From Nemertoderma westbladi (taxonomy: Eukaryota; Animalia; Xenacoelomorpha): a DNA stretch of 64,000 nt. A model generated the notes under the pieces. That model was not told the origin of the DNA and ran no database searches. It saw nothing but the letters and a program-made list of their open reading frames with translations. This document shows positions 1 through 64,000 of the stretch, one piece after another. The first letter of the stretch is position 1, and each line of letters opens with the position of its first letter. Position numbers and translations under genes: made by a program. Location of the stretch: contig JAUCBJ010003878.1 of the NCBI GenBank assembly GCA_032718475.1, forward strand, positions 1 to 64,000, given 5' to 3'.

Positions 1-968
1 GAAGGATCAGGATCATCTGATGCTCCTGCTGTTAGCAAGGAACACCCCAGTGGATCATCTATATCGTCTAAATCAGATACTGTAAGTGTTCTTGCCATAG
101 CAACTTTATCAACTTTTGGTATATACCAGCAAGAAGAAACATCATGACCTTGGAAAGGGCGTTGTGCCGACTTGCAGAAAACACATGTTTTATTTGATCT
201 TGAATTGGCTGATATGCTGGGCCGTTGTTTGGAACGGAATTTTGAAAAGCGACTGAAATTGATTTGCAAATCTTCTTGAGTGTTTAATTCAGAAATAATC
301 GCATCCATCGATTCCACAATCTGTGGCTGTATGTCTTTTAGAGTCTTTATTTGCAGATCATGTGCAAAGATACGTCCTATGTGTGCAGGTAAACGCTCAT
401 CTATCAGCTGTAGCCATAAATATACAGCCAGGCGTTCCGTGGTCGGAGACATTACCTCATCCTCAGTGACAGGAATGCCATCATGTAGCAATGGGGAGTC
501 AATGGAAAGAAGATTATCTTCTAAATGTGCACAAATTCTCTGGTACAATGCTTCATAGCGCTCCCCATCAACTCGCTTTGTTTGAGATAACTTAAGAAAG
601 TTAACTTCAGATTGTCGGAATCCGAAATGTTTACGGATCCTCTGCCATATCCATGGCAATGAAGTACTTTTTTTTGTTATTTCATTCCGCAAAAGCGATG
701 GAGCAAATTGTGCAATTAAGTCTACCATTCTGTTCAGATGGATACATTTCTGAACAGCTGTTTTGAATTTCGGTGTACCAGGTTGGTCATCAACTAAACC
801 CCGATTTGGAACATTGCATTTCTCCCATACTGCATGGGGGTCTATGAATTGGGCAAAATCATCGCATATTGATAAATGATATTGAAGATTTGTCTGCCAG
901 TTAGCAAACGATGTAATGGTTTCTGTCTCAGTCAGCACCCATTGTTTTGGAGGACGAAAATCAGCCAT
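1..968 (-). mobile_element. Gag-like ORF (5' part of gag-pol) of a Ty3/Gypsy-type LTR retrotransposon; open from ATG 968 off the window start
   Basis: Manual translation gives at least 322 stop-free codons: MADFRPPKQWVLTETETITSFANWQTNLQYHLS...WIWQRIRKHFGF...ERYEALYQRI...LEDNLL...LKDIQPQI..., with an extended zinc knuckle C-x2-C-x9-H-x4-C (CVFCKSAQRPFQGHDVSSC). Resembles gag N-termini of marine invertebrate Gypsy elements. Absent from the ORF track because no stop lies in the window. Confidence 0.8.
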
Positions 969-1337
969 AGGCCTACGGGTACAGGGGTACTCTCAATATA
1001 AAAGTTGTTAAACGCAAATGGCAAAATGCTGAAATAACTTTAACAGTTTAAGTTAAATTACGTCACATTAACGAACCTGTAACGTAACATAAACCAACCA
1101 GGGATTATTAGCAATTAAAACGTGCAGAGCAGCAGAAGTAGGCTGCAGTAAGGAGTAGAGTTGCCTACCGGAACATGGAACAGTAGCAGACTAAAGGTAT
1201 GCGGTACGGTACCGTACACTGTATGCAGGTATGCTGGAATGTTACCTTTACCGGTATAGCGGTATGTAACTCGGGTGATCTTCTTTCTGTAGGTTAAATA
1301 ATCAACAATCAAGTCGAAGTTGAACCGTCTCCGCCAA

Positions 1338-1551
1338 TATAGTTTTTAAGTAGCATGGACTCGAACTACACCAGCCACCACGCCAGACTATGAAGGAAGG
1401 CGATCCTTAGGTCAACCAACAACAGACTATATTATAACCTTCAGTAATTACATAATCACCTATCCCAACATAAAGACAAAACCCGGACCGGTATTAACCG
1501 TCAGTAACCCAGTACAGTTCTTCATATCAATCACAACCCATCACCATATCA
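1338..1551 (-). mobile_element. Candidate 5' LTR of the Gypsy element, followed by a putative primer-binding site
   Basis: Minus strand begins TGATATGG at 1551 and, after about 214 bp, is followed by TGGCGGAGACGG (1336-1325), a TGG-starting PBS-like motif upstream of gag. The 3' end is TA rather than CA and the second LTR is outside the window. Confidence 0.3.
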
Positions 1552-1585
1552 TATATCTATCTATAATAAAAGGTACAGTATGGCG

Positions 1586-1625
1586 TATAACACACTAGTA
1601 CCTTGTATGGTACTAGTGTGTTATA
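1586..1625. repeat. Perfect 17-bp inverted repeat (hairpin, 6-nt loop)
   Basis: TATAACACACTAGTACC-ttgtat-GGTACTAGTGTGTTATA. Confidence 0.9.
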
Positions 1626-2705
1626 GGTACAGTACACGAGTACACCTTCAGCAAATAAATCATGTATAACTACTTCGGCCTACGGCCTCAGTAATTATAC
1701 AGATTAATTTGCTTCAGGTATTATATCCGTATATTCCATTCTCGAACAGACAATAATTATAGTATATTATTTCAGTATTTAGTTATTTTGTTCCAGTAGG
1801 AGTAGACAAAGATTGGATGGCTGGATGGGCCAATTTGCCGATGGGAGGGGAGTAAGGAACTCCCCATAGCCTACTCTACTTCCCTTCTGCATTTCGCACT
1901 TGGGCTTATTTTGTTCCATTCTGCCATTAGACAAGGCACAGACAGAAGGATTGGATGGGAATGAGGAATACCCCATCCCAAACTCTACGTGCAGTGCAGA
2001 CGTAGACTTGTTTCAGTATTTTGTCACATTCTGACATTAGACTGTTAGACAAGGGTTGGACTGTTGGATGGGATTATCAGATTAGAGTAAGGAACGCCTC
2101 ATACTAGCATAATCGACTGCTGTATGTGGCCCTATTTCAGTATTTATTGGGCAAGTGCAAGGGTTGTACTGCTGTATGTGGTGCTGTGTATTAGATTTAA
2201 TTAAACCACAGAAAAAACATAAAAAACCGAAAAAAACCATAAAAAACCAAACAATAAAACCAAAACCAAAAAATAATTTTCAAAAAACCATGGTTTTTGC
2301 CATCCCTGCCCATGATATTATAAATTACAATATCATTTAAATTCGATATAAGCCTAGAGTTAAGCGAACAGACGACCACAGATACCTCTAGTACACAGAC
2401 AAACACACACTCGATATTTGTATATAGTAAAGTACCGGTACTGTAAAAGATACAAAAAAATACACCGGTGGTGATAATACACTAGGGAATTTTAACCGGG
2501 GGTGATTTTGTATGGGGCTGAAAATTTTCTGTTACACCGGCATATATTTGCGTCTTTGGTTAGATTTTTGTTAATTTTATATTTTCCTAACCTCTTCTCG
2601 GGACTCATAAACAAAATACTCACATGAAAAACGCCTGGGTAATATTGTTTAAACAAATCTTTATTCTTAAAAAAATGTTGTTTTAAATTTTCGTTTTTTT
2701 TGCAG

Positions 2706-3053
2706 CACCGAATTCTACTTCTCGGGGCCGGCGAATCCGGCAAATCTACGTTTATGAAACAAATGCGATATATCCATGGCAACGACTTTACGCAAGAGCA
2801 AATAGACGAGTTTCGCTGTATAATTTACTCCAACATCGTCAAGGGAACCAAAGTAATGTGCGACGCGCGTTCTAAGCTCGGTATATCCCTGGATAACACG
2901 TGCAACGAAGCGCATTCCGATATGCTGCTCGCTTGCGCCAACTGCGCCAATCTATTGCCATCAGAATTCGAGGAATTCATTGAACCCTGCAAGTCGTTGT
3001 GGCTGGATTCCGGAATCCAGGAGGCCTTCGATCGACGCAGGGAATACCAACTA
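2706..3053 (+). CDS. GNA12/13: G protein alpha subunit, G12/13 (concertina) class, internal coding exon with P-loop
   Basis: T-rich tract plus TGCAG acceptor (2701-2705); HRILLLGAGESGKSTFMKQMRYIHG...GIQEAFDRRREYQL; GTAAGT donor at 3054. The N-terminal exon was not found and is presumably upstream of the window. Confidence 0.95.
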
Positions 3054-3609
3054 GTAAGTTTGACCAGCTGTTTAACCCATATTCCCCTAGTCTTGCAATA
3101 TATATAACTTGTTGTTTTTCACGCAGCTTTCTGATACTGTTGTTGTGTCGAATCTTTCCATTTCTGAAACCCATTATAGTTTGCCACCACCATCACAATC
3201 TTCATCAAAGTATTCAACAAGATTCATAGCTGCTCGATATATATATATATTATAGATTTTTAAAATAATATATTTCAGCACCCACCATCTGTTCTAGTCA
3301 CTTCCAGTTCTTCCTCTAATCACCGAAAATTGACCCATAAATGGGTCAAAATCGAAGTTTCAAGCAGAAGGTGATAAGCAGTATACCGGTATCATTCTCT
3401 CAGGTTATATTTAACATCAGGATCAGACGATACTCGAACTGCATTCCCGACACTCTAAGCTTGTAGAAGAATATCAGATAGGAGGGAATTGATCCATCAC
3501 CAGGGGACAATTCACATAAATAACAGCTACCGGTACCCCTACCAGTATTGTTTTGGTTAAAGTAACATGTTCCTTTCCCTTGATTGATTATTATTTTATG
3601 TTTGTTTAG

Positions 3610-3660
3610 GGAGATTCGATAAAATACTTCCTTGATGCCTTAGACAGAATTGGACAGTTG
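3610..3660 (+). CDS. GNA12/13: G alpha 12/13, 51-bp exon
   Basis: TTTAG acceptor; GDSIKYFLDALDRIGQL; GTGAGT donor at 3661; phase 0/0 matches neighbouring exons. Confidence 0.93.
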
Positions 3661-3836
3661 GTGAGTTTAATTGGACAATAAATAAATATATAAAATCATG
3701 TTACATCATCACATTTTTATACTACCGGTAGCAAATAATTTAAGATTATTAGACAATTTAAGTGATTTGATATTATATATGAATGACTGGACATGTTGGC
3801 TATTTATTTTGAAATAGGCCTAATTGCTATTTTCTT

Positions 3837-6800
3837 GAGCAACAAGTTTCTGTGTGTGAGGGGGACCAGCAACAAGTTTCTGTGTGTGAGGGGGTCCAGC
3901 AACTAGTTTCTGTGTGTGAGGGGGTCCAGCAACTAGTTTCTGTGTGTGAGGGGGTCCAGCAACAAGTTTCTGTGTGTGAGGGGGTCCAGCAACAAGTTTC
4001 TGTGTGTGAGGGGGTCCAGCAACAAGTTTCTGTGTGTGAGGGGGTCCAGCAACACGTTTATGTGTGTGAGAGGGTCCAGCAACAATTTGATGTGTGTGAG
4101 GGGGTCCAGCAACAAGTTTCTGTGTGTTAGGGGGTCCAGCAACAAGTTTATGTGTGTGAGGGGGTCCAGCAACAAGTTTCTGTGTGTGAGGGGGTCCAGC
4201 AACAAGTTTATGTGTGTGAGGGGGTCCAGCAACAAGTTTCTGTGTGTGAGGGGGTCCAGCAACAAGTTTCCGTGTGTGAGGGGGTCCAGCAACAAGTTTC
4301 TGTGTGTGAGGGGGTCCAGCAACAAGTTTATGTGTGTGAGGGGGTCCAGCAACAAGTTTATGTGTATGAGGGGGTCCAGCAACACTTTTATGTGTGTGAG
4401 GGGGTCCAGCAACAAGTTTATGTGTGTAAGGGGGTCCAGCAACAAGTTTATGTGTGTGAGGGGGTCCAGCAACAAATTTCTGTGTGTGAGGGGGTCCAGC
4501 AACAAGTTTATGTGTGTGAGGGGGTCCAGCAACAAGTTTATGTGTGTGAGGGGGTCCAGCAACACGTTTATGTGTGTGAGGGGGTCCAGCAACAAGTTTA
4601 TGTGTGTGAGGGGGTCCAGCAACAAGTTTATGTGTGTGAGGGGGTCCAGCAACAAGTTTATGTGTGTGAGGGGGTCCAGCAACAAGTTTATGTGTGTGAG
4701 GGGGTCCAGCAACAAGTTTATGTGAGTGAGGGGGTCCAGCAACAAGTTTATGTGTGTGAGGGGGTCCAGCAACAAGTTTATGTGTGTGAGGGGGTCCAGC
4801 AACAAGTTTATGTGTGTGAGGGGGTCCAGCAACAAGTTTATGTGTGTGAGGGGGTCCAGCAACAAGATCAGCAACAAGTTTATGTGTGTGAGGGGGTCCA
4901 GCAACAAGATCAGCAACAAGTTTATGTGTGTGAGGGGGTCCAGCAACAAGATCAGCAACAAGTTTCTGTGTGTGAGGGGGTCCAGCAACAAGTTTCTGTG
5001 TGTGAGGGGGTCCAGCAACACGTTTATGTGTGTGAGGGGGTCCAGCAACAAGTTTATGTGTGTGAGGGGGTCCAGCAACAAGTTTATGTGTGTGAGGGGG
5101 TCCAGCAACAAGTTTATGTGTGTGAGGGGGTCCAGCAACAAGTTTCTGTGTGTGAGGGGGTCCAGCAACACGTTTATGTGTGTGAGGGGGTCCAGCAACA
5201 AGTTTCTGTTTGTGAGGGGGTCCAGCAACAAGTTTCTGTGTGTGAGGGGGTCCAGCAACAAGTTTATGTGTGTGAGGGGGTCCAGCAACAAGTTTCTGTG
5301 TGTGAGGGGGTCCAGCAACACGTTTATGTGTGTGAGGGGGTCCAGCAACAAGTTTATGTGTGTGAGGGGGTCCAGCAACAAGTTTCTGTGTGTGAGGGTG
5401 TCCAGCAACAAGTTTCTGTGTGTGAGGGAGTCCAGCAACAAGTTTCCGTGTGTGAAGGGGTCCAGCAACAAGTTTCTGTGTGTGAGGGGGTCCAGCAACA
5501 AGTTTATGTGTGTGAGGGGGTCCAGCAACAAGTTTATCTGTGTGAGGGGGTCCAGCAACAAGTTTATGTGTGTGAGGGGGCCTGCAACAAGTTTTTGTGT
5601 GTGAGGGGGTCCAGCAACAAGTTTATGTGAGTGAGGGGGTCCAGCAACAAGTTTATGTGTGTGAGGGGGTCCATCAACAAGTTTATGTGTGTGAGGGGGG
5701 TCCAGCAACAAGTTTCTGTGTGTGAGGGGGTCCAGCAACAAGTTTATGTGAGTGAGGGGGTCCAGCAACAAGTTTCTGTGTGTGAGGGGGTCCAGCAACA
5801 AGTTTATGTGTGTGAGGGGGTCCAGCAACAAGTTTCTGTGTGTGAGGGGGTCCAGCAACAAGTTTATGTGTGTGAGGGGGTCCAGCAACAAGTTTATGTG
5901 TATGAGGGGGTCTAGCAACAAGTTTCTGTGTGTGAGGGGGTCCAGCAACAAGTTTATGTGTGTGAGGGGTCCAGCAACAAGTTTATGTGTGTGAGGGGGT
6001 CCAGCAACAAGTTTCTGTGTGTGAGGGGGTCCAGCAACAAGTTTATGTGTGTGAGGGGGTACAGCAACAAGTTTATGTGTATGAGGGGGTCCAGCAACAA
6101 GTTTCTGTGTGTGAGGGGGTCCAGCAACAAGTTTATGTGTGTGAGGGGGTCCAGCAACAAGTTTATGTGTGTGAGGGGGTCCAGCGACAAGTTTCTGTGT
6201 GTGAGGGGGTCCTGCAACAAGTTTATGTGTGTGAGGGGGTCCAGCAACAAGTTTATGTGTGTGGGGGGGTCCAGCAACAAGTTTATGTGTGTGAGGGAGT
6301 CCAGCAACAAGTTTCCGTGTGCGAGGGGGTCCAGCAACAAGTTTCTGTGTGTGAGGGGGTCCAGCAACAAGTTTATGTGTGTGAGGGGGTCCAGCAACAA
6401 GTTTATCTGTGTGAGGGGGTCCAGCAACAAGTTTATGTGTGTGAGGGGGTCCAGCAACAAGTTTCTGTGTGTGAGGGGGTCCAGCAACAAGTTTATGTGT
6501 GTGAGGGGGTCCAGCAACAAGTTTATGTGTGTGAGGGGGTCCAGCAACAAGTTTATGTGTGTGAGGGGGTCCAGCAACAAGTTTATGTGAGTGAGGGGGT
6601 CCAGCAACAAGTTTATGTGTGTGAGGGGGTCCATCAACAAGTTTATGTGTGTGAGGGGGGTCCAGCAACAAGTTTCTGTGTGTGAGGGGGTCCAGCAACA
6701 AGTTTATGTGTGTGAGGGGGTCCAGCAACAAGTTTATGTGTGTGAGGGGGTCCAGCAACAAGTTTATGTGTGTGAGGGGGTCCAGCAACAAGTTTATGTG

Positions 6801-9800
6801 TGTGAGGGGGTCCAGCAACAAGATCAGCAACAAGTTTATGTGTGTGAGGGGGTCCAGCAACAAGATCAGCAACAAGTTTATGTGTGTGAGGGGGTCCAGC
6901 AACAAGATCAGCAACAAGTTTCTGTGTGTGAGGGGGTCCAGCAACAAGTTTCTGTGTGTGAGGGGGTCCAGCAACACGTTTATGTGTGTGAGGGGGTCCA
7001 GCAACAAGTTTATGTGTGTGAGGGGGTCCAGCAACAAGTTTATGTGTGTGAGGGGGTCCAGCAACAAGTTTATGTGTGTGAGGGGGTCCAGCAACAAGTT
7101 TCTGTGTGTGAGGGGGTCCAGCAACACGTTTATGTGTGTGAGGGGGTCCAGCAACAAGTTTCTGTTTGTGAGGGGGTCCAGCAACAAGTTTCTGTGTGTG
7201 AGGGGGTCCAGCAACAAGTTTATGTGTGTGAGGGGGTCCAGCAACAAGTTTCTGTGTGTGAGGGGGTCCAGCAACACGTTTATGTGTGTGAGGGGGTCCA
7301 GCAACAAGTTTATGTGTGTGAGGGGGTCCAGCAACAAGTTTCTGTGTGTGAGGGTGTCCAGCAACAAGTTTCTGTGTGTGAGGGAGTCCAGCAACAAGTT
7401 TCCGTGTGTGAGGGGGTCCAGCAACAAGTTTCTGTGTGTGAGGGGGTCCAGCAACAAGTTTATGTGTGTGAGGGGGTCCAGCAACAAGTTTATCTGTGTG
7501 AGGGGGTCCAGCAACAAGTTTATGTGTGTGAGGGGGCCTGCAACAAGTTTTTGTGTGTGAGGGGGTCCAGCAACAAGTTTATGTGAGTGAGGGGGTCCAG
7601 CAACAAGTTTATGTGTGTGGGGGGGTCCATCAACAAGTTTATGTGTGTGAGGGGGGTCCAGCAACAAGTTTCTGTGTGTGAGGGGGTCCAGCAACAAGTT
7701 TATGTGAGTGAGGGGGTCCAGCAACAAGTTTCTGTGTGTGAGGGGGTCCAGCAACAAGTTTATGTGTGTGAGGGGGTCCAGCAACAAGTTTCTGTGTGTG
7801 AGGGGGTCCAGCAACAAGTTTATGTGTGTGAGGGGGTCCAGCAACAAGTTTATGTGTATGAGGGGGTCAAGCAACAAGTTTCTGTGTGTGAGGGGGTCCA
7901 GCAACAAGTTTATGTGTGTGAGGGGTCCAGCAACAAGTTTATGTGTGTGAGGGGGTCCAGCAACAAGTTTCTGTGTGTGAGGGGGTCCAGCAACAAGTTT
8001 ATGTGTGTGAGGGGGTCCAGCAACAAGTTTATGTGTATGAGGGGGTCCAGCAACAAGTTTCTGTGTGTGAGGGGGTCCAGCAACAAGTTTATGTGTGTGA
8101 GGGGGTCCAGCAACAAGTTTATGTGTGTGAGGGGGTCCAGCGACAAGTTTCTGTGTGTGAGGGGGTCCTGCAACAAGTTTATGTGTGTGAGGGGGTCCAG
8201 CAACAAGTTTATGTGTGTGGGGGGGTCCAGCAACAAGTTTATGTGTGTGAGGGAGTCCAGCAACAAGTTTCCGTGTGCGAGGGGGTCCAGCAACAAGTTT
8301 CTGTGTGTGAGGGGGTCCAGCAACAAGTTTATGTGTGTGAGGGGGTCCAGCAACAAGTTTATCTGTGTGAGGGGGTCCAGCAACAAGTTTATGTGTGTGA
8401 GGGGGCCTGCAACAAGTTTTTGTGTGTGAGGGGGTCCAGCAACAAGTTTATGTGTGTGAGGGGGTCCAGCAACAAGTTTATGTGTATGAGGGGGTCCAGC
8501 AACAAGTTTCTGTGTGTGAGGGGGTCCAGCAACAAGTTTATGTGTGTGAGGGGGCCTGCAACAAGTTTTTGTGTGTGAGGGGGTCCAGCAACAAGTTTAT
8601 GTGAGTGAGGGGGTCCAGCAACAAGTTTATGTGTGTGGGGGGGTCCATCAACAAGTTTATGTGTGTGAGGGGGGTCCAGCAACAAGTTTCTGTGTGTGAG
8701 GGGGTCCAGCAACAAGTTTATGTGAGTGAGGGGGTCCAGCAACAAGTTTCTGTGTGTGAGGGGGTCCAGCAACAAGTTTATGTGTGTGAGGGGGTCCAGC
8801 AACAAGTTTCTGTGTGTGAGGGGGTCCAGCAACAAGTTTATGTGTGTGAGGGGGTCCAGCAACAAGTTTATGTGTATGAGGGGGTCAAGCAACAAGTTTC
8901 TGTGTGTGAGGGGGTCCAGCAACAAGTTTATGTGTGTGAGGGGTCCAGCAACAAGTTTATGTGTGTGAGGGGGTCCAGCAACAAGTTTCTGTGTGTGAGG
9001 GGGTCCAGCAACAAGTTTATGTGTGTGAGGGGGTCCAGCAACAAGTTTATGTGTATGAGGGGGTCCAGCAACAAGTTTCTGTGTGTGAGGGGGTCCAGCA
9101 ACAAGTTTATGTGTGTGAGGGGGTCCAGCAACAAGTTTATGTGTGTGAGGGGGTCCAGCGACAAGTTTCTGTGTGTGAGGGGGTCCTGCAACAAGTTTAT
9201 GTGTGTGAGGGGGTCCAGCAACAAGTTTATGTGTGTGGGGGGGTCCAGCAACAAGTTTATGTGTATGAGGGGGTCCAGCAACAAGTTTCTGTGTGTGAGG
9301 GGGTCCAGCAACAAGTTTATGTGTGTGAGGGGGCCTGCAACAAGTTTTTGTGTGTGAGGGGGTCCAGCAACAAGTTTATGTGAGTGAGGGGGTCCAGCAA
9401 CAAGTTTATGTGTGTGGGGGGGTCCATCAACAAGTTTATGTGTGTGAGGGGGGTCCAGCAACAAGTTTCTGTGTGTGAGGGGGTCCAGCAACAAGTTTAT
9501 GTGAGTGAGGGGGTCCAGCAACAAGTTTCTGTGTGTGAGGGGGTCCAGCAACAAGTTTATGTGTGTGAGGGGGTCCAGCAACAAGTTTCTGTGTGTGAGG
9601 GGGTCCAGCAACAAGTTTATGTGTGTGAGGGGGTCCAGCAACAAGTTTATGTGTATGAGGGGGTCAAGCAACAAGTTTCTGTGTGTGAGGGGGTCCAGCA
9701 ACAAGTTTATGTGTGTGAGGGGTCCAGCAACAAGTTTATGTGTGTGAGGGGGTCCAGCAACAAGTTTCTGTGTGTGAGGGGGTCCAGCAACAAGTTTATG

Positions 9801-12800
9801 TGTGTGAGGGGGTCCAGCAACAAGTTTATGTGTATGAGGGGGTCCAGCAACAAGTTTCTGTGTGTGAGGGGGTCCAGCAACAAGTTTATGTGTGTGAGGG
9901 GGTCCAGCAACAAGTTTATGTGTGTGAGGGGGTCCAGCGACAAGTTTCTGTGTGTGAGGGGGTCCTGCAACAAGTTTATGTGTGTGAGGGGGTCCAGCAA
10001 CAAGTTTATGTGTGTGGGGGGGTCCAGCAACAAGTTTATGTGTGTGAGGGAGTCCAGCAACAAGTTTCCGTGTGCGAGGGGGTCCAGCAACAAGTTTCTG
10101 TGTGTGAGGGGGTCCAGCAACAAGTTTATGTGTGTGAGGGGGTCCAGCAACAAGTTTATCTGTGTGAGGGGGTCCAGCAACAAGTTTATGTGTGTGAGGG
10201 GGCCTGCAACAAGTTTTTGTGTGTGAGGGGGTCCAGCAACAAGTTTATGTGTGTGAGGGGGTCCAGCAACAAGTTTATGTGTATGAGGGGGTCCAGCAAC
10301 AAGTTTATGTGTGTGAGGGGTCCAGCAACAAGTTTATGTGAGTGAGGGGGTCCAGCAACAAGTTTCTGTGTGTGAGGGGGTCCAGCAACAAGTTTATGTG
10401 TGTGAGGGGGTCCAGCAAGAAGTTTATGTGTGTGAGGGGGTCCAGCAACAAGTTTATGTGTGTGAGGGGGTCCAGCAACAAGTTTATGTGTATGAGGGGG
10501 TCCAGCAACAAGTTTCTGTGTGTGAGGGGGTCCAGCAACAAGTTTATGTGTGTGAAGGGGTCCAGCAACAAGTTTATGTGTGTGAGGGGGTCCAGCAACA
10601 AGTTTATGTGTGTGAGGGGGTCCAACAACAAGTTTATGTGTGTGAGGGGGTCCAGCAACAAGTTTATGTGTGTGAGGGGGTCCAGCAACAAGTTTCTGTG
10701 TGTGAGGGTGTCCAGCAACAAGTTTCTGTGTGTGAGGGAGTCCAGCAACAAGTTTCCGTGTGTGAGGGGGTCCAGCAACAAGTTTCTGTGTGTGAGGGGG
10801 TCCAGCAACAAGTTTATGTGTGTGAGGGGGTCCAGCAACAAGTTTATCTGTGTGAGGGGGTCCAGCAACAAGTTTATGTGTGTGAGGGGGCCTGCAACAA
10901 GTTTTTGTGTGTGAGGGGGTCCAGCAACAAGTTTATGTGTGTGAGGGGGTCCAGCAACAAGTTTATGTGTGTGAGGGGGTCCAGCAACAAGTTTATGTGT
11001 GTGAGGGGGTCCAGCAACAAGTTTCTGTGTGTGAGGGGGTCCAGCAACAAGTTTATGTGTGTGAGGGGGTCCAGCAACAAGTTTCTGTGTGTGAGGGGGT
11101 CCAGCAACAAGTTTATGTGTGTGAGGGGGTCCAGCAACAAGTTTCTGTGTGTGAGGGGGTCCAGCAACAAGTTTATGTGTGTGAGGGGGTCCAGCAACAA
11201 GTTTATGTGTATGAGGGGGTCCAGCAACAAGTTTCTGTGTGTGAGGGGGTCCAGCAACAAGTTTATGTGTGTGAGGGGTCCAGCAACAAGTTTATGTGTG
11301 TGAGGGGGTCCAGCAACAAGTTTCTGTGTGTGAGGGGGTCCAGCAACAAGTTTATGTGTGTGAGGGGGTCCAGCAACAAGTTTATGTGTGTGAGGGGGTC
11401 CAGCAACAAGTTTCTGTGTGTGAGGGGGTCCAGCAACAAGTTTATGTGTGTGAGGGGGTCCAGCAACAAGTTTATGTGTGTGAGGGGGTCCAGCAACAAG
11501 TTTCTGTGTGTGAGGGGGTCCAGCAACAAGTTTATGTGTGTGAGGGGGTCCAGCAACAAGTTTATGTGTGTGAGGGGGTCCAGCAACAAGTTTATGTGTG
11601 TGAGGGAGTCCAGCAACAAGTTTCTGTGTGTGAGGGGGTCCAGCAACAAGTTTCTGTGTGTGAGGGGGTCCAGCAACAAGTTTATGTGTGTGAGGGGTCC
11701 AGCAACAAGTTTATGTGTGTGAGGGGGTCCAGCAACAAGTTTATGTGTGTGAGGGGTCCAGCAACAAGTTTTTGTGTGTGAGGGGGTCCAGCAACAAGTT
11801 TATGTGTGTGAGGGGGTCCAGCAACAAGTTTATGTGTGTGAGGGGGTCCAGCAACAAGTTTCTGTGTGTGAGGGGGTCCAGCAACAAGTTTATGTGTGTG
11901 AGGGGTCCAGCAACAAGTTTATGTGTGTGAGGGGGTCCAGCAACAAGTTTCTGTGTGTGAGGAGTCCAGCAACAAGTTTATGTGTGTGAGGGAGTCCAGC
12001 AACAAGTTTATGTGTGTGAGGGGGTCCAGCAACAAGTTTATGTGTGTGAGGGGTCCAGCAACAAGTTTATGTGTGTGAGGGAGTCCAGCAACAAGTTTCT
12101 GTGTGTGAGGGGGTCCAGCAACAAGTTTATGTGTGTGAGGGGTCCAGCAACAAGTTTATGTGTGTGAGGGGGTCCAGCAACAAGTTTATGTGTGTGAGGG
12201 GTCCAGCAACAAGTTTATGTGTGTGAGGAGTCCAGCAACAAGTTTATGTGTGTGAGGGGTCCAGCAACAAGTTTATGTGTGTGAGGGAGTCCAGCAACAA
12301 GTTTATGTGTGTGAGGGGGTCCAGCAACAAGTTTATGTGTGTGAGGAGGTCCAGCAACAAGTTTATGTGTGTGAGGGGGTCCAGCAACAAGTTTATGTGT
12401 GTGAGGGGTCCAGCAACAAGTTTATGTGTGTGAGGGGTCCAGCAACAAGTTTCTGTGTGTGAGGAGTCCAGCAACAAGTTTCTGTGTGTGAGGGGGTCCA
12501 GCAACAAGTTTATGTGTGTGAGGGGTCCAGCAACAAGTTTATGTGTGTGAGGGGTCCAGCAACAAGTTTATGTGTGTGAGGGGTCCAGCAACAAGTTTAT
12601 GTGTGTGAGGGGGTCCAGCAACAAGTTTATGTGTGTGAGGGGGTCCAGCAACAAGTTTATGTGTGTGAGGGGGTCCAGCAACAAGTTTCTGTGTGTGAGG
12701 AGTCCAGCAACAAGTTTATGTGTGTGAGGGGGTCCAGCAACAAGTTTATGTGTGTGAGGGGGTCCAGCAACAAGTTTATGTGTGTGAGGGGTCCAGCAAC

Positions 12801-15800
12801 AAGTTTATGTGTGTGAGGAGTCCAGCAACAAGTTTATGTGTGTGAGGGGGTCCAGCAACAAGTTTATGTGTGTGAGGAGGTCCAGCAACAAGTTTATGTG
12901 TGTGAGGGGGTCCAGCAACAAGTTTCTGTGTGTGAGGGGGTCCAGCAACAAGTTTATGTGTGTGAGGGGTCCAGCAACAAGTTTCTGTGTGTGAGGGGGT
13001 CCAGCAACAAGTTTATGTGTGTGAGGGGGTCCAGCAACAAGTTTATGTGTGTGAGGAGTCCAGCAACAAGTTTATGTGTGTGAGGGGGTCCAGCAACAAG
13101 TTTATGTGTGTGAGGGGGTCCAGCAACAAGTTTATGTGTGTGAGGGGGTCCAGCAACAAGTTTCTGTGTGTGAGGAGTCCAGCAACAAGTTTCTGTGTGT
13201 GAGGGGGTCCAGCAACAAGTTTATGTGTGTGAGGGGTCCAGCAACAAGTTTATGTGTGTGAGGGGGTCCAGCAACAAGTTTCTGTGTGTGAGGGGGTCCA
13301 GCAACAAGTTTATGTGTGTGAGGGGGTCCAGCAACAAGTTTATGTGTGTGAGGAGTCCAGCAACAAGTTTCTGTGTGTGAGGGGGTCCAGCAACAAGTTT
13401 CTGTGTGTGAGGGGGTCCAGCAACAAGTTTATGTGTGTGAGGGGGTCCAGCAACAAGTTTATGTGTGTGAGGGGTCCAGCAACAAGTTTATGTGTGTGAG
13501 GGGTCCAGCAACAAGTTTATGTGTGTGAGGGGGTCCAGCAACAAGTTTATGTGTGTGAAGGGGTCCAGCAACAAGTTTATGTGTGTGAGGGGGCCTGCAA
13601 CAAGTTTTTGTGTGTGAGGGGGTCCAGCAACAAGTTTATGTGTGTGAGGGGGTCCAGCAACAAGTTTATGTGTGTGAGGGGGTCCAGCAACAAGTTTATG
13701 TGTGTGAGGGGGTCCAGCAACAAGTTTATGTGTGTGAGGGGGTCCAGCAACAAGTTTCTGTGTGTGAGGGGGTCCAGCAACAAGTTTATGTGTGTGAGGG
13801 GGTCCAGCAACAAGTTTCTGTGTGTGAGGGGGTCCAGCAACAAGTTTATGTGTGTGAGGGAGTCCAGCAACAAGTTTATGTGTGTGAGGAGTCCAGCAAC
13901 AAGTTTATGTGTGTGACGGAGTCCAGCAACAAGTTTATGTGTGTGAGGGAGTCCAGCAACAAGTTTCTGTGTGTGAGGGAGTCCAGCAACAAGTTTCTGT
14001 GTGTGAGGGGTCCAGCAACAAGTTTATGTGTGTGAGGGGTCCAGCAACAAGTTTATGTGTGTGAGGGAGTCCAGCAACAAGTTTATGTGTGTGAGGAGTC
14101 CAGCAACAAGTTTATGTGTGTGAGGAGTCCAGCAACAAGTTTATGTGTGTGAGGAGTCCAGCAACAAGTTTATGTGTGTGAGGAGTCCAGCAACAAGTTT
14201 ATGTGTGTGAGGAGTCCAGCAACAAGTTTATGTGTGTGAGGAGTCCAGCAACAAGTTTATGTGTGTGAGGGAGTCCAGCAACAAGTTTATGTGTGTGAGG
14301 AGTCCAGCAACAAGTTTATGTGTGTGAGGAGTCCAGCAACAAGTTTATGTGTGTGAGGAGTCCAGCAACAAGTTTATGTGTGTGAGGAGTCCAGCAACAA
14401 GTTTATGTGTGTGAGGAGTCCAGCAACAAGTTTATGTGTGTGAGGAGTCCAGCAACAAGTTTATGTGTGTGAGGAGTCCAGCAACAAGTTTATGTGTGTG
14501 AGGAGTCCAGCAACAAGTTTATGTGTGTGAGGAGTCCAGCAACAAGTTTATGTGTGTGAGGAGTCCAGCAACAAGTTTATGTGTGTGAGGAGTCCAGCAA
14601 CAAGTTTATGTGTGTGAGGAGTCCAGCAACAAGTTTATGTGTGTGAGGAGTCCAGCAACAAGTTTATGTGTGTGAGGAGTCCAGCAACAAGTTTATGTGT
14701 GTGAGGAGTCCAGCAACAAGTTTATGTGTGTGAGGAGTCCAGCAACAAGTTTATGTGTGTGAGGAGTCCAGCAACAAGTTTATGTGTGTGAGGAGTCCAG
14801 CAACAAGTTTATGTGTGTGAGGAGTCCAGCAACAAGTTTATGTGTGTGAGGAGTCCAGCAACAAGTTTATGTGTGTGAGGAGTCCAGCAACAAGTTTATG
14901 TGTGTGAGGAGTCCAGCAACAAGTTTATGTGTGTGAGGAGTCCAGCAACAAGTTTATGTGTGTGAGGAGTCCAGCAACAAGTTTATGTGTGTGAGGAGTC
15001 CAGCAACAAGTTTATGTGTGTGAGGAGTCCAGCAACAAGTTTATGTGTGTGAGGAGTCCAGCAACAAGTTTATGTGTGTGAGGAGTCCAGCAACAAGTTT
15101 ATGTGTGTGAGGAGTCCAGCAACAAGTTTATGTGTGTGAGGAGTCCAGCAACAAGTTTATGTGTGTGAGGAGTCCAGCAACAAGTTTATGTGTGTGAGGA
15201 GTCCAGCAACAAGTTTATGTGTGTGAGGAGTCCAGCAACAAGTTTATGTGTGTGAGGAGTCCAGCAACAAGTTTATGTGTGTGAGGAGTCCAGCAACAAG
15301 TTTATGTGTGTGAGGAGTCCAGCAACAAGTTTATGTGTGTGAGGAGTCCAGCAACAAGTTTATGTGTGTGAGGAGTCCAGCAACAAGTTTATGTGTGTGA
15401 GGAGTCCAGCAACAAGTTTATGTGTGTGAGGAGTCCAGCAACAAGTTTATGTGTGTGAGGAGTCCAGCAACAAGTTTATGTGTGTGAGGAGTCCAGCAAC
15501 AAGTTTATGTGTGTGAGGAGTCCAGCAACAAGTTTATGTGTGTGAGGAGTCCAGCAACAAGTTTATGTGTGTGAGGAGTCCAGCAACAAGTTTATGTGTG
15601 TGAGGAGTCCAGCAACAAGTTTATGTGTGTGAGGAGTCCAGCAACAAGTTTATGTGTGTGAGGAGTCCAGCAACAAGTTTATGTGTGTGAGGAGTCCAGC
15701 AACAAGTTTATGTGTGTGAGGAGTCCAGCAACAAGTTTATGTGTGTGAGGAGTCCAGCAACAAGTTTATGTGTGTGAGGAGTCCAGCAACAAGTTTATGT

Positions 15801-16533
15801 GTGTGAGGAGTCCAGCAACAAGTTTATGTGTGTGAGGAGTCCAGCAACAAGTTTATGTGTGTGAGGAGTCCAGCAACAAGTTTATGTGTGTGAGGAGTCC
15901 AGCAACAAGTTTATGTGTGTGAGGAGTCCAGCAACAAGTTTATGTGTGTGAGGAGTCCAGCAACAAGTTTATGTGTGTGAGGAGTCCAGCAACAAGTTTA
16001 TGTGTGTGAGGAGTCCAGCAACAAGTTTATGTGTGTGAGGAGTCCAGCAACAAGTTTATGTGTGTGAGGAGTCCAGCAACAAGTTTATGTGTGTGAGGAG
16101 TCCAGCAACAAGTTTATGTGTGTGAGGAGTCCAGCAACAAGTTTATGTGTGTGAGGAGTCCAGCAACAAGTTTATGTGTGTGAGGAGTCCAGCAACAAGT
16201 TTATGTGTGTGAGGAGTCCAGCAACAAGTTTATGTGTGTGAGGAGTCCAGCAACAAGTTTATGTGTGTGAGGAGTCCAGCAACAAGTTTATGTGTGTGAG
16301 GAGTCCAGCAACAAGTTTATGTGTGTGAGGAGTCCAGCAACAAGTTTATGTGTGTGAGGAGTCCAGCAACAAGTTTATGTGTGTGAGGAGTCCAGCAACA
16401 AGTTTATGTGTGTGAGGAGTCCAGCAACAAGTTTCTGTGTGTGAGGAGTCCAGCAACAAGTTTCTGTGTGTGAGGGAGTCCAGCAACAAGTTTATGTGTG
16501 TGAGGAGTCCAGCAACAAGTTTATGTGTGTGTG
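3837..16533. repeat. About 12.7-kb intronic minisatellite; 30-bp unit GTCCAGCAACAAGTTT(A/C)TGTGTGTGAGGGG grading into a 29-bp unit ending GAGGA
   Basis: Directly visible array of more than 400 units filling the 13-kb G alpha intron 3661-16723, with higher-order duplications. Confidence 0.98.
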
Positions 16534-16723
16534 GTGGAATATTATATTATTCCGGCCGGAATATTCTGGCATTTGCAATACCGATTCCGCTAAATCCCTA
16601 GTAGATAGTCCTCCCAATATTACTATCGATAGTAGATAGTCCTCCTAGCTCCTAATATAACTATCGATAGTCTTCCCTTTTCTTTCCCCATATAACTTAT
16701 CCCTTTTTCTTTTCCCCCAATAG

Positions 16724-16953
16724 AACTACTCCCCTAGCCGCCAGGACATCCTGATGGCTCGCAAAGCCACCAAAGGCGTCATCGAGTACATGATTACTGT
16801 GAACGACGTTCGGTTTAAATTCGTCGACGTCGGGGGGCAGCGATCCCAAAGACAGAAATGGTTCCAGTGCTTCGAGGGCGTCACCTCAATCCTCTTCATG
16901 GTCTCGACATCGGAATTCGATCAGGTTATGATGGAGGATCGTGTTACAAACAG
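16724..16953 (+). CDS. GNA12/13: G alpha 12/13 exon (switch I and II)
   Basis: Pyrimidine tract plus TAG acceptor; [18 protein letters not shown]...[18 protein letters not shown]...MEDRVTNR; GTTAGT donor at 16954 (phase 2). Confidence 0.95.
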
Positions 16954-17294
16954 GTTAGTCGATTTGGACGAGAAGCAAATTATATGGACGGGCGTCTCTC
17001 CATTGGGAGTAAGTGTAAGCCTTGTATATTCGATTAAACCCCCTTTGCTGTAGATTGTTTCTGCTACACCTATTCAGTGGAAATTTATCTAATAGGCCGC
17101 ATTAACTTTATTTTGAAACATTGCAATAATGTTACAAAAATAAAGAGAGAGGTTGCGAAGGTGAAATTGGGTTATCACAAATAGCCTCATAAATATTGAG
17201 AGGCCGCCTCTTTTAATGCACGACCCCATTTTGTTTAGATTAGGCGAATCACCTAATTTGAAAATAAATATATTTATTTTTAATTTATTTCCAG

Positions 17295-17646
17295 ATTACG
17301 GGAGTCCTGCAGTATATTCGAGATTATTATAAACAACAGATTTTTCACCAACGTCTCTATTATTTTGTTCCTCAATAAAACGGATCTTCTGGAGGAGAAG
17401 ATTAAACGAGTATCGATTGGCGATTACTTCCCCGAGTTCGAGGGGGACTCGACGAACTTAGAGGAAGTTCAGCGGTTCATATTCCAGCTGTTCGATAACT
17501 GTCGCAGACCCAGCCAGCGAGCCCTGTCAAAGACATTGTTCCACCACTTTACCACGGCCGTGGACACGGAAAAGATTCGTTTTGTGTTCCGCGCCGTCAA
17601 GGATACCATTCTGGAAGAGAATTTAAAGCAGCTGATGCTGCAATGA
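17295..17646 (+). CDS. GNA12/13: G alpha 12/13 terminal coding exon
   Basis: TTTCCAG acceptor; LRESCSIFE...[12 protein letters not shown]...[10 protein letters not shown]...[11 protein letters not shown]; the NLKQLMLQ C-terminus is characteristic of the G12/13 class. Confidence 0.95.
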
Positions 17647-20155
17647 GGTCAGCTCTTGCGAATTAGTCATACTTTTTGCCGTGCTACATTTTTTATATAG
17701 TATTCGCTAAAATTATGTGTACCGATAAACGAGTATTATTGGTTTAGAGTCCATCCATAAATGACGTCATTGGTTTAGGGTCCATCCATAAATGACGTCC
17801 CGCGAGAAATGTGTGGGGGGGGGGGGGGGGGGGGGTCCACAATGGCACGTCAAATTATTTAACTCGTAAACTTGAAATATTTTTTGTTTTTGTTTGTATC
17901 CTGACTTGCCGTTGCATTCCATGCTGATAGTGAGTAAGTCATTTTATATTGTATCATCTCATCACATTGATAAAGTAAAGTAAATGTAATCGGTGTACGT
18001 ACGTGAAACACAACACCGGAGGCAACCATAATGCCCTTCTCTCTTGGCTGTTACCTATAAGGCAGGGAGGGCGTCGGCGTCACTTCAATTCCCAGGGGTG
18101 AACTGAACACTCCACTCCGTAAGTATCAAAACGTTTTATTTACTTGACCAGCAGTAACCAGGTTCATATCGATGTATTTGTGCACCATTTTCAAAATGAT
18201 AGCTTACTGCTCCCGACGTCATCTATGGTTGGCCCTAACGTTTGTTTCCATTGTAATTGTGCTTGTTGAACTCCTATTAGCACCCTCGCCATTTGCCTAC
18301 ACCCCCAACCCCACCAACAACGGTTTTATCTGAATTCCTTTATCATAGTTTTAATATTTAAGTAATGTACGTTTTATTTTGTTAAAAATGATCATGGGTT
18401 TGAGATTATTTTGTTGATTTATTTCCGTCTTGGGTGTTTTATTTTTAGCCTAATATAGGTAGGTAAAGATAGTGAAGGGCCAATTCTGCAGGAGATGTAA
18501 TTAATTCAGTATACAATCGATGGTGTTGTATCATTGGGACCTAAAGTTATAAAAACTACGTTTTTAGGAAGCTAAATAAATTATTGAAAGTCGAATTTTG
18601 ACTTCGAATTAGGCCATTATGTAATTTGAAATATCTCAGCATTCAGGTATTCTGGTTCACGTGGTGTTGGCAGGATCTACTCCGTATGTTATGACACTGC
18701 CGGTGGATCCTGTCGGTGGTTCTACCTAATGGATCAATAATCGCACATTGGCTCCATATAAAATCATCAACTATTTTAGAATTAATTTAAAAACTTGTTT
18801 TAATTTGTTTTTTTTTTGTGATATATAAAATTGTTATTTACATACTTATGTGCCCTTTACAGAATGATGATCCGAGTGGTTTGTTACACGAACGAACGTA
18901 GCGAGTAGGTGAAAATAAAAACACGAGGGCCAGAACATAGTAAATTTGTAGTTTTATTACGAATTTGTGACATTACGAAATTACTGCTGTTTTTTTTGGG
19001 GAATTTCTCGAATTTTTGATTTGACATCACAGAAATATTTAAACTAAACTTTGGGTGGTAACCAAGATGAGACGGTATTGCACTTTCCGATTCAGTTTAA
19101 TAATAAAGCCAGTCGCTGTTCTATAATGATTATACTACAGAATGTACCAACGGCTTCAACTAATGTTACAATTTTGAAGTAAAAATTACATATTTTGTTA
19201 CATGTGAGGCTAGAAAGGTATATATATTGGGGTTTTTCACTTCGTTGAATTCGATTACGTTTATTCGTACCCCCTAAGTGACTAAGGTTTTTATTTCAAT
19301 GTAAACAAACTGAGGTTATTATTTGTAGTAGAAAAATAAACAAACTAACAAAATAAACTTAATAATTGGAATGCGTAAAGTGGACATTTTAGCTGCTTAT
19401 TTTTGTAATGAATTTAATGATTCTACCCTTTTTTTATTGGTATAAATTTAGTCAACTTTTAATTTAAATGCGCTGGAATAATAATAAAGGTGGACTTTCC
19501 TATAAAGTACTGGGACATAGTTAATCCGGGTTGCATGCGTACACTGTATTTATTGGTTGTAACACTAATAGTTATGGTAAGTTGGGTGTCTCATTCAATG
19601 TTTAAATTGCGTTGCTTCAATTATTAATATTGTATTTTATGATTTACAATTTTTTAAACAAGTAATCATTTATCTTAGTCAACCTATTGTGACATTATGG
19701 AGACGAACTTTTAGCTTCAACTATCGTTGTTATGTATTTTCTATGAGGATATGTTTTATTATATAGGTTGAATACTTTATATATTTATATTATATTCGTA
19801 ATTTACGCACAATTTATGTATGAAACTAATTTTATGAATAAGCCTCTCTAGTTGTGTAATAATGTTATTTTATTTTCTATTACGTGATTGGTTACTTGTA
19901 ATATTCCAAAAGACTTACATTATTTGTGGGAGTTTAACTAACAATTTACTTCGCGAAATATTTTTTAGTTATAAAATGTAGGATTGATAATAGCAAATAA
20001 ATTATTATTGTGGGGTCAAGTGACAGTGTATTAAATATAATAGGATGATGATAAAGCTATCCAAAGCAAATAATATCAACCGACCCCGTTGGGGCTCGAA
20101 CCTCGAACCCGGTTCTCTACGCTGTTTCAGTTCGATGTTATTATATGTCGTTGTA

Positions 20156-20171
20156 CAGCGCCATCTAGTGG
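20156..20171 (-). promoter_or_regulatory. CTCF-consensus core motif
   Basis: Minus strand CCACTAGATGGCGCTG matches the canonical CTCF core; lies between the G alpha and BLOC1S2 coding regions. Confidence 0.5.
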
Positions 20172-21895
20172 ATAACTACTATATTGTAGTCAGATTATTT
20201 TAGATAAATCAGAAACCAACAAAAATGTATTAATTACATTAATTAATTGTTGATTGCTTGATTCATAACTAAAATTAGTTTGTTTCTCTATATGACCTGC
20301 TTGGCTCGACTGCCTCCTTTTTGATTGATTCTATTAAAAAGTTTGTTCATTTTTGAGACACACAACGATTTTTTATATGGCCATATATTTTACACGGGAA
20401 AGATGTACCAACAAACTATATCATTATCTATTAAATATATTATTTATGAATGCATATAATTAGCTGCACGATTCATATTAATTGTTACTAGCCTGAAATT
20501 GGAATGTGTCCGTTTACGGGTTAGTATTATATGACATCACATTTATTACTCTAAAAATATTATTTATTTATATATATTTATTGATAATGTTTGCTGCGCC
20601 ATATTATTTACCTCAAATAATATTGATATTGATATATAATGATATATTGATATACTATCATAATGTTTTAGCTTTAATTACTGCAGAAAGATAATATAAT
20701 TTGCAATTCAACATTATATTCAACCCTTGGCTGTGCAGAAATCCACTCCAACCTGGATTGGGATATTAACTACCAAATCTTTTAATTCCGAGTTATGTAC
20801 TGAGTAATTTTATTTTAAGTGTATTTTGTGAACAAATTCCTGTTTGAATTGTTTGTCTTAAAGTTTATTAAATCCACTATTACTATAACTAATTATTGTG
20901 CCAAATATGAGGGATTATCGTTAACCCATTGGTTTTATGTACTTTTTTTGATGATTAATAAATTACCATGGTATTTCCAGTCACAGTAATTACTATTATG
21001 CATAATATATAATTATAATAACTGTTGTTAAAGCTTTACTTCATTCTATTTTATGGTTTATTTTATGTACCTTAAATTGTTACCTTATACAACTACTTCG
21101 TTATATGCATTATTATAATATAGCCTATAATACAATAATATTCTACTTACACGTCTAAAAAACAATTTTATTTTGTAATATAGTTTATATATAATTCTGA
21201 CTGTCAATATTATGGAACTAGAAACGTGAAGGAACCGCCTGGGTCAACCAAGGTCAACAAAAACTAAACTCATTACCGTCTCTTCGCAGGCTCTGGACAG
21301 GTTTCGTTTAAGTCTAGTTTAGATTTATTACAGTACAGTTCCATGGTCTTAGCCAATATGAGAACTCACATACCTATAGAGCCCTGCCCAAACTATAGAC
21401 CGTGACCCACATATGGGGTGTAGAGACCATTGTATGATGTTCCTATCGAATATGGGCATATTATGTTTCGTTTATGTCTAGTCGAGATTTAGTGAGTGTA
21501 TGAATGGTTCTTCGCTTAAAGATGAAGGATGTTCTCCTATCGTATCGAGTACCAAGTTTTAGTGTGGTCCCCCAGAACTACAATCTATTTAACGATGCGA
21601 GATGCGCCCTCACTAGTCACTGGAAAGCATTATTTGTGCCGAAAATAAATCTGCCTTGTCCCCATGCCATTTAACCACTACGCCAAGCAAGGTAGAAGCT
21701 TAAACCGTACAAAATTATTTAAAGTGTTCTTGTAAATAGTTCTACATTATGGTTGCTTTGGAAACAATCATCTGTGAAACATTTTTTATTAGTATGAATA
21801 AATTGTTGTAGTTGAGCTGTTAATACAACTTAGCTGTTCAATAGAAGTGGAACAAAAAGTAAGGCGAGTGTCAGGGGAGAGTGGCTGAACCTATT

Positions 21896-21941
21896 AGCGC
21901 TACTGAAGAGGCCTGATAGGCCGAAACGAACGTATAGCGCT
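21896..21941 (+). ncRNA. Minimal type I hammerhead ribozyme (Penelope/retrozyme-like)
   Basis: AGCGCTA-CTGAAGA-GGCCT gat AGGCC-GAAAC-gaac-GTA-TAGCGCT: 7-bp stem I, CUGANGA core, 5-bp stem II, GAAA, 2-bp stem III, GUA cleavage triplet (cut after 21934). Confidence 0.85.
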
Positions 21942-23774
21942 GGTTCAACCCCCAGTCACACGATTTCTCATTTCTGAACAACTTATTACATTATTCATTA
22001 AAGTTTCATTAACAACTCAGTATTAGTAAGGCTTAGTAACAACAGCTTAGTATGGGCCGAGACACGAAGTAAGGTGAGCATTAGGCTTGGCTTGGTGGTT
22101 CCAATTTATCAAACTGTCGTTCGATTCGAATATTTGAACGTTAATAACTCAGCCAATCCTTGATGAAATGTAACCAGGTTCAACCAGTTCGAGTCTACAG
22201 TGGCAAGAGGGTGAAATGTCTGATAAAAGTTAAAACTTTCTCCCATTTACTTCAGTTTAATCCGCACAAGCTGAATGACAAGCAGATTGACCTTAAACCG
22301 AATAGCTGTTCCTTCGTCATATCGCTGCTCTGAATATTTGACACTATTAATTAATTCTACGGAATTAAATTAAATTTGGTTCCCATGAGTCTGTCAAAAT
22401 ATTATAAATCTTACAAAAAAAATTGGAAGGTGTTTGGGGGGGGGGGGGGTCGCGCATAATGTGAAGACTAATAGGCTTACGCAGCATAAAAATACAGCTG
22501 CAATGCAGCATGTCGATCCTAGTAGTACAGTAGTGTGCGCAAAGTAGCCAAGAACTTGTAATACCCACGTTGGCAGCGGTTTAATTAACTTTGTGTCTAT
22601 TTATAAGATTTTATTTTAATCAAATTAGTGCAATGAAAATAACCCTTTTATTATTTTAAAATAACCAAATTAAGAAAGTCATATAAATGTAACATTTAAA
22701 TATTTTATTCAAATCGAACTTTTTTCTTTGGTCTCGAATTAACCGGTATTCACAATAGTCGCTATCTTCCGGGGCGTCATCTTCTTCGTCCCACTGGGAA
22801 CTAAACAGAATATAATCGTCCCAATCGTCGTGAAGAAGTTGAAGAAGTACCCACATCGGAATGAACAATACTGGTTTTTATTTAACATGACGTTATAGTT
22901 CGGCAACGATCATAATTATAAACCTCTTGTATCAACTGAATCCCGAGAAAGTGGGTATCAGTTTAAATTGATAGCCGCGATGGTTTCAAAACTCGACAAC
23001 AATATAGTTAATACATTCACTATAATTCAAATAGACATTAAATATATAGTTAATAGTAAATATTAATAACTGGCCAACTAATGTATAGTACATAGATGTA
23101 CCAATTAACCACTCAAATGCTGTACATGATAATGAGGGACGGTAATTAGGTGAGACGCATTGTTATTGGATTCATATAGACGACAAAAATTACGTTGATT
23201 TTCCCCTGTAGAGGATTACATTTTTCTTGCTCGAAAGTCCCCCCATCTGCAGCATTAATGAATGTTAACTTACAACACAATTTAAACCTCCCACCAAGCC
23301 TCTTCGCTTTTATTGGAAAATTTAATTATCCTACTATAAGCTACAAGGTGCAGTAATGGTTGGTTGATGATTTTTCTATGAGATTTAACTAACTGTTGCT
23401 TAAAAGCAACAAGTACAACAAACTGACAAAGGGTTAACAATTAACGGAAAGGAGCAGGTTATACTGTACAGTAGTTGCGGGCATTTTCTAACCAAATTAA
23501 TATACGAAAATAAAAACAGATGCTGCAGTATAAATGTTGTTACGTGATTTTCAATAAAATTAAAAGTCCCAAAAATAGGTAATCGCCCTTTCTGCTTTCA
23601 GCCCTAGGCCAGGACCTAACTGCTACCGTATTAACATTACCACCTAATGCAGTACACAGTACTGTAGCTGCGGCAGTGCGGTGTAGCCTATTTGTGTAGA
23701 GCAGTGCAGAAGGCTAGCTGGCTCGGCATACTACCGGTACGGGACCCTAACTGCTGAACTGCAGTTGCAGAGTT

Positions 23775-24015
23775 ATGGGCGATCAGGAGGATACACAACA
23801 ACTAACATCAATACCAGTCGAAGATGAGGTTTCTAATTCCTCCACTCGGGAGCGGGAGGTCGATACAATGCCGGTAACGCAACCACCGGTTCGGGATCGC
23901 CGTTGTGGATCTGTTGACGTGGGTGTGGAAGCGAACGCGGGACAGCCCGACCTCAGAGATCGCACCAAGGACATGTTCGCTAAAATTCACACATATATCC
24001 AAGGAGAACTAGAAG
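23775..24015 (+). CDS. BLOC1S2: BLOC-1 subunit 2 (BLOS2), coding exon 1
   Basis: ATG 23775; ends ...TKDMFAKIHTYIQGELE(G), similar to BLOC1S2 DMFSKMATYLTGEL; GTAGG donor at 24016 (phase 1). Confidence 0.88.
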
Positions 24016-24248
24016 GTAGGCTATGACGAGACTAAAACTCCTAAAAAGGCTGCAGGCGGTAGGTACCTAAATAAAGGTATAAAGCAGTGCATGCATTGGC
24101 TGTATTGTCTAAATCCTGTGATCTGGTGATGGGATGGCAGGGATGACTAAGATATTTTTTGAATTTCTTTACATTATTTCTAGAGTGTTGACTGTTGAGC
24201 CTCACAATTTGCCATTGAGTTTTATCATTAGGCGTAAGTACAGAAGTA

Positions 24249-25451
24249 CCGTAATTCGGGGTGACTTGATACATTGAGGTGACTTGATACATTGAGGTGA
24301 CTTGATACAGCAAGTTATACTTTTTTTCTTTAACGGATTGTGGGTGATTGCGTGATGTTATAATAAAAATTGAAATATTAGAAGATGTCTGAATAAATTG
24401 TCTATCAAATAGTAAAATAAATTTTGTCATTGCTTCGCATTTGTGATCACTAGAACCAAAAATGCATTTTTCAAAAATTCACTTTTTTTTAATGTCAAAA
24501 TATAGGTCGAATTTTTGACACTTTGGGTTAATGTTGTTCAAAAATTATTTTTACAGATGCTAATACATGAGTTTCAATATTATGATCCTAAAAAAAATTT
24601 CCAAATTTTCATATGAATTGGGGGTGGAGTGCCCGTTTTTTGAAAGTGTATCTTAAAATGGGGTGACTTGATACATATATACGGTATATTGTAGGCGAAA
24701 ATGTTCTGATACCTGTGACTTAAACGTTGATTTGGCAAAATTTGTGCTTAAATTCATTGATTTAGTTTGCAGTTTTTTCTAAAATGTTTTGTCTTATTTA
24801 CTGGTGACAGGATGTCACAATGCAATGAAAGTCTTTTTCGTTTTTAAACTTCAATTTAACTTGTTAAATATTGTTATATGTTAAATTTTCTAAAATATTT
24901 TATCTTTACTTAAACCTTAAATTTGCAAAATTTGTGCTTAAATTCATTGTTTTAGTTTCCAGTTTTTTCTAAAATGTATTGTCTTACTTACTGGTGTCAG
25001 GATGTCACTATGCAATGAAGGTCTTTTTCGTTTTTAAAGTGCAATTTAACTTGTTAAATATGAAATATTTTGCCATAAAAAATGGAGTTATTTTTAATTT
25101 TAGCCATAATTTTATATCCCCGTTAGGTGGGGACTTCGTTCTTTTTTTAAAATTTCCAAGATGTATCAAGTCACCCCCACAGCCTACAACATGATCCAAA
25201 CTCATTCACAGAGTGGTATTATTGCGGAAAATTTGCTTGTGTATCAAGTCACCCCGTTGTGTGGGGTGACTTGATACAGCTGGTTTTTAAGAAAAAACAC
25301 CACTAGACTAAGCACCTGAAATAGTGCTTTAGTCTAGTGGCGTAGTACTCATCCCGACTATAAAATTTTCTTTTTATTCCATCTGTGTAGGATAAAAACT
25401 TCAGAAGATATTCACAGTTAAAGGCAAAAACTGTATCAAGTCCCCCTACGG
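24249..25451. mobile_element. Tc1/mariner-pogo-type MITE (possibly composite) in BLOC1S2 intron 1
   Basis: TA-CCGTAattcGGGGTGACTTGATACA ... TGTATCAAGTCCCCCTACGG-TA termini; internal GTGACTTGATACA motifs in both orientations; internal direct duplication (about 24735 vs 24925). Confidence 0.75.
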
Positions 25452-25831
25452 TACTACACCTTTCTGCCTTTTATCCAATATCTCGAAATCTAATTTATCT
25501 CTTATTATGATATAAATGTGTCACCAGGTTAGCCTATAGAGGGGAAGAGCAAGAGGTAAGGTGAAAGGAACCAAAACGGTAAGCGAGAGTTAGGAATATT
25601 ATTATAGAAAGCCCAATTTACCCAATACAACAGTTAAGTTTTTATCAAATAATGAAATTAATTGATATTTTGTAAAATGTCTTGTTCGATATGCCAAAAA
25701 GGTAACAGGGTGGTTACCACATCCAAAATTACACCCTAAGCGACAGATTGCACTCGCACGGCTTTATCTGGTCTAATCCTTCTGGTTATCGATTCAATAA
25801 TTTTACTGACAACTTTATTTCATTTCTCCAG

Positions 25832-25951
25832 GTACAACCGATGACTACCGGTTGTTGGAACGGATGAATAGGGTGGTCGAGGAACGATACGGCGTCATGT
25901 TGAGTCTAACAGAAAGTGTGGCGGTTAATATGAAACAGTTAAACAACCAAT
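25832..25951 (+). CDS. BLOC1S2: BLOC1S2 coding exon 2
   Basis: TTCTCCAG acceptor; TTDDYRLLERMNRVVEERYGVMLSLTESVAVNMKQLNNQ, similar to EDYKLLENMN; GTGAGT donor at 25952. Confidence 0.92.
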
Positions 25952-26214
25952 GTGAGTTCATTATATTTTCGCATCCCTTTTTTTACAAATTTAAAGTTTA
26001 ACAGATAATACCGAAGTTTAACCGAAGTATACTTCGCCCTAGTTATGACCCTGCTTTTACACACACAACTTCCTGTACCAACGAATCACTACGTCGACAT
26101 GTTGATCTGATCTAGTGAATTTATCCCGTCACCCCCTTTCAAGTTCTTGAAAGATTTCATTTCTTGTTTACAAATAACAATATATGGGCATAAGGGTATA
26201 ATCTAACACAACGA

Positions 26215-26491
26215 CTCAACCGATTTTCGTTCTGTTTGCAGAATTACGTAAAGGAATATTCCACGCAAAAATTGTGTTGACAGAATTTTGAAATTTTATT
26301 TCCAAAAAAGGGTAATGGCATTTTTTGTGTAAAAAATCGCGAAATTTTGGATTTTTTTCGATTTTTGTGTACTTTTGAAACGAAAAATTCCATAACTTTT
26401 TTTGAAACAAAATTTCAAAATTCTGTCAACACAATTTTTGCGTGGAATATTCCTTTACATAATTCTGCAAGCAGAACGAAAATCGAATGAG
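26215..26491. repeat. Foldback (about 80-bp inverted arms), MITE-like, in BLOC1S2 intron 2
   Basis: CGATTTTCGTTCTGTTTGCAGAATTACGTAAAGGAATATTCCACGCAAAAATTGTGTTGACAGAATTTTGAAATTTT is mirrored at about 26409-26487 with few mismatches. Confidence 0.85.
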
Positions 26492-26794
26492 TAGTTAAAA
26501 AGTAGATAGATAGAGTGTCCCATAAAAGACAACGCGAGAAAAGTCACATTAAACATTTCCTCCTGATTACAACTGACCAAACATGCACCAAAAGTGAACA
26601 ATTTTTAAATTTTATCAAAATTATCTTATTTTGCTGTTTTGCCGAGCGAGGGCGAGTTTAATAAAGGGTCGAGATAATATTGAAAAAAAACGTGTTCGAT
26701 CAAAAAAATAACAATTTAAGAATAAAAACATTTTTGTCCTCTATTTTTGAGTAACAAACAAGCAGAATAATCTTATTTGTTTGTACTTTTTCAG

Positions 26795-26934
26795 ATACGG
26801 ATTTGGAGCCTTGGTTATCGGAAATCGACCAATTGGAGGTCAGCGTTGAACACTTGGAACAAGCGGCTTATAAAATTGATGCTTATAGTAAACAATTGGA
26901 TGCGAAATACAAACAGTTGTGCAGTAGACCATAA
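26795..26934 (+). CDS. BLOC1S2: BLOC1S2 coding exon 3 (protein about 166 aa)
   Basis: TTTTTCAG acceptor; YTDLEPWLSEIDQLEVSVEHLEQAAYKIDAYSKQLDAKYKQLCSRP*, similar to LEQAAYKLDAYSKKLEAKYK. Confidence 0.93.
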
Positions 26935-27087
26935 ATAGATAAAATTAAAATTAGTAATTTAATTACTTATTTATTTATTTATAATTATTTATCATACTTG
27001 TTTATCGAAGTATATAAGTTTTGTAATAATAAACATAAATTACATCATGCCTATTTATTATGGGGGGTCCAGCTAATTAATTACAAT

Positions 27088-27663
27088 CAGGGTAACCACT
27101 CTATTTCACTTTCAATTTCCTCTGACTTTTTCCTGACTTTTTGACTAAATTGCCTGACTGCGGGTACAATACATTTTATTATAGAATATATTATGACTTC
27201 TTTATCTTCTTCATTCGCTATATTATTCTACTGTACAATAAAAGTTATATAGATATAATAAACAAGTTCTCCAATATCAATCAATATATCAGCAAACTAC
27301 CAAACTTAGGAAGAAGCAGCATAGAATCTGCCTATATGGCACGTAACACTTTAAGGAATCAAATGTCAAAGATATATTGGTTGGACAAAGTTATAACATT
27401 TGAACCGCTAAACAGATTTCTGTCATTCAAGTATCGTTGGAAAGCTAATTTTTGCTCTTTAACATATAAATTGTAAAATTGTAGCACAAATGTAAATATA
27501 CACTTATATTATAATTATACAATTAATTTTTAGAAAGTAAATCCCAAGAAGCGAGCAGAGACAATATATGCGTTGACCTTTCCATTATTTGGCCATTTTT
27601 CACAAGATTTTCCTGACATTTGAAGAAAAAATGAATTTCTGACTATTCTGGCACTGGCAACCT
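27088..27663. mobile_element. Degenerate hAT-like MITE
   Basis: Starts CAGGGTAACCAC, has CCTGAC subterminal motifs, ends CTGGCAACCT; no TSD recognised. Confidence 0.35.
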
Positions 27664-28353
27664 TTTTTTTAATTAAAAAAAGTCAGCTTTCAGCTGATAA
27701 TAACCAAATCATATGTTATGTGGGGCGAGCCGCGCAGTCAGGGTGAGCCTTAGCGCACAATTATAATTAGTAAATAGGGTAAAATTTCATGTCCGTCTGT
27801 AATGAAAAATTGATTCGTAAATAACTTTTGTCCGTCCGTCTGTAATGAAAAATTCCTTCGTAAATAACTTTTGAAGATTTTAACCATTTTCAAACAAATT
27901 TTGTATCGGCATACTAGAGAAAAAGTTTCAATATTTTTCAAATTTACGGGCAAATACCTCTTGAACTTTTGACTCCAGGTCAAATCGAACTTGTTTCAAA
28001 CTTGCTCAAGTTCGCGTGCTGCGCGACGCCCCATGAACGTGTTATTGTGTACTTCTGAGACTAATAAAAGTGAATTTTATTGACCGGGGTGGAACATAAA
28101 ATTACATTCAGTATTAGCATTGGTCACTTGTCATTCAGTACCGGTACTGCATCTCCTCAACTACAGTATATAGTGATGCACAGTAGATCAATTGTTTCAC
28201 GCATTCTTAGAGCCAAATGTGAGGCATTGAACCGCGATCCTTTAAGCCTGTTTTGCTTGCACCCCGCCTGGTGTGGTTGTGGGGCGAGCCAGGAAGGTGG
28301 CGGAGCCTTAGAGAACTGAAACTGATAGGGGGTGGGTCAATAATGGCAAATAG

Positions 28354-29196
28354 TTGTCGTCTGCGTTCAAATTTTTACATGCTATAGTTAATTGGGCAAC
28401 CAAGGTGAGAGATTTATTGAACACCCTCGGTTACAGTAATGTGTGGTCCACCCAGAGTGAATTAATACAGTCCAGAACGCAGTTCCTTGCATCAGTAAAA
28501 GTTCGCATCAGAGATCAATTTAAACAGAGATGGAGACAGGATATTGTCGAATCACCAAAGGGAGTTTTTTACATTAAGGAAACCTTCAGGACATCTTCAT
28601 ATATTCAACTTCTGCATAATCATTTAAGTCTAAGACAGTCATTTGCGCGCTTCCGTTGTAGTTCCCACTATCTTGCAATCGAAACCGGTAGATGGTATAA
28701 CATTCCTCGGGATCAACGTCTTTGTATTGTTTGTGGCAACGGAGATGTGAAGGACGAGTACCATTTCCTTCTGGTATGCGAGAAATATAATTCTTTACGT
28801 TGTAATTATCTTGGTCGGTTCTTTTCTCGGTACCCGTCCATTTTCAAATTCAACAAATTGATGTGCGCGTTCGACAATAACATAGTTTTCGGAATAGCAT
28901 TGTATATATTCTATGCAATGAAGGCAAGGGGATCTGTACTAAGGGGCTCGGGTTTTGAAAACTATACATAACATATTTTTGCTTTGAAATGCGATTTCTT
29001 ATTATATTTATTTTTATTGTGTGCTCTTCAATATTGTTTATTTTCATTTTGGAATATATTGTATAGATAAGCTCTATATTGTTGATGTGCAGTATAATTT
29101 GTAAATAATTATCCATAACTGTGCTTGTGCTTGTAATCTATCAACAGGGGTCTTAAGTGCCCTAAGTTTGAATAATATACTAACTATTACTGCTAT
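28354..29196 (+). mobile_element. 3' fragment of a non-LTR retrotransposon (RTE-X-like C-terminal CCHC domain, 3' UTR and short TAC tail)
   Basis: RFRCSSHYLAIETGRWYNIPRDQRLCIVCGNGDVKDEYHFLLVC is a typical LINE ORF2 C-terminal zinc-finger region; followed by an AT-rich UTR and TACTAC repeats at about 29178-29196. Confidence 0.8.
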
Positions 29197-31259
29197 TAAC
29201 GATCGGGTTTAAAGCTGTAGAGTTGAAAATGTGTAGGTATCAACCCAAACGTTGAGATTTTTTAGGGACTTTTAGGCATCATTAGTTCCCTCTACCGCTA
29301 GAGGGTTCACGTTTCTTTGCTTTTAATCCTTTCAAGCTGAAACTTGTCCGATATGTACTAGAACACTTACTACTACTATTGATTGCAATGTAATTCAATT
29401 CATTCATTCATTCAATATTTTATATTGAATTGTAATTCAATGTAAGCTGATTGATTTCAATACTAAAACTGATTGAATGCATATAAACTAATTGATTTCA
29501 ATAGCAAAACTGATTGAATGCGTATACTGGTTGATAGTATAAATATTGGATTTTGGGCCATTTGTGATGCCATAGGGGTAGCTTTGTATCTTTATTATTT
29601 TATCGAATTGGGATGCAGCAGTTAAAAAATGTTAAGATTATTATTATACATATGTACAGTAATACATTTGGTTCCATTAGGTATCCATACGGTAATTAAA
29701 AATTGAGTGACACCTAAAGGAACAAGCAGCAAACAATGTCAGCCAAAACAATTAACTAGAGTGCATAGGTGACACTTTTATATTAGTTCACATTTCGCAA
29801 TACCGTACCAGACGACGTGGATGTCGGTTGTCGCTTGTCGGCATAGCGTAGAGGAGTTAGTAGATCTTGCTGACTAACGTGAATGGAGACGCATTCATTA
29901 TGGCATTAAAAGAGCACTGAATAATGGGAGTAATTAAATATACTTTCAGTATCCATCGAAATGCCTGGGTGTGGTCTGGTAATTCTGCCTCACCGTATAA
30001 CGAAAGTATTTTAATGTATCCAGTCAGCGAGTACTAAACTCTCGCTTACAGGAGTTAGCAGGTTGATGACCCTTACTCAGCTACTGCCTACGGAAACGAG
30101 AATTGTCTCATAAGCTATCCTCGACATTCTTATCTAGCTAGACTATCTTAAATTTGACTCCCATTTCCATCGACCCAACCTAAACTGATTTTAAACCTTC
30201 ATAATAAGATAATACCGGTAATACAGTAATAATAAAACAAGGCTTAGTCTTTCTTTTCTGCTACTGCAGTACCGGCAGACTGGTAACTAACTGAGACTGA
30301 CTGAGTTGAGTACTGGAGTACAGGTAGCCAGGTAGCGGTCAGGCGGTAGGTAACAGGGTAAAGTACTGCAGTACTGTTGTACTCTGGTACTACTGGCAGA
30401 TTGGCTGACTGGTAAGTGGTACTGGCTGACTGGTCTGCTGGCTGCTGGGCTGGCTGGCAGGCTCAGGCTGGTAACCCCAACCAAAATAGGAAAGCGAATA
30501 TTCGTTGGTTTGGTGCCATTGGTGATTGGAATTTGGAGGTGGAGATAGAGCACATTGCAGCATTGTGACATTAGCTGATTATAGGCCTACAGCATTAGCA
30601 GTGCTGCAGTGCATTGCATTGGCAGATTGCAGCAGCAGGCATACACGCGCAGACGTGCCGGCGTCAGGAGACTACTGCCCTATAATTGGAATTTTGTCCG
30701 GATTGAGTGCTAAAAATTGAAAATGTCATTACAAAAAAAGTGTGTCGGCGAATGGGATTTGAACTCGGTACCTACTTGTGTACTTACTCTGTTACTGTCT
30801 TATACAGCTGTACAGTCTGACAGTTATTGTATCCTATTAGCCTATAGTCCTACACTATACTGCTATACCGGCACCGCAGATACCGTCAACCGTCTGACCG
30901 TATACCGTACTGCCGTAGGCCTAATACATAGCCTAATACATCATACTATCAGATTCATTATATTTAATTTCTTACTGTACAGTCAGACAGTTGACTGTGT
31001 GATGTTGCTTCTACCGTAGTAATTTGCAATTTGTGCCGAATAGGCCTATTCGTCAACTCAAATTTTAAAATTCGGCCGAAACCGAATATGCCATATTCGA
31101 CAAAATTACAGAATTAGGTTCTGTTACCGAACTGCCGAACCGAATAATTCGGTCGATCCCTTTGGCAGGTACAGCATCGCGCAGACCTCGTGCAACTGTG
31201 CAAGCATACCGATATCTCACTGCTGCACTGTGCAGCTGTGCACTGGAATGGAATCGGTC

Positions 31260-31480
31260 GACTTCAGATCAGAAACATGCTCACACTCGCAGAAGCCAAC
31301 ATCCGCGGCCATTCGTTTAAGCTAATCAAACCGCGCGCTCCTCTCCTCCAACGCAACGCAACAATCCATTTCTGGGTCGTTGACCCCTCTGAACGGAACG
31401 CCTTATCCGAATCTGTAGTAACCGCACACTTAACGCTTTCAAATCGAGATTCAATAACCACTACAAAAACTTGCCGCTCA
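31260..31480 (+). mobile_element. Degenerate CR1-type LINE 3' end
   Basis: NIRGHSFKLIKPRA...NALSESVVTA resembles the CR1 ORF2 C-terminal motif TRGHxxKL...WNxLPxxVV. Confidence 0.65.
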
Positions 31481-33424
31481 AATTTACCCCCTCCTACCCT
31501 CCTGGTGGTCCGAATAACGAGACTTACAGTCAATCCCCCCCCCCCCCCCCCCCCCCCGTCTCCACAAACTCACATTAGTTATATTTAATTGTTTTCTTTT
31601 TTTAGTCAGTTAGTCGCACATCGATATTTATTTTTATCTTATTTCAGTATTTTACTTATCTACTTATTTTTCACTTTATCTACTTATTTTTATGGAACTA
31701 TTTTATCTTACAGTCTTATTTTACTTATCTAGGCCTAACTATATTTCATCGTATCAATTATACAGTACTGCAGTAATCAGGTAATTTCTACCAATCGTTC
31801 GTATTTTTAAATAGACCCAAACCAAATGGTGCAACTATCTCTGCAACTATCTATATTACTTGTGATTTTATTTCTCAAATAATCCCATTCATATGCTATA
31901 TTTTATTTTAATTAAATCCATCAGTTCTACATACCAAACTGTTTGATACAACGATTTTATCGAATTTTTAATATTATTTTATATTTTATTTGAACCCTTA
32001 TTTTCTCACCGTGTAGTGTAAGCTAATCCATGTAAATTCATGTGTTCAAATGTTTTGACCTATTTTACAAACCGTACTGTTTTTTAGCCTTGGATTTATC
32101 TGATATTTTAAATTAATTTTATATTTTATTTTAACCCTTAAACTGTGTAATTATTTTCCCTACGTGTACAGGTGTAGTGCAGTAGTGTAAACTATTCCAT
32201 GTAAATTTATGTGTTCAAATGTCTTGATCTATTTTACATACCGTACTGTTTTTATACGCCATGATTCTACAGTTCTATCTAATATATTACAAAATTTTAT
32301 CAGTTTCATGATTTTACTAAACGTTTGCTACATGTACAGCCTACTGTACAGTGTACATACATACATACCGGTAATACATATTATTTACTTTCAGTTCTGC
32401 AGTTTGACCTTTCCAGTAATTGGTGTTTCTATCGATTTGTTTTGTACGGGTGCCATAAGTATTTAGCTTTCTTTACCCTCAACTATTAAACATAATATTT
32501 GAAACATTACCAGTAGTTTAAAAAGGCTTAGCATAATGTAGGCCTACCACGGACCACACAGGTATTTAACTCGATTGACTGTTTAATTCAAATTTGGGGC
32601 AGATTGAATAAGAAGGAAAGTCGGTAGCTATTAAATGTCTGCCACTGCCGGTAGCTATCAGTGTTGCAAATTCAGCAATAGCAACACACGAATTAGGCTG
32701 CGATTATATTTCCGGACATATTTTGGCTGTAACTCCACTAGCTGACAGGCTGACTAGTCCTCAAAGCAGAACCAGGACACATTTTGACTATAATTCACGT
32801 TTTTGGACATAATGTGACGTTTTATATTTTTAATATTAACAGATTAATGATAGTTATCCCGACGATGTGATGGGAGATTCTAATTCTCAAATTAATTTAT
32901 ACAGAATTTCTGAATTTTATGGCGATTCTAATAATTTTAAGGCTTAATTTTTAGAATGCCAATGTTGAAATTTTCTCTGCCGGTTTTCCAATGAAATTTA
33001 GCATTGTTTTCTTAAACTTAAGAATTTATTTATCTGCTTAAATTATTTTTAAGTAAACCCGGCATTTTAAAGCCGGGGCCGGGTCTGAAAAATCAACCGT
33101 TTCCTACACAGGATACCCTGCTGCGGCTGCCCTGGTCATGTCATGCCATACTCACCAAGCTCTCTAAGCAGTACATCAGTACGCCTACTGACAGACTGGT
33201 GGCTGGGTGGTAATGTTGTGAAGACTGGCGAAACTTGACTCCCTGTTTTATCTTTCTGTTTTATTATATTTTAACTTCCTGTACGTATCCTTACCGTACG
33301 TTGGGGACCGTCCCTTAAAACACTTATATATGTATTTATAATTTATATATATACCGCTTATTTTATAATGCTTTAAAAAATTAAAATTTTTTTCATTAAC
33401 ATTTTTTCTACCGACTGTCTGACG

Positions 33425-33700
33425 ATACTTTACCTCAATTAGTAAAGTGATTGATCGTTTATTGTTTTGGTTAGAAAACCCCGCCTCTGTTACCTGCTCC
33501 TTTCCCTCAATTAGTAAAGTGACTGTGTATTGTCTTGGCAGCTTGGGGTTTGGTAAAGTGATCGTTTATTGTTTTGGTTAGAAAAGCCCGCCTCTCAGCC
33601 TCTGCAGCCTGCTCCTTTCCCACAATTGTTAAAGTGGCCGTTTATTGTTTTGGTTAGAATAGCCTGCCTATCTGCCTATGTAATCTGCTCCTTTCCCTGA
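33425..33700. repeat. Degenerate tandem repeat (3-4 units) upstream of the PP2A-A gene
   Basis: Recurring AAAGTGA..CGTTTATTGTTTTGGTTAGAA..CCGCCTCT..CCTGCTCCTTTCCC. Confidence 0.7.
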
Positions 33701-34480
33701 AAAAATGGTGAAATTAATTTGCTGCACTGCACATGAAATTAATTTGAATTGTTTAATACTCGTACCGGCAGACCGGTATTTCTATTATTATACTCAGATT
33801 ATGATGTTATGTATAATAAAAATATTGATTGAGAAACCATGTTTATCTAAAATCTTTATAATTTTTGGGAAAATTTTTCCCGTCTTTTTTCCCGCTATTT
33901 CCCCGAGGAGACCGGGAAATTTGTGAAAAATATCAGAGTCTTTTCATATATAGACATTGTAGAAATGAAATATGAGAAAAATTTTCTAAGTGTTTCCCAC
34001 CAGACAAGTGTTTTAGACACATGTGTTTTTTGCGTTTCGGTGCCCCCCAAACCGGAAATTCCCTCCTGTTTTATGATATATTTGAACATATTAATAGAAC
34101 AAGTTGCTCCAAAGGTATCAAAAAAGCGCATCCCCACCCGATATTACCGGTATGAGCTTAAAAATACCTCAAATTTAACCAAAAAACAAAAATTTTCGAC
34201 AGTCTATTACCGGTACCAGAATTTGAAATTTGGGGTAGGCCTAACCCCAAACTGCCAAAATTGATGATCTCCCTGACTGTTTATTTCGGTTTAAAGTTTA
34301 AACTTAGTTTCGTTCTTACGTCAGTACCGGTACGTAATTAGTTATTGTGTTTGTGTTTTGTAACCATCTCTTTCATAATTACATATACCATACTTTCTCT
34401 GATTTTAATAATAAACCGACTAGATTCATTATAACTGTTTATCAACAATAATATAATCATAATATATAAGTAATATTAAT

Positions 34481-35985
34481 ATGGCAGCTGCGGACACGAA
34501 CGATGAATCTCTCTACCCTATCGCAGTTCTTATCGACGAGTTGCGTAACGAAGACGTACAACTACGACTCAACAGCATCAAGAAGTTGTCGACGATCGGG
34601 TTGGCCTTGGGGGTTGAGCGGACCCGCAGCGAGTTGATACCCTTCCTCACCGACACCATCTATGACGAGGACGAGGTTCTACTCGCTTTGGCCGAGCAGT
34701 TGGGGGCCTTCACCTCGCTGTGCGGCGGTCCCGATTTCGTCCACTGTCTGCTCCCTCCGCTCGAGAGTCTCGCCACCGTGGAGGAGACGGTAGTTCGCGA
34801 CAAGGCGGTCGACTCGCTCCGACTTATATCCTCGGAGCACTCGGCCGCCGATCTAGAGACCTACTTTGTCCCGATGGTTAAACGCCTCTCGGTAGGCGAC
34901 TGGTTCACCTCCCGGACCTCGGCGTGCGGGCTGTTCGCTGTCTGCTATCCGAGGGCCTCCACAGCTCTCAAACAGGAGTTGCGCGCACAGTTCAATAACC
35001 TCTGTCAGGACGACACGCCCATGGTTAGACGGGCGGCGGCTGCGAAGTTAGGCGAGTTTGCCAAAGCCGTCGATAAGGAGTGTCTAAAGAACGACGTACT
35101 CCCTATGTTCCAACGTCTAGCCGCAGACGAGCAGGACTCTGTGCGACTTCTAGCGGTGGAAGCGGGTATCGTAATCGCGGAGTTACTCAGCGCGATGAGT
35201 CCCGCCGATGTGGAGACGCACATGATGCCGACTATTAAAGCCGCGACGGAAGATAAATCGTGGCGGGTTCGTTACGTCATCGCGGATCGGTTCACGGAGT
35301 TGCAACGCAGCGTCGGCCCCGAACTGACCCGTCGGGATCTCGTACACCACTACCAGAACCTCCTGAAGGATTGCGAGGCCGAGGTTCGAGCCGCTTCGGC
35401 TGCTAAACTCCGGGATTTCGCGGTCGCCTTACCGCCTGAGTCGCAAAGTGAGGTGATAATGAACTCGTTGCTTCCGGCCGTGAAGGATTTAGTTCAGGAC
35501 GCTAACCAGTACGTTAAGACCGCACTCGCGTCAGTGATTATGGGTCTCAGTCCCGTTATGGGTAAAGAAAATACAATGGAGCATCTTCTACCGCTGTTCC
35601 TCGTCCAACTCAAGGACGATTGCCCCGAAGTTCGTCTCAACATCATCTCGAACCTCGAGGCGGTTAACAACGTCATCGGGGTCTCTCAACTCAGGGAGTC
35701 CTTGCTCCCCGCCATCATGGAGTTGGCCGAGGACGGGAAATGGCGCGTTCGCCTCGCAATCATCGAGTACATCCCGCTGCTGGCTGGGCAGCTCGGTCAC
35801 GAGTTCTTCGACGAGAAGCTCAACACGTTGTGTATGACGTGGTTGGGGGACAACGTGTTCGCCATCAGGGAAGCCGCAACTCTCAATCTGAGGAAGTTGG
35901 TTGATTTATTCGGCGTCGATTGGGCGAGACAGACGGTTATCCCGAAAGTTATACAGATGTCGCGGGCACAGAACTATCTACATAG
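34481..35985 (+). CDS. PPP2R1A: PP2A 65-kDa scaffold subunit A (HEAT repeats), coding exon 1
   Basis: [39 protein letters not shown]...[10 protein letters not shown]...DKSWRVRY...NYLHR, highly similar to PP2A-A; AG|GTGAGT donor at 35986 (phase 2). Confidence 0.97.
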
Positions 35986-38870
35986 GTGAGTGACACTGAA
36001 GGGAAGGTCGTATATACATGTTGGGGAGACTGATGAGAAGGTCGTACAGGTGGGTGACACTGAATGGTAGGTCGTAAAGGTGAGTGACACTGAAGGGAAG
36101 GTCGTATAGGTGAGTGACACCCAATGGAAGGTCGTATAGGTGAGTGACACTGAAGGGAAGGTCGTATAGGTGAATGACACTGAAGGGAAGGTCGTACAGG
36201 TGAGTGACACTGTACTGAAGGGAATGTCGTATAGGTGAGTGACACTGAAGGGAAGGTCGTATAGGTGAGTGATACTGAAGGGAAGGTCGTATAGGTGTGT
36301 GACACTGAAGGGAAGGTCGTATAGGTGAGTGACACTGAATGGTAGGTCGTATAGGTGAGTTACACTGAAGGGAAGGTCGTATAGGTGTGTGACACTGAAG
36401 GGAAGGTCGTATAGGTGAGTGACACTGAACTGAAGGGAAGGTCGTACAGGTGAGTGACACTGAACTAAAGGGAAGGTTGTATAGGTGAGTGACACTGAAG
36501 GGAAGGTCGTATAGGTGAGTGACACTGAAGGGAAGGTCGTATAGGTGAGTGACACTGAAGGGAAGGTCGTATATTGGTGAGTGACACTGAACTGAAGGGA
36601 AGGTCGTACAGGTGAGTGACACTGAACTAAAGGGAAGGTTGTATAGGTGAGTGACACTGAAGGGAAGGTCGTATAGGTGTGTGACACTGAAGGGAAGGTC
36701 GTATAGGTGAGTGACACTGAAGGGAAGGTCGTATATAGGTGAGTGACACTGAACTGAAGGGAAGGTCGTATAGGTGAGTGACACTGAATGGAAGGTCGTA
36801 TAGGTGAGTGACACTGAAGGGAAGGTCGTATAGGTGAGTGACACTGAATGGAAGGTCGTATAGGTGAGTGACACTGAATGGAAGGTCATACAGGTGTGTG
36901 ACACTGAGGTCGTATATAGGTGAGTGACACTGAAGGGAAGGTCGTATAGGTGAGTGACACTGAAGGGAAGGTCGTACAGGTGTGTGCCACTGAATGGAAG
37001 GTCGTACAGGTTTATGACACTGAAGGGAAGGTCGTACAGGTGTGTGACACTGAAGGGAATGTCGTATAGGTGAGTGACACTGAAGGGAAGGTCGTATATA
37101 AGTGAGTGACACTGAACTGAAGGGAAGGTCGTATAGGTGAGTGACACTGAATGGAAGGTCGTATAGGTGAGTGACACTGAAGGGAAGGTCGTATAGGTGA
37201 GTGACACTGAACTGAAGGGAAGGTCGTATAGGTGAGTGACACTGAATGGAAGGTCGTACAGGTGTGTGACACTGAATGGAAGGTCGTACAGGTGTGTGAC
37301 ACTGAAGGGAAGGTCGTATAGGTGAGTGACACTGAACTGAAGCGAAGGTCGTATATGTTAGTGACACTGAATGGAAGGTCGTACAGGTGTATGACACTGA
37401 AGGGAAGGTCGTTCAGGTGTGTGACACTGAATGGAAGGTCGTACAGGTGTGTGACACTGAAGGGAAGGTCGTATAGGTGAGTGACACTGAACTGAAAGGA
37501 AGGTCGTATATGTTTGTGACACTGAATGGAAGGTCGTACAGGTGTGTGACACTGAATGGAAGGTCGTATAGGTGAGTGACACTGAAGGGAAGGTCGTATA
37601 GGTGAGTGACACTGAACTGAAGGGAAGGTCGTACAGGTGTGTGACACTGAGGGGAAGGTCGTATAGGTGAGTGACACTGAACTGAAGGGAAGGTCGTATA
37701 TGTTAGTGACACTGAATGGATGGTCGTATAGGTGAGTGACACTGAAGGGAAGGTCGTATAGGTGTGTGACACTGAAGGGAAGGTCGTTCAGGTGGGTGAC
37801 ACTGAAGGGAAGGTCGTATAGGTGAGTGACACTGAAGGAAAGGTCGTATAGGTGAGTGACACTGAACTGAAGGGAAGGTCGTACAGGTGTGTGACACTGA
37901 AGGGAAGGTCGTATAGGTGAGTGACACTGAAGGGAAGGTCGTATAGGTGAGTGACACTGAAGGGAAGGTCGTATAGGTGAGTGACACTGAACTGAAGGGA
38001 AGGTCGTACAGGTGTGTGACACTGAAGGGAAGGTCGTATAGGTGAGTGACACTGAACTGAAGGGAAGGTCGTACACGTGTGTGACGCTGAAGGGAAGGTC
38101 GTATATGTGAGTGACACTGAAGGGAAGGTCGTATAGGTGATTGACACTGAAGGGAAGGTCGTATAGGTGAGTGACACTGAATGGAAGGTCGTATAGGTGA
38201 GTGACACTGAAGGGAAGGTCATATAGGTGAGTGACACTGAAGGGAAGGTCGTATAGGTGAGTGACACTGAAGGGAAGGTCGTATAGGTGAGTGACACTGA
38301 AGGGAAGGTCGTATAGGTGAGTGACACTGAAGGGAAGGTCGTATAGGTGAGTGACACTGAAGGGAAGGTCATATAGGTGAGTGACACTGAAGGGAAGGTC
38401 GTATAGGTGAGTGACACTGAAGGGAAGGTCGTATAGGTGAGTGACACTGAAGGGAAGGTCGTATAGGTGAGTGACACTGAAGGGAAGGTCGTATAGGTGA
38501 GTGACACTGAAGGGAAGGTCATATAGGTGAGTGACACTGAAGGGAAGGTCGTATAGGTGAGTGACACTGAAGGGAAGGTCGTATAGGTGAGTGACACTGA
38601 AGGGAAGGTCGTATAGGTGAGTGATACTGAAGGGAAGGTCGTATAGGTGTGTGACACTGAAGGGAAGGTCGTACAGGTGAGTGACACTGAAGTGAAGGTC
38701 ATATAGGTGAGTGACACTGAAGGGAAGGTCGTATAGGTGAGTGACACTGAAGGGAAGGTCGTATAGGTGAGTGACACTGAATGGAAGGTCGTACAGGTGT
38801 GTGACACTGAATGGAAGGTCGTACAGATGTGTGACACTGAAGGGAAGGTCGTACAGGTGAGTGACAATGA
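35982..38870. repeat. About 2.9-kb intronic minisatellite; 30-bp unit ATAGGTGAGTGACACTGAAGGGAAGGTCGT, with a 35-bp variant carrying an extra CTGAA
   Basis: Roughly 90-95 units; the first unit overlaps the exon/intron junction of the PP2A-A gene. Confidence 0.98.
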
Positions 38871-38937
38871 AGGAAAGATAACATTGTAACTAGAGTAACA
38901 TTTAAATTTCTTAAAACTGTATTTTTGTATTTCCTAG

Positions 38938-39208
38938 AATGACGGCGCTGTTTGCTATTAACGTGTTAGCGGCTGCGATTGGTTGCGAATGCCTCCAGCA
39001 GACCTTAGTTCCCACAGTCCTCGGCATGGCGCGAGACGACGTAGCCAATGTCCGCTTCAACGTCGCCAAGACCTTCAGACACATCTGCCCCATCGTGGAT
39101 CGCGCCACAGTCAACGAGAAAATAAAGCCGACCCTCGACAAAATGCAGCAGGACTCGGACACGGACGTTCGATTCTTCGCTACAGAAGCTATTACCGCAC
39201 TCGGTTAA
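38938..39208 (+). CDS. PPP2R1A: PP2A-A coding exon 2 (full protein about 591 aa)
   Basis: TTTCCTAG acceptor; (R)MTALFAINVL...DDVANVRFNVAK...DTDVRFFATEAITALG*; splicing restores the conserved NYLHRMT. Confidence 0.96.
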
Positions 39209-40441
39209 TTACTTATTCAGACAGCATTGTGTTTAGTTAAGTTGAATACTAACGAATAATCCATTTCAGTAGTAATTTTACACCGTCCAGTATATGTATA
39301 AATTACCGACGCTATTTGGGGGGGGGGGGGGGGGGGGGTAAATGTTGTGGCTGATTTGGGGAATTCTTTAATCAGCTGAGGTCTTGGCCAATCACCGACT
39401 GATTATTGTGGCGACGACTGATTTTGGGAAATAATTAATTAAGATGCCGATGGTAACAAACAAATATCGCTATTTATATGCCGTTTATCCATTAGTTTCC
39501 GTTATTAATTATGCATATATACTTGGTTTTTAATAATCGTTCAACATAATATTGTTATTTTGAATTAATCCCATTCCATTATTGGTGATTCAATATTATA
39601 CATTCCCCCTTCGGCCTCGGCCGATAATCGGCGGCTCTTTCGGCCCTCCCGGAAATCGTATATAATATCAGTTAAGTAGGGTTTAAAAAATTCATAGACT
39701 TTCTTTAATTTATTAATTACGTGAAATATTTCAATGACATTTTTGAAATTTAATGTTTTTTAATTTAATGAAATTTATTCCCCAATCATAGAACCATAGA
39801 ACCATATCCAGCCATGTCCACATTTTGTCATTCCGAGAAAAATGCGTTTACTAATGATTACTATTACTAATGATAATGGTTTTGCAATGGAAATATTGTC
39901 CCAACCTCAAATAAAAGGCATTATATCAAAAAGTTTGGAATAGGTGTTTCCAATTTTGAAAACCACCGAATTTTTCTAATTTTTTGGACATGACTCTTTC
40001 TTACAAAATTGAAATCCCAAATCGCTGTAAGCAAAAATGGGCCATGTCCAAAAATGATGCGTTTTAAAAAATTATAATTATTATTAGTCATAGTAAGTGT
40101 AGGAAATTAAACTTTCTCCATCTTTGTTAGGGTTAAATGCTGTTGCGTTACCCTACCTGTTATTTAACTGCCCACTAAATTATATTTAAAATGGACCATG
40201 TCGCAGATGTCCTGGAAAATAATGTGATAAAATGAGCCACGTCCATGGACATGGCTTATTATTGTAATACCCACCCTCGTTATTGGACATGGTTCATTTC
40301 TCCGAAATATGTGATTTGGACATGAGTTTTATGACTTATATACCAGATCTGCTAGTTTGAATGCAGATATGGACTTTATCATGGAAACTAATGTTATTCA
40401 GCATTCCCACAGTAACATTAACACAAAATTTTACAAAATGT

Positions 40442-41080
40442 GGATATGGCTGGTTAGTGGTAACCAGTGGGACATGGCTGGTTAGTGGCAACCAGTGGGT
40501 CATGGCTGGTTAATGGCAACCAGTGGGACATGGCTGGTTAGTGGCAACCAGTGGGACATGGCTGGTTAGTGGTAACCAGTGGGACATGGCTGGTTAGTGG
40601 TAACCAGTGGGACATGGCTGGTTAGTGGTAACCAGTGGGACATGGCTGGTTAGTGGCAACCAGTGGGACATGGCTGGTTAGTGGTAACCAGTGGGACATG
40701 GCTGGTTAGTGGTAACCAGTGGGACATGGCTGGTTAGTGGTAACCAGTGGGACATGGCTGGTTAATGGCAACCAGTGGGACATGGCTGGTTAGTGGTAAC
40801 CAGTGGGACATGGCTGGTTAGTGGTAACCAGTGGGACATGGCTGGTTAGTGGTAACCAGTGGGACATGGCTGGTTAGTGGCAACCAGTGGGACATGGCTG
40901 GTTAGTGGTAACCAGTGGGACATGGCTGGTTAGTGGTAACCAGTGGGACATGGCTGGTTAGTGGTAACCAGTGGGACATGGCTGGTTAGTGGCAACCAGT
41001 GGGACATGGCTGGTTAGTGGTAACCAGTGGGACATGGCTGGTTAGTGGTAACCAGTGGGACATGGCTGGTTAGTGGCAAC
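40442..41080. repeat. 28-bp minisatellite GGACATGGCTGGTTAGTGG(T/C)AACCAGTG; resumes at 42842-42956 after the hAT insertion
   Basis: About 23 units visible; each holds the hairpin CTGGTTA-gtgg-TAACCAG. Confidence 0.97.
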
Positions 41081-42841
41081 TAGGGATGCGACAGAGCTCC
41101 GGCTCCGGAAATCCGGAGCTCCGGGCCAATTTTCTAGTTCCGGCTCTGGTTCCGGCTCCGGGCAAATTAACCCGGAGCCAATCCGGAGCTTATATTGTTT
41201 AAATTAAAATTAAAATAATAAGTTTTTCTGATGTATGAATAATGTAAATATCATAGTAATTAACATAATAACTCATTAAGTAATTTACAGCTTGTTTTTT
41301 TTAAGTTTCCTGATAACATCCCACCCCCTATGTGAAATTGTTTAAATGTTTGAACAAAAACATTGAAATGATTCAGTTAATTCAATTAATATTCTCCCCT
41401 AATTAAAAAATCTTAAATACGTCACACTATCGTTTCGTTCGTCTCCAGAACCTCCATTCCACTGACCCCCCCCCCCCCCCTCCCATCCCCAACAGGCTGG
41501 TACTGTTCATTTGTATAAAATAATAAGTTTAAATACTTATAATTCTAGAACTATTTTATATTATAGAACTTTATTAAATTGATGTAATAATAATTTTAGT
41601 AGTTATACAATATTTGTGTGCGGAGATTGTATTTCAGTTCCTGATTCAATAATGTAAATAGAGCCCGAGGACCCTCTAAACAGTTGTGATATATCCAAAT
41701 TACTAATATTATTTTAGATATCCGGTTTATGCCAGCCTACGTACGTACTGTGAGGTAGGTGGTACATGTTTTAGCGTTTATCAATGACAATATGTGGCTG
41801 GCCACGAGAAAAGGGACCTTATGTCACCGGGGGTCGATTTTGAGTTATTAGGCCTATGAGATGCAGAATTTTCCAGAGATCTTAACAAAAAAAACTGTGT
41901 CTCAATATCTATTTCCAAAAAAAAGTTATAGCGATTTATGTGAAGGTGATTCGGGTAGCTCTTTTCAAAATGAATTTGTTATTAAAAAAAATGGAAAATA
42001 TTAATAATATCATAGCAATTCTTACTATATAGTTAGGCAGCTCAATGTTATTCGGCTTTTTATACAACTTTTAACACTTTGAAACTATTATTGTGGTTAA
42101 AGAAATATTTTAAAAAAAAATGTAAGCGAAAATTTTTTTTTTCAAATTTAAATAAAATAATTATTTTAAACAAATATTTAAAACAAATATTAATTTCCAG
42201 GAGTTGGTTCAGTATTCTTTATATTATAATGAATACTGCACCAACTCCTGGAAATTAATCACACAATGTCACATAAAATAGTGTCGATGATAAGTTGACA
42301 ACAAACCGAAGTTACTGATAGCCTAGTCGTAAGAAATATAAAAATAACAGAGTTTGTGTAATGAGTGTGAACTGAAAAGTCTAAAACATTAGTATATTTT
42401 AGCCCATTGAACACCAGATAAGGGAGTCTTTGGACGCAATTAAAATGCATCCCTCTCCAGGAGAAAATCGACGCAAATAACTGCAAATTACTCCCAAAAA
42501 TATAATTGTAACCTGTTCTATTGAATATAGTTTATTGTTTTGATTAGAATAGAATAGCATGCGACTGCAAACTGCTCATTTCCCTTAATTGATAATTGAG
42601 TAAGAATTTGCATCAAATCCCCCCCCCCCCCCCCTCCCCTGTTTAATGGACGCATATCTGTCTATGTCTACTATAATAATACACTTGAATTATCAATCAC
42701 CAAACCTCCGGGCTCCGGCTCCGGATGACATTTTAGCTCTTATTATAAGAAGGGATCTAGGGGTCTTACACAAACACCTCGAAAAATACAGCTTGCCAAC
42801 ACATTGTTACTATCAATAATTTTAGCTCTGTCGCACCCCTA
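41081..42841. mobile_element. Non-autonomous hAT DNA transposon, 1761 bp
   Basis: 18-bp TIRs TAGGGATGCGACAGAGCT / AGCTCTGTCGCACCCCTA (1 mismatch); perfect 8-bp TSD GTGGCAAC (41073-41080 and 42842-42849); GGCTCC subterminal repeats; no transposase ORF. Confidence 0.92.
42189..42259. repeat. Near-perfect palindrome of about 71 bp inside the hAT element
   Basis: ATTAATTTCCAGGAGTTGGTTCAGTATTC ... GAATACTGCACCAACTCCTGGAAATTAAT (1 mismatch in 29 bp). Confidence 0.9.
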
Positions 42842-43165
42842 GTGGCAACCAGTTTACCTGGCAACCTGGTTAGTGGTAACCAGTGGGACATGGCTGGTTA
42901 GTGGCAACCAGTGGGACATGGCTGGTTAGTGGTAACCAGTGGGACATGGCTGGTTACGGCTATAAGGGGTCGATATTGTATTTTAGAGTTACAGACTGTT
43001 TTACTAGTCTGTATTATGCTTTTGCCTCCTCCCACTACATTAATAATTATCGATCTAAGCTTGGAAATCATCAATAATAAGTTGTTATATTATAATTATT
43101 ATAATATTAATTAAATCATCAATAATAAGTCCCAACCCAACTTTATCTAACTAAACCTAAACAGT

Positions 43166-44152
43166 CTAGTCTTCAAACCCCTCGGACTCCAATTCCCCAT
43201 CGCTTACTTGCCCTACTTTACGAGTAGGCCAGTAGGGACTGGGAGTTCCAACATTACCTTTGGGAGTGGGGTGAACGAACACCGATCGAACAACCCCTCG
43301 ATTGTTCACAATGTCCCGACAATCATCCGACTGGTGGTGACTGGTGATGTAGCATTGACGTGATGGCAAGCTGGGGGAGTCGTCTTCTAGTAACAGAGAC
43401 TCTCTCAGCACCAACTTCGTCAACCTGTTTATTAATCTCTGAGGAGATAATATCGGTGGGGTGACGCTTGGCTTTGTTGAACCCAGAAACATGGGAATAT
43501 GATGTAATTTATTACCCCTCCCCCCCCCCCCCCCCCACGAACTTTGGTCCATGGGATGGATGTCTCATAACCCTACTTACTGTACTTACTGACTTAGTTA
43601 TCTAGTACCCACTCTAACTGACTAAATGATTCCTGAATGCATCGATTTTTCTATAAAAGATTCGCAATAGTTTAAATTGGGAGACAATTCAGTTTTACAG
43701 TATTTAACAATCACGCATAAACAATTACGTTCTCCTTCATAAACTTCCCGCTTCATAAAATAGGCCCCAGGTACCCCTCATCCCCCCAATTCCACCCCCT
43801 GCATTGTTCAATTTAAAAAAATTCAAAAAATTAATTATATTTCACAAAAAAAATCAAAAAAATGTTTCTTTGTTAAGTTTCTGTATCATGAATTTTTTAA
43901 ACCCTAAAAATAAGACAACTACAAATAGAGGGAATATATTTATTCGGTAATATAACTAACTATTTGTGGTATTGTACCCTGGATTTTTATCTAAACACAA
44001 ATAAATTATCGTTTCTTTATCATTATTTTTGTGTTCAGGTCAAATCCAAGGCTTATTTTCCAAGAATAGGACTTATTAGAGGAATTATGTAATTTTATAC
44101 TTTTACTACCCGGAAATGCCTACCTTTTCCCCAGATCAGCCACAACACTCAT
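43166..44152 (-). CDS. Candidate small two-exon gene (44152-44124 joined to 43424-43166), 95 aa, unknown product
   Basis: ATG..MSVVADLGK-AG|GTAGGC donor joins in frame via an AAACAG acceptor to LTKLVLRESLLLEDDSPSLP...ELESEGFED*; locally raised GC; no recognised homology. Confidence 0.25.
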
Positions 44153-44980
44153 CCTGTCTAGTCTGGCATTGCTGTGCCAGAATATAGTTTGTAAAGAAAT
44201 GGTTTATGTTTCTCTCTAACCTGTAGTAAAAACCTTTATCTAAAAATACAAAAATAACAGTAACAATATACCATATTTCCTTAAATTCGGAACGGGTGAA
44301 ATTATAGCCTTGTACTTGTAATATTAATGGCCCAACGCAGAAAACGTAACATTTTAAATACTAAATATTATAAAAAAGAGATGGCGTACAAATAGAAAGT
44401 ATTGCACAACCAGTGATTTTGTGTGACACGCACCAACATCACCACACCATACCGACAGAAATATTTTAATATTTAATTATAAACTTTTTTTTTTAATAAG
44501 TTACCTGTCCTGTAGTTTAATTTTTTTCCTAAATATCAATATCATTAAATTATTTGTAATTATGTTGTATCATATTTCCCCATTCCTCGAGGGAAAAGAG
44601 TTAAATTAAATATTAATTGTTGAAATGAAGAACTGAACCTTACCAAGCGGTTTAAAAATCCATATTAATGTAAGTCTTATATTTATTTTCGAGAGATTTC
44701 AGTTAATAATAACAGGTTTTCAGGTTCATAAACTATTTACAGACAGTCCCAACTCGTACACAATGGGTCGGTTTGATTGGCTGTTTCCATAGGAATGATA
44801 ACCTGGACTTTGCTGTGATTCGCTAATGAACGACGTATTTAATAAATATTATATAGTTAGGGTTTGTTTGTATGACGTCACCTGCAAACTTGGTAATTAT
44901 AATTTATTATGTTGTTTGTTAAAAAAAATATATTTCATTCAATTATAACAAATGGAATCAACTTTGTTTGCATAAGTTGG

Positions 44981-46037
44981 TACAATGTTAATGACTTATT
45001 AATACAGTACCTACAATGTTAATGACTTATTAATACAGTACCTACAATGTTAATGACTTATTAATACAGTACCTACAATGTTAATGACTTATTAATACAG
45101 TACCTACAATGTTAATGACTTATTAATACAGTACCTACAATGTTAATGACTTATTAATACAGTACCTACAATGTTAATGACTTATTAATACAGTACCTAC
45201 AATGTTAATGACTTATTAATACAGTACCTACAATGTTAATGACTTATTAATACAGTACCTACAATGTTAATGACTTATTAATACAGTACCTACAATGTTA
45301 ATGACTTATTAATACAGTACCTACAATGTTAATGACTTATTAATACAGTACCTACAATGTTAATGACTTATTAATACAGTACCTACAATGTTAATGACTT
45401 ATTAATACAGTACCTACAATGTTAATGACTTATTAATACAGTACCTACAATGTTAATGACTTATTAATACAGTACCTACAATGTTAATGACTTATTAATA
45501 CAGTACCTACAATGTTAATGACTTATTAATACGGTACCTACAATGTTAATGACTTATTAATACAGTACCTACAATGTTAATGACTTATTAATACAGTACC
45601 TACAATGTTAATGACTTATTAATACAGTACCTACAATGTTAATGACTTATTAATACAGTACCTACAATGTTAATGACTTATTAATACAGTACCTACAATG
45701 TTAATGACTTATTAATACAGTACCTACAATGTTAATGACTTATTAATACAGTACCTACAATGTTAATGACTTATTAATACAGTACCTACAATGTTAATTA
45801 CTTATTAATACAGTACCTACAATGTTAATGACTTATTAATACAGTACCTACAATGTTAATGACTTATTAATACAGTACCTACAATGTTAATGACTTATTA
45901 ATACAGTACCTACAATGTTAATGACTTATTAATACAGTACCTACAATGTTAATGACTTATTAATACAGTACCTACAATGTTAATGACTTATTAATACAGT
46001 ACCTACAATGTTAATGACTTATTAATACGGTACCTAC
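44981..46037. repeat. 31-bp minisatellite TACAATGTTAATGACTTATTAATACAGTACC
   Basis: About 34 nearly identical units. Confidence 0.98.
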
Positions 46038-46147
46038 ACGTCCGTGGGGGCTGGTAGCTGGTAGTAGGGCTGACCGTTTATTAATATAGTACCTACAATG
46101 TTAATGACTTATTAATTAATACAGTACCTACAATGTTAATGACTTAT

Positions 46148-46476
46148 TAGTAGTAGTAGGATCGGCATGCTGCATTGCATCTGCATTTTTAAGAATGCTG
46201 TGCCGGCTTGTCAACAAAATTGCACCGCCACAACTCCCTATCACCCATGACATTTGCTAGATCATCCGCATCTTCAAGGCCAGTGTCCTTTAAGATGCGT
46301 CTCAAGAAAGTCATGGGCTGTCCACCATGCTTATTCACTCCATGAGGCTGCCAAAGTACAAGATTATGCACTGGCTGGTCCTCACGGCGAAAGCAATGTC
46401 CTGCAAAGCGGAGGCGATTTTGTTATAGTGTCAAGCTTGGGGGAACCAATGAGACACATCCAATGTTATATAGTGT
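46148..46476 (-). mobile_element. 5'-truncated copy (about 330 bp) of the LINE at 60.5-61.8 kb
   Basis: Near-identical to 60489-60811; encodes HNLVLWQPHGVNKHGGQPMTFLRRILKDTGLED; 3-bp microsatellite tail. Confidence 0.92.
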
Positions 46477-48325
46477 CTTATTGACTTAATGTGTGTCTTA
46501 TTGGCAATGACTTATTAATACAGTACCTACACGTCCGTGGGGGCTGGTAGCTGGTAGTAGGGCTGACCGTTTATTAATATATCTTTTACTTCTCGAGATA
46601 TGGGTGTCTCTCCGTTTGACTGTCGGTCTTTCCGTTAGTGCGGTATTTCTTCAAAACAATGGAAAGCATATTACCAAGCTAAAAAAAATTCCTATATAGG
46701 GGTTTTCTTGGTCACTGACTTCATTTCCGATGTCAGTATTTAAATTTGGCGTCATCATCTTTGTGTGTATGACTGTCAGTCTGTCTGTCATCCTTCATCC
46801 ATATAACCGACATCCTGGCAGTGAGACAAACAGTTTGAAGCCATCAAATGTGAAAGCTGAAAACTGTCACGAAATGCATTCTGCGACCTAGAAAACACCC
46901 ATAGCAAACATTTTAGAATTGTTTTGGATGTTCTACAGTAGATTTGGCAGACATTCTTAGATATTAACAACAGTTTTTGCGCGGGACTTTAACACATTTC
47001 AAACATACATTACGTATAGTGACGTAATGAGTCATTTGATAAAAACTGACGTCATATCTGGTTTCCATGGCGTCAACTTATGCACTTATGTATGATTTTT
47101 TTCGTACTAGGGTATAACTGTAATGCGGAATGGATTGCGCACCGGTGCGGTGCTCAAAGCTCAGTTTGTGTCAAATGTTGTTATGAGCACCGGAGCTCAA
47201 ATAGGAGGTATTTCAGGGTTTTCATGATCAGGTGTAATATACACTGATCAGTTATAGTTTCCAAGAAATACTTATTGTTATTAGATTTACAACGTAAAAT
47301 ATGCATTTCAAATACAAATAAACAAACAAAGTAATACAAATATAATACAAGCATAAATAAAGGTATAATACAAATGTAGCCAGATTTATAGCATCAAAGT
47401 TATTGCTGTAATGGGCAGACAAACATACAAAAAGTGGTCAAACGGACAGTTTAAATGTCCGAAAATAGTTGTATTGATCTAGAAAGGTATAGAGAAACAA
47501 ATCAAAATCGGATCCAAAACCAAAACTGATCTAAGACCCAAAGCGATCTCATATACAAATTGCAATACTTCATTAGTGGGTAACTACGGACTGGAAGTAG
47601 CTACAGACTACGGTAACTACGGACTACGGTAACTACGGACTACGGTAACTACGGACTTGAAGTAGCTACAGAGATGCAGTTTTTTGTAGAATTATTGCCT
47701 AATGATGAGGTATAGCAAAGATACCACTATGCGAAACAATTAACATCAATGATTAAAATGGTGCGCAAATCGCACTAAGTGTCAAAACCAAGGAATTTAT
47801 GTTCGCATTAGCAGGAATGCCATATAATGTGCACCGGTGCACATAACGCATTAACGGCCCCGGTGCACATAACGCATTAACGGCCCAACACGTGGTTTTA
47901 CTCCCGCGCTAACCTGTTAACGGCAATTTTCTCGGAATGCATTTTTTTATATTTAAATCACTACCCCTCTTCCATTTTCAACTAGTTTTGGTATCAATTG
48001 AAAGCTATTGGTGTGCGCAATAATAAATTTCAAGCAGTTTTTTTAGTTTTGCAATTGTTTATCTGTTATGACTTATTTTACGAAAAAAAAACAGTGTTTC
48101 TTTGAAAATTTGTAAATAATTTCGCAAATTTGCCGTATTTTCCTTGTTTTGTATTACTGATCCTTAAACATGAGATATTTTACATATAAATTTAAATGTA
48201 AAATTTATACAATTAAAAATACAATAACAGACCAACAGGCACAAAACGTGCCATATTTTTTTTCGAACAAATGGATTTACGAAGCTATCCATATTCATAC
48301 TCAGTTTGGTAGGTGCTAAACTGTA

Positions 48326-49652
48326 CAACGAGCAACAATGACCAACAATGAGCAACAACGAGCAACAATGAACAACAACGAGCAACAACGAGCAACAACG
48401 AGCAACAATGAGCAACAACGAGTAACAATGAACAACAACGAGCAACAACGAGCAACAATGAGCAACAACGAGCAACAATGAACAACAATGAGCAACAACG
48501 AGCAACAATGAACAACAACGAGCAACAACGAGCAACAATGAACAACAACGAGCAACAACGAGCAACAACGAACAACAACGAGTAACAATGAGCAACAACG
48601 AGCAACAATGAGCAACAACGAGTAACAATGAACAACAACGAGCAACAACGAGCAACAACGAGCAACAATGAGCAACAACGAGTAACAATGAACAACAACG
48701 AGCAACAACGAGCAACAATGAGCAACAACGAGCAACAATGAACAACAACGAGCAACAACGAGCAACAATGAACAACAACGAGTAACAATGAGCAACAACG
48801 AGTAACAATGAACAACAACGAGCAACAACGAGCAACAACGAGCAACAATGAGCAACAACGAGTAACAATGAACAACAATGAGCAACAACGAGCAACAATG
48901 AGCAACAACGAGCAACAATGAACAACAATGAGCAACAACGAGCAACAATGAACAACAACGAGCAACAACGAGCAACAATGAGCAACAATGAGCAACAACG
49001 AGTAACAATGAACAACAACGAGCAACAACGAGCAACAATGAGCAACAACGAGCAACAACGAGCAACAATGAACAACAATGAGCAACAACGAGCAACAATG
49101 AACAACAACGAGCAACAACGAGCAACAATGAACAACAACGAGCAACAACGAGCAACAACGAACAACAACGAGTAACAATGAGCAACAACGAGCAACAATG
49201 AGCAACAACGAGTAACAATGAACAACAACGAGCAACAACGAGCAACAATGAGCAACAACGAGTAACAATGAACAACAACGAGCAACAACGAGCAACAATG
49301 AGCAACAACGAGCAACAATGAACAACAATGAGCAACAACGAGCAACAATGAACAACAACGAGCAACAACGAGCAACAATGAACAACAACGAGCAACAACG
49401 AGCAACAACGAACAACAACGAGTAACAATGAGCAACAACGAGCAACAATGAGCAACAACGAGTAACAATGAACAACAACGAGCAACAACGAGCAACAACA
49501 AGCAACAATGAGCAACAACGAGTAACAATGAACAACAACGAGCAACAACGAGCAACAATGAGCAACAACGAGCAACAATGAACAACAACGAGCAACAACG
49601 AGCATGAGCAACAACGAGCAACAATGACCAACAATGAGTAACAAAGAACAAC
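48326..49652. repeat. 10-bp minisatellite A(G/A)(C/T)AACAA(C/T)G
   Basis: About 130 units of AGCAACAACG, AGCAACAATG, AACAACAACG and AGTAACAATG. Confidence 0.98.
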
Positions 49653-49724
49653 AAATTCCGAAATTAATTTTATAAAAAAATATTACACAATCATAATACA
49701 CTTATAATTTTTGTTGGGCACAGC

Positions 49725-49997
49725 TTTTGCAAAGTCGGCAATGACGTCCAGGTGGTATCGAACTGGTGACATCCGGGTTGGAAGTAATACGCTCTAACAA
49801 GTAAAAGGTAGACCTGGAAGTACTACTTTATACCTTGTACAGTATGTCCACAATTTACCTCCTCATGGCCTCTCATCGGTCAGTCAATACCATCAAATAA
49901 TGCCAACTGTGCTGAACCTACAGTACTAGGGCTTCAAACTTCCAACCCGATGTCACCAGTTCGATCCCACCTGGACGTCATTGCCGACTTTTCAAAA
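49725..49997. repeat. Inverted pair of tRNA-derived (SINE-head-like) segments, about 60-bp arms
   Basis: ACTTCCAACCCG-ATGTCACCAGTTCGATCCCACCTGGACGTCATTGCCGACTTT at about 49938-49992 and its reverse complement at about 49730-49784; contains a B-box GTTCGATCC; the minus copy is preceded by GTTAGAGCG (D-arm-like). Confidence 0.7.
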
Positions 49998-50317
49998 CCT
50001 GTCCTCTTCACCCCCTCCCCCCCCCCCCCCCCCCCCAAAAAAAAAAATAAATAATAAAATACAAAAATACATTACAAACTATCAATTAATCATCTATCAA
50101 TTAAATTGCAATAATATTGCAATATTATTCAATATATTGGAATATAATTCAATATTATTGCAATATAATTTAATATATTACAATATAATTCAATTCAATT
50201 TCAATATTTATATTGAATTGTAATTCAATGTAAGCTGATTGATTTCAATACTAAAACTGATTGAATGCGTATACTGATTGAATATACATTTACATATTGG
50301 ATTTTGATCCATTTGTT

Positions 50318-53300
50318 ATGCCATACTACTGTACCCCCAGATGCCATACTACTGTACCCCCAGATGCCATACTACTGTACCTCCAGATGCCATACTAATG
50401 TACCCCCAGATGCCATACCGGTACTACTGTACCCCCAGATGCCATACTACTGTACCCCCAGATGCCATACTACTGTACCTCCAGATGCCATACTACTGTA
50501 CCCCCAGATGCCATACCGGTACTACTGTACCCCCAGATGCCATACCGGTACTACTGTACCCCCAGATGCCATACTACTGTACCCCCAGATGCCATACTAC
50601 TGTACCCCCAGATGCCATACTACTGTACCCCCAGATGCCATACTACTGTACCCCCAGATGCCATACTACTGTACCCCCAGATGCCATACTACTGTACCCC
50701 CAGATGCCATACTACTGTACCCCCAGATGCCATACTACTGTACCCCCAGATGCCATACTACTGTACCCCCAGATGCCATACTACTGTACCCCCAGATGCC
50801 ATACTAATGTACCCCCAGATGCCATACTACTGTACCCCCAGATGCCATACTACTGTACCCCCAGATGCCATACTACTGTACCCCCAGATGCCATACTACT
50901 GTACCCCCAGATGCCATACTACTGTACCCCCAGATGCCATACTACTGTACCCCCAGATGCCATACTACTGTACCTCCAGATGCCATACTAATGTACCCCC
51001 AGATGCCATACCGGTACTACTGTACCCCCAGATGCCATACTACTGTACCCCCAGATGCCATACTACTGTACCTCCAGATGCCATACTACTGTACCCCCAG
51101 ATGCCATACCGGTACTACTGTACCCCCAGATGCCATACCGGTACTACTGTACCCCCAGATGCCATACTACTGTACCCCCAGATGCCATACTACTGTACCC
51201 CCAGATGCCATACTACTGTACCCCCAGATGCCATACTACTGTACCCCCAGATGCCATACTACTGTACCCCCAGATGCCATACTACTGTACCCCCAGATGC
51301 CATACCGGTACTACTGTACCCCCAGATGCCATACCGGTACTACTGTACCCCCAGATGCCATACTACTGTACCCCCAGATGCCATACTACTGTACCCCCAG
51401 ATGCCATACTACTGTACCCCCAGATGCCATACTACTGTACCCCCAGATGCCATACTACTGTACCCCCAGATGCCATACTACTGTACCCCCAGATGCCATA
51501 CTACTGTACCCCCAGATGCCATACTACTGTACCTCCAGATGCCATACTAATGTACCCCCAGATGCCATACTACTGTACCTCCAGATGCCATACTAATGTA
51601 CCCCCAGATGCCATACTACTGTACCCCCAGATGCCATACTACTGTACCTCCAGATGCCATACTACTGTACCCCCAGATGCCATACCGGTACTACTGTACC
51701 CCCAGATGCCATACCGGTACTACTGTACCCCCAGATGCCATACTACTGTACCCCCAGATGCCATACTACTGTACCCCCAGATGCCATACTACTGTACCCC
51801 CAGATGCCATACTACTGTACCCCCAGCTGCCATACTACTGTACCCCCAGATGCCATACTACTGTACCCCCAGATGCCATACCGGTACTACTGTACCCCCA
51901 GATGCCATACCGGTACTACTGTACCCCCAGATGCCATACTACTGTACCCCCAGATGCCATACTACTGTACCCCCAGATGCCGTACTACTGTACCCCCAGA
52001 TGCCATACCGGTACTACTGTACCCCCAGATGCCATACCGGTACTACTGTACCCCCAGATGCCATACTACTGTACCCCCAGATGCCATACTACTGTACCCC
52101 CAGATGCCATACTACTGTACCCCCAGCTGCCATACTACTGTACCCCCAGATGCCATACTACTGTACCCCCAGATGCCATACTACTGTACCCCCAGATGCC
52201 GTACTACTGTACCCCCAGATGCCATACCGGTACTACTGTACCCCCAGATGCCATACCGGTACTACTGTACCTCCAGATGCCATACTACTGTACCCCCAGA
52301 TGCCATACCGGTACTACTGTACCCCCAGATGCCATACTACTGTACCCCCAGATGCCATACTACTGTACCCCCAGATGCCATACTACTGTACCTCCAGATG
52401 CCATACTACTGTACCCCCAGATGCCATACCGGTACTACTGTACCCCCAGATGCCATACTACTGTACCCCCAGATGCCATACTACTGTACCTCCAGATGCC
52501 ATACTACTGTACCCCCAGATGCCATACCGGTACTACTGTACCCCCAGATGCCATACTACTGTACCCCCAGATGCCATACTACTGTACCCCCAGATGCCAT
52601 ACTACTGTACCCCCAGATGCCGTACTACTGTACCCCCAGATGCCATACCGGTACTACTGTACCCCCAGATGCCATACCGGTACTACTGTACCCCCAGATG
52701 CCATACTACTGTACCTCCAGATGCCATACTACTGTACCCCCAGATGCCATACCGGTACTACTGTACCCCCAGATGCCATACTACTGTACCCCCAGATGCC
52801 ATACTACTGTACCCCCAGATGCCATACTACTGTACCCCCAGATGCCATACTACTGTACCCCCAGATGCCATACTACTGTACCTCCAGATGCCATACTAAT
52901 GTACCCCCAGATGCCATACCGGTACTACTGTACCCCCAGATGCCATACTACTGTACCCCCAGATGCCATACTACTGTACCCCCAGATGCCATACTACTGT
53001 ACCTCCAGATGCCATACTAATGTACCCCCAGATGCCATACCGGTACTACTGTACCCCCAGATGCCATACTACTGTACCCCCAGATGCCATACTACTGTAC
53101 CTCCAGATGCCATACTACTGTACCCCCAGATGCCATACCGGTACTACTGTACCCCCAGATGCCATACCGGTACTACTGTACCCCCAGATGCCATACTACT
53201 GTACCCCCAGATGCCATACTACTGTACCCCCAGATGCCATACTACTGTACCCCCAGATGCCATACTACTGTACCCCCAGATGCCATACTACTGTACCCCC

Positions 53301-54713
53301 AGATGCCGTACTACTGTACCCCCAGATGCCATACCGGTACTACTGTACCCCCAGATGCCATACCGGTACTACTGTACCCCCAGATGCCATACTACTGTAC
53401 CCCCAGATGCCATACCGGTACTACTGTACCCCCAGATGCCATACCGGTACTACTGTACCCCCAGATGCCATACTACTGTACCCCCAGATGCCATACTACT
53501 GTACCCCCAGATGCCATACTACTGTACCTCCAGATGCCATACTAATGTACCCCCAGATGCCATACCGGTACTACTGTACCCCCAGATGCCATACTACTGT
53601 ACCCCCAGATGCCATACTACTGTACCTCCAGATGCCATACTACTGTACCCCCAGATGCCATACCGGTACTACTGTACCCCCAGATGCCATACCGGTACTA
53701 CTGTACCCCCAGATGCCATACTACTGTACCCCCAGATGCCATACTACTGTACCCCCAGCTGCCATACTACTGTACCCCCAGATGCCATACTACTGTACCT
53801 CCAGATGCCATACTACTGTACCCCCAGATGCCATACCGGTACTACTGTACCCCCAGATGCCATACTACTGTACCCCCAGATGCCATACTACTGTACCTCC
53901 AGATGCCATACTAATGTACCCCCAGATGCCATACTACTGTACCTCCAGATGCCATACTACTGTACCCCCAGATGCCATACTACTGTACCTCCAGATGCCA
54001 TACTACTGTACCCCCAGATGCCATACCGGTACTACTGTACCCCCAGATGCCATACCGGTACTACTGTACCCCCAGATGCCATACTACTGTACCCCCAGAT
54101 GCCATACTACTGTACCCCCAGATGCCATACTACTGTACCCCCAGATGCCATACTACTGTACCCCCAGATGCCATACTACTGTACCCCCAGATGCCATACT
54201 ACTGTACCCCCAGATGCCATACTACTGTACCCCCAGATGCCATACTACTGTACCTCCAGATGCCATACTAATGTACCCCCAGATGCCATACCGGTACTAC
54301 TGTACCCCCAGATGCCATACTACTGTACCCCCAGATGCCATACTACTGTACCTCCAGATGCCATACTACTGTACCCCCAGATGCCATACCGGTACTACTG
54401 TACCCCCAGATGCCATACTACTGTACCCCCAGATGCCATACTACTGTACCTCCAGATGCCATACTACTGTACCCCCAGATGCCATACCGGTACTACTGTA
54501 CCCCCAGATGCCATACTACTGTACCCCCAGATGCCATACTACTGTACCCCCAGCTGCCATACTACTGTACCCCCAGCTGCCATACTACTGTACCCCCAGA
54601 TGCCATACTACTGTACCCCCAGCTGCCATACTACTGTACCCCCAGCTGCCATACTACTGTACCCCCAGATGCCATACTACTGTACCCCCAGATGCCATAC
54701 TACTGTACCCCCA
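50318..54713. repeat. About 4.4-kb minisatellite; 23-bp unit GATGCCATACTACTGTACCCCCA with a 29-bp variant (+CCGGTA)
   Basis: About 180 units directly visible; source of the MPYYCTPRCH pseudo-ORFs. Confidence 0.98.
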
Positions 54714-55154
54714 CCATTTTTTCCTACAAGTAATGTAATGCGAGAGGGAAACAGAGAACATTGGGTTGATTATTTTTCACGATCACCTTATAAATTAGAA
54801 TCCTAGAATAATTTTATTTGCTAAATTAGTCGTATTTGAGTTGACGATCGAAAAGAAACGTAAATTAGAAAGTAGGAAAAATCGAAAGCTTATTTATTAT
54901 TTATTGGGTGATGTCAACATTGGACGAGTGATATGCATAGCACTCATCTAAGGGGTTCGACTGGGGAGGCTTATGTTGGTATGGGTATTGGGCGTGGTTT
55001 GGGTTAATATGTATATTATTCACTAACAACTTCATTGATATTCTGAACACGTTCTAGAACGTTGTTGAGGCCTCGGGGAATGTATCCATAAAAGCTATTG
55101 ATAATCTTGCTGGAATGACGCAGAGTGAAATTAATGGATTTTTGAGCCCATTGG

Positions 55155-55523
55155 AATCATCCGCATCTTCAAGACCAGCAGTGTCCTTCAAGAGGCGTTT
55201 CAAGAAATTAATGGGCTGTCCACCATGCTTATTAACTCTATGCGGCTCTGATCACAATGTTGTAATGCACCTGCTGGTACTCACGGCGAAAGCAATATCC
55301 TGCAAAGGGGAGGCGGCTCCGTTCGAATGTTAAGCGGGGAGACCAATGATATACCTCCGATATTGTATACTGTAGAATCTGATTAGAGATGTGTTAATTG
55401 TAGCCTACGTCGAGTCACAATGAACCCGGCGTGGCATTCATATATAAGTGTCATCCAGAGATTTATGGTATCCTCTGCAGCGTGGACTCCCATATAGGAG
55501 TACTGGTTCTACTGCTGCCCTAA
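55155..55523 (-). mobile_element. Older, diverged copy of the same LINE family (3' region)
   Basis: ATCATCCGCATCTTCAAG...ATGGGCTGTCCACCATGCTTATT...CTCACGGCGAAAGCAAT...CACAATGAACCCGGCGT...GGAGTACTGG is colinear with 60596-60953, with many substitutions. Confidence 0.85.
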
Positions 55524-56214
55524 GTGAGAATGGATGGTTGTAAATAGCTTGAAGAATCTAAGACCACTACGAGGTATTGAGTACCGGTACCTGCTGCCAC
55601 ACAATACAATGTCGGGATGATTTTAGTGAAACTGTAAAAGAGTTCCAGAATGTAGTGCAATAAAATTAACACGATTGGTGGCCTTAAATAACTTAAAAGG
55701 CCCAATGACGTGTGAAATATAAAGAAACATTGATTTGGATTACACAAATTTACGAACGGTAAACTGTGTATAGCTGATCCAATAGGAATCGTCTGTTATT
55801 GCATTTTATCTTAGTATAGATACCTAACACAGATATGTCGTCGAATCGCCATCTGTATAACCCTAGTGTAAGACATGCCACTATGTACTACAGTTATCCC
55901 CCTCTCTCAGCTGTTTGCAAGAGTCTGACCCCTGCAAAATTATGCCACTGTGGAAGCGTTTAGTTCGCTCAGCTCCCACATAAGAGTCAGAGTTCGATTC
56001 CCAGTGATATATTTATAGGCCTACCGAATGATTCTCTGTACACATCCTGTAAGAGAGGAACCTTCTCGAATTCCACACATTATAATACTATAGTATACTA
56101 TTATTTATTAAATATTGATCTACCTGAGTTATTGAATCAGCGAGGTACTTATTTAACGTATATCCTTTACCCCTGGGCGCTAGCCACATGCACAACTCAT
56201 TAGGAATCCCGCTG

Positions 56215-56222
56215 TGACGTCA
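56215..56222. promoter_or_regulatory. CRE palindrome TGACGTCA about 150 bp upstream of the MINPP1 ATG
   Basis: Perfect CRE within GTGACGTCAC; position is compatible with a proximal promoter. Confidence 0.35.
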
Positions 56223-56367
56223 CACGAAACTCGAACACAGTTAAACTTGATGATTTAAACATGCTTCAAATTACCAACTCACGGATATTGACTTATAAAA
56301 CGCAAGTGCGACAAATTTAATAATTATTTCTTGCTGGAAAATTGGAAAAAATTTAGTTTAAATTAAG

Positions 56368-57097
56368 ATGTTATTTTTTCCAGAAACACCGTTTATTCTT
56401 TTCTTTTACTTTTCAGTTATTTCCACAGAAGGTGATAAATCGTACGCGAAAGATAAATTCGCGACTCACACTGCGTATCGCAACGTTGTACATGGCCACG
56501 GCCCCGGTCTGTCCTACTACAGGGACCACGCCGGTTGCCAGGCTAAACACGTCGCTATGGTAGCACGACACGGTTCACGGTACCCGGACAGAGATTACTA
56601 CACAGACGTTGAAACCTTAACAACCAAATTACTTCGCGTTTCTCCGAATATAAAACCGGAATTCCGGGATTTAAAGAGCTCGTTTCGGTCTAAGCGGAGT
56701 AAATCCCTCGCCCCGGAAGGAATTGAGGAGCTACAAAGTCTAGCCAATCACGTTAGAGGGAATTTCTCAGACCTTCTAGCCAACACGAAAGAAGATGAGT
56801 TGATATTCGAATCGAGCAACAAGTCGCGGTCTATAAGAAGTGCCGAGGCATTCTTCCGCAATCTGACCGGTGGTTCCGATAATATTTCGCGTATAAAAGT
56901 TTACTCCGCCAGAGAGGATAAATTCATGCGGTTCTATGATATCTGTCGGCGGTATATTCGCAAGGTAGACAGCGTTCTACAGGAGGAGATTGTAGAATTC
57001 GATCATAGTGTTTATATGCGGGAGGTTGCCGATAAGGTCATGGGAAGGTTACATGTAGATGAGTCATACGGACAGCTCATCGCATCTCTAACACCAG
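56368..57097 (+). CDS. MINPP1: Multiple inositol polyphosphate phosphatase (histidine acid phosphatase), coding exon 1
   Basis: Hydrophobic N-terminus (signal peptide-like, although a TTTTCAG acceptor at 56416 is an alternative start of the exon), RHGSRYP catalytic motif, RSIRSAEAF, MRFYDIC; GTGGGT donor at 57098. Confidence 0.88.
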
Positions 57098-57453
57098 GTG
57101 GGTGTCGACAATAACGCTAGTATTTGAAACGATTTTCTCTTTTCTCTTGGAGAGGGATGAATTTTTTTATTGCGTCGAAAGTACCCCCTATCTGCAATTT
57201 TTGGGATATTTACGATCTGTTCAAGTCATAATTGTTTGCAAAATACTTATTGATTGATGATGGCCCTGTAAGTATAGGGCCATCATAAGTACCTATTAGT
57301 GTAATAATTAGTGGGGGTGTAGGAAATAATTTATTTTTTTTTTCAAATAAATATTTTATGGTAAACAAAAAGTTTAATAATAATATAGACCCAGCTTAAT
57401 AACCCATAAAAATCCCAACTACTTAGGCCTAATTTGTAATTGTTTATTAATAG

Positions 57454-57673
57454 GAGATTTACACACAATTTATCAGTCATGTGGATATGAGATCGCAATG
57501 CATGGGAATCATACCAACTGGTGCAGCTTATTGGATGGTTCAGATCTCAAAGTTCTAGAATATTCTGACGATGTGTGGCACTATTGGAGGAAATCCTATG
57601 GTAACAAGCTCAACTATCAAGTCGCCTGTAAATTGGTCTCTCAAATATTTGGACGTATGGATGAGGCGATAAG
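57454..57673 (+). CDS. MINPP1: MINPP1 coding exon 2
   Basis: TAATAG acceptor; DLHTIYQSCGYEIA...WCSLLDGSDLKVLEYSDDVWHYWRKSYGNKLNYQVAC, similar to MINPP1 VLEYLNDLKQYWKRGYG; GTAAAG donor at 57674. Confidence 0.92.
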
Positions 57674-57915
57674 GTAAAGTGTGAACGCATAAAGTTGTTA
57701 TGGGAACAATTGAAACTGAAAGTAGTCAAATCAGGCCCTAGTTTCATACGTTAAACTTTCCATGATAGGCAGGAAAGAAACAAATAGTTCAAAAAAAGCT
57801 TAATTCATATAAATAATTTGAATTCTCCACACATTAATGTGCTTGTCAACTTATAACGATAAATTTTTTATAACGACGAGTTTTTTAAACTACATTAATT
57901 ATATTTTTTTTATAG

Positions 57916-58315
57916 CAATAATCACCCGGTTGGAGTGTTCCAATTCGGTCACGCTGCCACCACTCTTGTCCCATTGGTCACCCTGTTAGACCTGTTCTAC
58001 CAATCAGCTCCATTGACGGCGGCCAACTTCCCCCAACTTGGAACCAACAGGTCTCTGGTCTCTAGCGAACTCTACCCGTTTGCTGCCAATCTAATCTTCA
58101 TCTTGTACGAGTGTGCCTCAATGACCCAGGAGAGAGGGCCTAACTACAGTCTGGCTGTGGCCATAAACGAACGACTTATACACTGGCCAATAGAGAGCTG
58201 TCATGGTGACTACATGTGTCCTTATGAAACTGTTAAAAGCCGATACAAAGACGTAATTGGTTCCTGTGATTTTAAAGAATTATGTAATATTGGTAGTCGG
58301 CGGTCTGAATTATAA
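57916..58315 (+). CDS. MINPP1: MINPP1 terminal coding exon (protein about 449 aa, C-terminal RSEL)
   Basis: TTTATAG acceptor; VFQFGHAATTLVPL...PFAANLIFILYEC...INE...CPY...RRSEL*; KDEL-like ER retention signal. Confidence 0.92.
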
Positions 58316-60061
58316 TTATTTACGGTAGCGGTGCGCCAATGGCAGACTCTTTGCAATTAATAATTAATAAATGAATTGTTTGATATTAGGATGCGGCTTC
58401 GTGTGATATTGACTTCTGAACGTTTTAATTTGGCGAATATTAAATTTCTTTAATTAATCACCATTAAAGGTAAAGCAAAGGTACAGTTCACATTGGTGCG
58501 ATCTTCTTATGAAAATAAATGTAACAAAATAAAATTTATACTTATTTTAGGTACACTGATTACAGTATTTTTTAATCATACGTACTAAAGTTTGCAATAT
58601 CAAAATTGTCCTAGCTGCGCCCCAATTTGAAATACGCACGTCGGTGCTTATTTAGTAATACCAGTACTATTCCATTCAGAAAGCGTTAGGAATTGTACCT
58701 AAACATGTCCTCAGTTGTAATAATAGGGCAATATGGAACGTCCTGGAATTGTTTTTGTGTAATTTATTTGTGTAAAGTTCCCGTTGTACCAGTCATACTA
58801 TGCAGTTATTGTTATTCTTCATGTTTATTGAGGTTTGATAATATTGTGGGTTTCTTTGGGAATGGCTGTAGCTGAGATGCAGGATTTTTAAAGTTGTATG
58901 TTTTATCAGGCCACTCAAATATTATTAGAGAAATCTAAGCCGAAATGCAAACTGAAATCATGGCCAAAATACAATTAGCATTTATACGACTTTCCTTTAT
59001 AAGTTTTTTCATTCAAATAAATTACATATAACTAAAATGTATTTATTGTATTTCTACTATAATGTACCGGTACATCGCATTTAACTACCAATGTAAATAA
59101 ATCCACATCATTACCTATTGTATGCATTCAAATTAAAGCAATATAACAGTTACAAATACAACATTTAAAATGAACCAATCAGAGACCATACATCATCTCT
59201 GCATTTGGGTTGTCAACCCAACGAAACTATAATCAAAAGCATATAATTCTATTGGTCGTTAAGGCTAAAGGATTTAGGAGGTTATAGTATGGTTCCTACT
59301 TTTCCATATTTGGCAGTTGCATTTGGAAGGAAAACAAGGTTTAATGTTAAGTTATTATTGTGTCAGAAATGTGTCTGCACTGTGTTAGTAGGCAAATAGG
59401 CGAATAATTTACAATTGATAGTTTTAACTGATTGACCGTACGCCTTTTCCGTTGTTATGGTGAAAAGATAGAAAAATCACCTTAATGTAGTCTCAATATG
59501 TTTTATGTATGTCACGTATAATATTTTATTATTGGTGTTATGTGTGAATGAGAAAAAAACCGTATAATATTGTTTTTTTCTTACTTATCTTTGTTTTCTG
59601 TATTTCGTTGGGTATGTTTCTGTTTATTTTATTTCATGTTTTTTAGGTAATGTTTATTTTATTTTATTTTATATTTATTTAATAATAAATAATACGCTGA
59701 AATAGGAAACGTAGTCTATGGTTGGATAAATTCATCTATAGATAGACCTTATTGATTCTTGTTTAAATAATCGGAAAGACATTAGAAGACCCCTAATACA
59801 ACATTTACAGATGGACTTATTAATAGTGACAGATTTTCCGACAGCGTAATAATTTATATTATGATTATAGGCATTACTTCATATTGCTATTTAGCCATCC
59901 ATAACCATCCAAGATATAGACATCCTGACATCATAATAGTCTAATAACCTCAGAAAGTGGCGCAAGAATTTGGTCGCAAGTGAATAACCTGCCGAAATGA
60001 TATTCGATGTAACTTGACTTTTTTCCTTTGATAAATTAACTTTACATATTTATAACGAAAT

Positions 60062-60333
60062 ATGTCGGCTGATACGTCGGTAACATTGTACCCTGTCGGA
60101 AGCGGTGTTTCCATGCCGACAATTGGGTCGACATCAATCCATTCGCATTACAAAACGCTACAAAAAATTATTGATTCGGACAGTAAAAAGTTAACTTTAC
60201 ATAGTCACCGGAAAAAGAACTACAATAATTACGTGAAGAAGATATCCAGCGATATTGCTTTCGATATGTCTGTAGTTCGTGAAAGGAGTAAGGAGAAGTT
60301 ACCTTACTTGGCATCCCGCAATGAGGCGTCACA
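60062..60333 (+). CDS. Candidate first coding exon of an unidentified gene
   Basis: GC-elevated 90-codon frame from ATG 60062 (MSADTSVTLYPVGSG...RERSKEKLPYLASRNEAS) ending at a consensus GTAAGT donor (60334); no downstream exon identified. Confidence 0.3.
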
Positions 60334-60473
60334 GTAAGTTAAAGCGGTATCATATATTACAGGCATAAATAAGTAATATAGATAAGTAATGTAATATTAT
60401 CACACGTTACGCATTACAAATTACATTATACTGAACGTACAGTAAGTTATGTATAATATGCACTCATAGAAAT

Positions 60474-61830
60474 TACTACTACTACTACTAGGATCGCCGG
60501 CATGCTGCATTGCAGCTGCATTTTTAAGAATGCTGTGCCGTCTTGTCGACAAAATTGCCCCGCCACAACTCCCTATCACCCATGAAATTTGCTAGATCAT
60601 CCGCATCTTCAAGGCCAGTGTCCTTTAAGATGCGTCTCAAGAAAGTCATGGGCTGTCCACCATGCTTATTCACTCCATGAGGCTGCCAAAGTACAAGATT
60701 ATGCACTGGCTGGTCCTCACGGCGAAAGCAATGTCCTGCAAAGCGGAGGCGATTTTGTTCTAGTGTCAAGCTTGGGGGAACCAATGAGACACCTCCAATG
60801 TTATATAGTGTTTGGTTGGAGATGTGTGCATTGTACTTGACACAATGAACCCGGCGTAGCATTCTTGTGAATGTGCCATCCAGAGATTTGGTGTCCTCAG
60901 CAGTAGAGCCCAGCATGGACTCTCATAGAGGAGTACTGGAACTACTGTTGCTCTAAATAATCGGACCTTAAGTTTCCGATTAATTCTCGGTGACTTCCAA
61001 ATCCTGGAAAGCCTATTCAAGGCTGCCCATGCCTTTCCCTTACGTATTCGAAGGTCCTCACCTGACTTCCGGATCCATGATCCCAGGTAACAGAAGTCGT
61101 CCACATGCTCAAGCATACCATCCTTTGAGCTTATGCTCATCCGATCAGAGACTTGCTGAGGACTTTCAAAGTTAACTGTCAAAATTTTGGTCTTTCTGGA
61201 ATTAATAAAAAGACCAACACTAGAAGCAGCATGTTCTAATGAGCTGAGGAGCCGTTGGGCTCCCTCTAGTGATTCTGAGAGTACTCCTAAGTCACCAGCA
61301 AAGTCTAGATCAGTTAGGTACTTGGCAGGATTTCCTCGACTTCTGGAGCCAGTAGGTGGAGTTATCATCACCCCATCATCATTATGATGATCTAAGGACA
61401 TACGTAGAACATAGTCAACCACAATTATGAACAAGAATGGTGCAAGTGTGTCTCCCTGGAGGACGCCCCATAACACTTCAAATGGTTCTGTGTCACCGTC
61501 AACAGTAGACACAAATGTTGTCGAACCATCGTACACTGATCTGATTGCTGCAATAATTTCATCAGGAATCCCATATAATGAAAGTATGCTGAACATACTG
61601 CACGTGAGCGATAGAATGAATCAAAGGCCTTGAAGAAGTCTACAAAGATAACAGCCAGATGCCTGTCTTTCTTTTTTGATAACTCTTCAATTATCCTTCT
61701 AAGTGCCAAAATGGGCTCCATGGTCCCACGACCTTTACGGAACCCATTCTGATTTCCACGGAGCAGTCTCTCAATGGGATCACTGATGCGATTTAATATA
61801 TTTCTATTGTATAGCTTTGCAGCAATGCAA
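60474..61830 (-). mobile_element. 5'-truncated, frameshifted RTE-like non-LTR retrotransposon (RT domain to 3' tail)
   Basis: CIAAKLYN...QNGFRKGR...FVDFFKAFDS...GVLQGDTLAPFLF...DLDFAGD (FADD mutated)...FCYLGS...RLRFAGHCFR across three frames; ends in (TAG)n on the element strand. Confidence 0.93.
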
Positions 61831-61959
61831 TCGAGATCAATAAGATTCCCCGAAAAGAACCATATAAATTAGTGTACATTTGTTATTAAACTTTTATGTC
61901 TCCACAACATTTGCCATTTGCAATACCTCCCACTTGTATTGTAAGTACGGTGGGCTACC

Positions 61960-63410
61960 CAAAAATGTACCACCTACATCTACACCAAGTATTGGCTGTA
62001 CCACCTACTGTACAAGTGTTGGCAGTACACCTCTGCATGTCTTGGCAGTACCTCAGAGAAGTGTTGGCAGTAACACCTACATTTACAACAAGTGTCAGTA
62101 GTACCACCCACAAGTATTGGCAGTACCACCGATAAGTATTGGCAGTACCACCTACAAGTGTTGGCAGTGCCACCTACTAATGTTGGCAGTACCACCGATA
62201 AATGTTGGCAGTACCACCTACAAGTGTTGGCAGTGCCACCCATAAGTGTTGGCAGTACCACCTACAAGTGTTGGCAGTGCCACCCTGAAGTGTTGGTAGT
62301 ACCACCGAGAAGTGTTGGCATAACCACCTACATTTACAACAAGTGTCAGTATAGTACCACCCACAAGTGTTAGCAGTACCACCAAGAAGTGTTGGCAGTA
62401 CCACCTACAAGTGTTGGCAGTGCCATCCACAAGTGTTGGCAGTACCACCTACAAGTGTTGGCAGTGCCACCCATAAGTGTTGGCAGTACCACCTACAAGT
62501 GTTGGCAGTGCCACCCTGAAGTGTTGGTAGTACCACCGAGAAGTGTTGGCATTACCATCTACATTTACAACAAGTGCCAGTATAGTACCACCCACAAGTG
62601 TTGGCAGTACCACCGAGAAGTGTTGGCAGTACCACCTACAAGTGTTGGCAGTGCCACCCAGAAGTGTTGGTAGTACCACCGAGAAGTGTTGGCAGTACCA
62701 CCTAGATTTACAACAAGTGTCAGTAGTACCACCCACAAGTGTTGGCAGTACCACCGAGAAGTGTTGGCAGTACCACCTACAAGTGTTGGCAGTGCCACCC
62801 AGAAGTGTTGGCAGTACCACCAAGAAGTGTTGGCAGTACCACCTACAAGTGTTGGCAGTGCCACCCACAAGTGTTGGAAGTACCACCTACAAGTGTTGGC
62901 AGTGCCACCCATAAGTGTTGGCAGTACCACCTACATGTGTTGGCAGTGCAACCCTGAAGTGTTGGTAGTACCACCGAGAAGTGTTGGCATTACCACCTAC
63001 ATTTACAACAAGTGCCAGTAGTACCACCCACAAGTGTTGGCAGTACCACCGAGAAGTGTTGGCAGTACCACCTACAAGTGTTGGCAGTGCCACCCAGAAG
63101 TGTTTTTAGTACCACCGAGAAGTGTTCGCAGTACCACCTACATTTACAACAAGTGTCAGTAGTACCACTCACAAGTGTTGGCAGTACCACCGAGAAGTGT
63201 TGACAGTACCACCTACAAGTGTTGGCAGTACCACCCACAAGTGTTGGCAGTGCCACCGAGAAGTATTGGCAATACCACCTACAAGTGTTGGCAGTGCCAC
63301 ATACTAATGTTTGCAGTACCACCTACAAGTGTTGGTAGAACCACGCACTAGTGTTGGCAGTACAACCTACCGAATGGCCAGTACCACCTACAAGTGTTGG
63401 CAGTACACTT
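61960..63410. repeat. 22-bp minisatellite AAGTGTTGGCAGT(A/G)CCACC(TAC/GAG/CAC) with higher-order structure
   Basis: About 60 diverged units, periodically interrupted by CATTTACAACAAGTG(T/C)CAGTAGTACC. Confidence 0.95.
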
Positions 63411-63760
63411 CGACCCTCGATTGCGCCCAATATTTTCTCAGGATCTTACAGTATAATGTTAAAGTGAAACAAATTGATACGGTGAACCTCTGATCATCAT
63501 CTGGAACTTCTGCGCTTCCTAATAACATTGTGCCAAAAATAATATTAATAAAACATTTAATAATATCATCTGAGGTGAATGGACTTGGAAGGTGGGGCGA
63601 GGGCGAATCGATCAACTGTCCAAGTCGATTCGCCCCAACTCCATGTGCTCCTAGAAATTGGGGCGAAAAGATCGAGGGACGAATCGTCCCGCACCCCATC
63701 CACAGGTATTACTATTAGGGATTCCAACCAACCCACTATTAATTAACCACATGCTTAAAA

Positions 63761-63854
63761 ATTATTATTATTACACTAATACTATACTATTTTATTAAAC
63801 ATTGAATTATTATTATTATTACACTAATACTATACTATTTTATTAAACATTGAT
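63761..63854. repeat. Short tandem duplication (two copies of about 45 bp)
   Basis: ATTATTATTATTACACTAATACTATACTATTTTATTAAACATTGA occurs twice. Confidence 0.85.
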
Positions 63855-64000
63855 TTAGTAACGGGTGAGCACAAAACAAAGACCAAAGATTAAGTACCTG
63901 TACGAAACACAGGTGTTAACTTTCGTTTATAGTTTTGGTTCTTCCAACGCGCTTCTATAACCTGCTCCTTTACGCTCTTTGCGACCTAACGCTCTTTGGG

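What the first reader, a model, noticed from the sequence alone, without database searches (positions are those of the whole stretch)
21886..21947. Minimal type I hammerhead ribozyme with intact catalytic core in intergenic DNA
Seen: all core elements in the correct topology: stem I AGCGCTA/TAGCGCT (extendable by TGAACC/GGTTCA across a 4-nt bulge), CUGAAGA, stem II GGCCT/AGGCC, GAAA, a 2-bp stem III with GAAC loop and a GUA cleavage site. Established: hammerheads with very short stem III are typical of Penelope-like element pseudo-LTRs and retrozymes and often cleave as dimers. No Penelope RT/GIY-YIG ORF or second copy was seen here, so this is a solo remnant or an exapted self-cleaving site. 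It is sense to both flanking genes, 4.3 kb after the G alpha stop and 1.8 kb before the BLOC1S2 ATG, where it could cut read-through transcripts.
Basis: partly seen in the sequence, partly recalled or inferred. Interest (0 to 1): 0.8.

Follow-up and report, generated by a model that had tools for sequence, protein, structure and literature searches.

The report
Lone hammerhead repeat inside tRNA promoter
Between two animal genes lies a complete hammerhead self-cutting RNA motif set between two tRNA-type promoter boxes; it is one worn copy of a repeat with many relatives in the same species, so it is likely a leftover of a jumping RNA element rather than a gene regulator.

Summary
The motif is real and exact: the only hammerhead in the window, with 0 strict hits in 300 shuffles. 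It is not unique. 356 contigs of one run align to this 300-bp stretch, and core depth is about 900 times single-copy depth (rough). It fits the canonical animal type I hammerhead, not the Penelope 'minimal' form; no GIY-YIG match in 81 ORFs. The 'extension' of stem I is promoter sequence: a Pol III B box (21942-21952) and a partial A box (21882-21893) that is complete in some relatives. Relatives also carry a palindromic loop 3 and a T6 run after the B box. This copy has lost the palindrome centre, the T run and the A-box GG, but keeps the catalytic core. Best reading: an aged solo copy of a non-coding retrozyme/SINE-like family, probably inert. No two-sided stem covariation was seen; cleavage and expression are untested. 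The scan noted this 'hammerhead inside tRNA promoter' layout before on other pieces of this genome, as tandem arrays; four literature searches did not find it in print.

The parts
21834..22022 (+). Family-like segment, solo copy of a dispersed non-coding repeat; ends uncertain (a lower-depth piece reaches left to about 21797-21801)
   Evidence: 7 of 16 listed pieces start exactly at 21834; one relative aligns to 22022; X1 depth is single-copy (24) up to 21790; long relatives differ by about 8-12%
21882..21893 (+). Pol III A-box-like motif, first nine positions intact, GG missing (TGGCTGAACCTA); some relatives read TGGCTGAGCTGG or TGGCTGAACTGG
   Evidence: Sequence; loose ends and variant rows 21891-93; box consensus recalled
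21886..21895 (+). Outer stem I 5' arm (inside the A box) and 4-nt bulge
21896..21902 (+). Stem I 5' arm
   Evidence: no variant at 2% or more in relatives
21903..21909 (+). CUGANGA core box; N7 is A here and T in 90% of laid depth
21910..21922 (+). Stem II: 4 bp GGCC/GGCC with loop UGAUA, or 5 bp with loop GAU
21923..21934 (+). GAAA box, 2-bp stem III with loop GAAC (family GUAC, which makes an 8-nt palindrome), GUA triplet; predicted cut between 21934 and 21935
   Evidence: T at 21929 in 99.5% of X1 depth
21935..21941 (+). Stem I 3' arm, with U at position 1.7
   Evidence: role of U1.7 in the loop-loop contact recalled
21942..21952 (+). Exact Pol III B box GGTTCAACCCC, also the outer stem I 3' arm
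   Evidence: Only strict B box on the + strand of the window; about 1e-4 chance in a given 20-nt stretch
21953..21981 (+). Decayed 3' flank: four differences from the family majority (two are CpG to CpA) and a short deletion that removes the T6 run of relatives
   Evidence: Rows 21954, 21957, 21960, 21963 and loose ends behind 21973; no T4 run until 22609
21787..21794 (+). Weak candidate target-site duplication TATTAGTA, left copy
   Evidence: one of three 8-mer matches in AT-rich flanks, not significant alone
22021..22028 (+). Weak candidate target-site duplication, right copy
17296..17646 (+). Context: last coding exon of a G-alpha 12/13 gene
23775..24017 (+). Context: inferred first coding exon of BLOC1S2
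   Evidence: ATG; Pfam BLOC1_2 only on the next exon

Best explanation
This is a single, partly decayed copy of a many-copy non-coding repeat in which a type I hammerhead motif sits between tRNA-type A and B promoter boxes; the family is likely a self-promoting retrozyme, predicted to cut its RNA and likely pasted back by a Penelope-type reverse transcriptase, while this copy is likely inert. Shown: the motif, the boxes, the many relatives, and the differences between this copy and the majority. Inferred steps: (1) Pol III or read-through transcription makes family RNA. (2) Hammerheads cut after GUA, best in pairs through the palindromic stem III. (3) The cut falls between the A and B boxes, so only a circle, a multimer or an uncut RNA holds a whole promoter; this copy spans the cut site by about 100 nt upstream and 90 nt downstream, so its template would have been such an RNA. 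(4) After insertion, this copy or its small subfamily lost the palindrome centre, the T-run terminator and two CpGs. If transcribed it would probably still cut slowly as a monomer.
For: Motif exact and beyond chance. Records laid on 21761-22060: 356 in X1, 21 in X4. Summed depth about 25,000 at the core against 24-31 on unique flanks in X1; at 21929 the ratios are about 2,600, 4,600 and 4,600 in X1, X2, X3 (the tool warns that this is no copy number, so it gives an order of magnitude only). Strict B box abuts stem I. Complete A boxes in relatives: a 7-contig loose-end consensus in X1 and one X4 contig. T at 21929 in 99.5% of depth; predicted stem III duplex -9.8 kcal/mol family/family, -5.1 mixed, -2.6 for this copy with itself. 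T6 run in loose ends of all four runs (33, 35, 38 and 4 contigs). Five opposite-strand joints at 21834/21844 with partners at 21876-21903, as expected for the inverted 5'-truncated copies of PLE insertions (PMC8557442 passages). Only 7 of 39 variant rows fall in the 52-nt ribozyme and none in the 14 stem I positions. Monomeric invertebrate retrozyme hammerheads cleave in vitro (PMC7229834).
Against: No tandem unit, unit length or circle was seen here; tandem arrays with this layout are known only from unchecked scan notes, and two sequence look-ups did not link them to this copy. No two-sided covariation in stems I-III, and the laying method favours reads that match the core. The T6 run 18 nt after the B box would end a Pol III transcript at about 100 nt, which fits poorly with Pol III making multimers. 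The GG-less A box is not private: about 75% of the depth laid at 21891-93 reads as the window does (about 100 single-copy equivalents), so it may be a subfamily trait. All 5 CpGs in the core are kept while 2 of 2 just outside are lost (p about 0.05, post hoc). No inverted piece at this locus. Part of the depth at 21921-21950 probably comes from half-hammerhead derivatives.
Confidence: 0.7

Rival explanations
1. The family is a tRNA-derived SINE-like Pol III unit: A box, hammerhead, B box and T6 give an RNA of about 100 nt that cuts itself or acts in trans as the dimer partner of other copies, and this copy may still be transcribed from its intact B box.
For: Box spacing is 48 nt and a T6 run follows the B box in relatives. 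The B box is exact here. Schistosome Sm-alpha is Pol III-transcribed and cleaves in cis or trans (PMC6765202 passages).
Against: This copy lacks the A-box GG and the T run. Relatives share sequence at least 40 nt upstream of the predicted start and 50 nt beyond the T run, more than a 100-nt transcript would carry. ARAGORN and Rfam see no tRNA.
Confidence: 0.12
2. It is a remnant of the pseudo-LTR of an autonomous Penelope-like element.
For: PLE pLTR hammerheads mostly occur as single motifs from truncated copies, and some have a small palindromic helix III (PMC4209133). Opposite-strand joints occur among relatives.
Against: The geometry is canonical rather than min-HHR (no 7-8 bp helix II, no extra nucleotide before 10.1). 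No GIY-YIG match in 81 non-tandem ORFs of 70 aa or more; the only RT pieces (RVT_1 with DUF6451) are 39 kb away. A and B boxes are not a described pLTR feature in the passages read.
Confidence: 0.1
3. This copy has been co-opted to cut G-alpha read-through or upstream BLOC1S2 transcripts and so insulate the two genes.
For: It is sense to both genes and has an intact core. Core CpGs are kept while flank CpGs are lost (p about 0.05). Its left part is present in two differing alleles from two studies (X1 record 4, X3 record 20) and no empty-site joint was listed. Precedent: the Clec2 3' UTR hammerhead (PMC6765202, PMC6155905 passages).
Against: With about a thousand copies, some will lie sense between two genes by chance; intergenic solo copies are the commonest class in Xenopus. 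Core conservation is shared by the whole family, so it needs no locus-specific selection. Stem III is formed only 8% of the time in the model and the dimer palindrome is broken.
Confidence: 0.06
4. The motif is a chance arrangement of letters.
For: Rfam does not call it at threshold; fold z-score -1.34.
Against: 0 strict hits in 300 shuffles; hundreds of related contigs with the same core.
Confidence: 0.01

Closest known systems
Metazoan non-LTR retrozymes (Cervera and de la Pena 2020, PMC7229834, parts 2-4 of 6 read; Li, Clavereau, Pollet, bioRxiv 10.64898/2026.07.22.740005, part 1 of 5 and passages; supplements not seen)
   Same: Canonical type I hammerhead with 2-bp helix III and tetraloop, no protein, thousands of copies, solo intergenic copies common, self-paired flanks, PLE as likely mobiliser.
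   Different: No tandem repeat at this locus. The hammerhead is nested between A and B boxes, whereas the review PMC7761336 (passages) says retrozymes seem to have no promoter.
Schistosoma Sm-alpha / Sj-alpha SINE-like hammerhead retroposons (PMC6765202 and PMC2770079 passages; Ferbeyre 1998 and Laha 2000 not read)
   Same: tRNA-derived, Pol III-type promoter plus type I hammerhead in a high-copy repeat.
   Different: There the promoter ends up at the 3' end of the cleaved unit. Here the cut lies between the two boxes, and the boxes themselves form outer stem I.
[quoted passage not shown]
   Same: Type I topology, weak helix III, palindrome for dimer cleavage, many solo copies.
   Different: Helix II 4-5 bp not 7-8, helix I 6-7 bp not 4-5, no extra nucleotide before 10.1, no PLE ORF in the window.
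L1Tc Pr77 / L1TcRz of Trypanosoma (PMC3383444, search listing and start of abstract only)
   Same: One short sequence serves as an internal promoter in DNA and as a self-cleaving ribozyme in RNA.
   Different: HDV-like ribozyme at a LINE 5' end, not a hammerhead between tRNA boxes.

Membership tests
Type I hammerhead ribozyme | Core CUGANGA, GAAA, NUH in three-way junction with open stem I | tested here: met
Type I hammerhead ribozyme | Rfam hammerhead model at gathering score | tested here: not met
   0 hits at gathering; Hammerhead_3 15.9 bits, E 6.9
Type I hammerhead ribozyme | Two-sided covariation of stems among homologues | tested here: inconclusive
   stem I arms invariant at the 2% level; only one-sided, wobble-keeping changes (21891, 21922); variants are not phased
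Type I hammerhead ribozyme | Self-cleavage | not testable with these tools
   Needs transcription assay
Canonical metazoan type I HHR (PMC4209133) | Helix I about 6 bp, helix II 4 bp, helix III 1-2 bp with 2-4 nt loop | tested here: met
   against definition
Canonical metazoan type I HHR (PMC4209133) | Palindromic loop 3 | tested here: inconclusive
   Met by the family majority, broken at one position (21929) in this copy
PLE min-HHR | Helix II 7-8 bp, helix I 4-5 bp, extra nucleotide between 9 and 10.1 | tested here: not met
Penelope-like element | RT plus GIY-YIG ORF between pLTRs | tested here: not met
   No GIY-YIG match in 81 ORFs, motif scan empty, no second copy; window only
Penelope-like element | Inverted 5'-truncated copy next to the insertion | tested here: inconclusive
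   Five opposite-strand joints among relatives; none at this locus, 120 of 2000 shuffles score as high
Non-LTR retrozyme | Head-to-tail units of 150-450 bp, each with a hammerhead | tested here: inconclusive
   Absent at this locus; family level not visible in short contigs; no genome held
Non-LTR retrozyme | Non-coding, high copy number | tested here: met
   No ORF of 60 aa or more over the element
Non-LTR retrozyme | Expressed as unit-length linear and circular RNA | not testable with these tools
   Only contigs were available
tRNA-derived SINE / Sm-alpha type | Internal A and B boxes | tested here: met
   B box exact; A box complete in some relatives, partial here; consensus recalled
tRNA-derived SINE / Sm-alpha type | Recognisable tRNA cloverleaf head upstream of the body | tested here: not met
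   ARAGORN 0, no Rfam tRNA at E 10; the hammerhead fills the place of the anticodon arm
tRNA-derived SINE / Sm-alpha type | Target-site duplication and LINE-type tail | tested here: inconclusive
   Weak 8-bp candidate; tail not tested
tRNA-derived SINE / Sm-alpha type | Pol III transcription | not testable with these tools
   Needs promoter assay

The most novel reading that the evidence does not exclude
The family is a tRNA gene whose anticodon arm was replaced by a hammerhead: a 100-nt Pol III unit (A box, ribozyme, B box, T6) in which the promoter boxes double as ribozyme stem I and the cut splits the promoter. Its short RNAs could pair through the palindromic stem III with any sense copy in a Pol II transcript and switch on cleavage in trans, making about a thousand solo copies, this one included, a conditional RNA-cutting network.
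Probability: 0.1. Interest if true: 0.8.

Novelty: new variant of a known kind. Interest (0 to 1): 0.4.

Why it matters
The locus itself is probably an inert remnant. The family layout matters more. How animal retrozymes get transcribed is open (a review says they seem to lack promoters, PMC7761336). A hammerhead nested between A and B boxes gives a small, directly testable self-promoting unit and links SINEs to retrozymes. This copy is also a natural mutant, with intact core but broken palindrome and lost terminator, for testing monomer against dimer cleavage.

Tried and rejected
No whole genome is held, so no genome-wide search. Pattern scans found nothing in viral contigs or metagenome contigs. 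No RNA holder was listed among 8 runs, so expression is untested. Run X4 has uneven depth (300-740 at 20800-21135, a contig ending at 21162 with 18 unaligned letters, no cover on the flanks of the element) and holds 0.54 of the words against 0.53 of the stretch lying before 21162. That would fit an RNA run in which the G-alpha 3' UTR ends about 770 nt before the cut site, but the run is recorded as 'DNA?', was not confirmed, and is not used as evidence. No listed contig bridges the right junction (X1 depth 0 at 22031-22060); the tool says such a hole proves nothing. An inverted copy at 21795-21833 was tested and rejected (120 of 2000 shuffles and 8 of 238 real flank pieces score as high). Look-ups of earlier findings by sequence, nearby (34) and by words (60) were empty. 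Literature searches for the nested layout showed no such paper among the listings; a search for the U1.7 contact found nothing useful, so that point is recalled. PMC10886601, PMC5786205, PMC3088659 and PMC8490949 were seen as passages and do not mention the layout there. Supplements of PMC4209133 and PMC7229834 were not opened and might list this family. The species was not determined.

Full report
Observation. A type I hammerhead descriptor finds only this site on either strand of the window; 300 dinucleotide shuffles gave 0.01 loose hits per window and no strict hit. Stems I and II are predicted at 0.65-1.0 in contexts of 62 to 401 nt, the 2-bp stem III at 0.08. Rfam does not call it at gathering score and gives only a weak Hammerhead_3 match. 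The neighbours are a G-alpha 12/13 gene and BLOC1S2, 4,240 and 1,828 nt away. The window holds no second copy and no GIY-YIG match among 81 non-tandem ORFs of 70 aa or more; RT fragments lie 39 kb away.

Class. PMC4209133 (parts 1-2 of 4 read) separates canonical metazoan type I hammerheads (helix I 6 bp, helix II 4 bp, helix III 1-2 bp with a small palindromic loop) from PLE min-HHRs (helix II 7-8 bp, helix I 4-5 bp, an extra nucleotide before 10.1). This motif reads as helix I 6 bp plus U1.7, helix II GGCC/GGCC with loop UGAUA, and a 2-bp helix III with a tetraloop. It is canonical, so 'minimal' is a misnomer. That U1.7 and the last A of loop 2 make the tertiary contact is recalled, not checked.

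It is one of many copies. No genome is held, so I laid contigs of four public runs of the same organism (three samples, three studies; X1 may be the source of the assembly) on the locus. On 21761-22060, 356 X1 records and 21 X4 records were laid. X1 depth is 24 on the unique left flank, about 25,000 at the CUGA box and 70,000-82,000 over the 3' half. Against single-copy depth that is about 900 for the whole core and 2,600-4,600 at 21929 in X1-X3. The tool warns that summed contig depth is no copy number, so I take it as an order of magnitude. The excess on the 3' half probably comes from derivatives that lack the 5' half (back-joints 21953 to 21920, loose end before 21918). Seven of 16 listed pieces begin at 21834 and one reaches 22022. 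Two differing alleles (X1, X3) run from the unique flank into the element as far as 21890, and no joint skipping the element was listed; the right junction is not bridged by any listed contig.

The hammerhead sits inside a tRNA-type promoter. Two earlier scan notes (e1-10614364, e1-10653974) described this layout on other pieces of the genome and gave me the lead; I tested it here. GGTTCAACCCC at 21942-52 is the only strict B box on the + strand; the chance of one in a given 20-nt stretch is about 1e-4, and an A-half plus B pair occurs 0.025 times per shuffled window. Upstream, the window reads TGGCTGAACCTA at 21882-93; loose ends of relatives show TGGCTGAGCTGG (7 X1 contigs) and TGGCTGAACTGG (one X4 contig), complete A boxes by the recalled consensus. 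No cloverleaf is left. In all four runs the loose ends behind 21973 begin with three more T, giving a T6 run about 18 nt after the B box (33, 35, 38, 4 contigs), a likely Pol III terminator.

How this copy differs. At 21929, 99.5% of X1 depth has T, which makes stem III an 8-nt palindrome; the window has A. Predicted duplex energy falls from -9.8 to -2.6 kcal/mol, or -5.1 with a majority partner. After the B box the copy differs from 97-99.5% of depth at 21954, 21957, 21960 and 21963, two of these being CpG to CpA; it also lacks the T run, and has no T4 until 22609. Non-majority depth at these places equals 5-16 single copies, so the changes are private or belong to a small subfamily. The GG-less A box is shared by about 75% of the depth laid there, about 100 copy equivalents, so it may be a subfamily trait; copies with other upstream sequence are clipped and under-counted. 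In the 52-nt ribozyme lie 7 of 39 variant rows, none in the stem I arms. Changes at 21891 and 21922 keep a G-U pair; a G5 change is rare (0.5% in X1). All five core CpGs are kept against 0 of 2 just outside (p about 0.05, post hoc), which a functional source element explains as well as selection on this copy.

Mechanism. Shown: anatomy, boxes, relatives, differences. Inferred: family RNA is made by Pol III or read-through and cut after GUA, best in pairs; because the cut splits the promoter, only circles, multimers or uncut RNA hold both boxes, and this copy spans the cut site, so it came from such a template. PLE mobilisation is inferred from five opposite-strand joints among relatives, with a fixed end at 21834/21844 and variable partners at 21876-21903, which match the inverted 5'-truncated copies described in PMC8557442 (passages), and from the proposals in PMC7229834 and bioRxiv 10.64898/2026.07.22.740005. 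No such inversion is detectable at this locus. Monomers are not necessarily dead: coral and mussel retrozyme hammerheads cleaved at about 0.8 and 0.1 per minute, and an axolotl one with a 2-bp helix III reached 22% in an hour. The T6 run is the loose thread: it predicts a primary RNA of about 100 nt, which does not give unit-length circles, and it keeps the SINE-like or trans-partner reading open.

Rivals. pLTR remnant 0.10, short Pol III unit 0.12, co-option for the two genes 0.06, chance 0.01. Co-option has no positive evidence beyond orientation and the weak CpG contrast, and intergenic solo copies are the usual case in Xenopus.

Novelty. Hammerhead repeats with a tRNA-derived promoter are known from Schistosoma (PMC6765202, PMC2770079 passages), but there the promoter ends up at the 3' end of the cleaved unit. 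A hammerhead between the two boxes did not appear in four searches; the library lacks most subscription papers, the original Sm-alpha papers were not read and supplements were not opened. I class the family as a new variant of a known kind and this locus as a probably inert solo copy. Interest 0.4.

Noticed in passing
window 22487-22533: End of a very high-copy repeat (summed depth 313,000-572,000 in X1-X3) followed in relatives by GTA repeats, SINE-like; two more copies in the window at 46150-46191 and 60475-60526.
   Followed up: partly
window 22060-22180: Piece of another high-copy repeat (depth 21,000-48,000 at 22133-22176) about 100 bp after the hammerhead element.
   Followed up: no
window 21225-21520 and 23005-23185: Two moderately repeated segments with weak similarity to each other.
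   Followed up: no
window 20848-21162: Run X4, recorded as 'DNA?', has 300-740 depth here with steps near 20960 and 21162, close to AATAAA at 20957 and AATACA at 21129; possibly an RNA run marking the G-alpha 3' ends. Unconfirmed.
   Followed up: partly
window 22611-23059: An exact X4 contig covers this single-copy stretch upstream of BLOC1S2, which holds a 73-aa minus-strand ORF (22656-22877) with no Pfam match.
   Followed up: partly
relatives of window 21920-21953 (27 tables): Contigs that return from 21953 or 21949 to 21920-21929 suggest short tandem derivatives made of the hammerhead 3' half plus B box.
   Followed up: no
window 3838-16531, 35982-38877, 40442-41080, 44981-46038, 48325-49654, 50318-54713, 62088-63406: Large minisatellite arrays of 22-31 bp period; the 12.7-kb array (427 copies of 30 bp) lies between G-alpha exons at 2643-3104 and 16724.
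   Followed up: no
window 3-992 (-): 330-aa open frame without Pfam match, ending in a CxxC-like stretch; looks like a retrotransposon gag-like fragment (impression only).
   Followed up: no
window 60769-61868 (-), 28354-28968 (+), 31148-31585 (+): Broken RT pieces (RVT_1, DUF6451) and two stretches that resemble LINE C-terminal ends (resemblance recalled).
   Followed up: partly
window 20092-20102 (-): A strict B box in a short tRNA- or SINE-like fragment downstream of G-alpha.
   Followed up: no
window 34463-39205 (+), 56362-58312 (+): PP2A scaffold subunit A exons and histidine acid phosphatase exons.
   Followed up: no
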